64,000 nucleotides of DNA, taken from positions 640,001-704,000 of the forward strand of contig OZ220741.1 of assembly GCA_965116885.1 (NCBI GenBank), read 5' to 3'. The notes below the pieces were generated by a model. That model did not search any database, was not told where the DNA came from, and worked only from the letters and a program-made list of their open reading frames with translations. This DNA comes from Candidatus Latescibacterota bacterium (GTDB lineage Bacteria > Latescibacterota > UBA2968). The position numbers were made by a program, and so were the translations under genes. Positions 1 through 64,000 of this stretch are shown in pieces (positions within the stretch are counted from its first letter, which is position 1; every line of letters begins with the position of its first letter).

Positions 1-126
1 TATTCCCTGATTGGGAAACCGGTGAATCTCTTCAATATCCAGACGCGCGCCATCAAAACGCCCCAAAACAGCCCGACCGCTGGACGCACCCAAATCATAA
101 GCGAGATAATTGGTTGTCGATGCCAT
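1..126 (-). CDS. rhaB: rhamnulokinase / FGGY-family sugar kinase, N-terminal part (runs off the window)
   Basis: Minus-strand ATG at 126 with GGAG RBS; my translation MASTTNYLAYDLGASSGRAVLGRFDGARLDIEEIHRFPNQGI carries the DLGASSGR and EEIHRFPN motifs typical of rhamnulokinase N-termini. Not in the ORF track because it is truncated. Confidence 0.75.
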   Translation of the reverse strand, partial: MASTTNYLAYDLGASSGRAVLGRFDGARLDIEEIHRFPNQGI

Positions 127-139
127 AAAAAAACTCCAT

Positions 140-233
140 CAGGATGTGCAAGATTAAAGGATGAACAGGATAAAAGGCAAAAAAGCAACCACAGTCTGAA
201 GCAGGATGTGCAAGATTAAAGGATGAACAGGAT
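140..233. repeat. two exact 32-nt direct repeats CAGGATGTGCAAGATTAAAGGATGAACAGGAT (140-171, 202-233); AGGATGAACAGGAT intergenic repeat family
   Basis: Read directly; related AGGATG/CAGGAT units recur at about 5893-5925 and 63287-63390. Confidence 0.85.
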
Positions 234-406
234 GAAAGGCAAATGCAACTACAGACAAGCAACCACAGATAAAAGGCACCCCTGCTGTAAAAATAAATAC
301 GAGAGCAACAGCACTGGTGCAATTCGCATTGTGTTTACACAATTCAGTGGCTATTATAGGACGCGGTTGGGAAGTGTCAAGTATTTCGTTATCAGGAGTG
401 TGTATT

Positions 407-2041
407 ATGAGCAAAGATTTGAAAGCCGTTTTTCATTTTTGGAAGCGTTTTGCACGTCAAAATGGCCTGAATCGCCGCGATTTAATCAAAGGTGTCGCCA
501 CCGCAAGTCTCGGTCTCGCAGCCGGAACCTTCGGCGCGCCACAGATCTATGGAAATTCAAACGTAGCGAAATCAAAACGACGCAATCGCATCCAACTCGA
601 AAACGCCAGGCGTGGAACGCGCGACTGGTTGCTCACTAAGACCGACATCAACGACATCGAACCGGTGGAATTGTGGCGTTCCCCGCGAATCGAAGGCTAC
701 TGCTCTGAGACGAGCGTGAGTGCTGGCGACACGATCAAGATCATGGTGAGCACGAATCCAGTGTCCCAGTTTGATCTGGAGATCTTCCGCACGGGTTACT
801 ACGGCGGCACCGGCGGTCGTTTCATGAAGCGCTTTGATTCTATACAGGGCAAAACCCAGGCCGATCCGCCGATAGGCGAAAACCGTCTGCGCGAATGCCA
901 ATGGGATCCGTCGGTCGAATTCGAGATTCCAGACGATTGGCTCAGCGGCGTCTATCTGGGCAAACTCACTGCCAAGGAGGGCGGCGTGCAAAGCTACGTC
1001 ATCTTTATTGTGCGCGATGATCGCCCCTGCGATTTGCTCTTCCAGTGCAGCGACATGACCTGGCAAGCCTACAACAGTTGGCCTACCAACGAGTGGTCTC
1101 TTTATCACAACGACGAGAATGGCTACACGGGATATAAGAAAAGGAAAAAGTGGAGCACCAACGCGAACGATACCGGGTGGGTGAGTTTTGACCGTCCCTA
1201 CGCCCAGTTCTGCATGGATCATCTGGTCAAGAATCCCAAGTCCCAGGGTTCGGGCGAGTTTCTTCTTTGGGAATTCCCCCTCTCCTACTGGATAGAGCAG
1301 CAGGGGTACGATGTATCGTATACCTCAAATGTGGATACGCACAGGCACGGTCCGCGATTGCAGCGCACGAAAGGCTTCATCTCCGTGGGCCATGACGAGT
1401 ATTGGACCCGGGAGATGTACGACAACGTCAGCGCGGCTCGGGATGCCGGTGTCAACCTTGCGTTCCTGAGTGGCAATTCGGTTTGGGGTGTGGTGCCTTT
1501 GCTGCCCTCTGCCGAGGGGCAGTCCCACCGGATCATGCGCAGGGAAGGCGTGTTCCTTGGCGAGGAACTCAGCAAGATGTTGAACAAGAGACGCGGCACC
1601 CCCGCCAAGTATCCAGCGGGGCCGGACGGGGCACTGCTTATGGGTGGACGTACGGCCGGTATCGGCGGCGGCGGAGACTGGGTCTGCGTCAAGCCCGATC
1701 ACTGGCTGTATGAAGGCACGGGCATGAAAGAAGGCGACACGATCAAAGGTCTGGTGGGATGGGAATGGCACGGTTCTCCCCCTTACGATCAGCCCGGGAT
1801 GGAAATCCTGGCGAAAGGCGCCACGAAAAATAACCAGGGAAAAGTCAAACCGCCCCATGTCGCGACGATCTACGACGGGCCCAGGAACAACTTTGTGTTC
1901 AACGCCGGGACGATCTGGTGGGCGCAAGGTTTGTCATCGCCTCCAGGCCACGTACTACCCGCGCGAGTTGCCGAGCCGCAAGGCCCGGACCCGCGCGTGC
2001 AGCGCATGATGGAGAATGTGTTCCAACAGTTTATCCAATGA
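407..2041 (+). CDS. Tat-signal protein of the N,N-dimethylformamidase beta-subunit-like family
   Basis: ATG at 407 after AGGAG RBS; twin-arginine NRRDLIK plus hydrophobic stretch; motifs IEGYCS, TWQAYN, SFDRPY, SVGHDEYW, FNAGTIWW match this family. Confidence 0.7.
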   Translation: MSKDLKAVFHFWKRFARQNGLNRRDLIKGVATASLGLAAGTFGAPQIYGNSNVAKSKRRNRIQLENARRGTRDWLLTKTDINDIEPVELWRSPRIEGYCSETSVSAGDTIKIMVSTNPVSQFDLEIFRTGYYGGTGGRFMKRFDSIQGKTQADPPIGENRLRECQWDPSVEFEIPDDWLSGVYLGKLTAKEGGVQSYVIFIVRDDRPCDLLFQCSDMTWQAYNSWPTNEWSLYHNDENGYTGYKKRKKWSTNANDTGWVSFDRPYAQFCMDHLVKNPKSQGSGEFLLWEFPLSYWIEQQGYDVSYTSNVDTHRHGPRLQRTKGFISVGHDEYWTREMYDNVSAARDAGVNLAFLSGNSVWGVVPLLPSAEGQSHRIMRREGVFLGEELSKMLNKRRGTPAKYPAGPDGALLMGGRTAGIGGGGDWVCVKPDHWLYEGTGMKEGDTIKGLVGWEWHGSPPYDQPGMEILAKGATKNNQGKVKPPHVATIYDGPRNNFVFNAGTIWWAQGLSSPPGHVLPARVAEPQGPDPRVQRMMENVFQQFIQ

Positions 2042-2058
2042 TGATTAAGGAGGAGAAC

Positions 2059-3399
2059 TTGAATCTAAATACCCAGAGACCAAATATCCTGTTCATCATG
2101 ACAGATCAACAGCACGCAGACATGATGAGCTGCACAGGTAATAAGTGGTTGAAGACGCCGGCCATGGATAGCCTGGCACGAGATGGTATCCGTTTTGAGA
2201 TGGCATACGCGACAAATCCCGTATGTGTCGCAAGCCGAACCAGCATGGCCACAGGCGTCATGTCCTGTCGCCTTGGTGCGGGCAACAATGGCCCTGGCAT
2301 GGCGATCAAGCAACTCCCGCCTGAAGTGCACGATCATTCGATGGGCAAGATCATGAAGCGTGCCGGCTACGACACGTTCTATGGCGGAAAAGTGCATATG
2401 TGCCCCCCGCTGGCCCCAGAGAATGCAGGTTATGACGAATATTTCCGAAATGATCGCGAAGCACTGCCTGCGGCCTGTCTCCAATTCATGGAGAAGAAGA
2501 GAGGCAACCCCTTTTTTGCCGTAGCATCATTCATCAATCCCCACGATATCTGCTTTGCTCACATTGCCCGCAATGGCGAAGATAGGCACGGCGTGTTGGC
2601 GTTACATAAGGAGGCGTCCTCCCTTGAGATGGATGAACTTCCGCCACTTCCAGACAACTACGCGATACAGCAGAATGAGCCTGCAGCGATCGAAGCACAC
2701 CTGAATCCCAATGCGCCAACGCCCGCTATCACGATGCGGAAGGAATATGACGAGAAGGCATGGCGAATCAATCGGTGGATCTATCATCGACTTACCGAAA
2801 AAGTCGATCGCCACATCGGCGACATTCTCGACGGTTTGAAAAAAGCCGGACTCGAAGAAGACACCATTGTGATTTTCACCAGCGACCACGGCAATATGGA
2901 TGCGAGCCACAGGCTGGCATCCAAGGGTGTCTTCTATGAAGAATCGGTAGGTGTTCCGTTTATCCTCAAACACATAGGAGGCACTCCAGGTGGCCGTACG
3001 AACAGGACGCATCTGGTCTCCACAGGGCTCGATATCCTGCCCACAATTTGTGACTACGCAGGCATCAAGCAGCCTGACCATCTTCTTGGTATGAGCCTTC
3101 GCCCGCTGGCAGAGGATAGGCGTGTGGACGACTGGCGTACCTATGTGGCGTCTGAAAACCACTGGACCCGAATGATCCGAAGTCAGAGATACAAGTATTG
3201 CGCCTACGATCACGCGTTCGGGAATGAGTCACTGGTTGATATGGAGAATGACCCTGGTGAAATGCAAAACCTTGTTGATGATCCCAAATTCCAGGACGTA
3301 ATGACTGAGCATCGCAGACTCCTTGCGGATTGGAGCAACCTTTCCGAAGACAAAGACGCCTCGAAATACCTTAAGACAGGTCCAGGACCTGAAAGATAG
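2059..3399 (+). CDS. sulfatase (choline-sulfatase-like)
   Basis: TTG start after AAGGAGGAG; PNILFIMTDQQ, FGly motif variant CVASR, GKVH, FTSDHG, DPGEMQNL. Confidence 0.85.
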   Translation: MNLNTQRPNILFIMTDQQHADMMSCTGNKWLKTPAMDSLARDGIRFEMAYATNPVCVASRTSMATGVMSCRLGAGNNGPGMAIKQLPPEVHDHSMGKIMKRAGYDTFYGGKVHMCPPLAPENAGYDEYFRNDREALPAACLQFMEKKRGNPFFAVASFINPHDICFAHIARNGEDRHGVLALHKEASSLEMDELPPLPDNYAIQQNEPAAIEAHLNPNAPTPAITMRKEYDEKAWRINRWIYHRLTEKVDRHIGDILDGLKKAGLEEDTIVIFTSDHGNMDASHRLASKGVFYEESVGVPFILKHIGGTPGGRTNRTHLVSTGLDILPTICDYAGIKQPDHLLGMSLRPLAEDRRVDDWRTYVASENHWTRMIRSQRYKYCAYDHAFGNESLVDMENDPGEMQNLVDDPKFQDVMTEHRRLLADWSNLSEDKDASKYLKTGPGPER

Positions 3400-3496
3400 G
3401 CTTATACAACAAGTCTATGAGATGTTTCCAGCGCCTATAGGAATATCTAATTGAGGATAACGACTGATGTCCTCAACATAACATTAGAAAATTTTA

Positions 3497-3529
3497 AACC
3501 CCTGGAGAGATATGCTCTTCAGGGGTTTC
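3497..3529 (+). terminator. possible intrinsic terminator hairpin after the sulfatase
   Basis: AAACCCCTGGAGAG...CTCTTCAGGGGTTT imperfect stem followed by T-rich sequence. Confidence 0.45.
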
Positions 3530-3659
3530 ATTTGGATGGATTTGGGTTGCAATCTGAACGCGAACATCCCGTGCCAAAACGCGAGGACTATGTATGTGTG
3601 ATCAGATGGTATGCGCATCGCCTTTTTCCGCATTCAGGAAGTACGACTGTTGTACAGCA

Positions 3660-3703
3660 TAAAGGTCTATATATAAACCAATAAGATTATATATAGACCT
3701 TTA
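3660..3703. repeat. perfect 17-bp inverted repeat TAAAGGTCTATATATAA-N10-TTATATATAGACCTTTA
   Basis: Read directly, in the AT-rich intergenic region upstream of the CARF-bEBP gene. Confidence 0.85.
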
Positions 3704-3996
3704 TTGTAGCTCTATAACATAGATTAGAGACGATCTAATTATTGTTGGACTATATATCGCCCAATTTTTTGAAAAATTGTTTGGTAATGTTTATGGTGAC
3801 ATATATATTGTGAACTCTCTCAAAAATAATTGATGATTTATACATACTCCTCCAAAATTTTGTGAATCATACATCAACCACTCAGACCTGTCCCATTAGA
3901 TGCTACGGAGTCTATTACAAACAGTCAGAGATTAAAATTTTAAAAATACTGTTTTAGACTACAAAATTCAATGAAATGACTCAAGAGGATAAAGAT

Positions 3997-5640
3997 ATGC
4001 AACACAAATTGGTCGCTGTAGTCGGCAACACACCACAAGTTATGACAGAAATCTTCTGGGCATTGCGTGTCCAGCACAAAGTGCCCATCGATGAAGTATT
4101 TTTGATAACGACAACAGAAGGACAAAAAACCTGCCAAGAACGCCTTTTGGATGAAGGTCGCTTTGACAAGATGTTGTCGGATTACAAGATCGATCCCAAT
4201 ACTGTCGCGTTCAAGCCCGATCATATCCATGTATTTGAAGATGCTGAAGGCAATTTTTTAGACGACATCCGCACCTCAGAAGATAATCGTCTGGCTCGGG
4301 ACCAACTTTTCCGATGGATTGAAAATTGGACGAAGAATGCCCATGTCGCTTTACACTGCTCGCTCGCAGGTGGACGTAAGTCAATGGGATACTTACTCGG
4401 AGCTGCTATCCAATTTTTTGGTCGGTCACAAGATCGCCTGTATCATGTGCTGGTCACGCCACAAGCAATTGAAACAAATCCCGATTTTTTCTTTCCACCC
4501 GTGCACGAAGCGCAAATCCCCACATCAGACGGACAAAAAATTTCTACTGCTGATGTACGTATTGAATTGGCTGAATTGCCTTATGTATCCGTAAGAGATA
4601 TATCCGCATTTGACGATGAAAACTATGACCTAATTCTACAGAAAACGCAAGCAGAAGTGAGACGTGTTCCACGTCTAAGAGCAGAAAACAAACGGCTGAG
4701 AGAAACATCGGGCAATGCTGGCGGCTTGATCGGAAATAGCTTTGCAATGCAAAAAACCAAAGACCGGATTCGACAAGTTGCTGGTGCAGATGATGCAACC
4801 GTGTTGATTTTGGGTGAAACGGGAACGGGTAAAGAGCGCGCAGTTGCAGCACTACATGAACAGAGTACGAGAAAAAATAAACCATTCATAGCAGTTAACT
4901 GCGGTGCATTTCCAGGTGAACTTTTGGATGTAGAGCTATTCGGTGCGGTTCCAGGTGCTTATACCGGACAAGCCGGACCGCGTGAGGGTGCTTTTCGCGC
5001 AGCTAATGGCGGGACCCTTTATCTTGATGAAATCGGAGAATTATCACATGAAGGGCAGGCGAAGCTGTTGCGCGTATTACAAGAAAAGAAAGTGCGCCCG
5101 GTTGGCAGTGATAAACAAGAGGAAGATGTTGATGTACGCATTGTTGCGGCGACCAATCGCGACTTGAAGGCCAGAGTTCAAGAAAAAGCTTTCCGAGAAG
5201 ACCTGCTGTACCGCCTCAATGTTTGGACCATTGAAATGCCACCGTTGCGAGAACGACGCGAAGATATACCGGAGTTAATCGACCTGTTTTGTGAACAATT
5301 TAATGAAAAATACAAACGCAATGTTGTGGGCTTTGATGCCCCAGCCATAGAAGCTATGTGTCGCTACACCTGGCCGGGCAATGTGCGCGAGCTTGAACAT
5401 GAAGTTGAGCGCATCGTCATTGCTGCCCCACAGAGTGCATTTCGCGTACATAAGGAAGACATAGCCAGGCATATTATTGAATCATCAGATTTAGACACGG
5501 GTAGTGGGACACTCAAAGAGCAAGTGGCGCAGTTTAAGAAGCAGAAGATTCAGGAAATACTGGCGCAAACTCAGGGCAGTGTTAAACGCGCCGCGAATAT
5601 ATTGGGTATTAATGAATCAACGGTGAGCCGAAATCGGTAA
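3997..5640 (+). CDS. NE0113-family CARF domain fused to sigma54-dependent enhancer-binding protein (AAA+ and Fis-type HTH)
   Basis: N-terminus: VAVVGNTPQVMTEIFWAL, DDIRTSEDN, HCSLAGGRKSMG, GRSQDRLYHVLV, FFFP (Cas NE0113-type CARF motifs). C-terminus: Walker A GETGTGKE, ELFG, GAYTGQ (GAFTGA-loop variant), Walker B LYLDEI, RIVAATNRDL, FREDLLYRL, WPGNVREL, HTH AANILGINESTV. RBS GAGGA favours ATG 3997; alternative ATG at 3976. Confidence 0.88.
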   Translation: MQHKLVAVVGNTPQVMTEIFWALRVQHKVPIDEVFLITTTEGQKTCQERLLDEGRFDKMLSDYKIDPNTVAFKPDHIHVFEDAEGNFLDDIRTSEDNRLARDQLFRWIENWTKNAHVALHCSLAGGRKSMGYLLGAAIQFFGRSQDRLYHVLVTPQAIETNPDFFFPPVHEAQIPTSDGQKISTADVRIELAELPYVSVRDISAFDDENYDLILQKTQAEVRRVPRLRAENKRLRETSGNAGGLIGNSFAMQKTKDRIRQVAGADDATVLILGETGTGKERAVAALHEQSTRKNKPFIAVNCGAFPGELLDVELFGAVPGAYTGQAGPREGAFRAANGGTLYLDEIGELSHEGQAKLLRVLQEKKVRPVGSDKQEEDVDVRIVAATNRDLKARVQEKAFREDLLYRLNVWTIEMPPLRERREDIPELIDLFCEQFNEKYKRNVVGFDAPAIEAMCRYTWPGNVRELEHEVERIVIAAPQSAFRVHKEDIARHIIESSDLDTGSGTLKEQVAQFKKQKIQEILAQTQGSVKRAANILGINESTVSRNR

Positions 5641-5726
5641 AGAGTAAAGGATAGAGTGAGGGATCGCGGTCATCTCGCCTGCATGGATTTACAGAGAAAA
5701 TCCCAAAAATATGAGTTATAAAAGGC

Positions 5727-5761
5727 GTGCATTTTTGCCTATCGCACAGGCAAAAATGCCT
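5727..5761. promoter_or_regulatory. putative upstream activator sequence 1: two 14-bp quasi-palindromes GTGCATTTTTGCCT and AGGCAAAAATGCCT, 21 bp apart
   Basis: The first box starts 134 bp upstream of the -24 GG; the same arrangement recurs at 7061-7095. Confidence 0.7.
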
Positions 5762-5807
5762 GTTTGAACATCTCATCGTTCATTTCCTGTTTCAAAAAAA
5801 TATCACA

Positions 5808-5820
5808 CAACCTGTTGTTT
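5808..5820 (-). promoter_or_regulatory. IHF-like site in sigma54 cassette 1
   Basis: Minus strand AAACAACAGGTTG, one mismatch to WATCAANNNNTTR, located between the UAS and the -24/-12 box. Confidence 0.5.
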
Positions 5821-5859
5821 TTTTTGATCTCTGAGGAAATTCGGAGATTTTTTTGTGTT

Positions 5860-5875
5860 TGGCACGCGATTTGCA
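5860..5875 (+). promoter_or_regulatory. sigma54 (-24/-12) promoter upstream of cas6
   Basis: TGGCACGCGATTTGCA is an exact TGGCAC-N5-TTGC consensus (GG-N10-GC). Confidence 0.88.
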
Positions 5876-6053
5876 AATAGAAACTGTCAGAATCAGGATG
5901 GGCAGGATGCAAGGATGATCAGGATACCCCCGACCCCACCCAGGGGGTTAGATACCGCAACACATCCGTCGAGATGACCGGAAGATCCCATTTAGTCATG
6001 CATTTGGGCCTATAGATGGGCGCAGAGATTATCCACTATTCAAGGAGATATTG

Positions 6054-7013
6054 ATGTTTGACCTGAAACTCGCGTATATGCGCCTCCATTTCAAAGCGCG
6101 GGGCCATCTGCGCCTGCCTCCTTATAAAGGCTCCACATTTCGCGGGGCTTTTGGCGTGTCATTTAAGCGCGCGGTCTGTATTGTGCAACACGGCGAATGC
6201 GAGCGGTGTCTGATTCGGGCGCAATGCGTGTATCCATACGTATTTGACACACCAGTAGATAATGCACAGGGCATATTTCGAGGGTATCAAGAGGCACCGC
6301 ATCCCTATCTGATCGAACCCCCACTGGAAACAAAAACCGATTACGCGCCAGGCGACGAATTTGCCATTGGTCTGACCTTGATAGGCCGCGCACTGAATTA
6401 TATGCCCTACTTCATCTATACATTCCAGCGAATGGGAGACACAGGTCTTGGACGCGGACGCGGCAAATGCGATCTCATATCGGGCGAAGCACTACACCCG
6501 GATGGGACGTGGCAGAAGGTTTACGACGGAGCGAGCGAAATGTTGCAACAAGACGTACCCCATTTGACCGCACAGGATCTGATGCACAACGATATAGGAT
6601 CTCGGATTCGCCTCTCATTTGTAACACCTACCCAACTCAAAGCAGACCAAATATTGCAGCGCGGATTGGATTTCCCCGTACTCGTACGCGGGTTATTGCG
6701 GCGGTATTCGGCACTGGCCGCATTTCACGCAGACGGACCGCCAGATATAAATTATGCCGACTATATCTCGGCGGCAGAGAATATTCAAACCACATCCCAC
6801 AATTTGACCTGGCGCACCTGGGAGCGGTATTCAAACCGCAAGAACCGACGCATGAGCGTGAGCGGTTTTACAGGAGATGTGGTCTTTGAAGGCGACATGA
6901 CACAATTTCACCCCCTGCTGGCCCTGGGCGTGCCGATACACGTTGGCAAGTTGACCAGCTTTGGGATGGGGCAATACGCTATAAAAGGAAGAAGGGTGAA
7001 GGGTGAAGGGTGA
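6054..7013 (+). CDS. cas6: CRISPR pre-crRNA processing endoribonuclease Cas6
   Basis: GSTFRGAFG, Cys cluster CIVQHGECERCLIRAQCVY, PHPYLIEPP, C-terminal G-rich loop HVGKLTSFGMGQY; AAGGAG RBS. Confidence 0.9.
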   Translation: MFDLKLAYMRLHFKARGHLRLPPYKGSTFRGAFGVSFKRAVCIVQHGECERCLIRAQCVYPYVFDTPVDNAQGIFRGYQEAPHPYLIEPPLETKTDYAPGDEFAIGLTLIGRALNYMPYFIYTFQRMGDTGLGRGRGKCDLISGEALHPDGTWQKVYDGASEMLQQDVPHLTAQDLMHNDIGSRIRLSFVTPTQLKADQILQRGLDFPVLVRGLLRRYSALAAFHADGPPDINYADYISAAENIQTTSHNLTWRTWERYSNRKNRRMSVSGFTGDVVFEGDMTQFHPLLALGVPIHVGKLTSFGMGQYAIKGRRVKGEG

Positions 7014-7060
7014 AGGCAATAGCATGACCTGTTTTATTCCCAGCAGAAATTGTCAAACAA

Positions 7061-7095
7061 GTGCAAAATTGCACAGAGAACGTGCAGAAATGTAC
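7061..7095. promoter_or_regulatory. putative upstream activator sequence 2: GTGCAAAATTGCAC and GTGCAGAAATGTAC, 21 bp apart
   Basis: Same motif, same 21-bp spacing and same 134-bp distance to the -24 GG as UAS 1; both are followed by TTGAACAT. Confidence 0.7.
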
Positions 7096-7140
7096 GCTTG
7101 AACATGTTGGTGTCAATTTGATTTCAGAAAAAATATCGTA

Positions 7141-7153
7141 TAACATATTGTTT
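7141..7153 (-). promoter_or_regulatory. IHF-like site in sigma54 cassette 2
   Basis: Minus strand AAACAATATGTTA, one mismatch to WATCAANNNNTTR, at the position equivalent to cassette 1. Confidence 0.5.
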
Positions 7154-7193
7154 TCTCATAAATTAAAAAATAAATTCAAATTTTCCTCCATTT

Positions 7194-7209
7194 TGGCACG
7201 CGGATTGCA
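7194..7209 (+). promoter_or_regulatory. sigma54 (-24/-12) promoter upstream of DUF1232/YkvA gene (and possibly the cmr operon)
   Basis: TGGCACGCGGATTGCA is an exact TGGCAC-N5-TTGC consensus. Confidence 0.88.
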
Positions 7210-7271
7210 TAAACAAGAGGTGCTCGCAAAAAAGTTTTTAATCCGCAGTAAAAACCAAATGGAGGAATACC

Positions 7272-7622
7272 ATGAAGAATCGAAACAATCAAGGGTATAG
7301 GAAATATTATTCTCAGGACAGCTTCTGGAAAAAGTTGCTCAAATTCGCACGTACCGCGGGCCGGGAAGTCGTTGAGCATGCCCTATCACTCTACTACACC
7401 GCGCAAGCTCCCGACACACCTGCCTGGGCCAAAACGGTCATCACCGGGGCACTGGGGTACTTTATTCTTCCAGCCGATGCAATTCCCGACCTGATCCCGG
7501 CCGTCGGTTACGGCGATGACCTGGGTGCGCTGGCCGCAGCACTCGCAGCCGTGGCGGCTCATGTCACGCCTGAAATCAAAGCCCGCGCGAAAGAAAAAGC
7601 CGCTGAGTGGTTTGGTGAGTGA
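7272..7622 (+). CDS. YkvA / DUF1232 family small membrane-associated protein
   Basis: GGAGGA RBS; FWKKL, TPAWAK, GALGYFILPADAIPDLIPAVGYGDD family signature. Confidence 0.85.
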   Translation: MKNRNNQGYRKYYSQDSFWKKLLKFARTAGREVVEHALSLYYTAQAPDTPAWAKTVITGALGYFILPADAIPDLIPAVGYGDDLGALAAALAAVAAHVTPEIKARAKEKAAEWFGE

Positions 7623-7882
7623 AGTGTAATCCGCAGATGACGCAAATAAATAAAGAGGGGCTGGATAGACTGGCTGCTGACCGCTAAGAGTGGGAAGGAG
7701 ATGAACCACGTACTCTATTGCGCTATTTTCACAGGGATTGTATCCTGTGCAATTCAGGACATCAAGACCGCGTCCTTTGTTCGGTTTCAGAAAGTGGAGC
7801 GACCCACTGCGGTTATAAGAAACGACGTATAAAGAAATCTATGCAAGGAGACAATACGATTTAGTTCCAAAGGAGAAGCGTA

Positions 7883-8722
7883 ATGAATAGGACAGTGTTG
7901 AATCTTGAAACTGTAACACCAATGTTTTTACATGGTGAGAATAGTCGAAATCTCGAACTTCGACCACCGCCGTTCAAATCACTGATGCGTTATTGGTGGC
8001 GAACTGTGCAGGATTGCGAATGGAAATCGCTTCAGAAGGACGAAGCAAAATTATTTGGTAGCACAGATCGTAAAGCACCATTCTCAATTCGTATTTTAGG
8101 AGAAACGGAACTGGACCGTAGGCGCTATAAACCGTTGCCACATCGAACTGATAATCGTGGTTTTCAGACAGATGCGTATAAAGAGGGACAGTCATTTGAC
8201 CTGTATCTGATTACAAAAAACGGATCAAATACTTCGACTTATGAACAGATTGCAAAACTCGGCTTTTTGCTCGGCGGCGTTGGGAATCGATCACGACGTG
8301 GATTCGGTTCGATTCGTGAAACAAACTGGAATTTCACAGACGTTTCTGATCTACGGCAGGAAGTTTTGAATACTCTAAACGCTGTCGCAGGCACTAATCA
8401 TTTTCAGATGATGGGCCAGATCATTGAATCTAAACTCACTCGTTTTCCAGATTATCCTGTTATTATGTCTATCTATTTTGGCAATCCAACGCCCCAGATT
8501 GACACCCTATTAAGGAAAATCGGACAGGCGACTCATACTCATAAAGATGATGCTTTGGGTTATGCAAAAGGAAGACAACGGCTGGCTTCACCTATTCATG
8601 TTCGTATCCAGAAGATGGGATGGAAATATATTCCAATTGTGACCCAACTTTACTTTCCGAAATTCAAACCAGAGAATTTTGAACAAAAGCAAAAGGATTT
8701 TATTGACGCCATCATCACTTAG
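7883..8722 (+). CDS. cmr1: type III-B RAMP Cmr1
   Basis: LETVTPMFLHG, ELRPPPFKSLMRYWWR, EAKLFGS, LGGVGNRSRRGFGS, RLASPI. Confidence 0.9.
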   Translation: MNRTVLNLETVTPMFLHGENSRNLELRPPPFKSLMRYWWRTVQDCEWKSLQKDEAKLFGSTDRKAPFSIRILGETELDRRRYKPLPHRTDNRGFQTDAYKEGQSFDLYLITKNGSNTSTYEQIAKLGFLLGGVGNRSRRGFGSIRETNWNFTDVSDLRQEVLNTLNAVAGTNHFQMMGQIIESKLTRFPDYPVIMSIYFGNPTPQIDTLLRKIGQATHTHKDDALGYAKGRQRLASPIHVRIQKMGWKYIPIVTQLYFPKFKPENFEQKQKDFIDAIIT

Positions 8723-8732
8723 GAGGCTTTCT

Positions 8733-10619
8733 ATGAGTGGCAACCGGACGAAACGTCTCATGCTCATGTTTACAATTGGTCCTGTGCAATCGTTTATTGA
8801 AGCAGCTCGGAAGACAGAGGACTTGTGGATGGGGAGTTATATTCTGTCTTATCTTATCGCTAAAGCAATGGACAAAGTTCGTGGCGACGATATTGAGCTG
8901 ATATATCCCGCTATTGGAAACCAATCGCCATTTGAATTTTGGAAACAACAAGATTTCGCAACCCCATCTTTTCCAAATCTTTTTTTAGCAATTGGCAACG
9001 GTATTGAGGTTTCTCAGAATGCATTGATTGAACTCGCAAAAGATGCTGAACGTACTATAAAAACCGAATTTGAGCGAATGGCGGAATGTGTGATTGATAA
9101 GGCATTCAGCAACAAGTGGCGTGGTACTTATGTAGAGGAAGTGTTCAAGCGACAAATCTCGGATTTTTTTGATGTCTATTGGGTGATTACCCAAGAAGCA
9201 GAGCAAAATTACGGGGATTGGTACGATCACACCGCAAGCAATCTCGCAGCTATCAAAAATTGCCGAACATTCGCACAGATCCGTGAGTTTGGACGGAAGT
9301 GTTCACTTGATGGAACACGCGAAATTCTCCATTTGAGACAAGACGAAACTGTGCGAGAAGCAATGAAATGGTGGCAGGGCTTTGCTGAACGCGAACCGAA
9401 GTATTGCCGCAGGGAAGAGGCTCTGTGTGCCGTTTCATTAACCAAACGGATGGGAAGGCATTTTCTGGAGACCCAATCGGAATTTTCAGATCATTTTTCT
9501 ATTCAATCTCTGAACTTTCCATCTACATCGGAGATAGCTACAGCGGACTTCAAAGAACAATTCCAACTCAATATTGGGGCCTTAGGCATTTATGGAGATT
9601 TCGTTAAAGAAGTCAAAAAGTTGAGGACATTGGACAACAAACCAGCAGATATTCCAATTATTCAACCGTTACCAAAAATCGGGATGCTCCAGGGGAATAT
9701 TGATGGCGAGTGGCTGTACGAAGAGACTTGGAACGAGTCCTATCTAAGGCGTTACTACAACATTGATGCAAAAAACCAGAATAAACAGATTCAGACTTGT
9801 AAGAGATTGCACCATAAACTTGTCCAATGTCTTGGTGAACCGGGGCGATATTATGCTGCCATTGCACTTGATGGCGATAACATGGGCGAGAAGATTCGGG
9901 AAGCTAAATGCAAGGAAGACCATGAAAAACGCAGCAATGATCTGATTCAATATACGAAAGATGCTCGTCGGATTACTGAACAAGAGCATCTCGGAAAACT
10001 GACCTATGCGGGTGGTGACGACATCCTTGCACTCGCAAACCTCAAAGACCTCTTACCTATACTGAAAGGCTTGCGCGAAACATTTCCCAATTTCACGACT
10101 GCTTCGGTAGGTGTATGTATTGCCCACAATAAAGTTCCACTGGGAGAGGTGCTTCAGCAAGCGCGTCAAATGGAGAAAGTAGCGAAAAATGAAGGTGAAC
10201 GGAATGCTCTTGGAATCACGCTGTTTAAGCACTCCGGAAATATCAGCCAGACAGTAACAAAGTGGACGCCCGGCGATTTGGATGTGCTCAATATTAGTGA
10301 GGAGTTACTCAAATTATTGAGCGATAATGAAATTTCTAAGCGTTTTTTGTACGCTTTCCGTGAGACATTTGCCAAATTAATTGAAGACGAAGATGATTTC
10401 GGGGAACTGGGCCGTCACCTTATTCAAGCTGAGTTTGAACGGATTATGGAACGGGCACATTCGAACAAAAAAACAGAACTCAAAGAAAGTCAACAAACCA
10501 TCCATACACTTACTCAACTCATCTATCATATCCAGCCTTTCTCTCACTTTCTCGGATATTTAGAAATTATCAATTTCATTGCGAGGATAAAAAATGAAAC
10601 TGTTTCTCCAACCCAATGA
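8733..10619 (+). CDS. cas10: type III-B Cas10/Cmr2, Palm cyclase motifs intact, no HD domain
   Basis: ATG 8733 after AGGAGG; starts at FTIGPVQSFIEAARKTEDLWMGSYILS; FPSTSEIA, YYAAIALDGDNMG, YAGGDD, SVGVCIAH. Confidence 0.93.
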   Translation: MSGNRTKRLMLMFTIGPVQSFIEAARKTEDLWMGSYILSYLIAKAMDKVRGDDIELIYPAIGNQSPFEFWKQQDFATPSFPNLFLAIGNGIEVSQNALIELAKDAERTIKTEFERMAECVIDKAFSNKWRGTYVEEVFKRQISDFFDVYWVITQEAEQNYGDWYDHTASNLAAIKNCRTFAQIREFGRKCSLDGTREILHLRQDETVREAMKWWQGFAEREPKYCRREEALCAVSLTKRMGRHFLETQSEFSDHFSIQSLNFPSTSEIATADFKEQFQLNIGALGIYGDFVKEVKKLRTLDNKPADIPIIQPLPKIGMLQGNIDGEWLYEETWNESYLRRYYNIDAKNQNKQIQTCKRLHHKLVQCLGEPGRYYAAIALDGDNMGEKIREAKCKEDHEKRSNDLIQYTKDARRITEQEHLGKLTYAGGDDILALANLKDLLPILKGLRETFPNFTTASVGVCIAHNKVPLGEVLQQARQMEKVAKNEGERNALGITLFKHSGNISQTVTKWTPGDLDVLNISEELLKLLSDNEISKRFLYAFRETFAKLIEDEDDFGELGRHLIQAEFERIMERAHSNKKTELKESQQTIHTLTQLIYHIQPFSHFLGYLEIINFIARIKNETVSPTQ

Positions 10620-11763
10620 TACCTTCTTTTTTCGCGACGGGCGTCCTTTTACAAAAGGCGAACAGTCTGAAGGTCATTCAATTTTTCCACCCCTTCCCTC
10701 GACAGTTCTCGGTGCGTTGCGTACTGCATACATCGCTGAATTTGGTGATCTATCGCTTTTCTATTCCGGCGGGATGCGAGAGACGATTGGTACGCCAGAA
10801 TCACTGGACAATGCTATTCAAGTGCGCGGTGTTTTTCTTGCAAATAGGCGAAGCAATCAGATGGGTCGAATGGAAATATTTTTTCCAGTGCCACTTGATC
10901 TGGTATATAAAAAAATAGAAAAGAGAGATGATCATACCCTGCTTCATTTACTGACGCCGCAATCTAAAAATTTTGCGTCGAACGGGATAATCAGCACGCC
11001 TCTTACATGGCTAAATTCCGAGTCCATTGATTTCGATGCAGATGGATTGTTACGACTGGGGGCAATCACACGATACTTACAAGGAAACAGTCAGAACCTG
11101 CTTCTTACAAACCGAGCAACATTGGTTGAGCGCGAAACCAAAACGGGTATCGCGCGGGATAGACACACTTTGTCGTCCGAAGAACACATGTTGTATCGTA
11201 TTGATATGTCGAGATTTAAAAATAGAGATGGCAATTACGGCTTTGTGGTAGAATATGAATGCCCTATGAATTTGCCACAAAAAGGACTTTTGAAATTAGG
11301 TGGAGAAGGCAAAGGTTTTGTCTATCAGCACAGCAACTATGATATTGATCCACTGTCCAGCCGTCTTGAGGCAGTCAAACGAGCCATCCAATCAACAAAC
11401 AGATTCAAGCTATATTTTGCAACGCCGACCATATTCCGGAACGGATGGTTACCTTCATGGTTGAATAGCGATACGCTTTCGGGTGAATACCCACTGGAGA
11501 ATACAGCACCAATTTCACTCAAATTAATCACCGCCGCGGTTGGTAAACCTGTTCCTGTTGGCGGATGGGACATGGCAAAAGGTGAGGCAAAACCCAACTA
11601 TCGCGCAGTGCCTGCTGGCAGCGTCTATTACTTTGAATTGATGGATAAAAATCGAATTGATGATTTAATCGCCGCTTTTCACTACCAAAACATTAGCGAG
11701 GAGCGTTCTGAGGAGGGATTTGGACTTACTCTTATCGGTGTCGCACAGGAGGGAAATGCATGA
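10594..11763 (+). CDS. cmr3: type III-B RAMP Cmr3
   Basis: PNDTFFFRDGRPF, FPPLPSTVLGALRT, KLGGEGK, GGWDM, AVPAGSVYYF, EGFG. Confidence 0.92.
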   Translation: MKLFLQPNDTFFFRDGRPFTKGEQSEGHSIFPPLPSTVLGALRTAYIAEFGDLSLFYSGGMRETIGTPESLDNAIQVRGVFLANRRSNQMGRMEIFFPVPLDLVYKKIEKRDDHTLLHLLTPQSKNFASNGIISTPLTWLNSESIDFDADGLLRLGAITRYLQGNSQNLLLTNRATLVERETKTGIARDRHTLSSEEHMLYRIDMSRFKNRDGNYGFVVEYECPMNLPQKGLLKLGGEGKGFVYQHSNYDIDPLSSRLEAVKRAIQSTNRFKLYFATPTIFRNGWLPSWLNSDTLSGEYPLENTAPISLKLITAAVGKPVPVGGWDMAKGEAKPNYRAVPAGSVYYFELMDKNRIDDLIAAFHYQNISEERSEEGFGLTLIGVAQEGNA

Positions 11764-13010
11764 AGACGCTTATAACACCAGTCGGCACATCGCTCTTTAC
11801 AAACTATCTTGATGAGAATGGGGACAGTGCCTTTAGACACAATTATGAAACAATCAGAAGATCTCCCGCTTCGGAATGGGATGAGTATGATTATGAAATT
11901 GAGGATCTAAAAACGTCCAGTCTTGAATTTATTAAAAAAGAAAAGGAATCCGCGTCTGCGGAACTTCAGAGTATCGCTAAAATTCAAGAAAAATTCAAAG
12001 AGGACCTCGAAGTTCGTCTATTTGCCTCAGACACGATTGCTTCGCGATTGGCTGCGAAGATTTTAGCGGATGATAAAGTGGCTTCAGTTTTAGGCGATAA
12101 TATCTCTGTCACATTCGATACACAAACAGATGTGATCAAGGGGCTTCAGGTTGAAGATCCCAAAGTCTTTTCGCAGGAAGGCCTGTCCAACTTGATTCAA
12201 AAGATCAATTCGGCCAGCAATAATGCCGGGGGCTATCAGGAACTTGCTATCAATATCACCGGAGGGTTCAAAGCCACCTTGCCATATCTGACGATTTTGG
12301 CACAACTCAATCGTGTTCCACTTTACTACACATTTGAAGATACTGAAGCACTCATCTCGATTCCACAAGCACCGTTAGTTATTGATTGGGGTTTGATTGA
12401 ACGCTATTCCGACGTTCTCAGAAAAATTGATGAGGGAATAGGAAATTGGTCGGCATTCAGAAACCAACATTACCAGGCTGTTCAAGATTTGGAGGCATTC
12501 ATTGAAGTTGTTGACGAAATGGCATTTCTTTCCCCTATTGGCCAAATTTTCTGGAATCACTATCAAAGATACTTTATCGTCGAATTGCCAAGAGGAAGTT
12601 ATTTCAAATATGACTTCAGAGAACGCGGCTTGATTGATCAATCCATTGAAGAGCTTTATAGACGGTTAGACACCGTTCTAAGACCAGATCTTCTCGATCT
12701 GGTGAAGTGCTATAAACGCATTCGCGATTTGGGACATAATGATGACTTAAATCATACTGGACAAATCCCAAATCCTACGAGAAGTCCGAATCGAGAAATG
12801 TTCATTTTCAAATCGACAAATGAAGAGCAGATACGGTTGCTATACACCTTTAAGGTGAATGAACGAGAGATCACTCGGCTTACAATATTTGATCTTCTTT
12901 GTCGAGATTTTAACCACAGTACTTATTTTGATACATGGAAACGCAAATTTGGTCGTCAAAATTTTCCTGATATTGACTTTGTCACACGCACATTTGAAAT
13001 TCCTTCATAG
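11760..13010 (+). CDS. APE2256/SSO1393-family CARF protein with C-terminal probable RelE-like domain (Cami1-like effector or ring nuclease)
   Basis: TPVGTSLFTN, SAELQS, FASDT, INITGGFKA, LYYTFE CARF motifs; LSPIGQIFW wHTH-like linker; about 150-aa C-terminal domain with FIFKS, IRLLY and NHSTY. The RelE call is tentative. Confidence 0.75.
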   Translation: MKTLITPVGTSLFTNYLDENGDSAFRHNYETIRRSPASEWDEYDYEIEDLKTSSLEFIKKEKESASAELQSIAKIQEKFKEDLEVRLFASDTIASRLAAKILADDKVASVLGDNISVTFDTQTDVIKGLQVEDPKVFSQEGLSNLIQKINSASNNAGGYQELAINITGGFKATLPYLTILAQLNRVPLYYTFEDTEALISIPQAPLVIDWGLIERYSDVLRKIDEGIGNWSAFRNQHYQAVQDLEAFIEVVDEMAFLSPIGQIFWNHYQRYFIVELPRGSYFKYDFRERGLIDQSIEELYRRLDTVLRPDLLDLVKCYKRIRDLGHNDDLNHTGQIPNPTRSPNREMFIFKSTNEEQIRLLYTFKVNEREITRLTIFDLLCRDFNHSTYFDTWKRKFGRQNFPDIDFVTRTFEIPS

Positions 13011-13032
13011 GTTTTAACAAGGAGAAACCAAA

Positions 13033-13995
13033 ATGTTCAAACAAGCTAAACCCCTCTTTCTTATCGTCGAAACCCCACTCCACGCTGGTAGCGGTAATGA
13101 CTTGGGCATTGTTGATCTCCCGATCCAGCGGGAAAAGCATACGGATTATCCAAAAATCGAAGCATCTGGACTAAAGGGCAGCATACGTGAAATTTTTGAT
13201 GCTCAAGGAAATAAATCTGAAATCGATCTTGTATTCGGCCCCGAACAAGGCGACTTACACGCTGGTGCTTTGGGATTTACGGATGCACGTCTCTTGCTTT
13301 TCCCAGTCAAGTCGGTCAAAAACGTGTTTGCCTGGGTAACCTGTCCCGCAGTTTTAGAGCGTTTCAAACATGACCTTGCCATCTGTCAGCCGAATATTGA
13401 GTTTATTGATGATCTCCCCGATAGTGAGGCGGTGACGACAGAGAGCGAACTAATTATTAAGGATAATAAAATCGTGCTGGAAGAATACACATTCGCGGTT
13501 AGCCAAAACAAAGAATGTGATGCTATTGCAGATTGGATTATCGAAAACGTTCTGCCAAAGGATCCGGGCTACAATTATTGGCGCGATAAGATGAAACGAG
13601 ATATGGTCGTGTTGACCGATGATGATTTCCGTGATTTCGTAACGCTTTCGACAGAAGTCATTGCCCGCACCAAAATCGACAGTGAAACCGGTACCGTTGC
13701 AAAAGGTGCGCTGTGGTACGAGGAATACTTGCCGACTGACTCTATTCTCTATTCGCTTGCCTTGACCACACCCATCTTTAAGGAAAATGACGCCGATAAA
13801 GGTATTTTCCAATTGACCGATCAGGATAAAGAAGAGAAACGCGATGAGTCGGAAAAGGTAATGGACTTCTTTGTGGATGGATTGCCGAATGTCATTCAGA
13901 TCGGCGGCAATGCAACCGTGGGCAAGGGTATAGTTCGTACACACGTTTATCAAAATGGAGGAGAAAACCATGCCACAAACTCCGACAATGCGTAA
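13033..13995 (+). CDS. cmr4: type III-B RAMP Cmr4 (target RNase)
   Basis: ETPLHAGSG, IVDLPIQRE (catalytic Asp present), DARLLLFPVKS, LWYEEYLP, QIGGNATVGKG. Confidence 0.95.
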   Translation: MFKQAKPLFLIVETPLHAGSGNDLGIVDLPIQREKHTDYPKIEASGLKGSIREIFDAQGNKSEIDLVFGPEQGDLHAGALGFTDARLLLFPVKSVKNVFAWVTCPAVLERFKHDLAICQPNIEFIDDLPDSEAVTTESELIIKDNKIVLEEYTFAVSQNKECDAIADWIIENVLPKDPGYNYWRDKMKRDMVVLTDDDFRDFVTLSTEVIARTKIDSETGTVAKGALWYEEYLPTDSILYSLALTTPIFKENDADKGIFQLTDQDKEEKRDESEKVMDFFVDGLPNVIQIGGNATVGKGIVRTHVYQNGGENHATNSDNA

Positions 13996-14368
13996 GGGAA
14001 TTGAACAAGGGCGTGCCAAGTACGCTTTTGAGGCAGTGAGCAGTGTTAATGGTGACAGATTGAAGAAAGAGTATAAATCCGCGGCAAAGAAACTCCCCGT
14101 CTTAATAAAAACGAATGGACTTGGGCAGTCTTTGGCATTCATTAAGAAAAGGAATAACGGGCACGACAGGCTATACGAACAAGTTGGAAACTGGCTCCAA
14201 GCCGTAGATACCAAACAGTTGGTTTCGACTGGCGAACTTGTGGAACAAGTCATCGAACTCAAATCACCCGACTATCGGCAAGTTACTGTCGAAACGCTCG
14301 CACTACTCAATTGGATTCGCCGATTTGTCGATGGACTCATGGATGATGTGGAGGAGAATGATGCTTAA
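13970..14368 (+). CDS. cmr5: type III-B small subunit Cmr5
   Basis: EQGRAKYAF, YKSAAKKLPVLIKTNGLGQSLAF, WIRRF; ATG 13970 after GGAGGAG. Confidence 0.92.
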   Translation: MPQTPTMRKGIEQGRAKYAFEAVSSVNGDRLKKEYKSAAKKLPVLIKTNGLGQSLAFIKKRNNGHDRLYEQVGNWLQAVDTKQLVSTGELVEQVIELKSPDYRQVTVETLALLNWIRRFVDGLMDDVEENDA

Positions 14369-15443
14369 TTTCCATCCATTGGATACGAGGGAACTGGTTC
14401 GCTCAAATAATCAGATTGATAATTTCGCGTTGCGTTACCGACATTCCTTGCAGGTTACTCGCGATGGTGAGAAATACAAATTTCAACTTTCCGATCCGAC
14501 GTTTAGTAAATCTTATGATGAATTGATTGAGCAGTTGCGAGAACGTCAAACAGAGCAATTTCTCCAATTTGTTATGCAGGATATCAGGCTTTACTGCGTT
14601 GATGCAACAGTTGATTGGCGACTAATTGTTGGCCTCGGCAGTGAGCATGTTCAAGAGACAAACATGACACTTCATCATATCTACGGCATTCCGTACATTC
14701 CCGGAAGTGCCGTGAAAGGCGTGTTGCGGCATTGGTGGGTGCAAGAGGATTTCGACAACAACGAAGACAAAGCACTGAAAGATAAAAATTTTCTCGCTCT
14801 CTTTGGAAGTCAAAAACGGCGCGGAGAAGTGCAATTTCTTGACGCCTATCCTGAGCAAGTCCATTTTGCGAAAGATATTATGAATCCACACTATCCCGAA
14901 TATTACAGTGGTAGCGCACCACCAACAGATTCTCAAAATCCAAGACCTATCAATTTTTTAACTGTTGAGAAGACCGCCTTTCGGTTCGCTTTCTTAGCGA
15001 AGAAGCAGAAACTTCTCGATAAACTCAAGGCACGATTTGAAGATGTATTAGAGCTGAAGGGCATCGGTGCGAAAACAGCGGTTGGCTATGGGTATTTCCG
15101 AAATTTTGAAGATCAGACCGACAAAATTATTGACACATTCAAGCGTCAACAACAAGCTGAACGGGAAGAAGCGGAAAGACAGCAAGAAGCCGAGAGATTG
15201 GCAAGTCTTTCTCCTGTCGAACAAATTGTCGAAGAATTGAATGGTCTCGCTGACAATTCTGTGGATGAAGCGCGTGTTACCGATATCTACAACATAGAAC
15301 TCCTATCTCTTGAAGGAGATGATCAACAGATGGTCGCACAGGCATTGAAAGCTTATTGGGAACGTATCAATAAGTGGAGTGGCGGTTCGAGGAAACAGAG
15401 AACAAAGGTGCAAAAGGTTAAGTCAATTTTGGGAGAGAGTTGA
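14358..15443 (+). CDS. cmr6: type III-B RAMP Cmr6
   Basis: RLIVGLG, HHIYGIPYIPGSAVKGVLR, FLDAYP, DIMNPHY, PINFL, GIGAKTAVGYG; start 14358 or 14361. Confidence 0.93.
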   Translation: MMLNFHPLDTRELVRSNNQIDNFALRYRHSLQVTRDGEKYKFQLSDPTFSKSYDELIEQLRERQTEQFLQFVMQDIRLYCVDATVDWRLIVGLGSEHVQETNMTLHHIYGIPYIPGSAVKGVLRHWWVQEDFDNNEDKALKDKNFLALFGSQKRRGEVQFLDAYPEQVHFAKDIMNPHYPEYYSGSAPPTDSQNPRPINFLTVEKTAFRFAFLAKKQKLLDKLKARFEDVLELKGIGAKTAVGYGYFRNFEDQTDKIIDTFKRQQQAEREEAERQQEAERLASLSPVEQIVEELNGLADNSVDEARVTDIYNIELLSLEGDDQQMVAQALKAYWERINKWSGGSRKQRTKVQKVKSILGES

Positions 15444-16179
15444 CTATAGTAATCTGGCAAAAATCTTTGGTGAACGGGTGGGTGAAACAGGAGCAGACTT
15501 TTGTGCGATCAACGCCACAGGTGGCTATAAAGCCCAGATCGCCATTGCCGTTCTGATGGGCCAGGCACTCGACATTCCAGTGTATTACAAACATGAACGC
15601 TTTGATGCCATTATCCCGTTTCCACCTATGCCAGTGGCACTCGATTTTTCAATCTGGCAGCGGGCCAGTGGCATGTTTATGGTACTCGGCAAAGGCGACA
15701 TTATTCCGTGGGAGCAGTATCGTGAGGATTGGGATGAACGATTTGAGCCACTGGTCAATCGCGAGGAAATTGATGGCGAGGACTATCTGGAACTCTCGGC
15801 GACGGGACAGATCTTTCACGAGACCTTCCGAACCCGTTTTCAGCAGATAAAGGCCCACAGTCTTCCGCGACCAGCAACAGATAATGAGAAGTAAGCCCCC
15901 AATCTGGGCAATCACGGATACGGACAAGCTCAGACTCCCATTTTGCGGTTCCTGCAAAAGCTTACTGATGAGGTCCCTTACATCCGCTTTTGCCACTCAA
16001 CGTATTGGAACCCGGACCTGCCTGAATCAACCCGGTTTCGGTCATCGGGCGGAGAAGTCCAGGGCATATACTCCAATGGAACCTGGTGCGTGAAGTTTAA
16101 GGTGCATACAACATCAGATGATCAGGAGGTATTACCCGGCATTGTGGCCGATCTCAACGACTGGATAGAGAAAGGTTAA
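15444..16179 (+). pseudogene. decayed second APE2256-family CARF gene (5' truncated, in-frame TAA at 15892-15894)
   Basis: Has INATGGYKAQ and VYYKHERF but lacks the N-terminal VGTS/SAE motifs and a proper start; ORFs 15379..15894 and 15943..16179 are in the same frame, separated by a single TAA. Confidence 0.8.
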
Positions 16180-16460
16180 AAGAGAGTTTTCAGTTTGATT
16201 GAAGCCAGTGGATGCGACCCAGAGGCGTCGATCAATGTCATGCTGGCAGCTTGAGCGTGTAGCGAACAACGCGCGTGAGGATTATAGGCATTTCCTCAAG
16301 TTCTGGTGGGTCGCAAATTTCTAACTTTTTGCAGGAGTGTGTATTATGAACAAAGAATCGAAAGCAATTTTTCATTTTTGGGAGGATTTTGTATGTCAAA
16401 ATGGCCTGAGTCGCAAACCGCCTTGTAACTATCTGTAACAGAGGGAATAACACAGACGGT
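16180..16460 (+). promoter_or_regulatory. CRISPR leader
   Basis: AT-rich non-coding stretch directly 5' of the first repeat with repeated GTCGCAAA motifs; the repeat orientation ending in ATTGAAAC puts the leader on this side. Confidence 0.65.
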
Positions 16461-18877
16461 ATCAGGAAGGATTACCCGACTACTGGGGTATTGAAACTTC
16501 TTTGACAAACTGCTTGCCATAGGCATCCACATTGTCATCAGGAAGGATTACCCGACTACTGGGGTATTGAAACATAACCCTTACCTTTCCTGTCTTGTGC
16601 TCCGTGGATATATCATCAGGAAGGATTACCCGACTACTGGGGTATTGAAACTTGGTCGCGCGCACGTATCCCTAAGGGCTTATTAAACACATCAGGAAGG
16701 ATTACCCGACTACTGGGGTATTGAAACTTGTTTGTGATGATCATATAGATGCGCTTGGCCTCTTCAAAATCAGGAAGGATTACCCGACTACTGGGGTATT
16801 GAAACAGGTCTGAGTTGACTTCTTTGAGCTGGTTTGTCATGTTTCGATCAGGAAGGATTACCCGACTACTGGGGTATTGAAACTCATACGTCTCAAGGAT
16901 ACCATGGTCACAGAAATATTCTGCCCATCAGGAAGGATTACCCGACTACTGGGGTATTGAAACTTTACTTGCGAAGTAGCCATTGCCAAATCTCCTTATG
17001 TGATCAGGAAGGATTACCCGACTACTGGGGTATTGAAACCGTTCAATCGAAACCTCATCATCATATCCGTACATTACCATCAGGAAGGATTACCTGACTA
17101 CTGGGGTATTGAAACAATTTTGCGTCTTGCAAGGTCTTGTATGTGCCTATCAATTCATCAGGAAGGATTACCCGACTACTGGGGTATTGAAACCAACGTC
17201 CCAAATTCGGTTTCTGATTTCCAGGCATCAGGAAGGATTACCCGACTACTGGGGTATTGAAACTAATTGGGAAAGTAATGACGATCTGGTGCATAGAAAC
17301 AATCAGGAAGGATTACCCGACTACTGGGGTATTGAAACTTAACGCGGCGTGTAAAAGGATTGTTCTTTTTTCGATTAGCCATTTTTATCAGGAAGGATTA
17401 CCCGACTAATGGGGTATTGAAACACAATAGCGATTGCCGCTTGCAACTCCTGTGCCGTGTATATCAGGAAGGATTACCCGACTAATGGGGTATTGAAACT
17501 CGTTATGGTTGGGCTGCTCCCGAATAGAGGCTTCCGCATCATGAAGGATTACCTGACTATTGGGGTATTGAAACATCATATGAGCGTACATCATCGGAAC
17601 CTGGGGCGGCGGATTGATCATGAAGGGTTACCCAACTACTGGGGTATTGAAACTTGTAGATTTTATCAAACCAGTTGCGCTGAGGATCCATCAATCAGGC
17701 AGGACTACCCGATTATTGAGGTATTGAAACCCGATTCACAGGTTCTTCCAATACGCTTCCGCACCGTGAACCAGGAAGGGTTACCTGCTTACTGGGGTAT
17801 TGAAACACATATGGACCACGGTCATTGACACGAACAATCACCGCTTATCAGGAAGAATTACTCGCCTATTGGGGTATTGAAACATCGCGTGAAGCGTGCC
17901 AAGGCCCACGCATCCGTCCATCAGGCAGGAGTACCCGATTACTGGGGTATTGAAACTCATTTTCTGTTTTCTCTTGAATGAAGTTACCATCGGACGTAAT
18001 CAGGAAGGACTATCTGCTTATTGGGATATTGAAACGTGCCGGTCATGACCATGCCTGCCAAGCAGACATGACATTCAGGAAGGATTACTCGCTTACTGGG
18101 GTATTGAAACTTATCAAGTGCGCTATCACAATCGTCGAACACAATCAAGATCAGGCAGGACTACCCGACTAATGGGGTATTGAAACGTGTACGACATCTC
18201 GCCAATCAGGTCGGGACCGATCAGCCGTCAGGCAGGACTACCCGATTACTGGGGTATTGAAACCCGTCAACACTCTTCTTGGCATACAGCGTTGCCATAC
18301 CTTGAATCAGGAAGGATTACCCGACTAATGGGGGATTGAAATCCAGGGTAGTTTTTGTGTTTCTCGATGTCCACACCAAATCAGGAAGGATTACCTGCTT
18401 ACTGGGGTATTGAAACGCCATTTCAATTGGGTACGTGTCAAACTTGATAAAACCCATCAGGAAGGATTACCCGACTAATGGGGTATTGAAACTTACCTCC
18501 GTGTGAAATTGGTATCGGTCTGTCTCGTCCCATCAGGAAGGATTACCCGACTAATGGGGTATTGAAACGCCTGTTGCGCTATGATTGCGTTCAGGGATTC
18601 GATCTTGTCAATCAGGAAGGATTACCCGACTAATGGGGTATTGAAACCGATCTACGCCGGGGCGAGAATTGATATTTGTCTGGATGAATCAGGAAGGATT
18701 ACCCGACTAATGGGGTATTGAAACTTGTCAAGTGCACGTTTCACGGTCATGTGTGAACATTGTATCAGGAAGGATTACCCGACTAATGGGGTATTGAAAC
18801 TTGACGGCATCGTACAACGCCTTCTGGATTGTGTCCAGATATCAGGAAGGATTACCCGACTAATGGGGTATTGGAAC
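16461..18877 (+). CRISPR. CRISPR array: 32 repeats of 37 nt, consensus ATCAGGAAGGATTACCCGACTA(C/A)TGGGGTATTGAAAC, 31 spacers of about 33-48 nt
   Basis: Counted by hand: first repeat 16461-16497, last (ending TTGGAAC) 18841-18877; internal stem TACCC/GGGTA; 3' ATTGAAAC handle typical of Cas6-processed repeats. Confidence 0.98.
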
Positions 18878-18921
18878 GCGTGATATGACGGGGAAGCGGA
18901 GATATATGTTGAGGAGACAGA

Positions 18922-19074
18922 ATGTTAACTCTAATACTAATCGGTTTTGCTATTGTCTGCTTTTATGCGTTGTTCTGGACGAGAGACAACAACGCAAAAG
19001 ATAATGATGACTTTATGGTTATACCAGAAAGGGAAAGAGACGACGATGATGAAATTCAAGATGACGGATACTGA
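18922..19074 (+). CDS. 50-aa small protein with an N-terminal hydrophobic helix and acidic tail
   Basis: GAGGAG RBS then MLTLILIGFAIVCFYALFWTRDNNAKDNDDFMVIPERERDDDDEIQDDGY*; below the ORF-track length cutoff. Confidence 0.5.
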   Translation: MLTLILIGFAIVCFYALFWTRDNNAKDNDDFMVIPERERDDDDEIQDDGY

Positions 19075-19080
19075 GCAAAA

Positions 19081-19145
19081 CCTTCTGGATCGCGGCTCAA
19101 CCATGTCCCTGCATGGTGTTGAGCAGGGAACCATGCCGCGATGAC
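19081..19145. repeat. palindromic intergenic repeat CCTTCTGGATCGCGGC...CATGCCGCGATGAC (shorter copy at about 20484-20519)
   Basis: The two copies share both ends. Confidence 0.65.
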
Positions 19146-19317
19146 AACGCCCAACCAGCCCCCAATTATACCATTGTCGCATGGATAACAGGACCGAGAT
19201 GGAGATAAGTTGACGACAGACCAAAAAATCGCTTTTTTTCACGCTTGATTGCGCCTCCGTGGAATAGAGCCAGAATTTAACAACCCGTTGATGGAGCGTA
19301 TCAGCGGGGAATTTTTT

Positions 19318-20445
19318 ATGAGAAATCGCATGAAATCTATCGTCGCGCACAGTGCCAACCCCTATTTGCCAGCCACTGCCACCTGGATATACGACCAGAT
19401 TCGCGCACTGAAACGGTATCGCCCCATCGTCCTCACACAAACGCGCCAGAACCTGGACCGCTTTCCCACAGAAACCGTCTTATCCGCCGAAGATATCTCG
19501 TCCATTCGCAGAACAACCCTGCGCCTCATTCGCAAAATGCGCGGCACGTACGCCGGCTATGAAAACTGGCTGCGCGAACACAACGCCGCCCTCATCCACG
19601 CGCACTTTGGACAAGAGGGATACCGATGTCTCTCCGCAAAACAGCGCGCGGGCATCCCCCTCATCACCACCTTTTACGGCCTGGACATATCGGCACTTCC
19701 CCGGCAAAAAAAATGGCAAAAACGATACAAACGACTCTTTGCCGAAGGCGACCTCTTCCTGGTTGAAGGACCCTTCATGGGCGAACAACTCATCGCACTG
19801 GGATGTCCGGCCAACCGGGTAATCGTACAACACCTGGGCGTAGATCTCGACAAAATACCCTTCAGAACAGACCCCACACCCAAACAACCCATCGTATTGA
19901 CATACAGCGTATTTCGAGAAAAAAAGGGATTGAAATACGCAATCCAGGCTTATGCAAAAATAGCGAAAAAATACCCGGACGCCCAACTGCGGATGATCGG
20001 CGACGGACCTTTGCGTCCACACCTACAAGCCGAAATACGAAATCTACACCTTGAAAACCGCGTCAAAATGCTCGGCCTGCTTCCCCATCCCACCGCACTT
20101 GAAGAACTAAAACGCGCGACAATCCTCCTCTATCCCAGCGTCACAGCATCAGATGGCGACACCGAAGGCGGCGCACCCGTCGCGCTCATCGAAGCCATGG
20201 CAATGGGCGTCCCCATTGTATCGTCCCTACACGCCGACATTCCCGAAGTCGTAATCGACAAAACCTGTGGCCTATTATATCCCGAACGAGATGTCGCGGG
20301 CCTCGCTGAGGGACTGGACACCCTCCTCAGTTCCCCCGAACAATTTGGCCGCGCTGGCCGTGCCCATGTCGAAAAACAGCACAACCTGGAGAGACAAGCC
20401 GAAAAATTAGAGGTGATTTATGATAGGGTCCTGAAAAAAACATAA
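19318..20445 (+). CDS. glycosyltransferase family 4 (WcaL-like)
   Basis: IHAHFG, EKKGL, IGDGPLR, SVTASDGDTEGGAPVALIEAMAMG. Confidence 0.88.
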   Translation: MRNRMKSIVAHSANPYLPATATWIYDQIRALKRYRPIVLTQTRQNLDRFPTETVLSAEDISSIRRTTLRLIRKMRGTYAGYENWLREHNAALIHAHFGQEGYRCLSAKQRAGIPLITTFYGLDISALPRQKKWQKRYKRLFAEGDLFLVEGPFMGEQLIALGCPANRVIVQHLGVDLDKIPFRTDPTPKQPIVLTYSVFREKKGLKYAIQAYAKIAKKYPDAQLRMIGDGPLRPHLQAEIRNLHLENRVKMLGLLPHPTALEELKRATILLYPSVTASDGDTEGGAPVALIEAMAMGVPIVSSLHADIPEVVIDKTCGLLYPERDVAGLAEGLDTLLSSPEQFGRAGRAHVEKQHNLERQAEKLEVIYDRVLKKT

Positions 20446-20450
20446 AGAGC

Positions 20451-20476
20451 GGGACGGCACAGGGGCCGTCCCCTAC
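20451..20476. repeat. GTAG-type REP element GGGACGGCACAGGGGCCGTCCCCTAC
   Basis: Hairpin with terminal CTAC (GTAG on the minus strand); identical copies at 29783 and, inverted, at 39112. Confidence 0.8.
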
Positions 20477-20645
20477 AACAACACCTTCTGGATCGCGGCT
20501 TTAAGCATGCCGCGATGACGATTACGACCCTATATAGACTCGCTCAGTAATGGATAACCTGCACCAATGGTTATCCTTGACATCCGTGACTATTGACACA
20601 ATTTATGGCAGTGTCATTTCCCGCGTACTTAAACCGGAGACAAAA

Positions 20646-22019
20646 ATGCCTGAACACCCCAACCTCGTATTTATATTCCCCGATGAATATCGCAGACAGG
20701 CCATGGGATTCATGAACGAAGACCCCGTCATAACGCCCAACATCGACCGATTTGCGTCTGAAAGCCTCGTATTAACCGACGCCGTAAGCACCAGACCCGT
20801 ATGCAGCCCATATCGGGCAATGCTCTTCACCGGACAATATCCCCACGCCAATGGCGTACTCAGCAACGTCAACTCCACCACGGTACAATACGAAAACTAC
20901 CTGCGAGAAAACGCACGGTGCTTCTCAGACGTATTGCACGACGCTGGCTACAACCAGGCGTACCTGGGCAAACTACACCTCGATCCCCCCAACGAGCAAT
21001 ACGAATACACCGAAGGACCGAGAGGAAATGGCGTCATCTGGGACTCATACACCCCACCGGGACCGCGCAGACACGGATATGACTTCTGGTATTCCTACGG
21101 CTGTTGCGACTGGCACTTCAACCCCCACTATTGGACCGGCAATGACCCCATTGAAAAGCGCATTGAACCGCGGGAATGGTCTCCCAAACACGAAACCGAC
21201 ATCGCAATAAACTACATCCGCAACAAAGGTGGCAAATACAGAGATCCCAAAAAACCATTCTCACTCGTCATATCCCACAACCCACCGCACATGCCATTCA
21301 AACAAGTACCGGAAAAATACGTCGCCCAATACGGCGACGTCACCCATGAAGACCTCTTGACGCGCCCCAACGTACCCACAGATGAACGCGGCGACAGCGC
21401 CCGCGAAAACGCGAAACACTACTTCGCCATGGTAACCGGCGTCGATGAAAACTTCGGACGCATCCTGGACTGTTTAAAAACAGAGGGCCTGGAAGAAAAC
21501 ACCATCGTAGTCTTCACCTCTGACCACGGTGAAATGATGGGCAGCCACGGCCGCATAGGCAAAACCGTACACTACGAAGAATCCTTCACCGTCCCATTTA
21601 TCATCCGCTGGCCCGGAAAAATCACACCCGGCACAGATGACCTGTTAATCGGCACACCCGACTTGATGCCCACATTGCTCAACCTCATGGGCGTGGGACA
21701 GGTCCCCGACAGCGTCCAGGGAACGGATTACTCCGACATCCTCCTCGGCAAAGAAAGCACGCGCCCGACCTCTGCACTCTACCTCAACGTAATGCCCAAC
21801 GACCCTGCGGGCGGATCGCGCGGCGTGCGCACACACCGACACACGTATGTGATCACGCGAACGCCCGAAGGCGAAGAAATAATCCTCCACGACAACATCG
21901 CGGACCCCTATCAACTCCAAAACATCGCTGGCGATCATCCCGGCCTTGAAGCAGAACTTGAAAAAGAAATGAACAACTGGTTGGCAAAAACCGGCGACCC
22001 ATGGTTAATCCAACAATAA
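20646..22019 (+). CDS. sulfatase
   Basis: PNLVFIFPDE, CSPYR FGly motif, GKLHL, PPH, FTSDHG. Confidence 0.92.
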   Translation: MPEHPNLVFIFPDEYRRQAMGFMNEDPVITPNIDRFASESLVLTDAVSTRPVCSPYRAMLFTGQYPHANGVLSNVNSTTVQYENYLRENARCFSDVLHDAGYNQAYLGKLHLDPPNEQYEYTEGPRGNGVIWDSYTPPGPRRHGYDFWYSYGCCDWHFNPHYWTGNDPIEKRIEPREWSPKHETDIAINYIRNKGGKYRDPKKPFSLVISHNPPHMPFKQVPEKYVAQYGDVTHEDLLTRPNVPTDERGDSARENAKHYFAMVTGVDENFGRILDCLKTEGLEENTIVVFTSDHGEMMGSHGRIGKTVHYEESFTVPFIIRWPGKITPGTDDLLIGTPDLMPTLLNLMGVGQVPDSVQGTDYSDILLGKESTRPTSALYLNVMPNDPAGGSRGVRTHRHTYVITRTPEGEEIILHDNIADPYQLQNIAGDHPGLEAELEKEMNNWLAKTGDPWLIQQ

Positions 22020-22029
22020 GGAGCAATAA

Positions 22030-23340
22030 ATGCCAGACACCCCAAACCTCCTCGTCATACACACCGACGAACAAAGCTGCTGGACATTGAGCGCATACAA
22101 CGGAACACTCGTCGAAACGCCCCACATCGACTCCCTTGCAAACGAAGGCGCGATCTTGACCAACTTCATGGTCAACGTCGCCGTATGCACCCCATCCCGG
22201 GGCGTATTCCTCACCGGACGCTACGAACATGTACACGGCGCGTACCGCAACAACATCCCTCTCAACCGCGATGAAATCACATTTGCTCAAGCACTAAAAG
22301 ACCGCGGATACGACACCGGATACGCGGGCAAATGGCACCTGGACGGCCCCCCGCGCCCCGGCTGGGTACACCCCGAACGCACAATGGGCTTTGACGACGC
22401 CCAATACATGTTCAACCGCGGACACTGGAAAAAAATCGAAGACGTCAATATGGGCGATGTACAACCCACAGTGTTTAACTACAGAACCATGGGCGACGAA
22501 AAAACGTATCCAACCGACTGGCTAACCGAAAAAACCAACGAATTTATGACGCGAGATCGAGAAAACCCATTTTGTTTCATGCTCAGCATACCCGATCCCC
22601 ATCCGCCATTTACCGTGCGCCCACCCTACGACACCATGTACAACCCCGCAGACATGCCATTGCCCGACACGCGCAACGAAGAAAATCAGCCCAGTTGGGT
22701 ACCCAAAAAACAGGCTCCAAAAGACGAAATCCTGCGCAAACACATGGCCCAATACTGCGGCATGGTCAAAGTCATCGACGACTGCGTGGGCAGAATGCTC
22801 GATGCGCTACGCGAAAAAGGGATCTTAGACAACACAATAGTCGTATTCACCTCCGACCACGGCGAATACCTCGGCGAACACGGATTAATGGGCAAAAATC
22901 AACTCTATGAAACGGCTTATCGCGTCCCCATGTTAATCCGCTGGCCCGAAAAAATCGCTGCAGGAACGCGAATAGATCGCCTGGTCGGATCCGTCGATTT
23001 TATGCCCACCATCTTGACCCTCATGGGATTTGAACCCTGTGGCCGAGAACACGGGCGAGATGCATCTGCACTCTTATGCGGCGAAGAAATCGAATGGGAC
23101 GACATCTGTTATATCCACCACGACCCAAACAGAGCCGGCGTATTCACCCCCAATTACGAACTGGCTTATGTAAAGGACCACGACGCCATACTCTTTGATC
23201 GCCAAAACGATCCCGACCAGGTGAACAACCTGTTTGATGCCCCCGAACACCGGGAAATGATCGCAACCATGACCGCCGACCTCGCTGCGCATCACGCATC
23301 GGTCAACTCGCCATCAGCAGAATGGTTGCGGGAGCTATAA
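22030..23340 (+). CDS. sulfatase
   Basis: PNLLVIHTDE, CTPSR, GKWHL, DPHPP, FTSDHG. Confidence 0.92.
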   Translation: MPDTPNLLVIHTDEQSCWTLSAYNGTLVETPHIDSLANEGAILTNFMVNVAVCTPSRGVFLTGRYEHVHGAYRNNIPLNRDEITFAQALKDRGYDTGYAGKWHLDGPPRPGWVHPERTMGFDDAQYMFNRGHWKKIEDVNMGDVQPTVFNYRTMGDEKTYPTDWLTEKTNEFMTRDRENPFCFMLSIPDPHPPFTVRPPYDTMYNPADMPLPDTRNEENQPSWVPKKQAPKDEILRKHMAQYCGMVKVIDDCVGRMLDALREKGILDNTIVVFTSDHGEYLGEHGLMGKNQLYETAYRVPMLIRWPEKIAAGTRIDRLVGSVDFMPTILTLMGFEPCGREHGRDASALLCGEEIEWDDICYIHHDPNRAGVFTPNYELAYVKDHDAILFDRQNDPDQVNNLFDAPEHREMIATMTADLAAHHASVNSPSAEWLREL

Positions 23341-23351
23341 TAGGAGGATCT

Positions 23352-23831
23352 ATGGCATTTGATTCACGGCTACAACGAGATATAATGGGGCGGTTTGCAA
23401 CCGGCGTAACCGTCGTCACCACGCGATACAAAAACGGCGACATAACCGGCATGACAGCCAATGCCGTCATGTCTTTGTCGCTGGACCCACCGCTCGTCGT
23501 GGTATCGGTCGATAAATCGGCGACCATGCACAGCGCCTTATCGGATGGACAGTGCTATGCAATCAACATCCTCACCCGAGAGCAAGAGCATCTTTCCAAC
23601 CGATTTGCCATGCCGGGACCAAAGGACTTTTCCGATCTAACATTGCGCGAAAGCAAAACAGGTGCGCCGATTTTGGAGGGAACACTGGGATATCTCGACT
23701 GCAAGATAGTGAACATCTTGCCAGCAGGCGACCACGACATGTTTGTAGGAGAAATACTGGCGGGAGAATTGGGAGAGGGGAACCCGTTGCTCTATTATGG
23801 AGGGAAGTATCGAAGTCTGGCAGAAGAATAA
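23352..23831 (+). CDS. flavin reductase family protein
   Basis: MGRFATGVTVVT, SLSLDPPLV, AGDHDMFVGE, PLLY; AGGAGG RBS. Confidence 0.9.
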   Translation: MAFDSRLQRDIMGRFATGVTVVTTRYKNGDITGMTANAVMSLSLDPPLVVVSVDKSATMHSALSDGQCYAINILTREQEHLSNRFAMPGPKDFSDLTLRESKTGAPILEGTLGYLDCKIVNILPAGDHDMFVGEILAGELGEGNPLLYYGGKYRSLAEE

Positions 23832-23833
23832 GC

Positions 23834-25549
23834 TCAGGTATGAACATACATATCCAAAAACCGCTTTTCCCCTTCTGAACTGCCAATAAGGAGAATCTCC
23901 GCTGCTCTTGGCAGAGGTTCATTGGGATCGGGATTGAGCTGCATTTCGTGGTTATCATTAAGTGCGATAATCGTGCATCCCGTATTCCTGCGAATAGCTG
24001 AATTTGCAATCGTCTTTCCAACAAGTGAAGAGGGCATTTTCATTCTAAACACACTGATATCCTCACTAAACACGCTCAGACTCTCTGCCACCATCAGAGT
24101 ATCACTGCGCTTTAAGAAATTGAAAATCGCATCTGCGCCCATCGACGCATAAGACATGACAAAATCCGCGCCCGCGCGGTGCAGAGTCGCGATATTTCTC
24201 TCTTGCGTAACGCGGCTGATAATCTGAATTTCCGGATTTAATCGCCGGCAATAAACCGTGAGATAAACATTGATATCATCATCGTGCGTCGTAATAATAA
24301 CCGTCAACGCATCCAGAATCTCGGCGCTTTTCAAAACCTCAAAATCCGCGGCATTACCCACAATGCAATTATCGAGCCTCTGAGCTTGCTCGGGATCTTT
24401 TTCCACAATCCGATAGTCAATACCCTGTTCCACAAGCGTGCGCGCAGCCTCCATGCCAACACCACCACCACCAATAATCACAACGGGAGCATTTGAAACT
24501 TTGTAGATACAGAACAACTCGTTAAATCTATCCAACTGACTCTGCGTCCCCGTCATCACCAGCACCGTGTGGGGACCGATACGGGTATCGGGCAATGCCG
24601 ATTGAAAAATACCGCGTTCCCAAACGCCGACCGCCGTCAGACCCAGTTCTCTACGCAGGCCAATCTCCTCGAGCGTTTTACCCACAAGAGGCGTATGGGC
24701 CGCCGTGGTCTCGGCAATAAACAAATCGTCGTACTGGCCAATCACATGCGCTGCGGTCTCTCCGCTCTGGGTGCGTCGCGCAAGAGATGCGCCCAGCATT
24801 TTTTCGAGTTGAAGCACATGGTCGCATCCCGCTAATTCGAGAATATCCACGGAATCGGAATCATCCACCTTGGCGATAATCGGCACAGTGGGATTGAGAT
24901 CGCGCACAGTAAATGCAATATGGGTATTAATCGGATCGGTATCTGTTGCCGCAACAAGCGCCGCTTGTTCAATCTGCATTTTTTTGTATGTTTCAGGATT
25001 GTCCAAATCCCCAACCACAACATTGATACCCTGATCGTAAAGTTGCTGTGCGTGCGCCAAATCTGGCGTGATGAGATAGTAGGAATATTGGTAGCGATCC
25101 AGCTTATGGATAAGCGCTTGTGCAATGGGGTCATAGTTGGTCAACAAAACATGCTCTCGCGTACTGCGGGGCAACTGACGCGGCGCGCGGGCTTCGGATT
25201 GGGCTTGAATCCACGGCGCATAAAAAAACTGAATAAAAGTAAACGGCAAAACAATGAGCAAAAAAACCATACCCGTCAGCAAAACCACCATAGAGAATAA
25301 ACGCCCCAAATCTCCCTGGAAAGTAATATCGCCAAAACCCAATGTTGACATAACCGTAAGCGTCCAATAAAAACCCGTAAACCAGCTAAACTCCTGGCCC
25401 TCTCTCAGCATAATCAGATGAAAAAGAACGCTAAAAATTGTGACAATCACAGAAAAGGCCAGCAGCAATTTGAACAGCACACCGAGATTTCGCCGAGCTG
25501 TGCGCTTTCCCAATAAAAAGGCGAGTTGTGGGGCAAGGCCTTTGAGCAT
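23834..25549 (-). CDS. potassium channel protein with two TrkA-N/TrkA-C (RCK) modules
   Basis: Two TM helices around the pore motif MSTLGFGDI, then two NAD-binding-type/TrkA-C modules (IIGGGGVG). Confidence 0.88.
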   Translation of the reverse strand: MLKGLAPQLAFLLGKRTARRNLGVLFKLLLAFSVIVTIFSVLFHLIMLREGQEFSWFTGFYWTLTVMSTLGFGDITFQGDLGRLFSMVVLLTGMVFLLIVLPFTFIQFFYAPWIQAQSEARAPRQLPRSTREHVLLTNYDPIAQALIHKLDRYQYSYYLITPDLAHAQQLYDQGINVVVGDLDNPETYKKMQIEQAALVAATDTDPINTHIAFTVRDLNPTVPIIAKVDDSDSVDILELAGCDHVLQLEKMLGASLARRTQSGETAAHVIGQYDDLFIAETTAAHTPLVGKTLEEIGLRRELGLTAVGVWERGIFQSALPDTRIGPHTVLVMTGTQSQLDRFNELFCIYKVSNAPVVIIGGGGVGMEAARTLVEQGIDYRIVEKDPEQAQRLDNCIVGNAADFEVLKSAEILDALTVIITTHDDDINVYLTVYCRRLNPEIQIISRVTQERNIATLHRAGADFVMSYASMGADAIFNFLKRSDTLMVAESLSVFSEDISVFRMKMPSSLVGKTIANSAIRRNTGCTIIALNDNHEMQLNPDPNEPLPRAAEILLIGSSEGEKRFLDMYVHT

Positions 25550-25703
25550 ATCGGTTATTCCTGAAAAAGGGACTGGGATCTGACCGCTGGGCGAGGCAGG
25601 CCTCGCCCCTACATCCACACCAACCACTAACTATTTGTTTTTCAAAAATAGGCTATCGCAACAGTTGTGTCAATTTGGTTCTCAGAACAGAAAGGAACTC
25701 GAA

Positions 25704-27131
25704 ATGCCATCCAGATGCAATATCCTGCTCATAATCTCAGAAGACAACGGGCAGCATATCGGTTGTTATGGCGACCCTTATGCACAAACGCCGCACATAG
25801 ATAAACTCGCCTCTGAAGGCGTGCGATTTGAAAACATGTATGCGACACAGGCCGTATGCAGCCCTGGCCGGGCGAGTATTCTAACCGGATTATATCCACA
25901 CCAGAATGGTCAGTTCGGATTGGCAACCCATAAGTATGCATTGTACGATGCATTTCCCAACATGCCTCGCCTATTAAAAAACGAAGGATACAGAACCGGG
26001 CTAATCGGCAAATTGCACATCAATCCCGAAGACGCCTTTCCCTACGACCTGCGGTGGAATCCGAAAGAATTTATCAGCTTTGCCAACCGCGACGTACGCA
26101 AAATGGCCGAAGTAGCAGGTGAATTCATGAAATCATCGGACGAGCCGTTCTTTTTGCAAATCAGTTTTCCCGACGCACACCTGCCATTCCACCGCCAACA
26201 ATTCGGCGTACCAGAACAACCACAGGAAGGCAAAGACGTCGAAACGCTCCCATTTGTCGGCATTGATACCCCTCGCCTCCGAGAAGAAACCGCAGACTAC
26301 TACAACTGCATGTCCAGATTGGATACCGGCATAGGACTGGTTCTACAACAACTGAACGCCCTGGGAAAAACCGAAAATACACTCGTAATTTTTACCACCG
26401 ATCACGGCGCCCAGTTTTCACGGGGAAAAACATCGATCTACGAGGGCGGATTGCGCATACCGCTAATCGTGCGATGCCCCGGCATCGGTCTTGAAGGTCA
26501 CACACGCGATGAATTGGTATCACAAATCGACATCTTGCCAACTGTAACAGATATTTTGGGAATAGCGTGCCCCGCTGTAGCAGGCGCATCCTTTGCCCCC
26601 CTGTTAAAAGGACAAAAAACTGAATGGCGGACTCATTTATACGCCGAATGGGGAAGCGGTGGCGTCGTCACGTATTTCCCACAGCGCTGTGTGCGAGATG
26701 GCCGATACAAACTCATCGCCAACCTCCTCCAGGACCGCCCAAGCCCGAGCGCACAGGGATATTCGGACAGAAACCAAAAATGGACATCTGGCGCAACACA
26801 AGAAGAAATTGCCGATTCCGACAAGCGCATTCGGGCAGCTTACGAACTCTACGAACAACCACCCGAATACGAAGTCTATGACCTGCAAAACGACCCCTGG
26901 GAATTTGAAAATCTATCCCATAATCCGGCATACCGCGACGTATTACAGGCATTAAAAAATCGCCTTGAGACCTGGCAAAAAGAAACCGACGACGCCCTGA
27001 GACATCCCGAAAACCTGCATCGCCTCACTCAAAAACACGACGAAATCCTGGAAAAATACTACGCGGAAAGCATATGGGGCAGTTCTCGAGATTACGAATG
27101 GGACTACACCGAATACCTCTACGAACGTTAA
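25704..27131 (+). CDS. sulfatase, N-sulfoglucosamine sulfohydrolase-like
   Basis: NILLIISED, CSPGR, GKLH, DAHLPF, TTDHG, RGKT, DPWEFENL. Confidence 0.88.
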   Translation: MPSRCNILLIISEDNGQHIGCYGDPYAQTPHIDKLASEGVRFENMYATQAVCSPGRASILTGLYPHQNGQFGLATHKYALYDAFPNMPRLLKNEGYRTGLIGKLHINPEDAFPYDLRWNPKEFISFANRDVRKMAEVAGEFMKSSDEPFFLQISFPDAHLPFHRQQFGVPEQPQEGKDVETLPFVGIDTPRLREETADYYNCMSRLDTGIGLVLQQLNALGKTENTLVIFTTDHGAQFSRGKTSIYEGGLRIPLIVRCPGIGLEGHTRDELVSQIDILPTVTDILGIACPAVAGASFAPLLKGQKTEWRTHLYAEWGSGGVVTYFPQRCVRDGRYKLIANLLQDRPSPSAQGYSDRNQKWTSGATQEEIADSDKRIRAAYELYEQPPEYEVYDLQNDPWEFENLSHNPAYRDVLQALKNRLETWQKETDDALRHPENLHRLTQKHDEILEKYYAESIWGSSRDYEWDYTEYLYER

Positions 27132-27213
27132 GGAGAAAACATGGCAAAAACCTATCCGCAGATGGACGCAGATGGACGCAGATAAAAAATTCTATGAATA
27201 TTAAGGGGAAATC

Positions 27214-28464
27214 ATGGCAAAAACACACCTGACAATAGAAAACGAAAAATTCCTGATAAACGAGAAGGAGACCTACTCAGACATTGACGGGACGAATCCC
27301 GATGCCCATGGACTGCTCATGAATGCCCGATTTATCCAGGGTATTTTTGACGACGCGATGGAACCCGAACGCTTTGCGCGGTGGGGCCACAGCGAATGGG
27401 ATCCCATGGCCAACACCGACCGCCTCATAGCTGCACTGCCCGAATGGTATCGCTATGGACTGCGCGCATTCACAACCGGATTCCAGGGCGGAGGTCCGTG
27501 TTTCACAACCCCAAATCACACCATCCAGAACAACCCCTTTGGCGAAGACGGCCTGAACCTCGACGCCGACTACGCCGAGCGGATGGACAAACTGATCCGG
27601 GGAGCAGATGCAGTTGGAATGATCGTCATCGTCAGTTTCTTTTACGGCTCGCAAACCCGCTGGATAGAAAATGAAAAAGCCATCCGCAACGCCGTAACAA
27701 CCGCCTCGCGTTTTGTAAAAGAATATCCCAACGTCATCATCGAAGTCGCAAACGAAATGAATATTGGATCCTTTGCAAACCATCCCATCATACAAGAACC
27801 CGAAGGAATGGTAACACTATTGGATATCGCGAGAAAAGAATCGGGCGGCTTGCCCTGTGGGTGCAGTGGCGGGGGTGGATATCGCAACCGGGAAGTCGCC
27901 GAAGCCAGCGACGTCATACTCATACACGGAAACGGCTGCACGAGGCAGCGATATCACAACATGATCCAGGAAGTGCGAAACTGGAACCTGAACCGCCCCA
28001 TCGTGTGCAACGAAGATTCCCAGGCCATAGGACAACTCCAGGTCGCCTATAAAACGCAAACCTCGTGGGGATATTACAACAACATGACCAAACAAGAGCC
28101 ACCCGCCGACTGGGGAATCACCACCGGAGAAGACACCTTCTTTGCACATCGGATGGCAGAAGGCATAGGAATCGACACAGACCCGATTGATGACCAGTAC
28201 TACCTCCAGGGCCTGGAACCCGATTGGGAATACCGGGGCCAGCGCTGGCTTCGACTCGCCAGCTTATACCCCGAAACAATTAGCTATGTCGATTTTTATC
28301 GGAATGGCAAATACTACGACACCGCATACGACGAACCCTTTTCCCTGCACTTTCAGACCAACTGGCGGCAAGGCGGTATCGACGTGCGAGACAATGACCG
28401 GGAATGGAAAGCCGTTATCCACCTCGGCGATGGGGAAGTGATAGAAAAAACGGTTCAATGTTGA
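27214..28464 (+). CDS. hypothetical protein, probable glycoside-hydrolase-like TIM barrel
   Basis: NVIIEVANE and PIVCNED resemble clan GH-A acid/base and nucleophile motifs; GLLMNARFIQGIFDD. Confidence 0.55.
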   Translation: MAKTHLTIENEKFLINEKETYSDIDGTNPDAHGLLMNARFIQGIFDDAMEPERFARWGHSEWDPMANTDRLIAALPEWYRYGLRAFTTGFQGGGPCFTTPNHTIQNNPFGEDGLNLDADYAERMDKLIRGADAVGMIVIVSFFYGSQTRWIENEKAIRNAVTTASRFVKEYPNVIIEVANEMNIGSFANHPIIQEPEGMVTLLDIARKESGGLPCGCSGGGGYRNREVAEASDVILIHGNGCTRQRYHNMIQEVRNWNLNRPIVCNEDSQAIGQLQVAYKTQTSWGYYNNMTKQEPPADWGITTGEDTFFAHRMAEGIGIDTDPIDDQYYLQGLEPDWEYRGQRWLRLASLYPETISYVDFYRNGKYYDTAYDEPFSLHFQTNWRQGGIDVRDNDREWKAVIHLGDGEVIEKTVQC

Positions 28465-28472
28465 AAATCTGA

Positions 28473-28552
28473 CCCCTCCCCCGGCCCCTCCCCGATGCGG
28501 GGAGGGGAGACCTAATACCCCCCTTCCTCTCAGGAAGGGGGGTAGGGGGGTA
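28473..28552. repeat. C/G-rich palindromic intergenic repeats (CCCCTCCCC...GGGGAGGGG; CCCCCCTTCCT...AGGAAGGGGGG) between convergent genes
   Basis: Two consecutive hairpins; a related element is at about 46406-46436. May act as a bidirectional terminator. Confidence 0.65.
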
Positions 28553-28556
28553 GGTC

Positions 28557-29756
28557 CTAATTATTTAAAAACTCATCCAGCGCATTTACCGCCTCGTCAA
28601 TATGTTCTTTCTCAATCACCAGCGGCGGCAAAAAGCGCACCACATCTGGCCCCGCAACACATACCAGAATATCGTTATTTTCTCGAATCGCATTCATCGC
28701 ATCCGCCGCTGGTATCTCCTTTAGTACTGCGCCCGCGATCAATCCGCTGCCGCGAATTTCCGTCACCTTCTCGGCGTGTTTGTCTTTCAGTACACTCAGC
28801 TTCCCAAACAAATACGCACTCTTCTCCTGGATACCCGCAATAAATGCGGGATCAGATATCGTCTTAAACACCTCAATCGCCACCGCACACGACACGGGAT
28901 GTGCCCCAAAAGTCGCGGCGTGATCCCCCGGCTCCACGGCATCGGCCACATCTTGCGTCACAAGCGTCGCCCCAATCGGCAACCCGCCAGCCAGAGGTTT
29001 CGCAAGCGTCATAATATCTGGCGCCACGCCGTACTGCTCATAACAAAACAGCGAACCAGCCCGCCCCAAACCGCACTGAATCTCATCGAAAATCAACAAC
29101 ATCTTCATCTCATCGCACAAAGCGCGCACACCCTCCAAAAATACCAGATCTGCCGAATGAATACCCCCTTCTGCCTGCAACGGCTCCAGCAACACAGCCA
29201 CCGTCTGGCCATCTGCTATCTTCTCCACCGACTCCAAATCGTTCAAATCGGCAAACTCAATACCCGGCAGCATCGGTCCAAAACCCTGGTGATATCTGGG
29301 TTGCCCCGTTGCAGAAATCCCGCCATAGGTTCGCCCGTGGAAAGAATTATTCATCGCAATAATTTTATTCTTGGGCGCATCTTCAAAATTCTTATACCCC
29401 CACTTGCGCGCAAACTTCAGCGCAGCCTCAATGGACTCTGTTCCGCTATTGCAGAAAAACACGCGATCGGCAAACGAATGCTCGCACAACAACTGCGCCA
29501 ACTGAGGTGCCGGAATCGTGTGATACAAATTTGAAACATGGATCAACTTGCCCAACTGCGCGTTGGCAGCCTCTTGAATCATCGAATTGTTATATCCCAG
29601 GGCATTGACAGACAGGCCACTTACGAAATCGAGATAATGCTTCCCGTCCGTATCCACAATATGGACCCCATCCCCCTTTTCCAGCACAAACTCGGGCCGT
29701 CCATAGGTCTGCAAAATGTACTTCTGTTCTAAGTCAATAATTTCTCGAGTCGTCAT
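28557..29756 (-). CDS. argD: acetylornithine aminotransferase
   Basis: FCNSGTE, SFHGRT, EPLQAEGG, FDEIQCGLGR, TLAKPLAGG; within an arg operon. Confidence 0.92.
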   Translation of the reverse strand: MTTREIIDLEQKYILQTYGRPEFVLEKGDGVHIVDTDGKHYLDFVSGLSVNALGYNNSMIQEAANAQLGKLIHVSNLYHTIPAPQLAQLLCEHSFADRVFFCNSGTESIEAALKFARKWGYKNFEDAPKNKIIAMNNSFHGRTYGGISATGQPRYHQGFGPMLPGIEFADLNDLESVEKIADGQTVAVLLEPLQAEGGIHSADLVFLEGVRALCDEMKMLLIFDEIQCGLGRAGSLFCYEQYGVAPDIMTLAKPLAGGLPIGATLVTQDVADAVEPGDHAATFGAHPVSCAVAIEVFKTISDPAFIAGIQEKSAYLFGKLSVLKDKHAEKVTEIRGSGLIAGAVLKEIPAADAMNAIRENNDILVCVAGPDVVRFLPPLVIEKEHIDEAVNALDEFLNN

Positions 29757-29782
29757 GCTAAATCCTTATGGTTAAAAAGCTG

Positions 29783-29857
29783 GGGACGGCACAGGGGCCG
29801 TCCCCTACGATAATATTGTCAATCCGGTTTTGTAGGGGCGACCCCCTGTGGTCGCCC
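29783..29857. repeat. REP doublet (two GTAG REP variants in inverted orientation)
   Basis: GGGACGGCACAGGGGCCGTCCCCTAC ... GTAGGGGCGACCCCCTGTGGTCGCCC; mirror copy at 39063-39137. Confidence 0.8.
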
Positions 29858-29885
29858 GCTGACGGGGCAGGTATTGAAACCCGCC

Positions 29886-30776
29886 CTACTGCACAATTTG
29901 CGTTCCAATACCCTCGCGGGTAAAAATCTCCAGCAAAAGCGCGTGCGGAACACTGCCATCAATAATATGCGTCTTGTGAACACCGCCCTTCACAGAACGT
30001 TCACAGGCGCGCAACTTGGGAATCATCCCCCCGCTGGCAATACCTCTCTCAATCAGCACCTCCACATCATTGACATGCAGTGTTGAAATCTGCGAATCCG
30101 GATCATCTGGAAACCGTCGGATACCATTCACATCCGTCAAAAACACCAGCTTCTCCGCTTGCAGTGCCCGCGCAATCTCGCCGGCTGCCGTATCGGCATT
30201 CACATTATAACTCTCGCCCTCTGGCCCCAAACCAAGAGGCGAAATAACGGGAATCATGCCTTCTTCACAAGCCAGACGGATGGGTTCGGGATCAATTCGG
30301 GCGACATCGCCAACATAGCCGATATCGACCCTCTTCGTCTTCCCGTCTTCCTCCTCTACCGTCGCAAAATGCTTTGTCACATACATCACGCCAGCGTCTT
30401 TTGCCGACATACTGCGCGCGCGTCCATCGAGTATCTCCAGACCATCGACAATACGCCTGTTCACCTCGCCAAACAACGTATCCTCCACCACCTGCATCGA
30501 CGCCTTATCGGTCACCCGCAAGCCATTGACCCATTCCGATTCAATACCCGACTCCTCCAGACGCCTGCTAATATCCTTCCCCCCACCGTGGACAACCACG
30601 GGACGCATACCCACGGTCTCCATAAACACCAGATCGGCCATTATCGTGGGAGAACCGCCCTCCTCGGGCTGTGTGCTACCGCCGTATTTCACCACAATAA
30701 TTTTGTCGCGAAACTCGCGAATATAGGGAAATGCCTCAATTAAAATCGCAGCCTTTTCAATAATCTTGTAATCCAT
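29886..30776 (-). CDS. argB: acetylglutamate kinase
   Basis: IEAFPYI, VVKYGG, VHGGG, GLRVTD, NVNADTAA, GGMIPK, LLLEIFT. Confidence 0.95.
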   Translation of the reverse strand: MDYKIIEKAAILIEAFPYIREFRDKIIVVKYGGSTQPEEGGSPTIMADLVFMETVGMRPVVVHGGGKDISRRLEESGIESEWVNGLRVTDKASMQVVEDTLFGEVNRRIVDGLEILDGRARSMSAKDAGVMYVTKHFATVEEEDGKTKRVDIGYVGDVARIDPEPIRLACEEGMIPVISPLGLGPEGESYNVNADTAAGEIARALQAEKLVFLTDVNGIRRFPDDPDSQISTLHVNDVEVLIERGIASGGMIPKLRACERSVKGGVHKTHIIDGSVPHALLLEIFTREGIGTQIVQ

Positions 30777-31523
30777 TTAACTCTCCAACGTGCGATACCA
30801 GTAGCGATAAACCTCGCAGAATCCCATAGATTCATATATATGACGCGCGGGTGAGTTATCCTCCTCAACTTGCAAATAAGCCATATTTGCGCCCGCCTTG
30901 CGAACGCGTTCCAAAAGCGTCCAGGTCAACAAACGACCAAATCCGCGATTGCGTTTCTCTACATCCGTCACCAGACCAAACAAACCCGCTATTTTACCCT
31001 CGTGAATAGCAAAGCCACCTGCAACTGGCGCATTGCCGTCCATCAGCAAAACAAACCGCGCGGGCACAGCCAGATTGTCGAGAATATTCTTAAAAGCACC
31101 AATCTCATAATCCGACAGATCTTTCAATTGTGCATAAATATCAAACCACGCCTTTTCTGGGCGCGCCCACACTTTGACCGATCCACTCTCGGGAAGCACG
31201 ACTTGATAAAGATCCAGGGATGCTACAATCGTCATCGCTTCAAACGCATAACCACGCGCAGCAAGCATTGCATCGAGTTGAGGCGGCTGATTTAACGGTG
31301 TCATCTTAAACACAGGACGCAAACCACGCGCGCGATATAGACCCTCGCACACCGCGATTTTTGTTTCGGAATCGGCGTGGCCCGGGTAAATTGGACTAAC
31401 CGAATTTGCCCGCCGCGTATATCCATCGGCCAATCGAACCACCCACCCATCGCAGAGCACTTGTTGCATTGGCGGGCAAGCGTTTAAGCATCTTTCTTCT
31501 ATATCTCGGATCACATCGATCAT
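30777..31523 (-). CDS. GNAT-family N-acetyltransferase
   Basis: GYTRRANSV N-terminal motif; C-terminal GNAT RNRGFGR, YLQVEEDNSPARHIYESMGF. Confidence 0.85.
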   Translation of the reverse strand: MIDVIRDIEERCLNACPPMQQVLCDGWVVRLADGYTRRANSVSPIYPGHADSETKIAVCEGLYRARGLRPVFKMTPLNQPPQLDAMLAARGYAFEAMTIVASLDLYQVVLPESGSVKVWARPEKAWFDIYAQLKDLSDYEIGAFKNILDNLAVPARFVLLMDGNAPVAGGFAIHEGKIAGLFGLVTDVEKRNRGFGRLLTWTLLERVRKAGANMAYLQVEEDNSPARHIYESMGFCEVYRYWYRTLES

Positions 31524-31529
31524 GCGGAC

Positions 31530-32462
31530 TCACCCCGTCTCAATCCCATAAAGCCGCGGAAAGCCCTGCATCAAATTCATATTCTCCACAGCCTGAGTCG
31601 CTGCGCCTTTTTGCAAATTGTCTTCCAGAGCATTGATATAAGCAAAACCGTCATCAACCCCCAGCTTAATGATCAAAGCGTGTGTCCCCACCACATCGCG
31701 CGTACCCCACCAATGCGCGTCGGAATCTTCAACCACCTGCACCAGATCGTCAGCACCATAAGCACTTGCAATCGCCTCGCGCAACTGCACAGCGGCATCT
31801 TCAGTCCCCAGTGCCTTCAACTCATCAGCCAGTTCAACTCGGATATTTGCATTAATACCCGCAAACACCGACCGCAGCACAACAGGCGTAAAATTCACTT
31901 CAAAACCCGAATACAAAACCATTTCGGGCACGTGTTTGTGTCGCTTGCCATAGCTATACGCAATCTCGTTTGACACATCCTCCACCTCGGCTCGCGCACC
32001 CGAATTGCCCGAAGTCGCCACAATCGTCGCTTCCCCCTGCACGAGCGACTTGAGAGGATACAAAGCCAAAATAACACTCGTGGGATAACACCCCGGATTG
32101 CCCACCAGACGCGCCAGAGCAATCTCTTTGGCAAACAAAGCCGGCATGCCATAAACCGCTTCTTTGAGCAACTCAGGCGCCGTATGCACCAGACCATAAC
32201 CCCTTTCAAACGCCTCTCTCGGCAACCGAAAAGCACCGCTCATATCGATCACCTTCGCACCTGCGGCCAGTGCTTCGGGCGCAAACTTCATCGACTCGGG
32301 ATCCTTAGTCGCCAAAAACACCACATCGCAATCGGCCAAATTGCCTTCCCGGCGCCTCGAATTTTGTCGAAATGAGATATCTACCCGATCGTGGTGCTTT
32401 AACACCTTTTGGATCTCCTGCCCCACCATCCCCGTATCGCCGTAAATGCCTATTTTGATCAC
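31530..32462 (-). CDS. argC: N-acetyl-gamma-glutamyl-phosphate reductase
   Basis: GTG start after AGGAAGG; GDTGMVGQE, IDMSGAFRL, GNPGCYPT, SGNSGA, DNLQKGAATQAVENMN. Confidence 0.9.
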   Translation of the reverse strand: MIKIGIYGDTGMVGQEIQKVLKHHDRVDISFRQNSRRREGNLADCDVVFLATKDPESMKFAPEALAAGAKVIDMSGAFRLPREAFERGYGLVHTAPELLKEAVYGMPALFAKEIALARLVGNPGCYPTSVILALYPLKSLVQGEATIVATSGNSGARAEVEDVSNEIAYSYGKRHKHVPEMVLYSGFEVNFTPVVLRSVFAGINANIRVELADELKALGTEDAAVQLREAIASAYGADDLVQVVEDSDAHWWGTRDVVGTHALIIKLGVDDGFAYINALEDNLQKGAATQAVENMNLMQGFPRLYGIETG

Positions 32463-32464
32463 CG

Positions 32465-32953
32465 TCAGGTCCTTCCTGTATTCCCAATCTGCCCCTGAAT
32501 ATCGCGCTCGAGATTCATCCGCGCTTCGGGAGACCGACACAAAATAAAAATCGTATTCTCACCAGCAAGAGTACCCACAACCTCGGGCCATGACATCTGA
32601 TCGATGGACTCACAAACCCCCTGCGCGTGCCCCGTTATCGTCTTTACAACCAGCATAAGGTCAACCCCATCCACGCCCACGACAAAATCCTGCAATTCTC
32701 TCCGAAGCAAATTTTCGCCCTGTAAAACCAGCCGATCTGCCCCGATAAACGCACCGGGAACCTGATAGCGAAATCCACCTTCGCCATCGGGCACTTTAAC
32801 CACACCCAACTCCTTAATATCTTTGGACAGAGTCGATTGCGTGGTCGAAATCCCAACATCCATCAACGCGGTGCTGAGTTCCTCTTGCCGAGCAATAGGC
32901 TGATGTGCAATCAGCTCTAAAATTTTTTGCTGGCGTTCTTGTTTCGTGCTCAT
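32465..32953 (-). CDS. argR: arginine repressor
   Basis: RQQKILELI, QEEL, TQSTLSKDIKELG, VVKTITGHAQ, GTLAGENTIF. Confidence 0.92.
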   Translation of the reverse strand: MSTKQERQQKILELIAHQPIARQEELSTALMDVGISTTQSTLSKDIKELGVVKVPDGEGGFRYQVPGAFIGADRLVLQGENLLRRELQDFVVGVDGVDLMLVVKTITGHAQGVCESIDQMSWPEVVGTLAGENTIFILCRSPEARMNLERDIQGQIGNTGRT

Positions 32954-32987
32954 AGGACAATGAAAATACGTAAAAACTCGCCCAAGT

Positions 32988-33025
32988 CAAGAATAAAAAT
33001 TCAAAAAAATGAATTTTTATTCCTT
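32988..33025. promoter_or_regulatory. tandem ARG boxes overlapping the -35 of the argR operon promoter
   Basis: CAAGAATAAAAATTCAAA (32988-33005) and AATGAATTTTTATTCCTT (33008-33025) fit TGAATAAWWATTCA-type boxes 2 bp apart; minus-strand TTGACT at 32990-32985. Confidence 0.75.
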
Positions 33026-35356
33026 TTTAGCGTACTTATCCAACCACTCCGACATCTCCCACAGAACGTGCATGACCGACTCGCGCGCCCGATAGCCGTG
33101 GCTCTCGTGCGGCAGCATCACCAATCGACAAACAGCGCCATGCCCCTTGAGCGCATTGTAAAATCGCTCGCTCTGCATGGGAAACGTACCCGAATTATTA
33201 TCTGCCTCACCGTGAATAAGCAGCAAAGGTGCTTTAATTTTTGGCACATGATAAAAAGGAGACATCGCCCCATAAACATCTGCTGCTTGCCAGAACGTGC
33301 GCTCTTCTGCCTGAAAACCAAAAGGCGTCAACGTGCGGTTATACGCGCCACTGCGCGCAATACCACAGCAAAACAAATCGGTATGTGCCAGCAAATTCGC
33401 CGTCATAAACCCGCCGTAAGAATGTCCCCCCACCGCTACTTTTTTGGGATCCGCCACGCCCAAACGCACCAGCTCATCAACAGCAGCCTTTGCGCTATCG
33501 GCAAGCTGCTCGATATAAGTATCATTTGCCTCGCGGTCTCCCTCGCCCACAATCGGCATCGCCGGACCATCCAGCACAGCATAACCACGCGCCAAAAAAG
33601 GCAACGCGCCGTGCGAACTGATACGCACAAAGCGAAAAGGAGAATCCTTCACCTGACCCGCGGCATCTGCACTCTTAAATTCGCGGGGATAAGCCCACAT
33701 CAGCACAGGCAACGGACCATCGGCTCTTTTATATCCGGGCGGCAAATACAACGTCCCATTCAACTGCACCCCATCTTTGCGCTGGTACTGAACCAGCGAC
33801 TTCTCCACCGCCTTCAACTGCGGCATCGGATGAACAAAATGCGTGAGTTGCCGCATATCATTGCGCTGCAAATCCCGCACATAATAATTGGTCGGCTCAT
33901 CGACGCTCTCCCGGCTCATCAACACCGTATTGGCATCTATCATCGTCGTTGGCCGCTCGTAAAACGGCCCCTGGGAATGCATGAGACGTTCCGCCTTACC
34001 CGTCTCCAGATCATAGCGGTCCAAAAACGGGCGATCGCCTTTGGGCGACGCACCATCGCCTGCAAAAAACAGATGGCGTTGCGACGCATCCGTCAACAAC
34101 ACAGACCGACCATTGGGCAACCGCGTAAACACAGGCGCGCCCGGCGCGCCATAGCGATCTTCCCACGACCGATCAAACAACACCTGCGGTTCAAAATCCG
34201 AATCATCCGGGCGAATGCGCCACGTACGCACGCGCCGCGTCTTCCACCAGCGTTCTGAAACCAACGCGAGATCACCCGTCCCCCATGAACACCCACCATA
34301 GCGCATCGCCAGCGACATGAACGCGCGCCCATCACCTTCATAAGGCGCGTCGAGCGCATATACAATATCGCGCACCGCCACATCCACCTCGGGATCGCCG
34401 CCATCCTGTGCCACAACCCACGTCACGGTCGCAGGCGCGTCTGCGCGCCAGCCAAACGAACGCGCACCTTCGGGCACGGCATCATACGCAATCGGCACAG
34501 ACTCGACCAATGGCAAATCGACGAGTTCGCGCACCTCGCGCCCATCCAGATCCCAGATTGCCACCTTTGTCGGAAAACGATACGAAGGCACCAGATACGA
34601 AAACGGTCGGTGAAAAGTCGATACCAGCACATAACGACCATCTGGCGACGGATCAGCGCGACAGATCAACCCGGGAGAACCCAGATGCCTCACATCGCCA
34701 TTCAGGCGCACAAGAGCAACCTGCGAAGTGGCATAATATTCAAATAACAACTCGTCATATGCATTCTTCAACAAATCTTGATATGTACGCGATGGCGCTG
34801 CCCGTTCGCCCACATTTTCCTGTACCACCGGACCTCTGGGCACGCGGGGCTCCTCGGGCGGATCGCCACGACCATCACATACCGCGCGCACCAACAGCCC
34901 CGAACTATCGGGCAACCAGACCATAGCCCCGCCAAATACCTGATTCAATTTCACATCGCCAACCGGACGCGCCCTGCCCGTCTCCGCATTGCCGACCCAA
35001 AGATCAATCCCATTATCCCCCGTCACCGAAAAAGCAAACCGCCGCCCATCTGGCGCCCAATAAGCCCGTCCAATTCTCGCGTCCTTCTGCAACCCCGTCA
35101 CAGGTATCTCGCGACCATCGGCAACCCACTTGAGCGTCAGCCCATTGTAAAATCCCACGCGACTTTGCCCATTCACATCCGGATCCAGACGCAAACCCGC
35201 CAGACGCAACTCGGACCGCGACACCTCCTCAATAGACGGTGCGCCCGGACGGTGCATCAACAGCAGCACTGTCCTCGTTGGATCAATGCTAAACGAAGGT
35301 GTCAAAGGCGCGTCAACAATCGCGGCGAGTTCCTCGGGTGGCATCTCATAAGACAT
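33017..35356 (-). CDS. S9 family peptidase (glutamyl endopeptidase-like)
   Basis: GGHSYGG nucleophile, IARSGAYNRTLTPFGFQ, HGEADNNSGTFPMQSER, ESHGY. Confidence 0.92.
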   Translation of the reverse strand: MSYEMPPEELAAIVDAPLTPSFSIDPTRTVLLLMHRPGAPSIEEVSRSELRLAGLRLDPDVNGQSRVGFYNGLTLKWVADGREIPVTGLQKDARIGRAYWAPDGRRFAFSVTGDNGIDLWVGNAETGRARPVGDVKLNQVFGGAMVWLPDSSGLLVRAVCDGRGDPPEEPRVPRGPVVQENVGERAAPSRTYQDLLKNAYDELLFEYYATSQVALVRLNGDVRHLGSPGLICRADPSPDGRYVLVSTFHRPFSYLVPSYRFPTKVAIWDLDGREVRELVDLPLVESVPIAYDAVPEGARSFGWRADAPATVTWVVAQDGGDPEVDVAVRDIVYALDAPYEGDGRAFMSLAMRYGGCSWGTGDLALVSERWWKTRRVRTWRIRPDDSDFEPQVLFDRSWEDRYGAPGAPVFTRLPNGRSVLLTDASQRHLFFAGDGASPKGDRPFLDRYDLETGKAERLMHSQGPFYERPTTMIDANTVLMSRESVDEPTNYYVRDLQRNDMRQLTHFVHPMPQLKAVEKSLVQYQRKDGVQLNGTLYLPPGYKRADGPLPVLMWAYPREFKSADAAGQVKDSPFRFVRISSHGALPFLARGYAVLDGPAMPIVGEGDREANDTYIEQLADSAKAAVDELVRLGVADPKKVAVGGHSYGGFMTANLLAHTDLFCCGIARSGAYNRTLTPFGFQAEERTFWQAADVYGAMSPFYHVPKIKAPLLLIHGEADNNSGTFPMQSERFYNALKGHGAVCRLVMLPHESHGYRARESVMHVLWEMSEWLDKYAKKE

Positions 35357-35370
35357 AGTTTCCCTCTCCC

Positions 35371-36498
35371 CTAAAACCATCTCTTGTAATAAAACGGACT
35401 ATTTTCATCCTCATTCAACTGCTTCACCACCTCATAAAACCACATATCCAGCGGCATCTCGTGTGCATCCAATCGCGGAAAGGGATTAAAATCATCGGTC
35501 GCCAGTGTCTTGCCAATAACATCTATCATCCCCAACCCCAACTCCGGCACATCCACGCGCCGGATACCCGCTCTTTCCATCAACTTGTCATACACATAAG
35601 ACATCGTCGTACCACCCGGAATAAACGGCAAAGCGCGCGTCCGCATCACTGGAAAAAACACATCTATCACCTTCCGATCTGTACCATAAGCCGCAGAAGT
35701 CGCCGCGTGAAGCGCGTCTTTGGGCAAATACAAACTCGTCGAATACGCGCCATTGCGACCGTACTCCACCGCTTTTGGATCGCGGCTCGGCTTGTCCAAA
35801 CTGCCGCGCCAATCGCAAAAAGCCGTCACAGCCACGGAAATTCCCGAATCCATCAGCGCATCTGTAAACTGCACAGCCATATCGCCCATCAAAAATTTGG
35901 TCGCCTCAACAGCCCGTTCACTCAACGGGGTCAACTGCCACTGGAACAAACCCTCTGCATCCACATCCTTCACAAATGTCGGGGGATAGCCCGGCAACAT
36001 ACCCGAACTGGCGGCTGCCATAGAATTGATATAAATCACATCCTCCGCACCGGCTACCTTGAGCGCATCTACGATCTTATCCAACGCTCTCCCCTCCAAT
36101 GCGTACCCATCATTAACCCAGTGAAAACGGTCGCCCAAATTAGTTGCGCGCCTCTGCATCTCCTCGCCCGTCGCATATCCCAGCGACTTTGACAAATCGC
36201 GTGCCACCACCGTCAGACTCCCGCTTTCGGCAACCAGATCGAGCAAAGCCGCTGCCACCGAACAGCCAATACCCAACCCCGTCCCACCAATAACCACAAA
36301 ATGTCGTCCCTTTGCCCAATCGAGCGCGTACCGATCCACAGCAACGCGCTGTGCCGCCTCTCGCTGATCCAGCAATTTAACCGCCTCTGCTGGAAACGCC
36401 TCGACCTCTTCTTTGCTCGGCCGCGAAAGTGCTGGCGCGCCTTCCACGACACGCACCCCTGACATCGGACTTGCAAACGGACTTGGAAAATCGCTCAT
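35371..36498 (-). CDS. hypothetical oxidoreductase, distantly FabV/trans-2-enoyl-CoA reductase-like
   Basis: Rossmann motif VIGGTGLGIG; INSMAA, ATKFLMG, TRALPFIPG, RLDAHE loosely parallel FabV motifs. Confidence 0.45.
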   Translation of the reverse strand: MSDFPSPFASPMSGVRVVEGAPALSRPSKEEVEAFPAEAVKLLDQREAAQRVAVDRYALDWAKGRHFVVIGGTGLGIGCSVAAALLDLVAESGSLTVVARDLSKSLGYATGEEMQRRATNLGDRFHWVNDGYALEGRALDKIVDALKVAGAEDVIYINSMAAASSGMLPGYPPTFVKDVDAEGLFQWQLTPLSERAVEATKFLMGDMAVQFTDALMDSGISVAVTAFCDWRGSLDKPSRDPKAVEYGRNGAYSTSLYLPKDALHAATSAAYGTDRKVIDVFFPVMRTRALPFIPGGTTMSYVYDKLMERAGIRRVDVPELGLGMIDVIGKTLATDDFNPFPRLDAHEMPLDMWFYEVVKQLNEDENSPFYYKRWF

Positions 36499-36528
36499 AT
36501 TATTTCTCCTGAAAAAATTATTATTCTT

Positions 36529-39033
36529 CTAATCCTCTTCCCACTCAATTGTAAAACCCGTACTTTCTTCAAACGCTATCGCGCGTGTATCGGCATCCTC
36601 TGGCACCGTCGCCACCGGCACCACCACGCGATTCTCATTCAGATAAATTTTCGCCGCACCGCGCACGACGCATTCTTCCGGTGTCATTGCCCGCGCTTCC
36701 CGGGCAATCTCATCTTGATTGGCAGACGGACGCACCCGAATCTCCCACCCGATCCTCTCGCCCACCACGTCTAACACCTCCCGATAGCGTTCGCCCACCT
36801 GAGAGGAAATAAAAGCCGCCTCAATATACGAACCGCTCTTCAGGCCCATCTTTGACGGCGCGTGGGGTTGATCCCCAAACGCCTTTCGGATCTCGCTATA
36901 TGCTTTATTGATCTCCCATGCATCCCCCCTCTTCTCCGGCATAGCGACTTCTGTCTTTACACCCCCTGGCCAATCCAGTATCAAATCAAAACCCGTCTTT
37001 GCCTTAAAACCCGATGCCGCATCACCGCTCACCCGCTCCCAATCATCCCCCCCCCCCACATCAACGGCTAACACCACCGCCTTTTGATCCAGATGCAGCG
37101 CAGGCGCCTTTAAAACCCTTGCACACGCGGGCACAGCATCCTGCGCCTCTTCAAAAAGCCGACCCTGATGCGGCGTCTCCCGCAGCCTGAGCGACCAGCC
37201 CGTCTCATCCTCCAACCTGACAAGCGTCTCCCCGTACTGCTCTTGAACCACATCGGGAAAATAAAAAGCCAATTCATACATACCCTCATCTATGTATGCG
37301 CTGCACTTAAACAACCCCGCCTCGGGCGGAAAAACCGACATAATATGCGCGCGGGCCTCATTCATCTCCATCGGTCCGGAGGCTTCTGACACCTCTTTGG
37401 AATGGAACAAAAACGCACGCCGATAATCCGGCTCAAAAAATGCCCGCGAACCCGACAACAACAACCGAAAAGCCTCCACCTCTGACGGTGTCGTCATCTC
37501 TGTACCAAACCACATCTCCGCCAATTCCTGTGCGCGAAACGGCCCCTTCGCACCCGTTTCCAACACATAATTGTGTACCTCCGCAAGCGTATCATCGCTC
37601 AGAGGTCTTCCGCCTGCAATACCCGCCCGTGAAACGCGCCGACCATAGCCGCGTGGTCGCATCGTCCCCATAGCCTCCACGGAATACGCACCGCCATTCT
37701 CTGGCAACTGCACGCCCTCTGACAAATACACATCCACCATCGAAGACAGAGCACCGCGTGCCTCTGCATCGCCGTGAACGAGAAAACAGGTACGCGGTTT
37801 CAACCTCTGAACCAACCCCGTCAATTCACCCCCATCAGCATGCGCGGAAAGCGAATACGGTTCCACCTGACACGCCACGGATATGCGCTGCCCATTCAGC
37901 ATCAACACGCGCTCTTCGGGATCCTTCGCCTGCATCAGACCCAACAGCGCACGCCCGGGAGACTCTTCATCCTGATACCCCGTTATAGCAATCAAATTCG
38001 CCGCATCGCCAGCCAAACGCTCGGCATAAAAACTCGACGCGCCTCCGATCAACATCCCCGAAGACGCCACAATACAACACGGCGGCCCCGACAAAACACG
38101 GCGGCGATCAGCCGGTGACGACACCGCTCCCACAGCATCCGAATAAAAAATATCCTCATCGCGCGCCACCCTGCGCCGCACCGCTGGCGCGAGGTCATCG
38201 CCAAACGTCGAATACACCGCATTCACCGCCCGCACCATCCCATCGACAAACACGGGAAACTCGGGAATCTGCTTGCGCCGCATCGCCCGCGCCAAAATCA
38301 GAATAACCTCCTGAGAACGCCCTACGGCAAAAGCGGGAATCAAAACCTTGCCGCCCGCTTCAATCACCTCGGCCACGCGCAATGCAAGCGCGGCCTCTTG
38401 CTGGGCGCGATCTGCATGCTGGCGATTGCCATACGTCGATTCCATCACCATCACATCGGGTCGGCACTGCGGCACAACCATCCCTGGAATCGTCAACTGA
38501 TTGGCAACCGACACATCGCCCGTCATCAAAACACTCTCACTCACACCTTCGATATAAATCAATGCCGCGCCCAAAATATGCCCGGCGGGAATCCACGTCG
38601 CGGTCAACGCACCATCGCAAATCGGCACCGTTGCAAGCCACGGCACATCCACCATACGCCCCAAAGCCGCATCCGCCGCCTCGGGCGGATAAAGCGGCAA
38701 CTCGCCATCCCGGTCTTGTGCCATCAATTTCACGGCATCTGACAACAACACCCGTGTAATCGCCTGCGTTGCAGGCGTACAATACACCTTCACACCCGCC
38801 GGCAAACTATTCACCAAAACCGGCAACGCACCCGTGTGATCGGTATGCGCGTGTGTAATCAGCACCTCATCGGGTAGCCCCACATCGTCCAACACCGAAA
38901 AATTGGGCAACTGCGACCCCTGTGCAGCACCCATTCGAATACCCGCATCCACCAGAACGCGTCGCCCTTCAATCTCAATCAATGTACAGGAAGCACCGAC
39001 CTCGTCGGCACCGCCTAAAAAGTGGAGTTTCAT
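36529..39033 (-). CDS. metallo-beta-lactamase / beta-CASP ribonuclease with long C-terminal extension
   Basis: LGGADEVGASC, THAHTDHTG, AGHILGA, MESTYG, FAVGRSQE, SAHAD, VHG. Confidence 0.9.
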   Translation of the reverse strand: MKLHFLGGADEVGASCTLIEIEGRRVLVDAGIRMGAAQGSQLPNFSVLDDVGLPDEVLITHAHTDHTGALPVLVNSLPAGVKVYCTPATQAITRVLLSDAVKLMAQDRDGELPLYPPEAADAALGRMVDVPWLATVPICDGALTATWIPAGHILGAALIYIEGVSESVLMTGDVSVANQLTIPGMVVPQCRPDVMVMESTYGNRQHADRAQQEAALALRVAEVIEAGGKVLIPAFAVGRSQEVILILARAMRRKQIPEFPVFVDGMVRAVNAVYSTFGDDLAPAVRRRVARDEDIFYSDAVGAVSSPADRRRVLSGPPCCIVASSGMLIGGASSFYAERLAGDAANLIAITGYQDEESPGRALLGLMQAKDPEERVLMLNGQRISVACQVEPYSLSAHADGGELTGLVQRLKPRTCFLVHGDAEARGALSSMVDVYLSEGVQLPENGGAYSVEAMGTMRPRGYGRRVSRAGIAGGRPLSDDTLAEVHNYVLETGAKGPFRAQELAEMWFGTEMTTPSEVEAFRLLLSGSRAFFEPDYRRAFLFHSKEVSEASGPMEMNEARAHIMSVFPPEAGLFKCSAYIDEGMYELAFYFPDVVQEQYGETLVRLEDETGWSLRLRETPHQGRLFEEAQDAVPACARVLKAPALHLDQKAVVLAVDVGGGDDWERVSGDAASGFKAKTGFDLILDWPGGVKTEVAMPEKRGDAWEINKAYSEIRKAFGDQPHAPSKMGLKSGSYIEAAFISSQVGERYREVLDVVGERIGWEIRVRPSANQDEIAREARAMTPEECVVRGAAKIYLNENRVVVPVATVPEDADTRAIAFEESTGFTIEWEED

Positions 39034-39062
39034 GAAATAGCTCTCAGCGATCAGCAGTCAGC

Positions 39063-39137
39063 GGGCGACCACAGGGGGTCGCCCCTACAAAAATGAACTA
39101 ATAATATCATCGTAGGGGACGGCCCCTGTGCCGTCCC
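39063..39137. repeat. REP doublet, inverted copy of 29783-29857
   Basis: GGGCGACCACAGGGGGTCGCCCCTAC ... GTAGGGGACGGCCCCTGTGCCGTCCC. Confidence 0.8.
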
Positions 39138-39219
39138 ATTTTAAGTTGTCCCAAAAACCAAAATACGCTATTTTCCCCCCTGAGACTGTCCATACCCAAC
39201 AGCGCGAAATCGGCATCCT

Positions 39220-40227
39220 ATGATCCCACGTACCTATCTTTTAATCCTCTTAGCTATCCTGCTCTTCGGCTGCACTGAACGCCAGGTCCGCATCCACTTT
39301 GAACAGGCAGAAAAATATCGGCACGAAGGCAAAATCGACCTCGCAATCGAAGAATACAAAGCCATCATTGCCCTGAGTCCCGATGCGTTTGACGCCCTCA
39401 ACAACCTGGGCTATCTCTATGTTGGAAAAGGTCAATATGCCAACGCCATTGCACAATATCAAAAAGCCATAGCCGTCAAGCCCGACTTTGCCGAAGCCCA
39501 CTTCAACCTGGGCGTCGCCTATGTCGCGCATAGTCAAATCGACAGCGCCATAGCCGCGTATCAGCGCGCGCTCCAATACGATCCCAAAAACCACGAAATC
39601 CACAACAACCTGGGCGCCGCCCACACCATGGCCGGCAATCGCACAGAAGCCGAAGTCAGCTACCAGCAGGCACTCAAACTCAAACCCGACTACGCCGACG
39701 TGTACCACAACCTCGGACTACTCTACACTTATGAAAGCCGATATAGAGACGCCATCCCACAATACGAAAAAGCCATCCGCTACAAACCCAACTTTGCCGA
39801 CGCGTACAATAACATGGGCAATGCGTACCTCGAATTGGGACAATATGAAAACGCCATCCAGCACTTTCAAACCGCCATTCGCCTCCAGCCCAATCACGCA
39901 CTCGCCCAGGAAAACCTTCGAGAAACCAGAACGCGCATAGAAGCACGCGAAGCTGGAGAAATGCGCGTCCAGCACATCCTCGTCAAAACCGAAGCCGACG
40001 CCCACAAACTACTCGAACAACTCGACTCAGGTGCCGAATTTGGCGCTTTGGCACAACTCTATTCCACCGACACTGCATCGGGGCGACAAGGCGGCGACCT
40101 CGGCGCATTTCTCCCCGGCACGCTCTTGCCCAAATTTGAACAAGCCGTAAAGAAAATCGAACCAGGAAAAATCGGTGGCCCCGTCAAAACCCCAGCCGGT
40201 TATCACATCATCAAACGCATCTATTAA
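39220..40227 (+). CDS. TPR-repeat lipoprotein with C-terminal parvulin (PpiC) peptidyl-prolyl isomerase
   Basis: Lipobox LLFGC; about six TPRs (NNLG...Y); HILVKTE, GGDLG, PVKTPAGYHIIK. Confidence 0.88.
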   Translation: MIPRTYLLILLAILLFGCTERQVRIHFEQAEKYRHEGKIDLAIEEYKAIIALSPDAFDALNNLGYLYVGKGQYANAIAQYQKAIAVKPDFAEAHFNLGVAYVAHSQIDSAIAAYQRALQYDPKNHEIHNNLGAAHTMAGNRTEAEVSYQQALKLKPDYADVYHNLGLLYTYESRYRDAIPQYEKAIRYKPNFADAYNNMGNAYLELGQYENAIQHFQTAIRLQPNHALAQENLRETRTRIEAREAGEMRVQHILVKTEADAHKLLEQLDSGAEFGALAQLYSTDTASGRQGGDLGAFLPGTLLPKFEQAVKKIEPGKIGGPVKTPAGYHIIKRIY

Positions 40228-40231
40228 CCCC

Positions 40232-42958
40232 TCAATCACCCAGCACAAACTGCGCCTGCTTGCTCACGCTGGGCGTATCTGATTTGTTCAAATCCGTCAC
40301 CACCACCTCAATCTCCAATTGCTCTTTGCTATTCTCGGGCACATCCAGTGCAATATAAAGCGGCTCCGATGTCGCAGTACCCGTATGCTCATAAGAAATC
40401 TGCACCCCATCAGCCCGTGGCGTTTGGCCCAACAACCGTCCCAATCCCCGAATCAGCCCCGTACCCTGTACCCCCTTAAGCCTGTACTCCACGCGGTAAC
40501 TCGTTTGCCCAAACGCATCCCGACTCAAATTGTAAACCTCGTAATAGAGATAAACTGGTTGCGCCTTCGCAAAAGTCTTAGACGGCAGGGGTACTACCCG
40601 CAAATCTCCCTTTTGGAACTTCCCTGCCTGCTCTCCCACCTCGACAATCTGCCCCGCCAGTTCCAGATCGCTCAGCGCCAGAGCCTCACCGCGGAAAGAT
40701 TGAACTGTGACATACGTCTTATGCGCCTGAATTTTTCGACTTATGGGATCGCGCACCTGAGTAGCCAGGAAATACTGCCCAGGAGACAGTGCCGCACGCA
40801 CCTGATCCACCATCAGCGTCCCCTTCCCCGCCTGCCCACTGATAGCTTCAGCCACCCGCACGCTATCCCGAAAAACCGGCCTCAGCGAACGATCGTAAAC
40901 CACCACGTCTCGATCCAGCATCACCTGTGAATTTCCCGACGGCGTCAAAGCGGCCATCGGCACACCCATATACGTCTCCATAGCCGTCTCGCGCTCAGAT
41001 TCGCGGAAATTTGCCGTGTACATATAAAAATCCAGAGGATCGCCCCCGTAATCGTGCACATAAACCGAAGGCGTATGGGACACAACCCGTGCCACAACCG
41101 TCTCGGGCGCCATCCTCGACCACAGCGCGTGATTGGGCGAATTGGGCGGAATAGGCGCGAAATCGAAAAAACCACTACCCGTCGGATCCAGAAACGTAAT
41201 CTCGATTCCCCCGCCAACCTCGGCATAAATCCACGACTCCCACTTATAACCCAGTTCAGACCCATCGCGCATCACACTGCGCCTGCGCGGCACCGGAAAA
41301 GTCGGCATCCCCCGCAACTCAGCCGTCTCAGCCTCCACCCCATATCCATACGACGAACTCGACTGCCCGTGTACATGCTTGCTCGGCGCAACTTCCTCCA
41401 GAGCATTTGCAGCCATCATATTCAGGCGATTCTTCACCTTTGCGACTTTTTCATCCGTCTCAAACACCAGATAATCCGACCAACTCTGATGATCTGGATG
41501 CCCCAGCCGAATGTACACATCGCCCCGCCGGTCCCATCCCCGGCCGTGCCACTCTTCCAGGCCCTCGGTAAAATTTGAACGCGCAAAATGCACCCGCCGA
41601 TAATGCTCAACGCGACGCTCGTTCACCTGTGTCGTAGGCGTGGGATCCTGCTCCAGCCAGAAAACTTCTCGAAGCTGTGTTAGCGACCGCCCAAAAGCCG
41701 TCTGCATTTTGGAAAGCACCTCGGCAGGGGCCACCAGCGACAAATCCTGATAGTATTCCCGCTCTGTCGGATCCAAAAACTGGAAATAACGCTCAAAAGC
41801 CACCTGCGCCTGGGCAAAATCCTCCCGCTCAATATACATCTCGGCCAAAAGCGGCAAATACTCTTTCGGCTTTGTCTGTGCCATCTCCTTCAACTCATCC
41901 AGACTATAGGTCTCCTCCCCCACACTCTTCAGCCGCATCGCCACATACGCCAGACGCGCAGGCGTAATGGGATGCCCGGGATTTACCGCTATCTGCCGCG
42001 AATACGCTTTCATCGCCTTGTCGTAATAGCGCAGCGACTCGTAAAAAACACCCAGCTTGAAATACGCGTCATAGTGATCCGGAAAAAGCTCCACCACATT
42101 CCCAAAATAGTGATCCAGATCCACCCGATCCATTCCCACCATCGCCAGATGGCACATCCCCAAATTGTAGTGTGCCGCCGTATATGCCTTGTCCATCGCG
42201 CAGGTCTCGCGGAACAACCTCAGTGCCCGCGACTTCTGGCCCGGCATCTTCAGCGCCGCCAGCGCCCGGCCGTTGCGCGCCTCCACAAATCTTCTCTTTT
42301 TTTGAATCGCCTTTAAGAACAATTTTTCAGCCTCTTTTACATCGTCTTGTTCCAGGCGAAGATAGCCCAGCGCACACATCGCCACCACATCATTCGGATG
42401 TAAAATCAGCATCCGGTCGCAAATACGGGCAGCCTCCTTCACCAGCTTCTCATCCGGAGCCTGCGCCCGCGTAATATACTTCTTCGGAATCAGGTCTCCC
42501 CGCTCAAAATACGCATCTGACACCGTCACATAGCGGCGCCCAAAGTGGTAATCGTAATAATACTTCAGCACCAGCGGATTGCGCGCCTGCCAGAACCGCG
42601 CCAAAAACAGTCCCTTGTTCTTCCGATCCAGTGCCTTGTAAAAAGCCGCCGTATCCGCGTCGGCCACCTCCGCCAAAACCAAACCTGCCACTTGCTCTTC
42701 AAACTCGCCAAAACTCGCCTGCAATTCTACCTCGGCAACCTGTTCCTCAGTCTCCCCTGCATTGTCCTCTCGCTCTAAAATTTTGATGTGTACCCGCTCT
42801 ACCCGAAGCTCGCCGATCAAAGTCTTAAGCACCACATCTGACTCCGATTCCGACACAATCTCACCCTTCAAAACCGTGCCATCCACGAGCAACACCGTTG
42901 CACCATAAGCGGGCGTAACCGCCAAAAAGAGGCAAAGCGCAATTAAGAAAGTCTTCAT
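40232..42958 (-). CDS. GWxTD-domain and TPR-containing exported protein
   Basis: Signal peptide MKTFLIAL; TPRs; FWLEQDPTPTTQVNERRVEHYRRV...GWDRRGDVYIRLGHP; C-terminal LSDLELA/YYEVYNL domain. Confidence 0.8.
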   Translation of the reverse strand: MKTFLIALCLFLAVTPAYGATVLLVDGTVLKGEIVSESESDVVLKTLIGELRVERVHIKILEREDNAGETEEQVAEVELQASFGEFEEQVAGLVLAEVADADTAAFYKALDRKNKGLFLARFWQARNPLVLKYYYDYHFGRRYVTVSDAYFERGDLIPKKYITRAQAPDEKLVKEAARICDRMLILHPNDVVAMCALGYLRLEQDDVKEAEKLFLKAIQKKRRFVEARNGRALAALKMPGQKSRALRLFRETCAMDKAYTAAHYNLGMCHLAMVGMDRVDLDHYFGNVVELFPDHYDAYFKLGVFYESLRYYDKAMKAYSRQIAVNPGHPITPARLAYVAMRLKSVGEETYSLDELKEMAQTKPKEYLPLLAEMYIEREDFAQAQVAFERYFQFLDPTEREYYQDLSLVAPAEVLSKMQTAFGRSLTQLREVFWLEQDPTPTTQVNERRVEHYRRVHFARSNFTEGLEEWHGRGWDRRGDVYIRLGHPDHQSWSDYLVFETDEKVAKVKNRLNMMAANALEEVAPSKHVHGQSSSSYGYGVEAETAELRGMPTFPVPRRRSVMRDGSELGYKWESWIYAEVGGGIEITFLDPTGSGFFDFAPIPPNSPNHALWSRMAPETVVARVVSHTPSVYVHDYGGDPLDFYMYTANFRESERETAMETYMGVPMAALTPSGNSQVMLDRDVVVYDRSLRPVFRDSVRVAEAISGQAGKGTLMVDQVRAALSPGQYFLATQVRDPISRKIQAHKTYVTVQSFRGEALALSDLELAGQIVEVGEQAGKFQKGDLRVVPLPSKTFAKAQPVYLYYEVYNLSRDAFGQTSYRVEYRLKGVQGTGLIRGLGRLLGQTPRADGVQISYEHTGTATSEPLYIALDVPENSKEQLEIEVVVTDLNKSDTPSVSKQAQFVLGD

Positions 42959-43039
42959 AATTACATCCCTATCCTGAAGAACCCCGGAAAAAGCAAGGGC
43001 AGATACAATACCCCTTCCCCACATACCTGTCAAGCCATG

Positions 43040-43074
43040 AAAAAACGGCGGAAGGATATGATATCCTTCCGCCG
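43040..43074 (-). terminator. intrinsic terminator after the PorV-like gene
   Basis: CGGCGGAAGGATAT-G-ATATCCTTCCGCCG stem with a T-run on the minus strand. Confidence 0.75.
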
Positions 43075-43112
43075 ATTATATTACCTCGGAGTGTTAATCT
43101 TCAAGTCAGAGG

Positions 43113-44195
43113 CTAAAAATCAACAGCCCCTGAAATCACATGCACAGAAGAAAAGAAATCGCTGTCAAATGCCTTAAAGGCATAATCGAACTTAACACCC
43201 CTGCCAGTTTCCGTCAAATACTTCAGACCACCGCCAAAAGCATAGCTCTCTGTATCGTGATTGGTCTTGTAACCCGCACGACCAGAAAAACCAATCGGAC
43301 TACCGGCAGCCTGGAATGTGTATTCAATTCCCACCAGAACCTGCTCGTCAAAATCCACGGGATTCGTCACATCAAAAGCCAGATTCAGATGATGGGGCAC
43401 CGGAATGCTACCCGACAGTGACAATACATCCACCAGCATTCCCAAACGGATATTGCGCGGCAACTCAAACGATTCGCGCTGATAGGTCTGCTCAAAGCTG
43501 TAATTTTGCACCGTCATCGCCAGAATCGTATTGCGGAAGCCCGTATTGAAATACGTGCCCAGATCCACGGCAAAGGCTGTCTTTGAGTTATCCACAGTCG
43601 TGCGGTTGCCACCAATCAACACACTTCCAGTACCCAAATTCTGACTGGCAATCTTTATATTGGCTCCCACCGAAAAGCGATCCGTAATCTTCATACCATA
43701 AGCCGCAGAAAGCGCGTAATTAGACGTAGTAAATGTTCCCGTCTCAGTAAAACCCGCACCTGCAGGATTTGGATCAATGGCAGTGCCATTGAAATTACCG
43801 GCATCATAAGTCACAAACCCCAAACCAAAGGTACCGCGGCCTGGAATATTGAGCGCCGCACCAGCGACCTGGCTTTTGGTATCCGCAATCCATGAAACAT
43901 AAGTGAAAAATGCTTCGCGACCATCGAAAAACGCCAGTGTTGCGGGATTGGTAAACACACCAGACGCGGAACCGATCATACCTGTACCTGCACCTGCAAG
44001 GGCTGCAGAACGCGCATTGGTCGGCAGCTTCAAAAATGTAAAGCCGGCCTGAGCAACTTTGATAAATATGGGATTGTTTTCTTCGTGATTTTCTGGCAAA
44101 ATTTTATCTGGCACACGCAGTTGCGCTTGTGTTGTTGTGGCCAGAAGCCCGAAAGACAACGCGAGCATCATGAGGGCCAGTTTTGTGTATTTCAC
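43113..44195 (-). CDS. PorV/PorQ-family outer-membrane beta-barrel
   Basis: Signal peptide; FLKLPTNARSAALAG, FTNPATL, WIAD, terminal aromatic residue (VDF). Confidence 0.8.
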   Translation of the reverse strand: MKYTKLALMMLALSFGLLATTTQAQLRVPDKILPENHEENNPIFIKVAQAGFTFLKLPTNARSAALAGAGTGMIGSASGVFTNPATLAFFDGREAFFTYVSWIADTKSQVAGAALNIPGRGTFGLGFVTYDAGNFNGTAIDPNPAGAGFTETGTFTTSNYALSAAYGMKITDRFSVGANIKIASQNLGTGSVLIGGNRTTVDNSKTAFAVDLGTYFNTGFRNTILAMTVQNYSFEQTYQRESFELPRNIRLGMLVDVLSLSGSIPVPHHLNLAFDVTNPVDFDEQVLVGIEYTFQAAGSPIGFSGRAGYKTNHDTESYAFGGGLKYLTETGRGVKFDYAFKAFDSDFFSSVHVISGAVDF

Positions 44196-44251
44196 AACTT
44201 ATCTCCTTGATCAAAAGCAAGTCAAATATTGATTGACTGCTAAAAGCTCTC

Positions 44252-46369
44252 TTACCTGACCACGACAAAGCGTTCGATGTGCTTGGCACCAGTTGCCGTA
44301 TCTTCGATGTGAGCAAAATAAATCCCGCTCACCAGGAACTGGTTATTATCCGAAGTCATCAGATCCCATGACTCATCGCCAGAGCCAGAAGTGTGGTCAA
44401 TGCGCGTCACGAGATCACCGGTAATGGTAAAAATGTGGATAACCGCCTGCCCCGGCAAATTCACAAACTGCAACTTATTGGGCTGTCCCTGATAGTTAAA
44501 ACCCCCATCATTGAGTTGCCCGCCCTGAACCTGATAGGGATTGGGCACAATGCGAACCTGCGTAATATCACTGGCGGGACCGCGGAAAGGACTCACGCCC
44601 TCTGCTTCGGTGCGCGTGGCAAACCGACTGCTCTCCAGACCATTGGCATCAACGGCTGTCACGGAATAATAATACCTCGTACCGCGAAGAGCCGTCTCAT
44701 CGTTAAATGTAGTACCTGTTGGCGATCCAATCAGTTCGGGAACTTCTGTATGACGACCCGCGTAGCGATACACATTATAATGGGCCGCACCGGAAACCGC
44801 ATCCCAACTCAACTCGTTGAGATCGGGACCAGAGGTTACCGTCACTGAAGCGGGCCAATTGGGCGTAGCGGGCAATCGGGGCATCGTACTCGTGCGATTT
44901 GCCCATGCCTCGCGCGCAACTGCCACCGTCGCCTTCAGCGAGTCCAGACCACTGTCGAGAAAAGCTTCTTTTTCCATAAAACCAATCGTGCCATCTGCCC
45001 AGGCCTTGCCCACGCGTTTGTTTTCCGCTTCAGACGGACCGGCGACAATCACGGCAGACACAATGTGAATGCTCTGCCCCTGCTTTAAGTCCCAGGGACC
45101 AAAGGTCGTGACCCACTGATAGATCTGCTCTGTGGTCACATACCCCGCCCGGTCGGGATCGGAATCTGCAATCCGTTCATCGCGCGTGGAGCCCGGCTGC
45201 ACATAAAAATCATACACGGTCTTGCGGTCAGCTGTGCGCGTACTCGTCCATACTTCACCCGGCACCCAGCGCACATGGCGCGGCTGTGAATTTTCGAGAT
45301 CGGAATTGTCATCCAGCCAGTTCTCGCCCAACACATTGGGATCATTGGTAGGCGTCTTATCCACATGCAAAAACACGCGGCCTTTGTAGTGCGATTCCAT
45401 AAATTCGCCCGAACTGATATTGGCATCGCGTACCCCATCGAGCAAATCGCCAGCTGCTGGCGCGGGTTCGCCGCGGTCATCGCCATCGGGACGATACCCC
45501 AACTTATCGCTGTCATCGCCATCGTGGATGTAGAGCAGCTTTTCATCATCATCCCAGTAATTCACCTCATCCCATATACCGCCAGCGAGCAGGCCAGCAT
45601 CGTAAGCGCGGCCCCCATCTTCGGGATTAATCGTGATATGCGCGCCACCAGCAGGACCTGAACCACCGCGCTGCAAATAGTAGTTCAACCCAATATGGAA
45701 ATCGTCATAAGACGGATTCTTCTGAGCCGTTTCCGGGCTTGCAGCAATACCGCGTTCGCCCGCACGCAGATCAACCACATGCGGATTTTCTGGATATGTA
45801 ATCGTCGTGACTTCAAAGATCATATCGTCGGCATTCTGGTTTGCCCAGGAATACGTCTCGCGCACAATGCGCAAGCCCTCAGAGTTTACAATCGTACTGC
45901 TGATCATAAAATCAGCACCTAAATCTGACCGCACAGCATCGTCGTCTTCGGGGAACAAACGCCAATTCGTACGCAATATCTCTTTGCCATCCTGAGTCAA
46001 CGTTGGCGGATTGATGCGGAAGAACTTCGGATTGGGTCTGTTCAGTCGCGTCTGTGTGCCCCCCAACCTCGAAGACGAAAAATCGGCGAGGTCATCGAGC
46101 AGGTCATTGCACCAGGGGCTTTGCGTGGTATTCACCAGATGTTGCCCGCCTTCGTAATAGCTGGGCACATTAAACGTCGAATATAGCCCCACAACCGCAA
46201 AACCCGAATTCCCAATGCGATACCCGATATCCGGATCTGTATCGCCTGTTTCGAGACCGCCGGGCCAAACCAGACGGCCTGAGCTCCACAGCGTACCGAT
46301 CTCGTGACTCTGTGCATAAGCACTACCGGCCATCAGTATCGCTATCAGCACAAATACAAAACGTTTCAT
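44252..46369 (-). CDS. secreted protein with Fn3-like and T9SS-type C-terminal sorting domain
   Basis: Signal peptide MKRFVF...AYA; YYYSVTAVD; VRIVPNPY, FVNLP, IFTITGDLV, VSGIYFAHI, RFVVVR. Confidence 0.75.
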   Translation of the reverse strand: MKRFVFVLIAILMAGSAYAQSHEIGTLWSSGRLVWPGGLETGDTDPDIGYRIGNSGFAVVGLYSTFNVPSYYEGGQHLVNTTQSPWCNDLLDDLADFSSSRLGGTQTRLNRPNPKFFRINPPTLTQDGKEILRTNWRLFPEDDDAVRSDLGADFMISSTIVNSEGLRIVRETYSWANQNADDMIFEVTTITYPENPHVVDLRAGERGIAASPETAQKNPSYDDFHIGLNYYLQRGGSGPAGGAHITINPEDGGRAYDAGLLAGGIWDEVNYWDDDEKLLYIHDGDDSDKLGYRPDGDDRGEPAPAAGDLLDGVRDANISSGEFMESHYKGRVFLHVDKTPTNDPNVLGENWLDDNSDLENSQPRHVRWVPGEVWTSTRTADRKTVYDFYVQPGSTRDERIADSDPDRAGYVTTEQIYQWVTTFGPWDLKQGQSIHIVSAVIVAGPSEAENKRVGKAWADGTIGFMEKEAFLDSGLDSLKATVAVAREAWANRTSTMPRLPATPNWPASVTVTSGPDLNELSWDAVSGAAHYNVYRYAGRHTEVPELIGSPTGTTFNDETALRGTRYYYSVTAVDANGLESSRFATRTEAEGVSPFRGPASDITQVRIVPNPYQVQGGQLNDGGFNYQGQPNKLQFVNLPGQAVIHIFTITGDLVTRIDHTSGSGDESWDLMTSDNNQFLVSGIYFAHIEDTATGAKHIERFVVVR

Positions 46370-46447
46370 AAGTTTATACTCCTGTAAAAACGATTCAAAA
46401 TCTGTCTCCCTCTCCCACTTGCAGGAGAGGGAGAGAATGGACACACA

Positions 46448-49400
46448 TTAGAACGAGAATCGCAAACCAAATGTGATGTCTCGACGGTCCAGATAGACGA
46501 TATAGGGACGGCGCGTTTCCTGGAAATTGTCCAGATCGACATCGGAACCCGGACGGCTACCTTCCTGGAGTTTGCCGCTGGCATCAACAGTCCACCCGAG
46601 CCGCTCCATATACGCGTCGGCTTTGGCATCGTCATTTGTGCCTGGATAGTCCCAGACCTCGCCATCGTAGTCGCGCAAATTGTTGAAGTTCTTGAAATTG
46701 AAAATATTGTGAATTTCCAAATACAACAGCGGCGCGCCCGTGGTATCAAAGGCTTTTGAAATCCGCAGATCTGCCATGTTGCTATCTGTCCACTGCACAT
46801 TCAGCACATTCTGCAGCGCAGCGTCATTGGTCGGATTGTGATTCATCCACCAACCGCCTTGTCGGCGGTAGAACAAATTGGCTTCCCAACCGCCCTTCAA
46901 CATGCGCTGTTCGGCGCCGTAATCCAGCGGCGTGCGGAAGTTCAAACCCAACTTCCAGATTGGACGCGGCTTAAATTGTGGATTGGCGGCATTGGCACTA
47001 CCTTCGATAATCAGGCGAGAAGGCGTCGATACCGTGTTCTGATCGTAGATGCGATCCCACCCAATCCGCTTGCTGCGCTCCTGGCGGTAATCATAAGAAA
47101 TGAAACCCGTAAAGAACTGACCGCGCGATTTCTTAAACGCAAGCTCATAACCGCGCACATCCTTGATCCGTCCCTGCGTTGTCCACCGCGTGCGCCTGCC
47201 AGTACTGTTTTCGGGATAATAACTCGTGCTTGGCTCGAGTTCTTTGTCGATATCCTTAAAATACACCGTACCCGAAGCCAGATATACACCTTCAAAACTC
47301 TTCTCAAAACCAAGCTCATAAGCGATGGTCTGTGGCATTTCTACCCAGGGATTCCCAAAGTTCTCCAGCGGCTCACCTGCACCGGATTGCGCGCGGTAGA
47401 GTTCCACTGTCGTCGGCACCTGATAGAAGTGACCGTAGTTAAAAAAGAGCTTGGAAGTCGCTGTCGTCGGATGAGACACGCCAAACCGCGGACTCCACTC
47501 CCACTGGGTTGGCGCGCGAACCGAGCGTCGATTTGAATACAACAATTCAGCATTTGAACCCAGATATTCATGATGCGGCTGTCCTACCAGATCAAACCAC
47601 TTGTCCGGACGGTGAAAATCCAGCCTCAGCCCCGCATTCACCACGATCTGGCGATACTCCATACGGTCTTGCACGAAGAAACCGCCATACCACGGCGTCT
47701 TCACCCAATAATTGTGCAAGTTGGCTGTTTGCGTCGCCACGATATCTGCCGGATTGTCGCTTTCCCAACCTTCGGGGCGGTCTGGTAGCGTGGAGGTATA
47801 ACCGCGATATTCACGCAGAAAGAATGTATGCGCCTGAATACCGGCTTTGACCTGGTGATGTGGCGTCATCTGACTGGTAATATCAAAAGTTATATCCGTC
47901 TCTTTGATATAAGACCAGTCCGCTGAACGGCTGGCACCGCCTCCACCGCGCAAACGGTAAATACCCAGAATATCGACGCGGCGGTTGGCATAGTTCCAAC
48001 CCACAGGCGCTTCATCCAGAATCACAGCACCTGCTGATTGCGCGGATGCAACGCCGGATTCGGTAATTTCTTCAACCCGACCATCGGGATAAACCGCTGC
48101 TGCGGGAATACCCACGGCTTGAGGTTTCTGCCATGTGGCTTCCCAATCCGTTCTGCCATAACGCGCAGTAAGATTGTAAAATGTCTTGGGCGACAATGTA
48201 TGCGACCAGTTCAGAGTATAATAATTGCGGTCAATGGTCTCTTGATTGGCTTGAGACCCCGGCGCAAACATCTGAACATCGTCGAAACGGCGCGAAGCTT
48301 CCACCTGTGACCTGACAAAGGTCCCCGTAAAGTCGCCAGTTTTTGTACCATCTGCCCAACCGCGCAAATACCCCAGCGATAGTTTTGTCGTGGCTGTTGG
48401 CGTAAACGTCAATTTGGCCTGTGCCAGGTTGTCGCGATACGACGTTTTGGACAAATCGTAAGTATATGCCGTGCGCTCGCGCTGATTGGTCAGCATCACC
48501 GACAATTTATCCTTGATCACCGGTGTACCAACCGTCACATCGTAGAGATAATCGGATTCGCGATCGGCGGGATTGGCATTAAAACCATTATTCCCTTCCA
48601 ATTCAAAATTGCGATGCTGCCATGCCCATATCCCTTTGGCCTGAGCAACCGTCGTAATCGGAAGATCGAAAATCCCCGCAGTCCATTCGCCTGCCGGACC
48701 ACCGCGATCATTGAACTCCTGCGTCCACCCCTTAAAATCAGGTACACCATCGCCATTGCGATCTGCTGTGGGACCATCGCTCTCAAAGCGACCGATATCC
48801 CACCAGTTGTCCGAGCTATATACGTCGGGACCAAAGTGCTTGCGACCAGCGGGATTGTAACGCGCATCTGCACTGATTGTAAACTGACGAGGCTCGCGGG
48901 TCACAATATTCACAACGCCACTGCGCGCATCGCCATATTCAGCACTGAAGCCACCCGTCAAAATCTGAACTTCTGCCAGATTTGTTTTGCTAAAAGAAGA
49001 ATACGGACGGTTATTGCGGTTGTCTTTCATACCCACACCGTCCATTGTGTACAACATCTCTTCTTCACTGGCACCGCGAATGGTCAAACCCCAGTCATCG
49101 CTATCCACACCTACCTGTGTGGCAAACGCATCGCGCAGACGGGGACCCGTTGGTGCTTCGCGGACTTCACTTGCCTTCATAATCGTCTGAGCGTAAGAAA
49201 CTTCCAATTCAACGGGCGGACGCTCCGCCACCACCGTAATCTCACTCAATTCAACTGTCGATTCTGTCAGAGAAAAATTCACAGGCGAGGTGCGATCAAT
49301 ACTCACCACCACATCCGTCTTACTCACCGTGTGATATCCCACAAGTGATGCCTGAACTTCGTACACGCCAGGCAAAACCTGAATAATGAAGTAATCGCCA

Positions 49401-49591
49401 TTGACATCTGCTGTGGCGCCCATTCTGGTGCCAACAAGAACTACGTTAGCACCTGGTAAGGGATCACCCCCAGCATCTGTAATGCGACCCGAAACTTTAC
49501 CCGTGGTGGTCTGTGCATCGGCCTGATACGCCAGCCCAAACCCCAGAGCAATAGCAAGCAAGGCTATAAACCCAGCTCTCAAACGGTACAT
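46448..49591 (-). CDS. TonB-dependent receptor with N-terminal carboxypeptidase-regulatory-like domain
   Basis: TTGKVSGRITD, PLPGANV, IRG, TGGFSAEYGDARSGVVNIVT, SPRFGVSHP, TIAYELG, C-terminal GLRFSF. Confidence 0.9.
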   Translation of the reverse strand: MYRLRAGFIALLAIALGFGLAYQADAQTTTGKVSGRITDAGGDPLPGANVVLVGTRMGATADVNGDYFIIQVLPGVYEVQASLVGYHTVSKTDVVVSIDRTSPVNFSLTESTVELSEITVVAERPPVELEVSYAQTIMKASEVREAPTGPRLRDAFATQVGVDSDDWGLTIRGASEEEMLYTMDGVGMKDNRNNRPYSSFSKTNLAEVQILTGGFSAEYGDARSGVVNIVTREPRQFTISADARYNPAGRKHFGPDVYSSDNWWDIGRFESDGPTADRNGDGVPDFKGWTQEFNDRGGPAGEWTAGIFDLPITTVAQAKGIWAWQHRNFELEGNNGFNANPADRESDYLYDVTVGTPVIKDKLSVMLTNQRERTAYTYDLSKTSYRDNLAQAKLTFTPTATTKLSLGYLRGWADGTKTGDFTGTFVRSQVEASRRFDDVQMFAPGSQANQETIDRNYYTLNWSHTLSPKTFYNLTARYGRTDWEATWQKPQAVGIPAAAVYPDGRVEEITESGVASAQSAGAVILDEAPVGWNYANRRVDILGIYRLRGGGGASRSADWSYIKETDITFDITSQMTPHHQVKAGIQAHTFFLREYRGYTSTLPDRPEGWESDNPADIVATQTANLHNYWVKTPWYGGFFVQDRMEYRQIVVNAGLRLDFHRPDKWFDLVGQPHHEYLGSNAELLYSNRRSVRAPTQWEWSPRFGVSHPTTATSKLFFNYGHFYQVPTTVELYRAQSGAGEPLENFGNPWVEMPQTIAYELGFEKSFEGVYLASGTVYFKDIDKELEPSTSYYPENSTGRRTRWTTQGRIKDVRGYELAFKKSRGQFFTGFISYDYRQERSKRIGWDRIYDQNTVSTPSRLIIEGSANAANPQFKPRPIWKLGLNFRTPLDYGAEQRMLKGGWEANLFYRRQGGWWMNHNPTNDAALQNVLNVQWTDSNMADLRISKAFDTTGAPLLYLEIHNIFNFKNFNNLRDYDGEVWDYPGTNDDAKADAYMERLGWTVDASGKLQEGSRPGSDVDLDNFQETRRPYIVYLDRRDITFGLRFSF

Positions 49592-49973
49592 AAACTCCTC
49601 CTTTGGTTTCTTTCCCCGGCTTTGGGAAAGATATAGAGAAAAGCCACCCGGCTCATCCCGCGAAACTTCTCCTGTGTAAAGAGAAAACTACACACTACAA
49701 CTGCAAAATATTATCTGATCAGCCCTTAACATCACCTCCTTCTTAAACCCCTCCCTGTGATTGCAAAAGCGGGCTTTAACACCCCACCTCCTTTCGGTCT
49801 GTGATGTTAATTCTCATTGATAAACGTCTAAATAATTTCCGATAATTCTTCCACTGCTCAATTTAATATGCACCTCAAAACCTGTCAAGTACTATGAACC
49901 AAATTATGCGACATATAGGCGAGTATTCATAACACATTGTTTTTTTAGATTTTGAAATACTATTACATTTCTT

Positions 49974-52900
49974 TTATTTTCCAATAAAAAATATCACATC
50001 CTTACTCACCTTCATACCCGTATTCAAATCCGTTACCGTCACCTCCATCTCATAGTGTCCCGATTCTGACCCACTCACATCGATCTCCAAATAATTGTAC
50101 TCTATTTCCCGCGCCCCCACCTGCTCATAAGAAATCGTCACCTCTTTCTTCTCCTCAATACCCAACAATGTTCCAACCGCACGCAAAATCGTCACGATCA
50201 GGGGCTTGCCCTTGCGGGGTGAAATTTTGTAATCCATCTGGTAGCGCGTCTGACCAAAATCACCGGATGTCAGCCCATAGACCTCGTAATAAATCGTCAC
50301 GGGTTGTCCCGGCACATAGGTTTTGGATGGCATAGGCACCACCTTATGCCCGCCTTTGACCTTCACCGCAGCATCCTCCACTACCGATCCGGCCATCTCT
50401 ATATCGCTCAATCCCAACTCACCGCCCTCATAAGCCTCCACCTCCACCTCGCGCGTATAAGCCCCCATCGCATTGCGAGCGCGATCATGCACTTCCACGC
50501 CCAAATAATATTTGCCCGGCGGCACATTGAGCGCCAACTCATCAATCAACAGTGTTCCACCACCCACCTCAGCATCATCTGACACGGCAAAAGGCAACCC
50601 GGCGACCTTCCGAAAAACCGGTGTCCACGTACTGTCAAACAGCGCAATACCCCGTTCGACACGACCTTCGGTTCGCCCCGAATCAATCAGAGCACTTAGA
50701 GGCACACCGTAATAGACCTCTAACCGGCTGCGCGGACTCTCCCCGCGAAAATCTATCGCATCAAAATGAAATCCTAAATCATCTGTTACGGGCCGATAAA
50801 TTTCAGATTGTTGCCGCACCGCCCGCGCCATCACCCGATCGGGCCTTTTTGCCGTCCACTGGCTCTGATTAAAAGTTGACAGCACGCGCCCCTGCGGCAT
50901 ATCGGGAAAATCGAACCCGCCGCGGGAATCCAACGCCGTAAACACAACCTCAATACCACCTGCCACATCGGGATAAATCCAGTACTCCCAATTCGAACCC
51001 CCATCAATCGGAAAAATGGGAAAACCCCGAATATTGGTCATACCCGCATCGCGATCGCGGTGCGAATCCTGAACATCGTCATAATAGTTTCCATCATTGC
51101 GATCGGCACCGCCGCCAAAAAACGTGCGATTGGGATTCAACTCGTAATCAATAGACTCAAAATCTGAAACAATCAAATCCCCTGCATCTTCACCCTGATA
51201 TTGCACATCTCGCGTCGATGTCCGCAACCTGCCCATCCGCGCGATAATCTCCTTATGCGCCTCGGGCGTCAGACCCATCCACAATCGCTCCTTAACCCGC
51301 ACGACATTGGGATCCATCTCATAGCGCACATCGCCTGCGCGACTCTTGTGGGCTGGTTCGCCATAGCGAATATAAATCTCTCCGCGCTTGTCCCAGGGCT
51401 TTTGTCCGGACGAAAAATGCTGCATCGCATACAACACCCGACGATAGTGCTCCACCAGACGCTCATTGCTCGGCGTGGCTGGCGTGGGATCGCGGCGCTG
51501 CCAGAACATCCGCACAAAGTCCGGCTGCTGTTCGGGCGGCAATGCCTCGTAAGCAGCGGTCTCTTTCAGCGTCGCCAACAAGCGAATATCTTGCAAAAGT
51601 CCACGCGTGTGTTCATCTACCGTACGTAAATACTCCGCCATCACCTTCTGGGCTTCTCCTGTCTGTCCCATCAGTTGATACACGCCCAACAGCAAGGGAA
51701 GACATTCCGCACGCAATTCGGGACGCGTATCCATCAACTCGCGCCACACCCGCGTCGCCCGTACGCGTTGTCCCTGCTTCAACCATATCCGCCCCAAATC
51801 GAACCGCGCCCGTGCGTACATCGGATTTATCACAGTTTGTCGGGTATAAGCTTTCTCGGCAGATTCGACCTTGCCCTCGCGTTCAAACACTCGCCCGAGC
51901 AAATACAGCAACTCGGGGTGATGTGGATACGCTTCAATCGCCTCTTTCAAGGCATCTTCTGCCCGCTGCTTCCCCCCCAGCAAACGGGCAAGCGCGCGGT
52001 TGGCCTGCGCGGTTTTCCAATTGGGGCGAAGAGCCAAAGCCTGATCAAAAGCCACCACGGCCTCGTCCCACCGCTTGCGTCCGATATGGGATATCCCCAC
52101 ACCATTGTACACTTCGGGCAACACCCCACCCACATTCAACGCCGAGTTAAACGTCTGTTCTGAGTATGGTAAATTGCTCGCAAACAAATAGGCATATCCC
52201 TGCGCGGATCGCCCCATCAAATCGTTTCCATCTTCATCGAGAAGCACCTCAAGAACCTCCAGAGCCGCCCGCGCCATTGCCGTATCCGGCAGCACCTGTC
52301 GGGCCGCATAGCGCGGATCGATATGCCTTGCCATTTCCTTGCGCCTGCCCAGGGCTGTGATTATCGCCCCATCCAGGTCAGGAGGCACACCAAAACCGAG
52401 TAGCGGATTGTAATACGATCGCGCCACAATCGGATTGCGGTCCATCCAGAACCCGTAGAGAAACGCCGCGCGGTCTGCGCGTCCCAGACCAGTATAAGTG
52501 GCTTCAACCTCGGATCCCCCAAACCGCTTTAACAAATGCTGTGCTGTTTTTGCTCGCCGATCATCAAAACCCGAAGCCGGAACAAGCGTCTCACCCATCA
52601 CCTCAAATTTTCGAGCCGATACGAGTGTATCCCGCCCGGCTGTCACCTGAACCCGCAACGTATATGTCCCCGGTAGCAGTCCATGAGTGGGAATGCCCTC
52701 GGCGAATTTGACTTCACCCCGATACCCGGGAAATGACCGCTGATCGCGCCAGAGGCGATGCCCGTATCGGTCTTCTATCTGCATCTCGACCCGGTGGCTC
52801 TGATAGCCCAGATAATACACCTCAAAATACAGATAGAGCGAATTCCCCCGCCGATATTGCCGCGCCGGATTGGGCAGTATCAAGCGCCCGTCTTTTCGGA

Positions 52901-53438
52901 ACATCTCAAGGCTCTCCCCAGCCCCCTGCGGATTAAATCCGGAAGACAGGTACAGATCGCTCATGCCTATTTTTCCGGGATCGTAAGCGGGCACATCGAG
53001 AGAAAATACCGCCAATCCCGCCCGATCGGCCTGCAAGTCACTCAAGGTCAGTTCCCCGCGATAGCGACCTGTGGGCAGGCGCACCTGCACCATGTCAAAT
53101 ACCATGCGGTCTGTATCGACAGTAGCGTTCAGCGATTCGGCTGTCAGCCTGCTTTCCGCCTCCACCTGTTGCACAACCTCTCCGGCATCGTTCAAGACCC
53201 GCAGCGAAGGCCTGTACCGCGCGAGATAAATCCCCGAATCTTGCCTCAAAAATGCAAATTGTGCCACGGGAAATCTCAGGGTAACTTCTTCAAATCCCTC
53301 GCGGCCCCGATATCGAAAACTACACACATCGATCTCAAAAGCTATGGATCCTTCTCCGCGCGGTGGCAGGTCCATCTCGCTGGCGTGTATATCAAAAACT
53401 GCGATCATAAAACTCAAAAATACCGTCGCGATACGCAT
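49974..53438 (-). CDS. GWxTD-domain and TPR-containing exported protein (paralog of 40232-42958)
   Basis: FWQRRDPTPATPSNERLVEHYRRV...PWDKRGEIYIRYGEP; TPRs; LSDIEMA/YYEVYGL domain. Confidence 0.8.
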   Translation of the reverse strand: MRIATVFLSFMIAVFDIHASEMDLPPRGEGSIAFEIDVCSFRYRGREGFEEVTLRFPVAQFAFLRQDSGIYLARYRPSLRVLNDAGEVVQQVEAESRLTAESLNATVDTDRMVFDMVQVRLPTGRYRGELTLSDLQADRAGLAVFSLDVPAYDPGKIGMSDLYLSSGFNPQGAGESLEMFRKDGRLILPNPARQYRRGNSLYLYFEVYYLGYQSHRVEMQIEDRYGHRLWRDQRSFPGYRGEVKFAEGIPTHGLLPGTYTLRVQVTAGRDTLVSARKFEVMGETLVPASGFDDRRAKTAQHLLKRFGGSEVEATYTGLGRADRAAFLYGFWMDRNPIVARSYYNPLLGFGVPPDLDGAIITALGRRKEMARHIDPRYAARQVLPDTAMARAALEVLEVLLDEDGNDLMGRSAQGYAYLFASNLPYSEQTFNSALNVGGVLPEVYNGVGISHIGRKRWDEAVVAFDQALALRPNWKTAQANRALARLLGGKQRAEDALKEAIEAYPHHPELLYLLGRVFEREGKVESAEKAYTRQTVINPMYARARFDLGRIWLKQGQRVRATRVWRELMDTRPELRAECLPLLLGVYQLMGQTGEAQKVMAEYLRTVDEHTRGLLQDIRLLATLKETAAYEALPPEQQPDFVRMFWQRRDPTPATPSNERLVEHYRRVLYAMQHFSSGQKPWDKRGEIYIRYGEPAHKSRAGDVRYEMDPNVVRVKERLWMGLTPEAHKEIIARMGRLRTSTRDVQYQGEDAGDLIVSDFESIDYELNPNRTFFGGGADRNDGNYYDDVQDSHRDRDAGMTNIRGFPIFPIDGGSNWEYWIYPDVAGGIEVVFTALDSRGGFDFPDMPQGRVLSTFNQSQWTAKRPDRVMARAVRQQSEIYRPVTDDLGFHFDAIDFRGESPRSRLEVYYGVPLSALIDSGRTEGRVERGIALFDSTWTPVFRKVAGLPFAVSDDAEVGGGTLLIDELALNVPPGKYYLGVEVHDRARNAMGAYTREVEVEAYEGGELGLSDIEMAGSVVEDAAVKVKGGHKVVPMPSKTYVPGQPVTIYYEVYGLTSGDFGQTRYQMDYKISPRKGKPLIVTILRAVGTLLGIEEKKEVTISYEQVGAREIEYNYLEIDVSGSESGHYEMEVTVTDLNTGMKVSKDVIFFIGK

Positions 53439-53716
53439 AATAATTTCCTTTTTTTAAAAAACAGTCTCTATCTCAAGTAAAACGCTTCCAAGAAGGTATA
53501 GGTCCCAAAAATTTACTCTAAAAATAGTACATAATCAAAATTCAATTAAAAAAATAAATAATTATGTCCTGCGGCTTCGGCGTTTCGGTCACCTGGTTTC
53601 ATGAATCTAAAGCACCCAGATAAGCGTGTAATGTTCTTAGACTCCGTATAATTTTTCTTGTCACAGACCACAATTTTCGTTATTTATATATTTCAATTCA
53701 TAATCATCATTAAAAG

Positions 53717-53750
53717 TGTAAATAAATGTAAATAATGTAAATAAATGTAA
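53717..53750. promoter_or_regulatory. four phased TGTAA(ATAAA) direct repeats upstream of the DUF1552 gene
   Basis: TGTAAATAAA TGTAAATAA TGTAAATAAA TGTAA, 9-10 bp period, ending about 30 bp before the ATG. Confidence 0.5.
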
Positions 53751-53779
53751 CTACAAATCGCAAAAAAAAGGAGCCACTC

Positions 53780-55051
53780 ATGAAACCACTGAATCGGCGT
53801 ACATTTCTCAGAAGTGCAGGTGTTTGTCTGGCCTTGCCGTTTTTAGACGCCATGATCCCCGTGGGGCGGGCTGCGAGTCAGGCATTTGCGGTTGCCCGCG
53901 CACAGGCAGCAAAGCGGCTGGTGTGTATTGGCAACCCCTTTGGAATGATCCCCGAGCGATTTTTCCCAACGGGAAGCGGCGCAAATTACACACTCCCCGC
54001 ACTCCTGCAACCACTATCAGCGCATCAACGAGATTTTACGATCTTTTCCAACCTCGACCACGGCGTAACCGGCGGACATCGCACCGCGCATACATTCTTG
54101 AGCGGCATCCGCATCAAAGACGCCAAAATGATGCCCGAAGGCAACATCAGCATCGATCAAAAAGCCGCGGAATTTGTCGGCGTCAACACGCGGTTCCCCT
54201 CGTTAAACGTAAGCATCAATGGTCACTGCGAAATGGTCTGGACGCGCACGGGCGTGCGGGTACCCCCAATTAACAATCCCCAAAAAGTATTCCAGGCACT
54301 CTTTGTAGATACCACAGCACAGGAAAAAGAGCAACGTGCAATCGCACTCGAGCAGCACGGCAGCATCTTAGACGCCGTAATGGGCGAAGCGCGATCCTTT
54401 GAGCGCAAACTGGGACAAAGAGACCGGGAAAAACTGGAAGAATATCTGACCTCTGTGCGCACAGTCGAGAAAAAGCTGGGCATGTCCAAAGCGTGGCTGG
54501 ACAAACCCAAACCCCAGGTCAATATGGCAATGCCGGAAAACGGTCCCTTTGTCGAAACCCTGCCCTTGATGTACGACCTCATTGCCCTATCACTGCAAAC
54601 GGACTCCACGCGGATCGCAACTCTGGAAGTGGGCCAGGGGATCAAAACCACGGACCTGGGCTTGAACACGAATTACCACAAATACTCGCACCACGGCAAA
54701 TTGCCCGAACTGATGGAAGGCCTGACAGTCATCGAAAAATATCAGATGAAACACCTGGGCCTGTTCTTCGACAAACTCAAAGCCATTGAAGACCCCGCGG
54801 GGGGAACCCTGTTTGACCACACCATGGTATTATCCGGCAGTGGCATGGGCAACGGCAGTTCGCACTCCAACAAAAACCTGCCCATCTTGCTCGCGGGTGG
54901 CGGGTTCAATCACGGACAGCACATGGTATTTCCAGAAGCAAAGCCCCAGCGCGTACCCCTGAGCAATTTGTACCTATCGATGTTGCAAAATTTTGGCCTG
55001 GAAATCGATCACTTTGGCCAGAGCACCGGCACGCTAAAAGGATTTGAATAA
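53780..55051 (+). CDS. DUF1552 (HxxSHH) family protein
   Basis: NRRTFLR...LALPFLDAM, ISIDQ, SILDAV, TDSTRIAT, YHKYSHH, NLPILLAGG. Confidence 0.88.
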   Translation: MKPLNRRTFLRSAGVCLALPFLDAMIPVGRAASQAFAVARAQAAKRLVCIGNPFGMIPERFFPTGSGANYTLPALLQPLSAHQRDFTIFSNLDHGVTGGHRTAHTFLSGIRIKDAKMMPEGNISIDQKAAEFVGVNTRFPSLNVSINGHCEMVWTRTGVRVPPINNPQKVFQALFVDTTAQEKEQRAIALEQHGSILDAVMGEARSFERKLGQRDREKLEEYLTSVRTVEKKLGMSKAWLDKPKPQVNMAMPENGPFVETLPLMYDLIALSLQTDSTRIATLEVGQGIKTTDLGLNTNYHKYSHHGKLPELMEGLTVIEKYQMKHLGLFFDKLKAIEDPAGGTLFDHTMVLSGSGMGNGSSHSNKNLPILLAGGGFNHGQHMVFPEAKPQRVPLSNLYLSMLQNFGLEIDHFGQSTGTLKGFE

Positions 55052-55053
55052 AA

Positions 55054-57519
55054 ATGAAAAAATGCGTTCTATTCCTCCTGATAGGCCTCTTGTCGTCAGC
55101 GACTGCCCGGGCAGAAGGGGATGCGACATACAAAAACACCGTGCGGACGTTTCTGGCGCAGCGGTGTCAACATTGCCACGGCGCAGAGCTTCAAAAAGCA
55201 GACCTGCGGTTTGACACCCTCACATTGGATTTTCACAATGAAGATGTCTTGCTAACCTGGCAAAACATCGCCGACATGTTAAACCTCGGCTTAATGCCGC
55301 CTTATGAAGAGCCGCAGCCCGAACTGGCGGAAATGAAGCCCGTAATTGACTGGATCACCGCCTCGCTAAAAGCGCATCACGAAGCCGAAGAAAGCACGGG
55401 TGGACAAACGGTCTTGCGCCGCTTGAATCGGAATGAATACCGCAACACTATTCGGGACCTATTGCATCTGGACATGACCATGTTCGACCCCACAGATGCA
55501 TTTCCCCAGGATGATGAAGAACACGGATTTGACAACATCGGCAAAACCCTCGTCATGTCGGATTTCCTGGTCGAAAAATATCTCGACGCAGCCGATCAAA
55601 TCGTAGAACGCGCCGTATTGCCCGCCCCCCAGCCAGAAGTAAAAACATACGAATTCACCTTTCCCATCATGCGCGGAGGCGGTGGATTTTTGACACCTGC
55701 AAGCCGCCGCTTGAAACAGGGATACGACGAGCTATTCCGCCGCCCCGACGACCGATGGGGATACATGTCCATCGACAGATTCCGAAAAGGCGTACCGCAT
55801 TCGGGCATGTACCGCGTTCGCATTCGCGCATCTGCACACAACCAGCAACACCCCTATGACAAAGCACTGCGAACAGACGAAAATGAACCCATGCGCCTGG
55901 GCATTGTCGCCGCATCCGGGCGTTATGGCGACTTGCGGCAGAGCAACACATCGGATGTATCATTGGCCGAATTTGAAATGATCGCAGACGGACAACCGCG
56001 CGATTACGAACGCAAAATCTGGCTGGATGAGTCCTATATGCCGCGCGTCACCTATCCAAACGGCCCCATCACACTTTATTGGCGAAGTCTTCTGAGACGA
56101 TATCACCCCCAACTCTACGACAAAACGGACCGGCGCAAACTATCTCAACGAGAAGATCAAGAACTCGTACGCCGGCAAACCGAAGTCACCGTCATGAACT
56201 ATCTGGGACCGAGCATTCGCATATACAAAGTCGAAATCGAAGGACCCCTTTACGAACAGTGGCCCCCGCCTTCGCACACGAGCATATTTGGCAAGCGCGA
56301 CCCCGACAAAGTTAAACCGCGCGATATCCTGACCCGCTTTGCCACGCGCGCGTATCGCCGCCCGGTCAAACACAGTGAAATCGCGCACATCCTGCAACTG
56401 GTCGAGCAACACGAAAAAGCCAGCGCCTCGCGCATTCAGGCCATCAAAATGGGCTTAAAAGCCATCTTGTGTTCGCCCAATTTCCTCTATCTCTACGAAA
56501 ACGAAGGCCAATTGGACGACTACGCCCTCGCGTCCAAGCTATCGTATTTTCTCTGGTCATCCCTGCCCGATGAGGAATTGATTGCGCAGGCAAAAAAGAA
56601 GCGATTGCACAAACCGGACGTCTTGCGCGCGCAAATTAATCGCATGTTACAAGACGAGAAGGCACAGGCATTTGTAGAGAACTTCACAGAACGCTGGTTG
56701 GCCCTGTACAAAATTGGCGAAATGCCGCCCGACCCGCGCAATTTCCGCCTGTACTATCAGGCGCATCTCGAAGACGCGATCAAAAAAGAAACCCACGCCT
56801 TTTTTGATCACATCCTCGACGAAAACATGAGCATCGCGCACTTCATCGACTCGGACTTCACCTTCGTCAACCGCGACCTGAGCTTGTTATACCGCATACA
56901 AGGGGTAGAGGGCCGAGAATTTCGCAAAGTAAAACTCAACGCCCCCCAACGCGGCGGCCTATTGGGACACGCCAGCGTATTGACGGCAACATCCAACGGG
57001 ATCGAAACATCGCCCGTGGTGCGCGGGGTATGGGTATTAGAAAATCTATTGGGCATAACACCCCCGCCCCCACTGCCCGATATCGAACCACTCGAACCCG
57101 ACATTCGGGGATCGACGACCATTCGCCAGCAACTGGCAAAACACCGCAATATCGCAACCTGTAACGAATGCCATCGCCACATCGATCCATTGGGCTTTGC
57201 ACTGGAAAATTACAATCCCATAGGCGCGTGGCGATATGGTTACGGTCCCAAGAAACCAAAAATAGATGCATCGGATGTCATGGCAGATGGCAGCAAATTC
57301 GACGACCTTGTGGGCTTTAAAAAGATCCTCATGGGAAAGAAAGATCAATTTGCCCGCTGCCTGACCGAAAAGATGCTCACCTACGCGACTGGACGCACAT
57401 TGGAAGCCACCGACCGACCCGAAGTGGATCGCATCGTACACAACTTAAAAGCACAGGGTTATGGCTTGAAAGACCTGGTCATGCTCGTAGCGACGAGTGA
57501 GCCATTCTTGACCAAATAA
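55054..57519 (+). CDS. planctomycete-type cytochrome c / DUF1592-DUF1588 family protein
   Basis: CQHCH, LRRLNRNEYRNTIRDLL, GFDN, LASKLSYFLWSSLPD, TSPVVRGVW, CNECH, IDPLGFALENY. Confidence 0.88.
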   Translation: MKKCVLFLLIGLLSSATARAEGDATYKNTVRTFLAQRCQHCHGAELQKADLRFDTLTLDFHNEDVLLTWQNIADMLNLGLMPPYEEPQPELAEMKPVIDWITASLKAHHEAEESTGGQTVLRRLNRNEYRNTIRDLLHLDMTMFDPTDAFPQDDEEHGFDNIGKTLVMSDFLVEKYLDAADQIVERAVLPAPQPEVKTYEFTFPIMRGGGGFLTPASRRLKQGYDELFRRPDDRWGYMSIDRFRKGVPHSGMYRVRIRASAHNQQHPYDKALRTDENEPMRLGIVAASGRYGDLRQSNTSDVSLAEFEMIADGQPRDYERKIWLDESYMPRVTYPNGPITLYWRSLLRRYHPQLYDKTDRRKLSQREDQELVRRQTEVTVMNYLGPSIRIYKVEIEGPLYEQWPPPSHTSIFGKRDPDKVKPRDILTRFATRAYRRPVKHSEIAHILQLVEQHEKASASRIQAIKMGLKAILCSPNFLYLYENEGQLDDYALASKLSYFLWSSLPDEELIAQAKKKRLHKPDVLRAQINRMLQDEKAQAFVENFTERWLALYKIGEMPPDPRNFRLYYQAHLEDAIKKETHAFFDHILDENMSIAHFIDSDFTFVNRDLSLLYRIQGVEGREFRKVKLNAPQRGGLLGHASVLTATSNGIETSPVVRGVWVLENLLGITPPPPLPDIEPLEPDIRGSTTIRQQLAKHRNIATCNECHRHIDPLGFALENYNPIGAWRYGYGPKKPKIDASDVMADGSKFDDLVGFKKILMGKKDQFARCLTEKMLTYATGRTLEATDRPEVDRIVHNLKAQGYGLKDLVMLVATSEPFLTK

Positions 57520-57547
57520 GCCGCCAACTTTACATAAGGACAAACAA

Positions 57548-57580
57548 AACCGCTCTGGTATGACACCAGAGCGGTTTGTT
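57548..57580 (+). terminator. intrinsic terminator
   Basis: AACCGCTCTGGT-N5-ACCAGAGCGGTT followed by TGTT. Confidence 0.7.
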
Positions 57581-57746
57581 CGATCCACCCCTGCGCCTGA
57601 ATCTCTCGGGTTCATTGTAGGAGGAGTCTAACAAGGCGTATTTTCCTTGTCCCCACAGGTGTTAATTCTTTTCCATACCCCGCCGGAATTGGAATACAAT
57701 CCGACTTCCGTGCGGGGTGTGCCATTTGCGCTAAAGGGAGAGACAT

Positions 57747-59726
57747 TTGGCCGAAGAACTGCAATCAAACCCAACAGGTGAACCAGCAAGAGGCATAACA
57801 CTCCGCTCGGTTGCCCTGGGCATTGGAATCGTAATCTTCATCAACCTGTGGGTGACCTATGCCGAGACCGTGGTAAAAACCTCTCGCCTGAACCTGAGCG
57901 TATTTCAAATAACGCTCCTCGCCATCTTCATCATTCTGATCGGGGTAGTCAACCCCCTGATCAAATCTGTAAATCGCCGCTACGCCTTTGCACCCGCCGA
58001 ATTACTATCCGTTGTCGCCATTGGCATCGTCGGTTGCGTCGTGCCCACATCCGGCATCACCGGATTTTTGATCGGCGTAATTTCCACCCCCTTTTATTTT
58101 GCCACACCCGAAAACGGATGGGCCGAGTACTATCACCCCAATCTCAACTCCTGGGTCGTGCCCACCGACCAGGAGGCTGTACGCGCCTTTTACGAGGGCT
58201 TATTGCCCGGCAGTGCTATCCCCTATCGCGTGTGGCTGGCACCGCTGGCGTGGTGGGGTAGCCTTGTGGTGGCCGTATTTGCCGTTTCTGCCACACTGAT
58301 GATTATCTTGCGAAAACAGTGGGTAGAATACGAAAAACTCGCCTATCCCATCGCCGCCGTACCCATTGAAATGTCGCAAGATGCCCTCTCTGCGCGTCTT
58401 CTCCCCGCATTCATGCGCGGGCCCATGTTCTGGATTGCAGCGGCCATACCATTTTTGATTTTTGTCTGGCACTCCCTGTCATGGGCATACCCGCTCCTGC
58501 CCAGCATCGGCATCCTGCCACACGGAGGATATTTTCGCTTCACGCGCTATTCGCCGGGCATGTACATTCAACCCATGCAATTTTTGACCATTGGATTTGC
58601 GTACTTTGCCAATACACAGGTCCTATTCTCAGTCTGGTTTTTCTTTTTACTCCACGTCCTGGAAGGGGGCATCTTTAACCGCCTGGGCTATCAAATCGAG
58701 CGGTCAACCGATTCTTTCAGCGCAGACCCGCCCACCGAAGCCTGGCAGTGTTTTGGCGCACTCGCCTGTCTCGTCGTGTGGCGACTGTGGGTCGCGCGGC
58801 GGCATCTGCGCGATGTCGTCCTCAAAGCACTCGACAAAAATCACCCGGTAGATGACCGCGGTGAAATACTCTCCTACCGATCCGCAGTTTTAATTTTGTC
58901 GTGCAGCCTCATCTACGTCTTATTCTGGCTCATGCAAATCGGGATGGACCTCACCACCGCATTGATTTTTATGTCCGGCGTCGCCGTCATCTACATCGGC
59001 ATCGCGCGCGTGGTATCCGAGGCAGGCGTCGTGTATTCTGGTGCCACCGTAACACCGCAGGCATTTGTCATGGACCTGCGCGGCACCCACGTCATTTCGG
59101 GGAGCAGCATGACGGCCATTGCACTGTCCTATTCCCTCATCGATTATATGCGCGGGTTGTTCACCCCGGCGCTGGCGCAATCGATTAAATTGGGCGACCT
59201 GATCCGCGGCAACCGCCGTCTGTTATTCTATTGCGTGGGCATTGGCGTACTCGCCGGATTTGTCTCTTCGGTATGGCTCATGCTCTATCTGGGCTATACG
59301 CATGGGGCGTACAATTTCCCGCGCTTCCCCTTCTTCAGCGGCGACCCAAAAGGCATCTACGGATCTACCCTTACAATGATGCGAACGCCCAAAGCGCCTG
59401 ACCCAAACCGCATCATCTTTTTTGCCATTGGCGCGGGCGCAATGGCCCTGTTGACATTCTTGAGATACCGATTTTCCTGGTGGCCCATCAACCCCATCGG
59501 CCTGACCATTTCCGCTGCCGATAACACGGCTTCGCTGGTCATGCCCGTATTCATCGCCTGGGTATGCAAAGCCTCTTTGCTCCGCATCGGCGGCGTAAAC
59601 CTCTATCGAAAAGCCAAGCCCCTATTCCTGGGCCTGCTCGTCGGCTACACAGCCGGCGTCGCCTGGTCATTTCTCGTCGATGCGATCTGGTGGACCGGTC
59701 AGGGGCACTCGGTGCATTGGTGGTAA
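57747..59726 (+). CDS. polytopic membrane protein (DUF6785-like, putative transporter)
   Basis: Many TM segments; RKQWVEYEKLAYPI, RVVSEAG, WWPINPIG, PLFLGL; TTG start after GGGAG. Confidence 0.65.
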   Translation: MAEELQSNPTGEPARGITLRSVALGIGIVIFINLWVTYAETVVKTSRLNLSVFQITLLAIFIILIGVVNPLIKSVNRRYAFAPAELLSVVAIGIVGCVVPTSGITGFLIGVISTPFYFATPENGWAEYYHPNLNSWVVPTDQEAVRAFYEGLLPGSAIPYRVWLAPLAWWGSLVVAVFAVSATLMIILRKQWVEYEKLAYPIAAVPIEMSQDALSARLLPAFMRGPMFWIAAAIPFLIFVWHSLSWAYPLLPSIGILPHGGYFRFTRYSPGMYIQPMQFLTIGFAYFANTQVLFSVWFFFLLHVLEGGIFNRLGYQIERSTDSFSADPPTEAWQCFGALACLVVWRLWVARRHLRDVVLKALDKNHPVDDRGEILSYRSAVLILSCSLIYVLFWLMQIGMDLTTALIFMSGVAVIYIGIARVVSEAGVVYSGATVTPQAFVMDLRGTHVISGSSMTAIALSYSLIDYMRGLFTPALAQSIKLGDLIRGNRRLLFYCVGIGVLAGFVSSVWLMLYLGYTHGAYNFPRFPFFSGDPKGIYGSTLTMMRTPKAPDPNRIIFFAIGAGAMALLTFLRYRFSWWPINPIGLTISAADNTASLVMPVFIAWVCKASLLRIGGVNLYRKAKPLFLGLLVGYTAGVAWSFLVDAIWWTGQGHSVHWW

Positions 59727-59862
59727 AGGCGTTATCCGCAGAAAAAAACGCGAATAATTTGAGCGTTTTTCGCAGATGAAGGCAGATAAAAAAGAGGGGA
59801 TGGGGACTGGTGAGTTGGGATGGATAGATTGACCGCTGATAGCTGAAAGCCGTGAGTAAATC

Positions 59863-60300
59863 TCAATGTGAATCTGAGCCTGGATCCTCAGATTCTGTAT
59901 CGAGTGCAGAGAGTATAGATTCTGCCCATTGGACAACAGCCTCGGCAAGCCTCACCGCTTCCCGATATTCTTCTTCATCAACTGATTCTGACACATCACC
60001 GGGATAACGTAAAACAGTTGCATAAACGGACAGCTTTGCAGATTGAGAAAGTTCTGGTATTTTGGAAACATCTTCGGGAAGGAGATCAATCAACCGCTCG
60101 ATAATATGCGTTTTGGGAAAAGCAACCCCTCTGTGTACAAGCACAGCTTTGATGCTCTTTTCTGCTGCCTGTTGGGCATGGAAACACAAAAGCTCGTAAA
60201 AACTATCTTCCGGTAAGGAAACTTGTGCCAGAGCCAGGTCGCCTCTGGCATATCGAATCCAATCAGCCGGTGAACCAGGTGTTGAGACATCAGGCGGCAT
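59863..60300 (-). CDS. HEPN domain protein (toxin partner of MNT)
   Basis: WIRYARGDL, CFHAQQAAEKSIKA, PKTH, RYPG. Confidence 0.85.
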   Translation of the reverse strand: MPPDVSTPGSPADWIRYARGDLALAQVSLPEDSFYELLCFHAQQAAEKSIKAVLVHRGVAFPKTHIIERLIDLLPEDVSKIPELSQSAKLSVYATVLRYPGDVSESVDEEEYREAVRLAEAVVQWAESILSALDTESEDPGSDSH

Positions 60301-60607
60301 AGATTTCTTTCCCTTCTTCTAAGATGCTATAATAGATTAATCCGATGTTATTTTTGTGTCTCTCAAGATCTTCAGGTGTTGCAACCAGAATATCAACGGG
60401 CAGAGGAATACCCCTCATTTCAACGTGAAGATGCTGCGCTGTTCTTCGCCTGTGAACGCCATTGGGCATGACAACGAGCACATCCACATCGCTGTCCGGC
60501 CCCATCTCGCCTCGCGCAGCCGAGCCAAAGAGGATAATCTTGAGCGGGTTGACGACTTCGACAATTCGCTCTACGAGTTGATCAATGACATTCGCATCGG
60601 GTTGCAT
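60290..60607 (-). CDS. minimal nucleotidyltransferase (MNT antitoxin)
   Basis: IILFGSAARG, DSDVDVLVV, PVDILV; overlaps the HEPN start. Confidence 0.88.
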   Translation of the reverse strand: MQPDANVIDQLVERIVEVVNPLKIILFGSAARGEMGPDSDVDVLVVMPNGVHRRRTAQHLHVEMRGIPLPVDILVATPEDLERHKNNIGLIYYSILEEGKEIYAA

Positions 60608-60764
60608 GTTTCACTCCAGAAAGTAGAATCTGTCTCTGCAGAAACATAGCTTGATAGGCGTCAAAAGTCAATGCGAAGGACGATTTCTCAGGGAACTACA
60701 AGGCTGGATTGGTTTTTGTTCGACAAGGCCATCCGAGTTCCCTATATTTTGATGTTGTTGTCGA

Positions 60765-63116
60765 ATGGAGAGACGGCACAATGGAACTGGCAATATGGAC
60801 ACCATAAACAGAAACGAACATCAAGAGCGAGCAACGTCGCAAGTGCTGGAATCTGAAAAAGGCGGTTCTGGGTCCACCCTGAAAATAGGATTGCTGTTAA
60901 TTATCTCATTTGCAATTGCAATGCCGGGCGAAGCATCACTTTCCCCCGGTGATGATGACCTCGACGCCCTGCTCGATGGTGTCGCCGAGATCGCGGCCCC
61001 TGGTGTGCCGAGTTCCTTCTTCGTCTATGGCCCTGAGAGCTTTCCAGTGATCGTGGGTGCCCCGCGCAATGCCGCGGATGCCGTGCGCGCGCCGGTCATC
61101 GCGGCAGGCCGTTGGCAGGCAGGCCGCGTCGTCGCTCTGGGGCACAAAGGCTACTTTAATAGCTCCACACTTGAGAAGGCGGACACCGCACGCCTGATGG
61201 CGAACGCGTTCGCCTGGGTCTCGGGGGGCGGAGCTTCAGCCAGCCCCCGCATTGGCGTCGTCGGTAACGCACAGCTACGCGCCTGGCTGACCAGGACCGG
61301 TCACGATGTGGTCGAAGCTGCCCTGACATCGGAATCGCTGGGAGCGGTGGATGTCGTGGCCGTTGACATGCGGAATCAGAGCGCGCCAGAGCTCGAAGCA
61401 CTGTCGGCGTTCGTGCGCGCCGGAGGTGGTCTGGTGACGGCTGCCAACGGTTGGGGCTGGGCGAGTCTGCACCCAAAACTGGATATCATCAATGACTTCG
61501 CTGGTAACCGCCTGCTCGCACCCATCGGCATCCAGTGGTTAAACAGCTCCCTCAAACGCACATCGCCGGCGGGCTATGCCGTTGCCGAACCACCGTCTGA
61601 ACTGACCCACGCTGTCAAGGCATTCAATGCGGTCAAGGCGCACATCGCAGGCAGGCGTAAGCTCATCCAGCCGGAGGTTGACCAAACTCTGTACACCCTG
61701 GCAAGAACCATCCGCGCTCTGCCTCCGAACGACGTGCTGTTCGCGCCGGACCTGCAGGGTTTTTTTTCGAACTACGAAGAGACCCGCTGGCCCTCGGCGA
61801 AGCACCCGGTGGACGAATCTGATGTAGTCGCCCGCCTGGTCGCTACGCGCTTCGTGTCTGAGCATCACCGCACCCCACCCCAATCCGTGCGCGCTCATCC
61901 TGCGGCCACAGATTTTCCCGGTTCCGTCCCAACCGACGCCCCACGCCTGACACGTAGCCTTATCATCGACACCACCGTGCCTCGCTGGCACTCAACCGGC
62001 CTCTACGCCGCGCCGGGCGATCTGGTCACGGTAACGGTACCGACCCGCGTCGCCAACGGCGGCTTCTTCGTGCGCATTGGCGCCCACAGCGACCAAATTT
62101 GGAGACGGCCAACATGGAAGCGCATGCCCCAAATCAGCTACCGTTTCCCTATCTCCGCTTCCAAGACCCGCGTCGTCAATGCCTTCGGGGGCCTGATCTA
62201 CATCGAAGTTCCAAAGAAGAACCCCGGTTTCGGGCGCATCACCGTTGAGATCGAGGGCGCAGTGGCGGCACCGCTCTTCGTGCTTGGTGAGACAGACCCG
62301 GCCGTCTGGCGTGCGGAGATCCGCCATGCACCGGCTCCCTGGGCGGAAATCGCCGGGCGGAACATGATCGTCACCACCCGCTCTTCCGAGGTGCGCGGAC
62401 TCGACGACCCGACCGCCGTGGCTGAGACCTGGAATCGCGTGCTGGACCTGGCCGCAGACCTGGCCGCCTGGCCGCCCAATGCACGCTCGAGCCCGGAGCG
62501 ATTTGTCGTGGACCGCCAGATTTCGGCGGGTTCCATGCATTCCGGCTATCCCCTGATGGCCCATTTGCCCCATCAGTCCAACCTGGTGGATGCCGAGCAC
62601 ATTCGCTCGGAGGGCAACTGGGGCTTCTTCCACGAGGTGGGCCACAACCACCAGCACAAAGACTGGACATTCGCCGGCACGACCGAGGTGACCGTCAACC
62701 TGTTCACGCTCTACATCTATGAGTTTCTGTGCGGGATCCCGATGGTTGACGGAGAGTTTCCCGGTAGAAGAAAAAGATCATGGGCCGCTCTAATGGCATC
62801 CTACGACTTTGATAATCCTACCTTCGAACACTGGAAGAAAAACGCGTTCCTTGCCCTGATCATGTACGCGCAGATGCAGCAGGCGTTTGGCTGGGACGCC
62901 TATCGGCAGGTGTTCGCCACATACCGCGCCCTGCCCAACGACGAGCGCCCGAAGAACGACGACGAGAAGCGCGACCAGTGGCTGGTGCGCTTCTCGCGCA
63001 CGGTGGGTCGCAACCTCGGCCCGTTCTTCGAGGCCTGGGGGATACCGACGTCGAAGGCCGCGCGGGACTCGATCGCCGACCTGCCAGTGTGGATGCCTCC
63101 CAACTTCCCGCCCTAG
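60765..63116 (+). CDS. M60-family (enhancin-like) metallopeptidase
   Basis: WHSTGLYAAPG, FGGLIYI, APWAE, MHSGYP, WGFFHEVGHN, TEVTVNLF; true start uncertain. Confidence 0.88.
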   Translation: MERRHNGTGNMDTINRNEHQERATSQVLESEKGGSGSTLKIGLLLIISFAIAMPGEASLSPGDDDLDALLDGVAEIAAPGVPSSFFVYGPESFPVIVGAPRNAADAVRAPVIAAGRWQAGRVVALGHKGYFNSSTLEKADTARLMANAFAWVSGGGASASPRIGVVGNAQLRAWLTRTGHDVVEAALTSESLGAVDVVAVDMRNQSAPELEALSAFVRAGGGLVTAANGWGWASLHPKLDIINDFAGNRLLAPIGIQWLNSSLKRTSPAGYAVAEPPSELTHAVKAFNAVKAHIAGRRKLIQPEVDQTLYTLARTIRALPPNDVLFAPDLQGFFSNYEETRWPSAKHPVDESDVVARLVATRFVSEHHRTPPQSVRAHPAATDFPGSVPTDAPRLTRSLIIDTTVPRWHSTGLYAAPGDLVTVTVPTRVANGGFFVRIGAHSDQIWRRPTWKRMPQISYRFPISASKTRVVNAFGGLIYIEVPKKNPGFGRITVEIEGAVAAPLFVLGETDPAVWRAEIRHAPAPWAEIAGRNMIVTTRSSEVRGLDDPTAVAETWNRVLDLAADLAAWPPNARSSPERFVVDRQISAGSMHSGYPLMAHLPHQSNLVDAEHIRSEGNWGFFHEVGHNHQHKDWTFAGTTEVTVNLFTLYIYEFLCGIPMVDGEFPGRRKRSWAALMASYDFDNPTFEHWKKNAFLALIMYAQMQQAFGWDAYRQVFATYRALPNDERPKNDDEKRDQWLVRFSRTVGRNLGPFFEAWGIPTSKAARDSIADLPVWMPPNFPP

Positions 63117-63211
63117 CTTCGGTTTTCAATTATAGATTATGAGAGACAATAACAGGTCAGACCTTGAATGATGAAAAGACCATATATTTATCTAATCTTA
63201 TCCTACTGAAG

Positions 63212-63243
63212 AGGCGTCTTGAGTGCATTCAAAGACGCCTTTT
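63212..63243 (+). terminator. intrinsic terminator after the M60 peptidase
   Basis: AGGCGTCTT...AAGACGCCT followed by TTT. Confidence 0.65.
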
Positions 63244-63414
63244 ACCTGCTTAACACCGCACGGTCGGAGGATTTTCTAATGGGACGATGATGAACAGGAT
63301 AAAAGCGAAAACATTGTCAGAAGCGGTGTACAACTGGTCGATTTTCAGACCAGTTCATCAGGATGAGCAGGATGGAAGGATGAACAGGATGATAAATGCC
63401 AAAAAGGAGAACCC

Positions 63415-64000
63415 ATGCCCATAACCGATGCCCTTCCCGACATGAAACGGGAACTGAAATTTTATCCAGCAAAAAATAACGCGCCAAAAAAACTGACGCG
63501 CGAGCAAATCCAGTACTTCAACGAAAAGGGATACCTCTTCCCCCTCGACGTCTTCTCAAAAAAAGAAACCGAAGCCAATCGCGCGTACTTTGACAAGCTC
63601 ATGAACAAAGCACAGGCCGCGGGCAAAAACAGCTACTCAATCAACGGGTGGCACCGCAGTTGCAAAGGCATCTACGACCTGCTCGTCGATAACCGCATCC
63701 TCGACTACGTCGAAGACCTGCTCGGCCCCAACCTCGTCTCGCGCATGACCCATTACTTCAACAAAATGCCCGGAGACGGCAAAAAAGTCGCCTTCCACCA
63801 GGACGCATCCTACTGGCCCCTCACACCCTCCAAAACCGTAACCGTCTGGCTCGCCATAGACGATGTTGACCTGGCAAACGCCCCCATGGAAGTCATCCCC
63901 GGATCGCATCTCCACGGACAAATACCCTTTGAACGCAGCACACCGAAAGAAAATAACGTCCTCGGACAATCTGTTCACCACGCCGAAAAATTTGGCGACC
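63415..64000 (+). CDS. phytanoyl-CoA dioxygenase (PhyH) family Fe(II)/2OG enzyme, 3' truncated by the window
   Basis: AAGGAG RBS, ATG 63415; my translation gives FNEKGY, VEDLLGPN, FHQDASYWPL, TVWLAIDD, IPGSH. Confidence 0.85.
   Translation, partial: MPITDALPDMKRELKFYPAKNNAPKKLTREQIQYFNEKGYLFPLDVFSKKETEANRAYFDKLMNKAQAAGKNSYSINGWHRSCKGIYDLLVDNRILDYVEDLLGPNLVSRMTHYFNKMPGDGKKVAFHQDASYWPLTPSKTVTVWLAIDDVDLANAPMEVIPGSHLHGQIPFERSTPKENNVLGQSVHHAEKFGD

Follow-up and report, generated by a model that had tools for sequence, protein, structure and literature searches.

A CARF5 sensor fused to a sigma54 activator as the putative dedicated regulator of a type III-B CRISPR locus in Candidatus Latescibacterota

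Described links between CARF sensors and transcription

Among described regulators, RtcR, the sigma54 activator of rtcBA, shares with the protein reported here its CARF-AAA+-HTH order and, as predicted, its sigma54 mechanism and the gating of the ATPase by an N-terminal CARF-superfamily domain (PMC7790460, PMC9650030). RtcR-like PspF1 and PspF2 proteins (CARF-AAA-HTH) adjoin restriction-modification and CoCoNuT operons, and provide a parallel for a CARF-gated sigma54 activator heading a defence operon, for which a feedback loop has been proposed (PMC4012209, PMC11090510). Csa3a and Csa3b are cyclic oligoadenylate (cOA)-binding transcription factors controlling CRISPR adaptation and interference genes, described as archaeal CARF-HTH proteins, without ATPase, sigma54, or enhancer, of mainly type I-A loci (PMC8844856, PMC7480081). 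In bacteria, CalpL-CalpT-CalpS converts cA4 into a transcriptional response through a SAVED-protease that frees a sigma factor; the same 2024 census explicitly left transcriptional regulators aside (PMC11229360). Finally, the CARF5 sensor family includes stand-alone NE0113 proteins (TIGR02584, 'ring nuclease Csm6') and Cad1, a CARF-adenosine deaminase which binds and cleaves cA4 (PMC11645235, PMC12669630).

Here, we analyzed a window of 64,000 nucleotides (the whole stretch of DNA considered) in which a CARF5/NE0113 domain is fused to a sigma54 activator beside a type III-B locus; no such CARF-sigma54-regulated type III system was found in the literature searched. Unlike in RtcR, the CARF is of the CARF5/NE0113 type and keeps a basic motif-II residue mostly missing in RtcR, the putative targets are cas genes instead of rtcBA, and the predicted ligand is cOA instead of tRNA halves. 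Unlike for PspF1/PspF2, the cargo is a type III locus able to make the signal itself. The output, a transcription activator, also sets the protein apart from other CARF5 proteins, for which the only architectures among PADLOC matches were CARF, CARF_TM, and CARF_ADA. Compared to CalpL-CalpT-CalpS, a single protein is predicted both to sense the signal and to drive sigma54 open-complex formation, and the DNA itself reveals the promoters and binding sites.

The sensor-activator and its type III-B locus

The features of the sensor-activator are as follows (alternative start possible at 3976):
3997..5640, + strand: CARF5/NE0113 sensor, sigma54 enhancer-binding AAA+, and Fis-type HTH (547 aa, profile matches)
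4024-4038: CARF motif I
4366-4386: CARF motif II, AGGRKSM
4813-4836: Walker A
4954-4971: GAYTGQ sigma54-contact loop
5017-5034: Walker B
5191-5214: R-fingers
5371-5391: sensor II
5602-5637: HTH recognition helix

The original prediction of an NE0113-type CARF fused to a complete sigma54 AAA+/HTH module was borne out by Pfam matches to Cas_NE0113 (E 2.7e-37), Sigma54_activat (1.1e-62), AAA_lid_14, and HTH_8 (26.7 bits, above the cut-off of 22). TIGR02584 scored 174 bits against a cut-off of 80.65, PADLOC assigned the sensor to CARF5 (E 2e-72), and the Cas_NE0113/CARF5 profile covered the whole domain, motifs I and II included. The AAA+ core holds Walker A and B, R-fingers, and sensor II, and its fold matched FleQ, NtrX, and NtrC4 with Z ~30 (rmsd 1.7 to FleQ). 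A low-confidence single-sequence model of the CARF (pLDDT 52) had Cdn1, Card1, Csm6, and Can2 among its top matches, with Z scores of 8-9 that tie with other Rossmann folds.

RtcR, PspF1, and PspF2 models were confined to aa 227-545, i.e., the AAA-HTH part, where PspF1/PspF2 (PDLC01994/01995) gave the best PADLOC score (E 2e-103). We rejected an RtcR identity, as NF038308 scored 306.6 against 650 bits with a match limited to aa 229-523, the PADLOC RtcR model covered only aa 241-493, and no rtcB/rtcA operon adjoins. RtcR_PspF1 and RtcR_PspF2 were likewise rejected: their matches begin at model position 152-163, leaving their own CARF (positions 1-151) unmatched in the window protein and, short linker stretches aside, in the eight homologs tested, and neither model matched the CARF alone (aa 1-208). 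These profile comparisons uphold the earlier view that the sensor is a CARF of the CRISPR cOA class, not of the RtcR type. Its K128, kept in 109/112 fusion sequences, aligns with Cad1 K106, although the match is weak (E 0.024). Mutation of that Cad1 residue largely abolishes cA4 binding (PMC12669630), and RtcR-type CARFs are reported to mostly lack this basic residue (PMC4012209). By analogy to Cad1, the window CARF5 would bind and cleave cA4.

Across the 112 fusion sequences, the Walker A lysine is invariant (112/112), and the Walker B DE (106/112) and loop threonine (99/112) are missing mostly from fragments. dN/dS was 0.15-0.18 for the CARF, 0.26-0.29 for the AAA, and 0.38-0.45 for the HTH, the least constrained domain, whose recognition helix varies widely among homologs while the enhancer (see below) barely changes. 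Two features of the protein were absent from the original prediction. The sigma54-contact loop reads GAYTGQ instead of GAFTGA, with the threonine kept; several distant members have plain GAFTGA, and in PspF, F-to-Y is the only substitution at that position which still permits activation (PMC2941729). In addition, the C-terminus falls right at the HTH recognition helix, an abrupt form common to the subclade and recurring in at least seven other clusters.

Downstream lie the following genes and array:
6051..7013, + strand: cas6 (start 6051 TTG or 6054 ATG)
7272..7622, + strand: ykvA/DUF1232 small protein, in most relatives the promoter-proximal gene
7883..8722, + strand: cmr1 (profile match)
8733..10619, + strand: cas10/cmr2, GGDD at 10011-10022 (aa 427), HD domain absent
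10594..11763, + strand: cmr3 (profile match)
11760..13010, + strand: CARF7-RelE (Cami1-like) effector within the cmr operon (PADLOC CARF7--CARF_RelE, E 1.3e-102)
13033..13995, + strand: cmr4 (profile match)
13970..14368, + strand: cmr5 (profile match)
14358..15443, + strand: cmr6 (profile match)
15451..16179, + strand: broken second CARF7 gene (APE2256/DUF2103-type)
16461..18877, + strand: CRISPR array, 32 repeats of 37 nt, repeat end ATTGAAAC

With cmr1-6, cas6, an array, and a GGDD Cas10 all present, this is a type III-B locus with predicted cOA signalling. As predicted, its Cas10, the only one found in the genome, has an intact GGDD and no HD nuclease: the Pfam domains are Cmr2_N, palm2, and mCpol, and no HD pair was found in the first 120 aa. 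The 31 spacers had no match elsewhere in the genome. Three further aspects of the locus had gone unmentioned. The CARF-RelE gene within the cmr operon (PDB 8phb, E 1e-14) belongs to a cA4-activated, Cami1-like family (PMC11229360). The second CARF7 gene has lost ~132 initial codons, carries an internal stop at 15892-15894, and shares 92% identity with aa 133-372 encoded by the intact counterpart (374 aa) in a relative (G012). Lastly, tblastn with the relatives' Cas1 and Cas2 found no match in this 98%-complete genome; this adaptation module is not required for interference.

Promoters, enhancers, and their conservation

The regulatory sites are as follows:
5727..5761 (5727-5740, 5748-5761), unstranded: P1 enhancer, two degenerate GTGCA-N4-TGCAC palindromes
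5808..5820, - strand: IHF-like site of P1 (consensus match)
5826..5856, + strand: terminator-like hairpin and T-run just upstream of P1 (folding, -11.2 kcal/mol, z -3.15)
5859..5875, + strand: sigma54 promoter P1 (-24/-12), facing cas6 (exact box)
7061..7095 (7061-7074, 7082-7095), unstranded: P2 enhancer, tandem GTGCA-N4-TGCAC palindromes
7141..7153, - strand: IHF-like site of P2 (consensus match)
7193..7209, + strand: sigma54 promoter P2, facing ykvA and the cmr operon (exact box)

Both boxes match TTGGCACG-N4-TTGCA exactly, with 179 nt separating P1 from cas6 and 63 nt separating P2 from ykvA, in agreement with the two perfect boxes originally reported there, and none of 100 shuffles yielded any match. 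The rpoN gene required by a sigma54 reading is present in the host, as are four IHF/HU-family genes. Boxes alone are not rare in this host, which has 55 strict ones and ~25 activators. The enhancer, which the original prediction lacked, consists of palindromes 133 and 112 nt upstream of the box at both promoters. With a matrix trained only on other genomes and then applied to these 55 boxes, P2 ranked first (34.8; no tandem site in the 5.56-Mb genome scored higher) and P1 second (16.0; rank 9 genome-wide), the third-best box scored 4.5, and the enhancer was found at none of the other 53. Among 41 genomes, the six exact tandem enhancers all lie within fusion-carrying loci, with none in genomes without the fusion. 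A relaxed pattern gave 17 sites in 132 genomes, 7 of them outside fusion loci, and no sigma54 box was found beside the four of these inspected. The locus-specific feature is the enhancer rather than the sigma54 boxes as such, which ties the promoters to the sensor-activator, whose HTH would recognize the palindromes.

Sites matching what we take to be the IHF consensus occur at 17/21 boxes of activator loci versus 0.7% of random 90-mers. The hairpin before P1 may block read-through from the activator gene; a similar one precedes a third promoter (P3) in G017, and it was weak or absent at 3 of 5 sites folded. No terminator-like site was found on the + strand between 7209 and 8029, and sigma70-like sites at the locus did not exceed chance level.

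The original prediction expected homologs to co-occur with cas10 and sigma54 boxes. This held in most of the genomes with a complete fusion: all 12 have, 137-280 nt past the fusion stop, a box accompanied by one or more enhancer palindromes, and 11/12 a downstream GGDD cas10, the remaining contig (G011) ending in cas6. It did not hold for the distant homolog L055, which has no cas gene on its 6.5-kb contig and precedes a DUF4258-like ORF (E 0.04) and a near-consensus box only, so that we claim the type III link for part of the family. These context counts refer to the 12 genomes, with the eight most distant fusions lying outside them. Because these genomes are related to one another, coming from two families, they amount to about two or three independent cases. 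The same palindromes follow the gene of a 43% identical metagenomic homolog. Of seven type III regions from the same genus that do not carry the fusion, none has box plus enhancer.

Genes downstream in the 12 genomes comprise cas6, ykvA, and cas10 operons. The box stands directly upstream of ykvA-cas10 in G146, G101, and G141, lending weight to the earlier suggestion of cmr as a possible sigma54 target, and directly upstream of cas6-csm1 in G012. P3 lies ahead of primase-cas1-cas2 in five genomes. Judging from these promoters, the targets would include the cas10 operon itself and, where P3 is present, the adaptation genes.

A feedback model and its alternatives

In our reading, which we consider rather likely, the 547-aa protein serves its type III locus as a dedicated sigma54 activator, is switched on by cOA, most likely cA4, and acts as an immune feedback amplifier, so that the locus probably induces its own defence genes on invader detection. 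The feed-forward interpretation first proposed is supported at the level of sequence. Low basal Cmr meeting target RNA would lead Cas10 to produce cA4, which the CARF5 dimer would bind via its GGRK motif, lifting repression of the AAA+ as the ligand does in RtcR. The enhancer-bound activator would then oligomerize and, helped by IHF-type looping, open P1 (cas6) and P2 (ykvA, cmr1-6, cas10, and the Cami1-like toxin), and in relatives also P3. Extra Cmr and crRNA would yield extra cA4, a positive feedback coupling detection to spacer acquisition, and the CARF itself may reset the loop by slowly cleaving cA4. Since sigma54 promoters are normally tight and the sole cas10 lies behind P2, basal expression would have to come from leak or a further promoter. 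That cA4 directly activates a sigma54 protein raising crRNA processing, interference complex, toxic effectors, and spacer-acquisition genes together stands, in our view, at about an even chance.

An unlikely alternative keeps the same activator and promoters and changes the signal, to linear A2>P, 2',3'-cyclic phosphate RNA ends made by RNases or other stress, or a partner protein such as YkvA. A general infection signal would then induce the locus, avoiding the priming problem posed by a sole cas10 downstream of P2. RtcR binds tRNA halves with a cyclic phosphate and oligomerizes (PMC7790460), RtcR-like activators of defence operons have been suggested to respond to this signal (PMC11090510), and L055 has no visible cas neighbour. 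However, the CARF is a CARF5 with the cA4-binding lysine, unmatched by RtcR/PspF CARF models, GGDD is retained in 13/13 neighbouring Cas10, and stand-alone NE0113 genes fill the same cas6-X-cas10 slot in related genomes.

Less probable still is an activator that is on by default and maintains expression of the locus, with cOA turning it down (a negative feedback limiting toxicity) or with the CARF serving merely as a ring nuclease. This would also solve the priming problem, and a GAYTGQ clade could be leaky, as F-to-Y in the NorR loop partly escapes repression. NCBIfam names the family of NE0113, which we take to be Csx14, a ring nuclease. Csx14 has been placed in the Crn1 family as a predicted ring nuclease (PMC12409355). 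Conversely, the RtcR CARF represses without ligand and activates with it (PMC7790460), and a constitutive role needs no sigma54 system, sister type III loci running without one. Moreover, the CARF has been kept in subclades whose AAA+ modules have different origins, a pattern suggestive of selection on the coupling.

It is improbable that another of the ~25 host activators drives P1 and P2, or that the window copy is decaying. The variable recognition helix and abrupt C-terminus would fit, as would erosion of the locus (degenerate P1 enhancer, lost cas1/cas2, broken CARF gene), and many host activators use similar 14-bp tandem sites at the same distance. Yet the enhancer is found at none of the other 53 host boxes, and its exact tandem form in no genome lacking the fusion among the 41, HTH_8 scores above cut-off, all domains have dN/dS <0.5, and the C-terminal form recurs elsewhere. 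Finally, we regard as very improbable, though compatible with the preferred feedback reading, a mainly transcription-level effector whose selected output is a small protein that is toxic or acts on membranes (YkvA/DUF1232 here, DUF4258-like in L055), with cas genes as passengers. In its favour, ykvA comes first after a box, its own or the main one, in 8/12 genomes and directly follows cas6 in a ninth (G015), and L055 has a different small gene at that position. Against it, ykvA does not follow the box in G012 or G133, cas6 and primase-cas1-cas2 each retain a promoter with its own enhancer, and no paper linking DUF1232 to CRISPR was found in the literature searched.

To our knowledge, self-induction of type III systems during infection, and feedback of detection on spacer acquisition, are open questions. 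Because a sensor, an activator, promoters, and binding sites can all be recognized within 3.3 kb, the proposed feedback is directly testable with an E. coli reporter. If confirmed, the circuit would be a compact, genetically encoded cA4-to-transcription converter that could report live on type III signalling or on an RNA of choice. It would amplify the immune response like a switch, with its own means of reset, and would give type III systems a kind of 'primed' adaptation at the level of transcription. It would also be a cOA-to-transcription route separate from Csa3 and CalpL/T/S, one that would have arisen on more than one occasion through fusion of a CARF5 sensor with different activator modules.

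Two sigma54 promoters with paired enhancers

The host genome is a single contig of 5.56 Mb that includes the window, and it carries rpoN, which rules out a host lacking this factor. The original prediction, a CARF-gated sigma54 activator with its own promoters inside a type III-B locus, held up at the level of individual components. Cas_NE0113, Sigma54_activat, AAA lid and HTH_8 were all matched in a single ORF, whose NE0113-type sensor scored above the TIGR02584 cut-off, and Cas10 has GGDD and lacks an HD domain, as claimed. Both sigma54 boxes were recovered as exact matches, and none occurred in 100 shuffles, which excludes chance. The main features are as follows.

3997-5640, activator gene (547 aa): CARF5/NE0113 sensor, sigma54 AAA+ and HTH
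5727-5761, tandem GTGCA-N4-TGCAC palindromes (enhancer of P1)
5859, sigma54 box P1, before cas6
7061-7095, tandem palindromes (enhancer of P2)
7193, sigma54 box P2, before ykvA and the cmr operon
17529-18430, most degenerate repeats, within the CRISPR array

Gene order downstream of the boxes is cas6, ykvA (DUF1232), cmr1, cas10, cmr3, a CARF-RelE gene and cmr4-6, followed by a broken CARF gene and an array of 32 repeats. ESM Atlas matches of YkvA were DUF1232 clusters. No sigma54 box for the array itself was found in the window, and no spacer targets the host genome. The mid-array repeats are the most degenerate and are flanked by clean repeats of two sequence types, as if two arrays had been joined. 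An 83-nt segment from the start of the upstream DMFA2_C gene (393-475) recurs, 87% identical, in the array leader region (16332-16414).

The host encodes ~25 sigma54 activators, four IHF/HU-family genes and 55 strict sigma54 boxes. Since a box lies no more than 1.5 kb downstream of 10 of the 25 activators, such an arrangement is normal in this host, and the key question is therefore whether P1 and P2 belong to the CARF5 activator. The promoter anatomy and motifs can be read directly from the DNA: in relatives, the tandem palindrome lies upstream of the boxes, usually at 133 and 112 nt. Scored with a matrix trained only on genomes other than the host, P2 reached 34.8 and P1 16.0, with the next-best of the 55 host boxes at 4.5; genome-wide, the P2 enhancer was the best tandem site and the P1 enhancer the ninth. 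The exact tandem pattern occurred at six sites in 41 genomes, all within fusion loci (reversed-pattern control, 0). A relaxed pattern gave 17 sites in 132 genomes, 10 of them in fusion loci; of the seven others, the four that were inspected have no sigma54 box next to them. Eight other host promoters share a different tandem 14-bp site ~100 nt upstream (boxes on contig C1 at 23867, 268367, 581228, 1195593, 1208445, 1229614, 1234849 and 4854526) and form a separate, large regulon.

In five relatives (G017, G015, G020, G019 and G012), a third box (P3) with the same enhancer precedes a repeat and a TPR-primase gene, followed by cas1 and cas2 in at least G017 and G012; P3 is absent from G014, and this adaptation module has been lost from the window. 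TPR-AEP primase genes before cas1-cas2 were seen at L016:2540-4465, L026:9178-10986 and L157:904-2925, with a sigma54 promoter in fusion loci and none in sister loci. This gene resembles the CRISPR-associated primase-polymerase.

With the IHF consensus, an IHF-like site was found 43-53 nt upstream of 17 of 21 boxes of the loci examined (one of the 21 being a reverse-strand or P3-type site, and the four misses P3 promoters). By comparison, 12 of 36 host boxes of this kind had such a site, and it occurred in 0.7% of random 90-mers. A terminator-like hairpin lies immediately upstream of P1 and of the G017 P3, and is weak or absent at the other three of five sites folded. Sigma70-like promoters numbered 13 against 21.9 expected, a count that carries no information. 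One metatranscriptome contained 8% of the sequence words, with contigs from a relative and intergenic DNA also covered, and is uninformative on level, strand or start.

Sensor, motor and history of the fusion

In PADLOC, residues 1-208 matched CARF5 (E 5e-73) and none of the RtcR, PspF1 or PspF2 models, which covered only the AAA-HTH part of this protein and of eight homologs. This mismatch rules out membership of RtcR or PspF2, and confirms that the sensor is not RtcR-type, as had been proposed. The closest PDB sequence matches of the CARF domain were weak matches to Cad1 (9ebt, E 0.024), an entry that, from its title and numbering, we infer to be TaqCad1. By residue count in this weak alignment, K128 aligns with K106 of the Cad1 chain, and it is conserved in 109 of 112 fusion sequences. 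In TaqCad1, K106A largely abolished cA4 binding, and the protein also degraded cA4 (PMC12669630); a basic residue at the K128 position is mostly missing from RtcR-type CARFs (PMC4012209). A single-sequence model of the CARF domain was of poor quality and gave ambiguous fold matches, and searches with the full-protein model reported the AAA+ part alone; ESM Atlas matches of the fusion were generic sigma54 activators.

The motor appears intact across the family: the Walker A lysine, Walker B DE, both R-fingers and sensor II were nearly invariant among 112 sequences, with most exceptions found in fragments. The sigma54-contact loop reads GAYTGQ, and several distant fusion members have plain GAFTGA; in PspF, tyrosine is the sole substitute for the loop phenylalanine that still activates (PMC2941729). 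Across two subclades (7 and 5 genes), dN/dS was 0.15-0.18 for CARF, 0.26-0.29 for AAA and 0.38-0.45 for HTH. The recognition helix varies among homologs and, in the subclade of the window, forms the C-terminal end of the protein; it is the weakest point structurally.

In a tree that set the AAA+ modules of the fusion subclades among 19 of the host's 24 other activators, these modules did not group together as a single clade, and the starred branches force at least two changes, ruling out a single AAA+ origin. The CARF tree is compatible with one origin. Because the AAA+ modules are not one clade and different subclades have C-termini in common, the activator gene looks mosaic.

Distribution of the fusion and its loci

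Among the matches listed from a homolog search (356 matches), 104 of 120 combined Cas_NE0113 and Sigma54_activat. For the activator gene, the closest named relative is a MAG of Candidatus Latescibacterota, at 90% identity. Eight more distant fusions (28-48% identity) came from a profile search against representatives clustered at 50% identity; both Pfam domains were matched in seven of them, and the eighth is cut at the N-terminus. The full gene was present in 7 of 40 relatives, and 168 genomes of the phylum yielded four more complete copies, which belong to another family, as well as three copies located at the ends of contigs. A scan of genome contigs gave seven loci (one fusion, six stand-alone CARFs), and a metagenome scan, from which 80 loci were kept and five read, gave one fusion (L055); the L056 candidate was an unrelated activator. 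No fusion was found on plasmids, where all 10 matching records were annotated ring nuclease genes.

The expected co-occurrence with boxes and cas10 was borne out: in each of the 12 genomes that carry the complete gene, a box lies 137-280 nt past its stop, accompanied by at least one palindrome, and 11 have a cas10 operon downstream, the contig of G011 ending in cas6. As these genomes are kin, such counts reflect co-inheritance and co-loss rather than twelve independent events. These operons are III-A, III-B or III-D-like, with GGDD in 13 of 13 Cas10. Loci of the host genus run activator-P1-cas6-(P2-ykvA)-cas10 operon and those of the second family cas6-activator-P-(ykvA)-cas10 operon, so that both arrangements share the interference operon as their target. 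In the closely related genomes of L015-L026 and L135-L144, all three operon types stand behind the same activator-promoter head; the interference module is swapped behind a fixed control region. Genes inserted behind the promoters in relatives are an EcsC-family gene (L020:2590-3222), a dynamin-like GTPase pair inside an array region (L022:7934-11819) and, ahead of csm1, 12 kb of genes that could not be assigned (L135:5160-17175).

Downstream of the L055 homolog (43% identity) come three palindromes of similar sequence, then a near-consensus box and a small DUF4258-like ORF (6241-6525), with a PIN-domain gene upstream and no cas genes on its 6.5-kb contig. This context favours pairing of activator and enhancer, and either has no bearing on a universal tie to CRISPR or speaks against it.

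As a control, nine cas10 matches in seven same-genus regions, all without the fusion, were searched (16 stretches): none had a box with enhancer, the one box-like match lying outside cas genes and having no enhancer. Stand-alone NE0113 genes lie between cas6 and csm1, without boxes, in G047, G054 and G044, which suggests that the fusion arose in this slot. Proteins of 515-533 aa with two tandem NE0113-type CARFs (L023:8480-10051, L041:525-2126, L047:11448-12995) sit in III-D-like loci with or without the activator. Activator-gene remnants (first 23-27 codons, 80-89% identity) lie just 5' of a DMFA2_C-family gene at G009:C1:1050260, G005:C29:47140, G002:C1:5221050, G011:C84:12080 and G020:C1:5246768, even in three genomes without a type III locus at the site; these are possibly scars of locus loss or duplication.

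A probable self-amplifying circuit and its alternatives

Taken together, we consider it probable that the locus amplifies itself, with cA4 from Cmr switching on the CARF5 activator. Target-bound Cmr would yield cA4, which the CARF5 dimer would bind; the AAA+ domain would thereby be released, as it is on ligand binding in RtcR (PMC7790460). The enhancer-bound activator would then open P1 and P2 (and P3), raising crRNA processing, interference, the Cami1-like toxin and adaptation, and the CARF may also remove the signal that it senses. Ligand, sign of regulation and reset are the parts we infer. Since the only cas10 sits behind P2, priming is the main gap in this model.

A different RNA-derived signal seems unlikely. 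Inverse or constitutive logic is somewhat less likely again. That another activator drives the promoters, or that this copy is decaying, is improbable. A toxin-first effector appears the most improbable of all.

The activator would work in the manner of RtcR and of the RtcR-type activators predicted to head R-M and CoCoNuT operons (PMC4012209, PMC11090510), although by its CARF it falls outside those families. Published routes from cOA to transcription include Csa3 and CalpL/T/S. A literature search covering few subscription papers, and excluding the CARF classification of Makarova et al. 2020, returned no paper that describes a type III locus with a CARF5-sigma54 activator, nor did the DUF1232 search. 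Overall, the sigma54 activator, with its cOA-class sensor and its wiring to the CRISPR locus that encodes it, is a real, conserved variant, and apparently an undescribed one.

Follow-up and report, generated by a model that had tools for sequence, protein, structure and literature searches.

Gene content of the locus

The window, the whole 64-kb stretch of Candidatus Latescibacterota DNA that was analyzed, contains a type III-B CRISPR locus with a gene for a CARF domain fused to a sigma-54 activator. Behind this regulator lie, in order, cas6, a DUF1232 gene, cmr1, cas10, cmr3, a CARF-RelE gene, cmr4, cmr5, cmr6, and a CRISPR array. The features are as follows.

3997..5640, + strand: CARF5 (NE0113)-AAA+ (sigma-54 activator)-HTH_8 regulator, 547 aa (Pfam, NCBIfam, PADLOC, AF2 models, Foldseek)
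5727-5740 and 5748-5761, + strand: variant putative enhancer (UAS) palindromes of P1, GTGCATTTTTGCCT and AGGCAAAAATGCCT, at about -126 and -105 from the box
5764..5825, + strand: conserved spacer of P1, TTGAACAT and an A/T-rich element AAAAAAATATCACACAACCTGTTGTTTT (invariant columns in 17 promoters)
5826..5856, + strand: intrinsic-terminator-like hairpin directly 5' of P1 (10-bp stem, 4-nt loop, T-run)
5860-5874, + strand: sigma-54 -24/-12 box P1, TGGCACGCGATTTGC, perfect TGGCAC-N5-TTGC, conserved in relatives
6051..7013, + strand: cas6, ATG 6054 behind AAGGAG (Pfam CRISPR_Cas6 1.3e-18; PADLOC Cas6 2.6e-99)
7061-7074 and 7082-7095, + strand: putative enhancer palindromes of P2, GTGCAAAATTGCAC and GTGCAGAAATGTAC, centered at -126 and -105
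7194-7208, + strand: sigma-54 -24/-12 box P2, TGGCACGCGGATTGC, perfect TGGCAC-N5-TTGC
7272..7622, + strand: DUF1232 (YkvA-like) small hydrophobic protein, first gene after P2 (Pfam DUF1232 3.2e-12)
7883..8722, + strand: cmr1 (TIGR01894 1.1e-13)
8679..10619, + strand: cas10/cmr2, likely start ATG 8730, GGDD intact, HD domain absent
10594..11763, + strand: cmr3 (Cas_Cmr3 4.4e-63)
11760..13010, + strand: CARF7-RelE ancillary effector, Cami1-like (PADLOC CARF7--CARF_RelE 1.3e-102, profile positions 1-340 of 356; PDB 8phb/8phj 1.1e-14)
13033..13995, + strand: cmr4 (TIGR02580 3.1e-73)
13955..14368, + strand: cmr5 (Cas_Cmr5 1.1e-34)
14238..15443, + strand: cmr6, open reading frame as listed (TIGR01898 4.5e-48 on residues 126-287)
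15379-15894 and 15943-16179, + strand: CARF7-DUF2103 pseudogene remnant in two fragments (PADLOC profile positions 120-255 and 280-352 of 353)
16461..18877, + strand: CRISPR array, 32 repeats of 37 nt ending ATTGAAAC, last repeat degenerate

The DUF1232 gene has no PADLOC match, and its copies in eight related loci are 74-97% identical. Cas10 carries the motifs YAGGDDIL and ALDGDNMG; an HD domain is not detected by Pfam, and the first 120 residues contain no HD dipeptide, in agreement with the original observation of a GGDD Cas10 without HD nuclease. A tblastn alignment of this Cas10 with that of a related locus (L014) begins at residue 17. The true start of cmr6 is probably later than 14238. 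The stretch 15379-16179, the last of those originally singled out, does not hold a working gene; its two CARF-DUF2103 fragments are 96% identical to the C-terminal part of an intact 374-aa gene in locus L003, which carries an identical CRISPR repeat.

A CARF5-AAA+-HTH fusion

The regulator reading frame is open from 3976 to 5640, and a start at 3997, taken from homologues, gives 547 aa. Its 9 Pfam matches (E<=0.01) include Cas_NE0113 (2.7e-37), Sigma54_activat (1.1e-62), AAA_lid_14, and HTH_8 (4.6e-06), and the RtcR-type CARF family is absent among them. In NCBIfam, TIGR02584 (cas_NE0113) reaches 174.1 bits with a cut-off of 80.65; the RtcR model, at 306.6 bits, stays below its cut-off of 650 and covers residues 229-523 alone. 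PADLOC assigns residues 1-202 to CARF5--CARF (2.3e-72), with only positions 1-199 of the 351-position profile matched. The closest PADLOC profile for the AAA-HTH part is RtcR_PspF2 (2.1e-103), of which that part alone is matched; its positions 1-151, the CARF part, have no match, and the CARF5 domain stands there instead. By profile, then, all three collections concur on a CARF5-AAA+-HTH fusion whose CARF is not of the RtcR type, as originally predicted.

The AAA+ sigma-54 activator core is, by its conserved residues, intact, and is combined with a Fis-type HTH. Across 60 full-length homologues there is no variation in Walker A (G273, G276, G278, K279), in Walker B (D344, E345), or at R400/R406, and the AAA+ model superposes with FleQ, ZraR, and NtrC1 (Foldseek; TM 0.94, rmsd 1.3 A, 48% identity). 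The loop that contacts sigma-54 reads GAYTGQ rather than GAFTGA; among the 60 homologues there are 12 with GAYTGQ, 9 with GAFTGA, 8 with GTYTGQ, and 31 with other forms. In the AF2 model a long helix (residues 210-237) connects the CARF to the AAA+ domain. An rpoN gene was not found within the 64-kb window.

The sensor is, judged by sequence, a canonical CARF of the CARF5 (NE0113/Csx14) clade. Ten residues (E18, T38, T39, G42, D90, G125, G126, R127, D146, and H150) are invariant in 81 CARF5 proteins, fused and unfused, and two positions are nearly so (T/S12 in 78 of 81, K128 in 79 of 81). The regulator has every residue conserved across this set, and its CARF is about 40% identical to the unfused NE0113/Csx14 CARF. 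An AF2 model of the CARF alone (pLDDT 94.6) has its best PDB matches in two ring nucleases for cA4, Sis0455 and Sso2081, and in the CARF of Cad1, which binds cA4/cA6, followed by Can2, Csm6, Card1, and Cam1; the model thus best resembles CARFs that bind cA4 or cA6. TIGR02584 carries the name ring nuclease in NCBIfam, as had been noted for NE0113-like CARFs. The Ser/Thr and Lys positions behind the ring-nuclease prediction for the family are kept, so the CARF may also degrade cyclic oligoadenylate (cOA) and reset the switch.

Sigma-54 promoters and enhancer sites

Both boxes lie where they had been noted, in intergenic DNA before cas6 (P1, 177 nt upstream) and before the DUF1232 gene and cmr operon (P2, 64 nt upstream of DUF1232). 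The window holds three perfect TGGCAC-N5-TTGC matches against 0.25 expected, a number reached by 1 of 100 shuffles. The third match, at 63649, is inside an open reading frame and is a chance match. On the + strand, neither a terminator-like site nor a good sigma-70-like site was found between DUF1232 and cmr1, and cmr1 through cmr6 lie close together. In the sequence P1 heads cas6, and P2 heads the operon of DUF1232, cmr1, cas10, cmr3, CARF/RelE, cmr4, cmr5, and cmr6.

Seventeen promoters can be aligned over their whole length and share tandem GTGCA-N4-TGCAC sites centered at -105 and -126 from the -24 element. Counted at <=1 mismatch, there are 32 such sites in 4,250 bp of promoter windows versus 9 in 386,609 bp elsewhere, with centers fixed at -105/-106, -126, or -175/-195. 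Both P1 palindromes exceed the one-mismatch limit of this count, and their spacing equals that of the consensus sites of other promoters. These pairs are putative enhancer sites of dedicated sigma-54 promoters, one or two per regulator, and add to the picture originally proposed. The hairpin before P1 (dG -11.2 kcal/mol, z -3.15, equally stable in 0 of 200 shuffles) is retained 5' of the box in P1-type promoters, and the regulator transcript is predicted to end there. The conserved spacer of P1, with its A/T-rich element, might, as a guess, hold a site for a DNA-bending protein.

Related loci in Latescibacterota

A perfect box lies directly downstream of the regulator gene in all 11 related loci with a complete fusion. 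The 17 loci compared, about 330 kb in total, contain 15 perfect boxes, every one of them just downstream of a fusion gene on the matching strand; the 6 loci that lack a complete fusion or the DNA behind it have none. Homologues of the regulator are accompanied by cas10 in 9 of 10 assessable loci and by cas6 in 12 of 12, and the GGDD motif is kept in 10 of 10 neighboring Cas10 proteins; since all 12 fusion loci belong to a single phylum, their independence is limited. The original observation holds and is strengthened by the comparative data, including the expected co-occurrence with cas10 and with nearby boxes. The originally proposed checks that could be computed all gave the expected result, which supports the original interpretation.

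The effector module swaps around a constant regulator and cas6, usually with DUF1232 as well. The association with type III-B describes the window and L014, but the regulator also occurs with III-A modules (L003, L012) and two III-D-like forms (L006/7/9 and L002/8/10). Cas10 is what all four modules have in common. The proposed sigma-54 control of cas6 fits the window, where P1 precedes this gene; cas6 is upstream of the regulator in L002, L004, L005, L008, and L012, and is therefore not a universal target of the promoter. In L004 the regulator and cas6 are present and the promoter faces non-CRISPR genes (FGE-sulfatase, ankyrin, and kinase); no cas10 was found in its 20.6 kb.

The AAA+ part has been exchanged in the course of evolution: in group B regulators it is only 40-45% identical, versus 58-64% for the CARF domain. 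Two AAA+ lineages have the CARF-activator fusion, as does a second lineage that includes Candidatus Kryptonium.

Comparison with known systems

The label of a new system was too strong, since the architecture is already known from RtcR, and CARF regulators from RtcR and Csa3; our literature search found no characterized example of a CARF5-sigma-54 activator fusion. RtcR, the activator of rtcBA RNA repair, shares the CARF-AAA+-HTH architecture and a sigma-54 promoter beside its gene, and its CARF is described as inhibitory until ligand binding leads to oligomers and activation (PMC7790460). The window regulator differs in its CARF5/NE0113 clade, its type III CRISPR neighbors in place of rtcBA, and its expected ligand, cOA rather than tRNA halves with a cyclic phosphate. 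RtcR-like activators predicted beside restriction-modification and CoCoNuT genes likewise place a CARF-gated sigma-54 activator at the head of a defense operon (PMC4012209, PMC11090510), but have an RtcR-type CARF and are described there as unlinked to CRISPR-Cas.

Csa3 (CARF-wHTH) is also a cOA-sensing transcription factor; it binds cA4 and up-regulates CRISPR arrays and cas genes, read as positive feedback (PMC8284326, PMC9704534). Unlike the window regulator, it simply binds DNA, with neither an AAA+ ATPase nor sigma-54 dependence, and it is mostly archaeal and associated with type I-A. CalpL-CalpT-CalpS carries a type III cOA signal to transcription via an alternative sigma factor (PMC11229360), there an ECF sigma factor released through proteolysis by a SAVED-Lon protease, whereas a single protein in the window would link cOA directly to sigma-54, and its target promoters can be recognized in the locus itself.

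Unfused NE0113/Csx14 proteins of type III loci have the same CARF domain with all family-invariant residues, and were predicted to be transcription regulators in 2014 (PMC4012209) and later ring nucleases (PMC8284326); in the window AAA+ and HTH_8 replace their C-terminal ~150 residues. Cad1, a CARF-adenosine deaminase, comes nearest among solved CARFs in the profile comparison of sequences (E 0.06), is among the best by fold, and belongs to the CARF5 clade as well (PADLOC CARF5--CARF_ADA). It is hexameric and binds cA4 and cA6 according to PDB entry titles, and its output is a deaminase rather than a transcription activator. The Nla28 promoter of Myxococcus xanthus MXAN7280 also puts a sigma-54 promoter and an enhancer-binding protein before CRISPR-associated genes (PMC9765219), but Nla28 is a starvation-response regulator encoded elsewhere, without a CARF or a link to cOA.

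Predicted function

We favor, at slightly better than even confidence, a positive feedback in which cOA made by Cas10 activates the regulator, which turns on cas6, DUF1232, and the effector operon. Invader RNA would be recognized by Cmr complex present at a basal level, and the Cas10 Palm domain (GGDD) would then make cOA, probably cA4 in view of the Cami1-like CARF-RelE that accompanies it as effector. Binding by CARF dimers would free the AAA+ domains from inhibition, in the way known from RtcR, and the regulator would form a ring ATPase at the enhancer sites and open the sigma-54 closed complex. Induction of cas6, the DUF1232 membrane protein, the Cmr complex, and the RelE-type RNase would make the circuit an amplifier. 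The sign of regulation, activation by ligand, is predicted by analogy to the RtcR CARF (PMC7790460).

Some observations count against positive feedback. Should all of the effector operon depend on activated regulator, Cmr complex would have to come from some basal source, and no sigma-70-like promoter for it was found. Others are L004 without cas10, the upstream cas6 in five loci, the loop GAYTGQ instead of GAFTGA, and the origin of all 12 fusion loci in a single phylum.

The start-up problem disappears, given that no other promoter of the effector operon was found, if the feedback is negative: the regulator would be on by default, maintaining expression of the type III genes, and switched off by cOA, or the CARF would be mainly a ring nuclease, and signaling and expression would be damped after the alarm. 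The NCBIfam family name, the predicted ring-nuclease function of Csx14 (PMC8284326), and the two dedicated ring nucleases among the best structural matches are consistent with this. We consider it rather unlikely, as a permanently running, costly ATP-dependent sigma-54 system would be unusual, and in RtcR, the only studied protein of equal architecture, the CARF inhibits and the ligand activates (PMC7790460).

It is also unlikely that, with regulator and promoters unchanged, the CARF senses a signal not made by Cas10, such as pieces of RNA with a 2',3'-cyclic phosphate end from Cas6, Cmr4, or the RNase of RelE type (as has been suggested for RtcR) or a nucleotide of another defense system. RtcR binds tRNA halves with a cyclic phosphate end (PMC7790460), RtcR-like CARF activators are predicted to control CoCoNuT and restriction-modification genes by such a signal (PMC11090510, PMC4012209), and the L004 regulator has no nearby cas10. 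However, the CARF is not of the RtcR type, RtcR models cover the AAA-HTH part alone, and the CARF retains the basic R127 and K128 after strand 4, which are mostly missing in the RtcR family as described in PMC4012209. The CARF5 clade occurs unfused in type III loci and includes the cA4/cA6-binding Cad1, and a GGDD Cas10 is present in 9 of 10 assessable loci.

The exchange of the AAA+ part in group B indicates some modularity, as would be expected if CARF and activator were uncoupled, with a constitutive or otherwise controlled AAA+-HTH and a CARF serving as a fused ring nuclease or cOA sponge. This seems improbable: the fusion, with its long connecting helix, is retained in two AAA+ lineages and in the lineage that contains Candidatus Kryptonium, and in enhancer-binding proteins the N-terminal domain is as a rule the switch. 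Chance boxes in a coincidental gene neighborhood can hardly be credited, as the chance match at 63649 stands against 15 of 15 perfect boxes equally placed in related loci, with conserved enhancer sites at fixed distances.

Organization of the CRISPR locus

The genes from the regulator to the CRISPR array form one co-directional block on the + strand, based on the ORF listing and on Pfam and NCBIfam scans. The block is flanked by sulfatase, DMFA2_C, and glycosyltransferase genes.

Features of the block (window positions, strand, feature, basis)
3997-5640, +, regulator, 547 aa; the ORF is open from 3976 and its 100% identical database copy, P0002, starts at 3997
6051-7013, +, cas6 (Pfam, PADLOC)
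7272-7622, +, DUF1232 gene (Pfam)
7883-8722, +, cmr1 (NCBIfam equivalog)
8679-10619, +, cas10/cmr2 (NCBIfam equivalog)
10594-11763, +, cmr3 (NCBIfam equivalog)
11760-13010, +, CARF (APE2256) protein, CARF7-RelE (PADLOC, PDB profile match)
13033-13995, +, cmr4 (NCBIfam equivalog)
13955-14368, +, cmr5 (NCBIfam equivalog)
14238-15443, +, cmr6 (NCBIfam equivalog)
15379-16179, +, CARF7-DUF2103 gene in two fragments, the first at 15379-15894 (PADLOC profile)
16461-18877, +, CRISPR array, 32 repeats of 37 nt ending in ATTGAAAC

With cmr1, cas10/cmr2, cmr3 to cmr6, cas6, and a CRISPR array all present, the locus is type III-B. Cas10 contains the motif YAGGDDIL at ORF residue 445, and we predict from its GGDD that the protein is cyclase-competent. 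An HD domain was found only in the Cas10 proteins of two related loci (L003 and L012, described below), and the original prediction of a type III-B locus with an HD-less Cas10 and an intact GGDD motif holds. We found no cas1 or cas2 in the 64-kb window (Pfam, ORF scan), no rpoN among its ORFs, and no match to an Rfam family in positions 3400-19400.

The gene at 11760-13010 has the CARF-RelE architecture of Cami1. It matches the PADLOC profile CARF7--CARF_RelE (1.3e-102, profile positions 1-340 of 356), and its residues 52-270 match PDB entries 8phb/8phj (APE2256 family, 406 aa; 1.1e-14), which we take to be Cami1. The CARF7-DUF2103 gene is a remnant that lacks the N-terminal ~120 profile positions and is broken near profile position 255-280. 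Its fragments are 96% identical to the 3′ part of an intact CARF-DUF2103 gene in the type III-A locus L003 (14116-15240). This fits a history in which the III-B module would have replaced a III-A module and left the remnant behind.

Two variants of the repeat occur in the array: the first 12 copies read …ACTACTGGGG…, and most later ones …ACTAATGGGG…. Degenerate repeats lie within it at about 17.5-18.4 kb. The variants and the degenerate stretch suggest that two arrays were joined, or that this is an old inner part.

The regulator combines a CARF5 sensor with a sigma-54 activator

The proposed fusion of a CARF domain to a sigma-54 AAA+/HTH module is borne out by the Pfam scan, which finds Cas_NE0113 (2.7e-37), Sigma54_activat, AAA_lid_14, and HTH_8 (4.6e-06) in the regulator. 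Sigma54_activat (PF00158, 1.1e-62) is covered over its full profile, positions 1-168. The Walker A (G273/G276/G278/K279), Walker B (D344/E345), and arginine finger (R400/R406) residues are invariant among 60 full-length homologues. The loop that contacts sigma-54 reads GAYTGQ, versus the canonical GAFTGA; a change from F to Y is probably tolerated in this loop. Among the 60 homologues the loop is GAYTGQ in 12, GAFTGA in 9, GTYTGQ in 8, GAYTGL in 7, GAFTDA in 7, and has other forms in 17, and its Thr is retained in at least 90%.

In the AlphaFold model of the whole protein (pLDDT 81.1), a long helix (210-237) links the CARF domain to the AAA+ core, which is followed by the HTH. The modelled core superposes on FleQ, ZraR, NtrC1, LuxO, and FlrC (TM up to 0.94, rmsd 1.3 Å, 48% identity). 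In PADLOC, whose profiles are named after the CARF classification, no full-length CARF5-AAA-HTH profile was matched. Residues 1-202 match CARF5--CARF (2.3e-72), and residues 227-545 match positions 152-473 of the 481 in RtcR_PspF2--CARF_AAA_HTH. By this split assignment the protein has an AAA-HTH body of the RtcR_PspF2 family, and CARF5 replaces the RtcR-type CARF.

The sensor scores above the family cut-offs (PF09623, 129 bits versus 23; NCBIfam TIGR02584, 174.1 bits versus 80.65). That it is not an RtcR-type CARF is confirmed, as no RtcR Pfam family was found and the RtcR profiles cover the AAA-HTH part alone; the RtcR model NF038308 reaches 306.6 bits versus a cut-off of 650, over residues 229-523 only. 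A model of the CARF part, made from an 81-sequence alignment (pLDDT 94.6, pTM 0.91), has the Rossmann-like CARF fold and is closest in the PDB to CARF domains that bind cOA: Sis0455, the Cad1 CARF, and Sso2081 (E 3e-07 to 3e-06, TM 0.5-0.7), followed by Can2, Csm6, Card1, and Cam1. Sis0455 and Sso2081 are cA4 ring nucleases, and the Cad1 CARF was matched in its apo, cA4, and cA6 forms. Sequence profiles find only weak PDB relatives (Cad1, E 0.06; Sis0455, E 0.44). All of the residues conserved among 81 fused and unfused CARF5 proteins are kept in the window protein. These include G-x-T/S-P-Q after strand 1 (G10 in 80/81, T/S12 in 78/81, P13 in 80/81) and G-G-R-K after strand 4 (G125, G126, and R127 in 81/81, K128 in 79/81).

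Promoters and enhancer sites in the window

The window has three perfect copies of the -24/-12 box TGGCAC-N5-TTGC, versus 0.25 expected. Two are intergenic and on the + strand, at 5860 before cas6 (promoter P1) and at 7194 before the DUF1232 gene (promoter P2), where the original prediction had put them (with DUF1232 as ykvA). We regard the third, at 63649, as a chance match because it sits inside an ORF (63415-63999), and a copy with one mismatch at 36192 (-) was set aside as it lies within a coding ORF.

The P1 and P2 regions are 74% identical over about 260 nt. Palindromes GTGCAAAATTGCAC and GTGCAGAAATGTAC are centred 126 and 105 nt upstream of the P2 box, and P1 has variant palindromes at the same distances. 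Between the regulator stop codon and P1 there is a hairpin of 10 bp with a run of seven T behind it (dG -11.2 kcal/mol, z -3.15), which reads as a terminator of the regulator's own transcript. The interval between DUF1232 and cmr1 has no terminator-like site and no good sigma-70-like site on the + strand, and cmr1 to cmr6 are closely spaced, so the whole effector operon is probably transcribed from P2.

Upstream of the regulator gene we found no enhancer palindrome and no sigma-54 box, and autoregulation is thus unsupported; sigma-70-like matches in this region are only weak (3769-3809). The CRISPR leader (15895-16460) has no sigma-54 box at up to one mismatch.

A strongly conserved element lies between the enhancers and the -24 box (window 5764-5825 and 7098-7160), with the pattern TTGAACAT ... 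AAAAAATATC.. A.AAC.T.TTG.TTT. An IHF site in its A/T-rich part was considered and rejected for its poor fit to the IHF consensus, WATCAANNNNTTR.

Relatives of the regulator and related loci

A protein search with the CARF part returned 883 proteins. Among the best 120, 102 carry both Cas_NE0113 and Sigma54_activat; the other relatives listed are unfused NE0113 proteins of about 360-400 aa with about 40% identity. A search of 1.84 billion representatives at 50% identity gave 2,304 matches (E<=1e-10). Among the 150 listed, at least six are fusions (P0103, P0100, P0063, P0105, P0188, and P0255), and four long proteins showed the CARF domain only (P0127, P0149, P0163, and P0204); domain calls covered these ten, and the remaining 140 are shorter than 450 aa. 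With six known fusions among those 150, the fusion appears to be a small minority of the CARF5 family. A second fused lineage, with P0188 at its head, has 12 clusters (P0188, P0270-P0280), and one member has the NCBI name "ring nuclease Csm6 [Candidatus Kryptonium sp.]". The ESM Atlas gave only NE0113 clusters with scores below 0.9 for the CARF part, and nothing further.

A scan of species-representative genomes by CARF-only alignment gave 17 loci (L001-L017), 15 from Latescibacterota MAGs, one from KSB1, and one, a weak match, from Vibrio. They were annotated by tblastn with the window proteins, Pfam on 97 ORFs, and PADLOC on selected ORFs. Twelve contain the fusion (L001-L010, L012, and L014), and cas6 adjoins it in 12/12. 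L001 and L005 end too early, and effector content was scored in the other 10. The expected association of homologues with type III loci is seen in 9/10 of these, where a type III effector module lies downstream on the same strand. The module of L014 is III-B like that of the window. L003 and L012 have III-A modules (HD-bearing Csm1, Csm2, RAMP proteins, and a Csm4 C-terminal domain); the L003 37-nt repeat is identical to the window's, and its cas6 is 90% identical. L006, L007, and L009 encode a short Cas10 with a Csx10-type Cas5 (PADLOC on L006 only), and L002, L008, and L010 a short Cas10d with a multi-Cas7 that has an N-terminal cold-shock domain (PADLOC on L002 only). GGDD is intact in 10/10 Cas10 proteins, including the window's, and the HD domain occurs in the two III-A loci only.

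The cold-shock multi-Cas7 proteins are 845-875 aa long (L002 12346-14964, L008 13088-15715, L010 13968-16505). Together with the Cas10d-type protein they are an unusual III-D-like effector form.

DUF1232 is present in 8/10 assessable loci with 74-97% identity, and is the first gene behind a promoter in the window and in these 8. Within the block only cas6 is more conserved. PADLOC has no model for DUF1232, and a literature search for it together with CRISPR gave nothing related.

Five of the loci (L006-L010) have regulators whose AAA+ part is 40-45% identical to the window's and whose CARF part is 58-64% identical, with DUF1232 and cas6 (cas6 in L006, L007, L009, and L010) 83-95% identical. 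The divergence of the AAA+ part beside conserved cas6 and DUF1232 indicates that parts of the regulator were also exchanged.

L004 has the regulator, cas6, and promoter, and no cas10 was found in 20.6 kb. Its promoter is followed, within 11945-20387, by genes for an FGE-sulfatase, an ankyrin protein (PADLOC PDC-M72A), a double FGE-sulfatase, a mad6/PD-T4-6-like Ser/Thr kinase, a DUF4407 protein, and an FHA protein. Here the same regulator may control defence genes outside CRISPR.

Promoters in the related loci

The expected boxes near the homologues are also present. At least one perfect box occurs in 11/11 loci that have a complete fusion and downstream DNA, and none in L005, L011, L013, L015, L016, or L017. 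In total the 17 loci (about 330 kb, both strands) have 15 perfect boxes, all on the strand of the regulator, either 170-400 nt past its stop codon or before DUF1232. Including the two of the window, the gene behind the box is cas6 for 8, DUF1232 for 8, and the FGE-sulfatase of L004 for one.

The 17 promoters are alignable over their entire length. They share the enhancer palindromes, TTGAACAT, the A/T-rich element with many invariant columns, and the extended core TTTGGCACGC...TTGCATA, and those directly 3′ of a regulator gene also have the terminator hairpin, in some cases in weaker form. With up to one mismatch allowed, the 4,250 bp upstream of the 17 boxes contain 32 GTGCA-N4-TGCAC sites, versus 9 in the other 386,609 bp. 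The sites keep constant distances to the box, with centres at -105/-106 and -126, and five loci have an additional pair at -175/-195. Predicted enhancers at fixed positions and a box are a classic enhancer-dependent promoter layout. The regulator has the features of an enhancer-binding protein, with HTH_8, tandem candidate upstream sites, and a -24/-12 promoter at its putative target genes. It very likely drives these promoters.

Proposed mechanism

At the sequence level, the window has a complete predicted enhancer-binding protein with a canonical CARF5 sensor and, ahead of the type III genes, dedicated putative sigma-54 promoters that carry enhancer sites. The arrangement is real and non-random, and a CARF-gated sigma-54 activator is its best-supported reading. 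We propose that cyclic oligoadenylate (cOA) made by Cas10 would be the ligand of the CARF domain, because a GGDD-bearing Cas10 is the only component common to the four effector-module types, because CARF5 domains elsewhere occur as unfused proteins of type III loci and in Cad1, and because the CARF fold and pocket residues are conserved. Our best guess for the ligand is cA4, by analogy to the companion CARF7-RelE protein in the window and to effectors in general; a 2024 type III survey describes the Cami1 family as cA4-activated, as are 84% of its known effectors (PMC11229360).

Activation would then raise the expression of cas6, DUF1232, the Cmr complex, and the RelE-type RNase and so close a positive feedback loop. 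The weak point of this circuit is start-up, which needs a basal effector complex, and no separate promoter for basal effector expression was found at the locus. For this reason we keep negative feedback as an unlikely alternative, in which the regulator would be on by default and switched off by cOA, or the CARF domain would be mainly a ring nuclease; a default-on regulator could start up with no separate effector promoter.

In the preferred reading, activation by cOA, the CARF domain would restrain the ATPase until the ligand binds, by analogy to RtcR. The RtcR work describes a protein that is constitutively active without its CARF domain and whose oligomerisation is driven by ligand (PMC7790460). 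The circuit may be reset through ring-nuclease activity of the CARF domain, an activity predicted for the NE0113/Csx14 family in an earlier study (PMC8284326). We lean slightly in favor of the whole chain, from cOA in to activation out.

A broader reading is that the regulator and its promoter cassette(s), in most cases together with cas6 and DUF1232, are a portable module that converts cOA, the signal shared by type III systems, into sigma-54 transcription, fronting at least four type III effector modules plus the non-CRISPR set in L004. Jointly with an inducible circuit and a DUF1232 effector, this is a tentative proposal that we think may well not hold in full. If it is true, type III immunity would be inducible, self-amplifying, and probably bistable, the opposite of constitutive, and DUF1232, a small membrane protein, would represent a new kind of effector, one induced through transcription.

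Comparison with known systems

Type III cOA outputs are mostly cell-damaging enzymes (nucleases, proteases, deaminases, and pores). To our knowledge, the transcriptional outputs known for cOA signaling are Csa3 and the CalpL/T/S cascade. The regulator belongs to the known CARF-gated transcription regulators, with a cis-regulatory picture that is unusually complete and conserved. Csa3 has a CARF domain joined directly to a winged HTH; in the window regulator an AAA+ domain separates the CARF domain from an HTH of the Fis type. RtcR is alike in architecture but differs in CARF clade, expected ligand, and neighbours; it adjoins rtcB/rtcA, and the window regulator adjoins cas6, DUF1232, and cmr genes.

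RtcR-like activators have been predicted over restriction-modification and CoCoNuT genes and are described as not CRISPR-linked (PMC4012209, PMC11090510). In the 2014 paper, NE0113 is a CARF family that has no effector domain and is possibly a direct transcription regulator (PMC4012209). A 2022 review names Csa3 as the only characterised non-nuclease CARF effector (PMC9704534). In its available part, a 2018 catalogue of genes accessory to type III systems has no cluster of this kind (PMC6546367). The 2024 survey deliberately set transcription factors aside (PMC11229360), so this regulator class likely escaped notice. In Myxococcus, one study places a sigma-54 promoter before a CRISPR-associated operon under Nla28 (PMC9765219), which has no CARF domain, unlike the window regulator. 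Our literature search found no paper on an NE0113/CARF5-sigma-54 activator fusion; an earlier listing in supplementary tables is possible.

If the proposal is true, a CARF domain wired directly to a sigma-54 activator would let a single bacterial protein carry the cOA signal to transcription, and CRISPR effector genes would be governed by their own alarm signal. The system is unusually testable because a stretch of 4 kb holds the sensor, enhancers, promoters, and targets, all of them conserved in a dozen species. Its parts could make a cOA-responsive gene switch with very low background, as is typical of sigma-54 promoters.

Other features of the loci

L011 (7105-14153, KSB1 MAG) has a split version, in which an unfused 410-aa CARF5 protein is divergent from a 453-aa AAA-HTH activator of the RtcR_PspF2 type. 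The type III locus that contains the pair also has a Card1-like gene, and a TGGCAT-N5-TTGC box follows the activator. No GGDD was found in the L011 Cas10.

A segment of about 150 nt (85 nt upstream of the regulator plus its first ~23 codons) recurs next to DMFA2_C paralogues with 81-88% identity, in genomes without the CRISPR block and as second copies in genomes with it. These segments look like deletion scars or the recombination junction of a variable island.

Positions of the recurring segment
Window, 3913-4070
L013, 9925-10077
L016, 9916-10069
L015, 9916-10069 and 17412-17490
L001, 1224-1368
L006, 1285-1363

L013 has the flanking sulfatase and glycosyltransferase genes of the window without the CRISPR locus. 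Mobile-element and defence genes surround the module in several loci. L010 has four CRISPR repeats interleaved with DUF6883/DUF4926 genes (8013-8851). We also found an IS605 OrfB/TnpB in L001 (6464-7570), an IS4/5 transposase between DUF1232 and cas10 in L009 (13882-14748), and an AccI-type restriction enzyme with a methylase in L003 (1979-4568).

The 3′ end of the window cas6 (6991-7016) is built of 3.7 copies of a GAAGGGT repeat, and the cas6 homologues of L009 and L014 have a similar G/A-rich repeat in their tails, upstream of the P2 promoter. Elsewhere in the window, genes for a HEPN-domain protein and an MNT-type nucleotidyltransferase adjoin at 59863-60607 (-), which is the usual HEPN/MNT toxin-antitoxin layout.

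Follow-up and report, generated by a model that had tools for sequence, protein, structure and literature searches.

Two homologous cassettes with sigma-54 promoter elements accompany a CARF-containing enhancer-binding protein at a type III-B CRISPR locus of a Latescibacterota bacterium

At sigma-54 promoters of the NtrC/NifA type, such as glnAp2 and nifH, the activator binds tandem dyads that share one face of the helix at a distance of over 100 bp upstream, and an IHF-type bend site stands between these dyads and the GG-N10-GC promoter. RtcR, the sigma-54 activator of the rtcBA RNA-repair operon, combines a CARF domain with an NtrC-type AAA+ domain and a Fis-type HTH, and its target is an adjacent sigma-54 promoter. 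Type III CRISPR signalling, for its part, has nucleases, other enzymes, and the simple transcription factor Csa3 as known outputs. Csa3 (a CARF-wHTH factor responding to cA4) couples a CARF to DNA binding and regulates cas genes, and three reports describe how type III signalling and the expression of cas genes feed back on each other (PMC8844856, PMC7480081, PMC9704534). A precedent for control of cas genes by sigma-54 and an enhancer-binding protein (bEBP) is Nla28, a sigma-54 activator of Myxococcus xanthus with CRISPR-associated genes among its targets (bioRxiv 10.1101/2021.11.28.470282); it is a starvation-response regulator with a broad regulon, and we saw no sign of a CARF sensor or of a location at a CRISPR locus. 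We found no paper on a CARF-bEBP at a type III locus, an architecture that the CARF census of Makarova et al. 2020 may list.

The DNA analyzed here (hereafter the window) is a stretch of 64,000 nucleotides from Candidatus Latescibacterota bacterium, an organism represented by metagenome-assembled genomes only. It encodes such a CARF-bEBP upstream of cas6, a small DUF1232 protein, and a cmr operon (Table 1). With Cmr1, Cas10/Cmr2, Cmr3 to Cmr6, cas6, and an array all present, the system is of type III-B, and its Cas10 is the only one in the genome. The regulator shares with RtcR its three-part domain order and the adjacent sigma-54 promoter, but its CARF is of the canonical CRISPR type (TIGR02584, PADLOC CARF5), unlike the divergent CARF of RtcR. 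Membership in the RtcR family itself can be rejected: NF038308 reaches 307 bits where its cut-off is 650, covering residues 222–516 only, PADLOC RtcR profiles match over residues 227–545 only, and RtcR_PspF2 (345 bits) aligns with the AAA-HTH part through its profile positions 152–473 only. Nor is there an RtcR-type target operon at the locus, where the adjacent genes are cas6, DUF1232, and cmr1–6 and not rtcB/rtcA. Csa3, on the other hand, is a two-domain regulator of the sigma-70/archaeal type, whereas here the sensor would reach the promoter through an AAA+ motor and sigma-54; such an ATP-driven arrangement implies very low basal activity and action from a distant enhancer. The tandem dyads, intervening bend site, and GG-N10-GC element resemble those of glnAp2 and nifH. 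The operator sequence differs, the input domain is a CARF and not a receiver or GAF domain, and one of the cassettes has a putative terminator embedded between bend site and −24.

Table 1. Features of the locus, in window coordinates
Feature	Position	Strand	Remarks
bEBP, 547 aa	3997..5640	+	N-terminal CARF, sigma-54 AAA+, C-terminal Fis-type HTH (HTH_8); domain matches
Cassette 1 distal box GTGCATTTTTGCCT	5727-5740	.	2 mismatches to GTGCA-N4-TGCAC; start -134 from -24 GG
Cassette 1 proximal box AGGCAAAAATGCCT	5748-5761	.	perfect palindrome, variant AGGCA half-sites; start -113
Cassette 1 conserved block TTGAACAT	5764-5771	+	directly 3' of proximal box; near-invariant in 17 cassettes
Cassette 1 A-tract AAAAAATATC	5795-5804
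Cassette 1 IHF-like site	5808-5820	-	8/9 specified positions of WATCAANNNNTTR
Terminator-like hairpin + T-run TTTTTGTGTT	5826-5859 (hairpin 5826-5849)	+	10-bp stem, 4-nt loop; terminator scan
Sigma-54 promoter 1 TGGCACGCGATTTGCA	5860-5875	+	perfect -24/-12 element
cas6, crRNA-processing endoribonuclease	6054..7013	+	PF10040 1e-18; PADLOC Cas6 330 bits
Cassette 2 distal box GTGCAAAATTGCAC	7061-7074	.	perfect match to GTGCA-N4-TGCAC; -134
Cassette 2 proximal box GTGCAGAAATGTAC	7082-7095	.	1 mismatch to GTGCA-N4-TGCAC; -113
Cassette 2 conserved block TTGAACAT	7098-7105
Cassette 2 A-tract AAAAAATATC	7128-7137
Cassette 2 IHF-like site	7141-7153	.	8/9 specified consensus positions
Sigma-54 promoter 2 TGGCACGCGGATTGCA	7194-7209	+	perfect -24/-12 element
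DUF1232 small protein	7272..7622	+	first gene after promoter 2; PF06803 3e-12
Type III-B genes, whole block	7883..15443	+
cmr1	7883-8722	+
cas10/cmr2	8679-10619	+	GGDD present, no HD
cmr3	10594-11763	+
CARF7-RelE effector	11760-13010	+	PADLOC
cmr4	13033-13995	+
cmr5	13955-14368	+
cmr6	14238-15443	+
CRISPR array	16461..18800	+	32 repeats of 37 nt, repeat ending ATTGAAAC

A preliminary description of this DNA had proposed that two cassettes, at 5727–5875 and 7061–7209, are homologous at an offset of 1334 and share base-exact spacing. The homology is borne out: 79 of the 149 positions are identical without gaps, a count reached by none of 20,000 shuffles (mean 40.1, sd 5.2, maximum 65), and no other ungapped alignment of the two intergenic regions scores as high. 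Every motif was found where it had been placed, and in each cassette the first box begins 134 bp ahead of the first G in the −24 GG. The exact spacing holds for the boxes, TTGAACAT, and the −24/−12 elements, but not for the A-tract and the IHF-like site, which are related by an offset of 1333. A MAFFT alignment places two compensating 1-bp indels between the cassettes, so that their overall length is unchanged while the interior is displaced. Cassette 1 ends 179 nt before the ATG of cas6 (6054) and cassette 2 ends 63 nt before that of the DUF1232 gene (7272), in each case on the same strand. No Rfam family matched between 5500 and 8000 at E up to 1.

The promoter elements, too, exceed chance. 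TGGCACG-N4-TTGCW occurs exactly twice in the window with all specified positions matched, both times before same-strand genes, and three times when up to one mismatch is allowed, against 0.92 expected. The genome as a whole contains 35 strict sigma-54 promoters (6–10 in three simulated genomes), about 25 enhancer-binding proteins (25 strong PF00158 matches), and one rpoN for sigma-54 itself (PF04552 match, 204 bits, in a 497-aa open frame). The perfect elements, the rpoN gene, and the recurrence of the layout in 17 cassettes (see below) support the sigma-54 architecture of UAS, IHF-like site, and −24/−12 that had been claimed. From the usual spacing to the −12 element, transcription is predicted to start near 5886 at promoter 1 and near 7220 at promoter 2. 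Sigma-70-like sites are no more numerous than in shuffles, and the + strand from 5641 to 8000 has none; two are found upstream of the bEBP gene, at 3769–3809.

To place the cassettes in a family, we compared the window with 11 related loci, giving 12 CARF-bEBP genes and 17 cassettes. A single-protein scan of genome contigs gave one close locus and seven distant CARF-only loci, the latter being left out; a scan of metagenomes with the CARF alignment found no relative. A cassette follows the CARF-bEBP gene in all 12 loci, and in five a second one follows cas6. As shared blocks the 17 cassettes have the palindrome GTGCA-N4-TGCAC at about −113, in many cases with a further one at about −134, then TTGAACAT, the IHF-like site, and the promoter. 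In 14 of the 17, a box with no more than one mismatch lies at −112 to −114, or at −104, and the −104 position, seen in two cassettes, goes with a 10-bp deletion, equal to one helical turn; a distal box at −133 or −134 is present in 10 of the 17. Across the 206 kb of these loci, 33 of the 42 boxes with at most one mismatch fall inside cassettes. In one locus (L034), bEBP and cassette occur together without cas neighbours, which indicates that the boxes travel with the bEBP.

The cas6 cassette is 81–89% identical to that of the window, compared with 87–94% for the cas6 coding sequence, and its identity persists where the bEBP gene is only 55–61% identical. Since the cassette is no more conserved than cas6, much of its similarity reflects recent common ancestry of a cas6 module, a point against our best explanation, and the idea of extra-strong purifying selection on the cassette was rejected. 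As read from these alignments, the real footprint is the set of blocks surviving between the cas6-type and the DUF1232-type cassettes.

GCA-N4-TGC had been suggested as the operator motif; this core is kept, but the family consensus is the longer, 14-bp palindrome GTGCA-N4-TGCAC. In cassette 1 of the window, where the two boxes are 21 bp apart (start to start), AGGCA replaces GTGCA in three of the four half-sites and the core alone is kept, and locus L031 has the AGGCA variant of the proximal box as well. A single protein would thus need to accept both half-site forms, which counts against our best explanation. As to the identity of that protein, the adjacent CARF-bEBP had been named, and the linkage part of this proposal holds in all 12 loci of the comparison; from it we infer that the CARF-bEBP would bind the palindromic boxes of both cassettes.

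The motif had further been offered as a key to the regulon of the bEBP, but it leads to no wider one. A genome-wide scan for pairs of GTGCA-N4-TGCAC boxes at 19–23 bp spacing yielded cassette 2 as the sole well-matched pair, and the perfect palindrome occurs 5 times in 5.56 Mb as against 7 in a simulated genome. Box pairs at 2696914 and 2981807 were rejected as members, since their spacers are GC-rich and their surroundings lack a strict sigma-54 promoter, and a box of this type lies within 280 bp of only one of the 33 other sigma-54 promoters of the genome. The regulon of the motif is local. Autoregulation finds no support in the sequences either: in all 12 loci, the 500 bp preceding the bEBP gene are free of boxes with at most one mismatch.

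In cassette 1 the boxes lie downstream of the bEBP gene, and they may be read in terms of RNA as well. As a fallback, the preliminary description had taken this first pair for the terminator hairpin of that gene. In a broader form, the boxes would act mainly or additionally in the RNA, folding into a hairpin (a terminator or stabiliser) where the bEBP transcript ends, and not as protein sites, a reading we regard as distinctly unlikely. They do pair into a perfect 12-bp stem (−19.8 kcal/mol, z −3.46), and in the window and L031 the AGGCA half-sites and complementary TTTT/AAAA spacers make the boxes more mutually complementary than in L029. However, mutual complementarity is automatic for any two similar palindromes, and the stem lacks a T-run behind it (CTGTTTGAAC) and is absent from the matches of the terminator scan. 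The same boxes recur, equally spaced, after cas6, yet folding there gives two small separate hairpins only. Moreover, a better terminator lies 65 bp downstream of the box stem, namely the hairpin and T-run between the IHF-like site and the −24 of cassette 1 (5826–5859), whose −11.2 kcal/mol was equalled by none of 200 shuffles and which is a likelier terminator than the box pair. Cassette 2 has no hairpin before its −24, and in the comparison set a terminator-like hairpin precedes the −24 in 9 of the 12 bEBP-adjacent cassettes versus none of the five after cas6. The bEBP gene probably has its intrinsic terminator in the 5826–5859 hairpin.

Between boxes and promoter, the IHF-like sites were compared with the IHF consensus WATCAANNNNTTR. 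Their AAC-N4-TTG-TTT core shows little or no variation across the 17 cassettes. The genome has four HU/IHF-family genes. Three of them are closest to IHF models, but their scores stay under the equivalog cut-offs, which counts against our best explanation; an IHF-like protein may act at the A-tract and this site.

The activator itself shows matches to all three domains, with some peculiarities. An in-frame ATG at 3976, upstream of the annotated start, is an alternative start codon. The AAA+ domain is matched by PF00158 with 211 bits (cut-off 20.2; 1e-62) and carries the Walker A motif GETGTGKE, the Walker B motif LYLDEIGE, and the sigma-54 contact loop GAYTGQ. In place of the canonical GAFTGA, this loop has an unusual final Q, for which we found no precedent in the literature and which counts against our best explanation. 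According to published work, contact loop variants are tolerated and a GAYTGA loop works in HrpS. Clade-B bEBPs of our set have GAFTGA-like loops. The HTH (PF02954, 26.7 bits against a cut-off of 22) is matched over profile positions 3–37 of 42, and the proteins of the window, L029, and L031 end 9 residues into the recognition helix, their relatives being 10–16 residues longer, which likewise speaks against the proposed role.

The non-canonical loop and the shortened C-terminus speak for a reading in which the palindromes are operators of another regulator, be it a different one of the roughly 25 bEBPs or a repressor, with the CARF-bEBP acting elsewhere or being inactive. We consider this very improbable, the least probable of the alternatives discussed. 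GAY(T/S)GQ is retained in six of the seven clade-A proteins (with GTYTGQ in L032) and all seven frames are intact; the boxes accompany the CARF-bEBP family in every locus, one of them without cas genes, whereas the 33 other sigma-54 promoters nearly lack them and pairs of boxes are all but missing from the remaining genome.

For the sensor domain, PF09623 matches residues 19–208 (1e-37 range), TIGR02584 reaches 174 bits (cut-off 80.65), and PADLOC CARF5 reaches 243 bits; the motifs GNTPQVMTE and SLAGGRKSMG are invariant in all 12 sequences. Foldseek searches with an AF2 model (pLDDT 76.5) returned the cA4 ring nucleases Sis0455 and Sso2081 and the CARF of Cad1 as best matches, at E 6e-6 to 3e-4 and TM of about 0.4–0.5 on the query, and a CARF profile compared with the sequences of solved structures reached E 0.03 with Sis0455 only. 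By family membership, the sensor is a CARF of the canonical kind, predicted to bind cyclic oligoadenylate (cOA). Together with the GGDD Cas10 of the locus, this makes cOA from that Cas10 the most likely input, and such a ligand may either activate or inhibit the protein.

A different view is that the bEBP drives real sigma-54 promoters but that its CARF is not activated by Cas10-made cOA, the signal being another one (RNA ends or protein partners, as proposed for RtcR), cOA serving for shut-off, or the CARF acting as a ring nuclease. This we judge rather unlikely, and still considerably more probable than the two alternatives above. The sole Cas10 lies behind promoter 2, so that a pure positive loop would be hard to start; given also the lack of sigma-70-like sites on the + strand across 5641–8000, cOA feedback needs a basal expression route, which counts against our best explanation. 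The closest solved folds of the CARF are ring nucleases, and the NCBI name of TIGR02584 is ring nuclease. RtcR, in addition, is a CARF-bEBP that, according to two reports, is governable by inputs other than cOA (PMC7790460, PMC9650030). Against this stand the canonical CARF5 kind of the domain, like that of the cA4/cA6-binding Cad1, with RtcR_PspF2 matching the AAA-HTH part only, and the cyclase-competent type III systems that adjoin the module in 10 of the 11 related loci.

The promoter elements, the linkage of boxes to the bEBP family, the domain make-up of the protein, and the rpoN gene follow from the DNA and the comparison of loci; building on them, we think it likely that two paralogous sigma-54 promoters with their own enhancers place cas6 on the one hand and DUF1232 plus the cmr operon on the other under the bEBP encoded upstream. 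Dimers of its Fis-type HTH would bind the 14-bp palindromes, which begin at −134 and −113 relative to the −24 GG; a separation of two helical turns puts these boxes on the same face of the DNA. An IHF-like protein would bend the DNA at the A-tract and AAC-N4-TTGTTT, some 47 bp before the GG, allowing the AAA+ ring to touch the sigma-54 holoenzyme at TGGCACG-N4-TTGCA and open the promoter, with transcripts beginning at the two predicted starts. In cassette 1, the hairpin and T-run would end the bEBP transcript and insulate cas6 from read-through. With cOA as input, detection of an invader transcript would lead to positive feedback, yielding more Cas6, Cmr complex, and CARF-RelE effector. This suggests a type III system switched on by an alarm signal rather than constantly running.

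A wider proposal, which we put forward tentatively and with somewhat less than even confidence, is that a portable module (the cOA-type CARF-sigma-54 AAA+ activator, its own cassette or cassettes, cas6, and the DUF1232 membrane protein) wires type III immunity to sigma-54. The complex and the CARF-RelE effector would stay near-silent until the alarm nucleotide appears and then be raised by positive feedback, the module being plugged into III-B, III-A, and III-D-like systems alike. If true, this would be the first case in bacteria of cOA acting on transcription through an ATP-driven enhancer mechanism, and some bacteria would hold a costly and potentially self-toxic machinery transcriptionally off until an alarm is raised. 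Operator, bend site, promoter, and activator form a complete set of parts for direct tests of ligand, sign, and kinetics. Finally, our literature search returned no paper that connects DUF1232 to type III CRISPR; the gene occupies the same position in eight related loci, and its conserved pairing with the module makes this uncharacterised membrane protein a candidate accessory factor of type III systems.

The two candidate sigma-54 enhancer-promoter regions, cassette 1 before cas6 and cassette 2 before the DUF1232 gene, carry all the motifs of the preliminary description at their places when positions 3600-9000 are read (see the table), and the cassette observation is confirmed. The exact 1334-bp offset claimed for them holds for the boxes, TTGAACAT, and the -24/-12 element but not for the A-tract and the next conserved block, which are offset by 1333 bp; two compensating 1-bp indels (MAFFT) explain the difference. 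Aligned ungapped at 1334 bp, the highest-identity offset of all between the two intergenic regions, 79 of 149 positions are identical, a value reached by none of 20000 shuffles (40.1 +/- 5.2, maximum 65). TGGCACG-N4-TTGCW has exactly two matches within the 64-kb window. Directly 3' of the proximal box, TTGAACAT combines with the right box half to TTGCAC-N3-TTGAAC, a weak third box-like element with an 8-bp offset.

Coordinates of the cassettes, genes, and other elements discussed in the text
Feature	Sequence or remark	Position
Distal box, cassette 1	GTGCATTTTTGCCT	5727-5740
Distal box, cassette 2	GTGCAAAATTGCAC	7061-7074
Proximal box, cassette 1	AGGCAAAAATGCCT	5748-5761
Proximal box, cassette 2	GTGCAGAAATGTAC	7082-7095
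Conserved block, cassettes 1 and 2	TTGAACAT	5764-5771; 7098-7105
A-tract, cassettes 1 and 2	AAAAAATATC	5795-5804; 7128-7137
-24/-12 element, cassette 1	TGGCACGCGATTTGCA	5860-5875
-24/-12 element, cassette 2	TGGCACGCGGATTGCA	7194-7209
Hairpin before -24, cassette 1	followed by TTTTTGTGTT	5826-5849
Predicted cas6 5' leader		5886-6053
cas6	downstream of bEBP; cassette 2 next	6054-7013
Tandem repeat in cas6	GAAGGGT x 3.7	6991-7016
DUF1232 gene	after cassette 2	7272-7622
CARF7-RelE gene	in cmr operon	11760-13010
cmr6 to first repeat	1 kb	15444-16460
CRISPR array	32 repeats of 37 nt	16461-18800
HEPN-domain gene	PF05168	59863-60300 (-)
Genomic promoters, first group (examples)	GTGTTCATTTTCGGACAC...ATCGGACAC	G000 1229614, 1234849, 268367, 4854526, 23867, 3147723, 1195593
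Genomic promoters, second group	another common element	G000 1098838, 4403867, 4416556, 4431591, 5209372
Cold-shock-RAMP genes	oriented coordinates	L033 5346-7964; L037 6088-8715; L039 6968-9505
Transposase gene	oriented coordinates	L038 6882-7748

Judged from its genome (G000, 5.56 Mb), the organism uses sigma-54, with one rpoN, 25 strong PF00158 matches, and 35 strict sigma-54 promoter matches, where three genomes simulated with an order-1 Markov model have 7, 6, and 10. Many of its other sigma-54 promoters have their own repeated upstream elements, unlike those of the cassettes. At least seven share one such element and a further group another, which points to multi-copy sigma-54 regulons with large (~1080 aa) enhancer-binding proteins nearby.

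The predicted activator of both cassettes is the 547-aa enhancer-binding protein (bEBP) whose gene ends at 5640. Its CARF domain (PF09623) is N-terminal and is followed by a sigma-54 AAA+ domain (PF00158, 211 bits) and, as the third part, an HTH of the Fis type (PF02954). The sensor scores 174 bits with TIGR02584 (equivalog cut-off 80.65) and 243 bits with PADLOC CARF5, and all 12 sequences compared keep both CARF signature loops unchanged. Its AlphaFold2 model (pLDDT 76.5) most resembles Sis0455 and Sso2081, both cA4 ring nucleases, and the CARF domain of Cad1 (E 6e-6 to 3e-4, TM ~0.4-0.5). The system resembles RtcR in build, Csa3 in regulatory logic, and NtrC in promoter anatomy. Yet identity with RtcR itself was rejected, as the PADLOC RtcR profiles match the AAA-HTH part only and the NCBIfam RtcR score, 307 bits, is below that model's cut-off of 650.

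With the CARF part of the bEBP as the query of a six-frame search, 19 of 168 genomes of the phylum matched, G000 among them, 13 at 63% identity or more; one protein-cluster member is labelled Candidatus Poribacteria. We extracted 18 kb around 11 of the strong matches and two weaker ones. G122, interrupted by a contig end, L040, whose CARF protein lacks a sigma-54 domain, L041, on a short contig, and four weak CARF-only matches were set aside. With TTGCG accepted at -12, a sigma-54 promoter lies 110-350 bp past the bEBP stop codon in all 12 cases (11 loci and the window), and five loci, the window included, have a second cassette after cas6, bringing the total to 17. Five blocks are kept in all of them, even between the diverged cas6-type and DUF1232-type: the proximal palindrome, the near-invariant TTGAACAT, an ATTT block, A6-TATC...AAC-N4-TTG-TTT, and TTTGGCACGC-N3-TTGC. 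Identity to the window is 81-89% for the cas6-type cassettes and 87-94% for cas6 itself, and is equally high in four loci where that of the bEBP gene falls to 55-61%, so cas6 and its promoter have been exchanged or kept as a module while the regulator diverged. By itself, likeness among cas6 cassettes does not indicate that selection acts on the DNA.

The family box consensus is GTGCA-N4-TGCAC. Counted from the -24 GG to the box start, a proximal box with at most one mismatch stands at -112 to -114 or at -104 in 14 of 17 cassettes; the misses are window cassette 1 and L031 (AGGCA variant) and L032 (two mismatches). The two cassettes at -104 carry a 10-bp deletion relative to the others, i.e., one helical turn, which fits a face-of-helix constraint. 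The distal box starts at -133 or -134 in ten cassettes, and the remaining seven have a pair further upstream (-202/-203 with -183/-184 in five, about -261 with -240 in two). Of the 42 boxes with one mismatch or none in the 206 kb of loci, 33 fall within cassettes, and a single one of G000's 33 further strict sigma-54 promoters has a box of this quality within 280 bp. In locus L034, the bEBP and a cassette lie next to FGE-sulfatase and kinase genes instead of cas genes, so the boxes track the bEBP and not the cas genes. The proposal that the palindromes are the operator of the adjacent CARF-bEBP is thus supported by comparison among loci, as is the reading of the cassettes as bEBP-driven promoters. 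The bEBPs form a clade of seven (78-100% identical, GAY(T/S)GQ-type loops, GTYTGQ in L032) and one of five (48-51%, GAFTGA-like loops); their HTH regions are alike, as would fit an operator common to both. The motif did not serve as a handle on a wider regulon: the palindrome is not enriched genome-wide (5 perfect copies versus 7 simulated), the sole good pair is cassette 2, and none of the 12 examined loci has a box upstream of the bEBP gene. The predicted regulon is the bEBP's own locus.

The preliminary description had left room for the first box pair being the terminator of the bEBP gene. The pair can indeed fold into a stem of 12 bp (-19.8 kcal/mol, z -3.46), but no T-run follows and the terminator scan made no call there. 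The scan did call a hairpin with a stem of 10 bp, a loop of 4 nt, and a following T-run between the putative IHF bend site and -24 (-11.2 kcal/mol, equalled by none of 200 shuffles). This hairpin with its T-run, kept in 9 of 12 bEBP-adjacent cassettes and in none of the five after cas6, is predicted to pair in L032 despite changes in both arms, and we read it as the probable bEBP terminator.

After the DUF1232 gene follow cmr1, cas10/cmr2, cmr3, a CARF gene, cmr4, cmr5, and cmr6. Cas10, the only one in the genome, has GGDD and lacks the HD domain. The CARF protein is a CARF7-RelE fusion (PADLOC, 342 bits, whole profile), a match that ruled out a HEPN Csx1, and is probably an mRNA interferase activated by cyclic oligoadenylate (cOA). 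No sigma-54 element occurs between cmr6 and the first repeat, so the array is probably driven by its own leader promoter; neither cas1 nor cas2 adjoins it in the window.

The best-supported reading of these sequences is a CARF-gated sigma-54 enhancer switch that would govern cas6 and the DUF1232-cmr operon, with cOA from the locus Cas10 as its probable input. Weak points are the GAYTGQ loop, the early end of the HTH (window, L029, L031), the AGGCA half-sites of cassette 1, IHF homologues scoring below the IHF cut-offs, and a basal route for Cas10 expression, which was looked for and not found. As to the loop, the Y variant is functional in HrpS and variants are tolerated, according to the literature. 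Interest in the finding is moderate to high, since cassettes and activator make up a full candidate circuit for the induction of type III CRISPR that can be tested directly. In the parts consulted, the 2014 CARF paper (PMC4012209) describes RtcR and RtcR-like CARF-AAA+-HTH proteins and classes NE0113 as a CARF protein lacking an effector domain, a 2022 review (PMC9704534) says that among non-nuclease CARF effectors only Csa3 has been characterised, the accessory-gene survey of 2018 (PMC6546367) has no sigma-54 entry, and a Myxococcus preprint reports a sigma-54 activator with CRISPR-associated targets. Our literature search found no type III locus with a described CARF-bEBP; the CARF census of 2020, outside that search, may list the architecture.

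The unit bEBP-cassette-cas6-cassette-DUF1232 adjoins several type III systems: III-B genes (window, L029), III-A genes with HD-Cas10 and Csm2 (L031, L032), or cold-shock-domain-fused RAMP proteins with short Cas10s (L033, L037, L039). The last group is an unusual variant, in which proteins of 845-875 aa carry a cold-shock domain at the N-terminus fused to a RAMP region and sit beside Cas10-like proteins of 531-547 aa. In loci without cas6 (L032, L033, L037), the cassette is directly 5' of DUF1232. This small protein is the first gene past the cassette in the window and seven loci (L029, L032, L033, L035, L037, L038, L039), whatever the subtype downstream, and the literature search found no paper tying it to type III CRISPR. 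An IS4/IS5-family transposase lies between DUF1232 and cas10 in L038.

Around cas6, a perfect 7-nt tandem repeat at the extreme 3' end encodes a repetitive C-terminal tail immediately 5' of cassette 2. The predicted leader (~168 nt) has reiterated CAGGATG-like words and no Rfam match; its longer insert is common to the window, L031, and L039, and the promoter of the 91% identical locus L029 is only ~50 nt upstream of cas6. Finally, a stand-alone HEPN-domain protein (1.7e-25) is encoded distant from the CRISPR locus.
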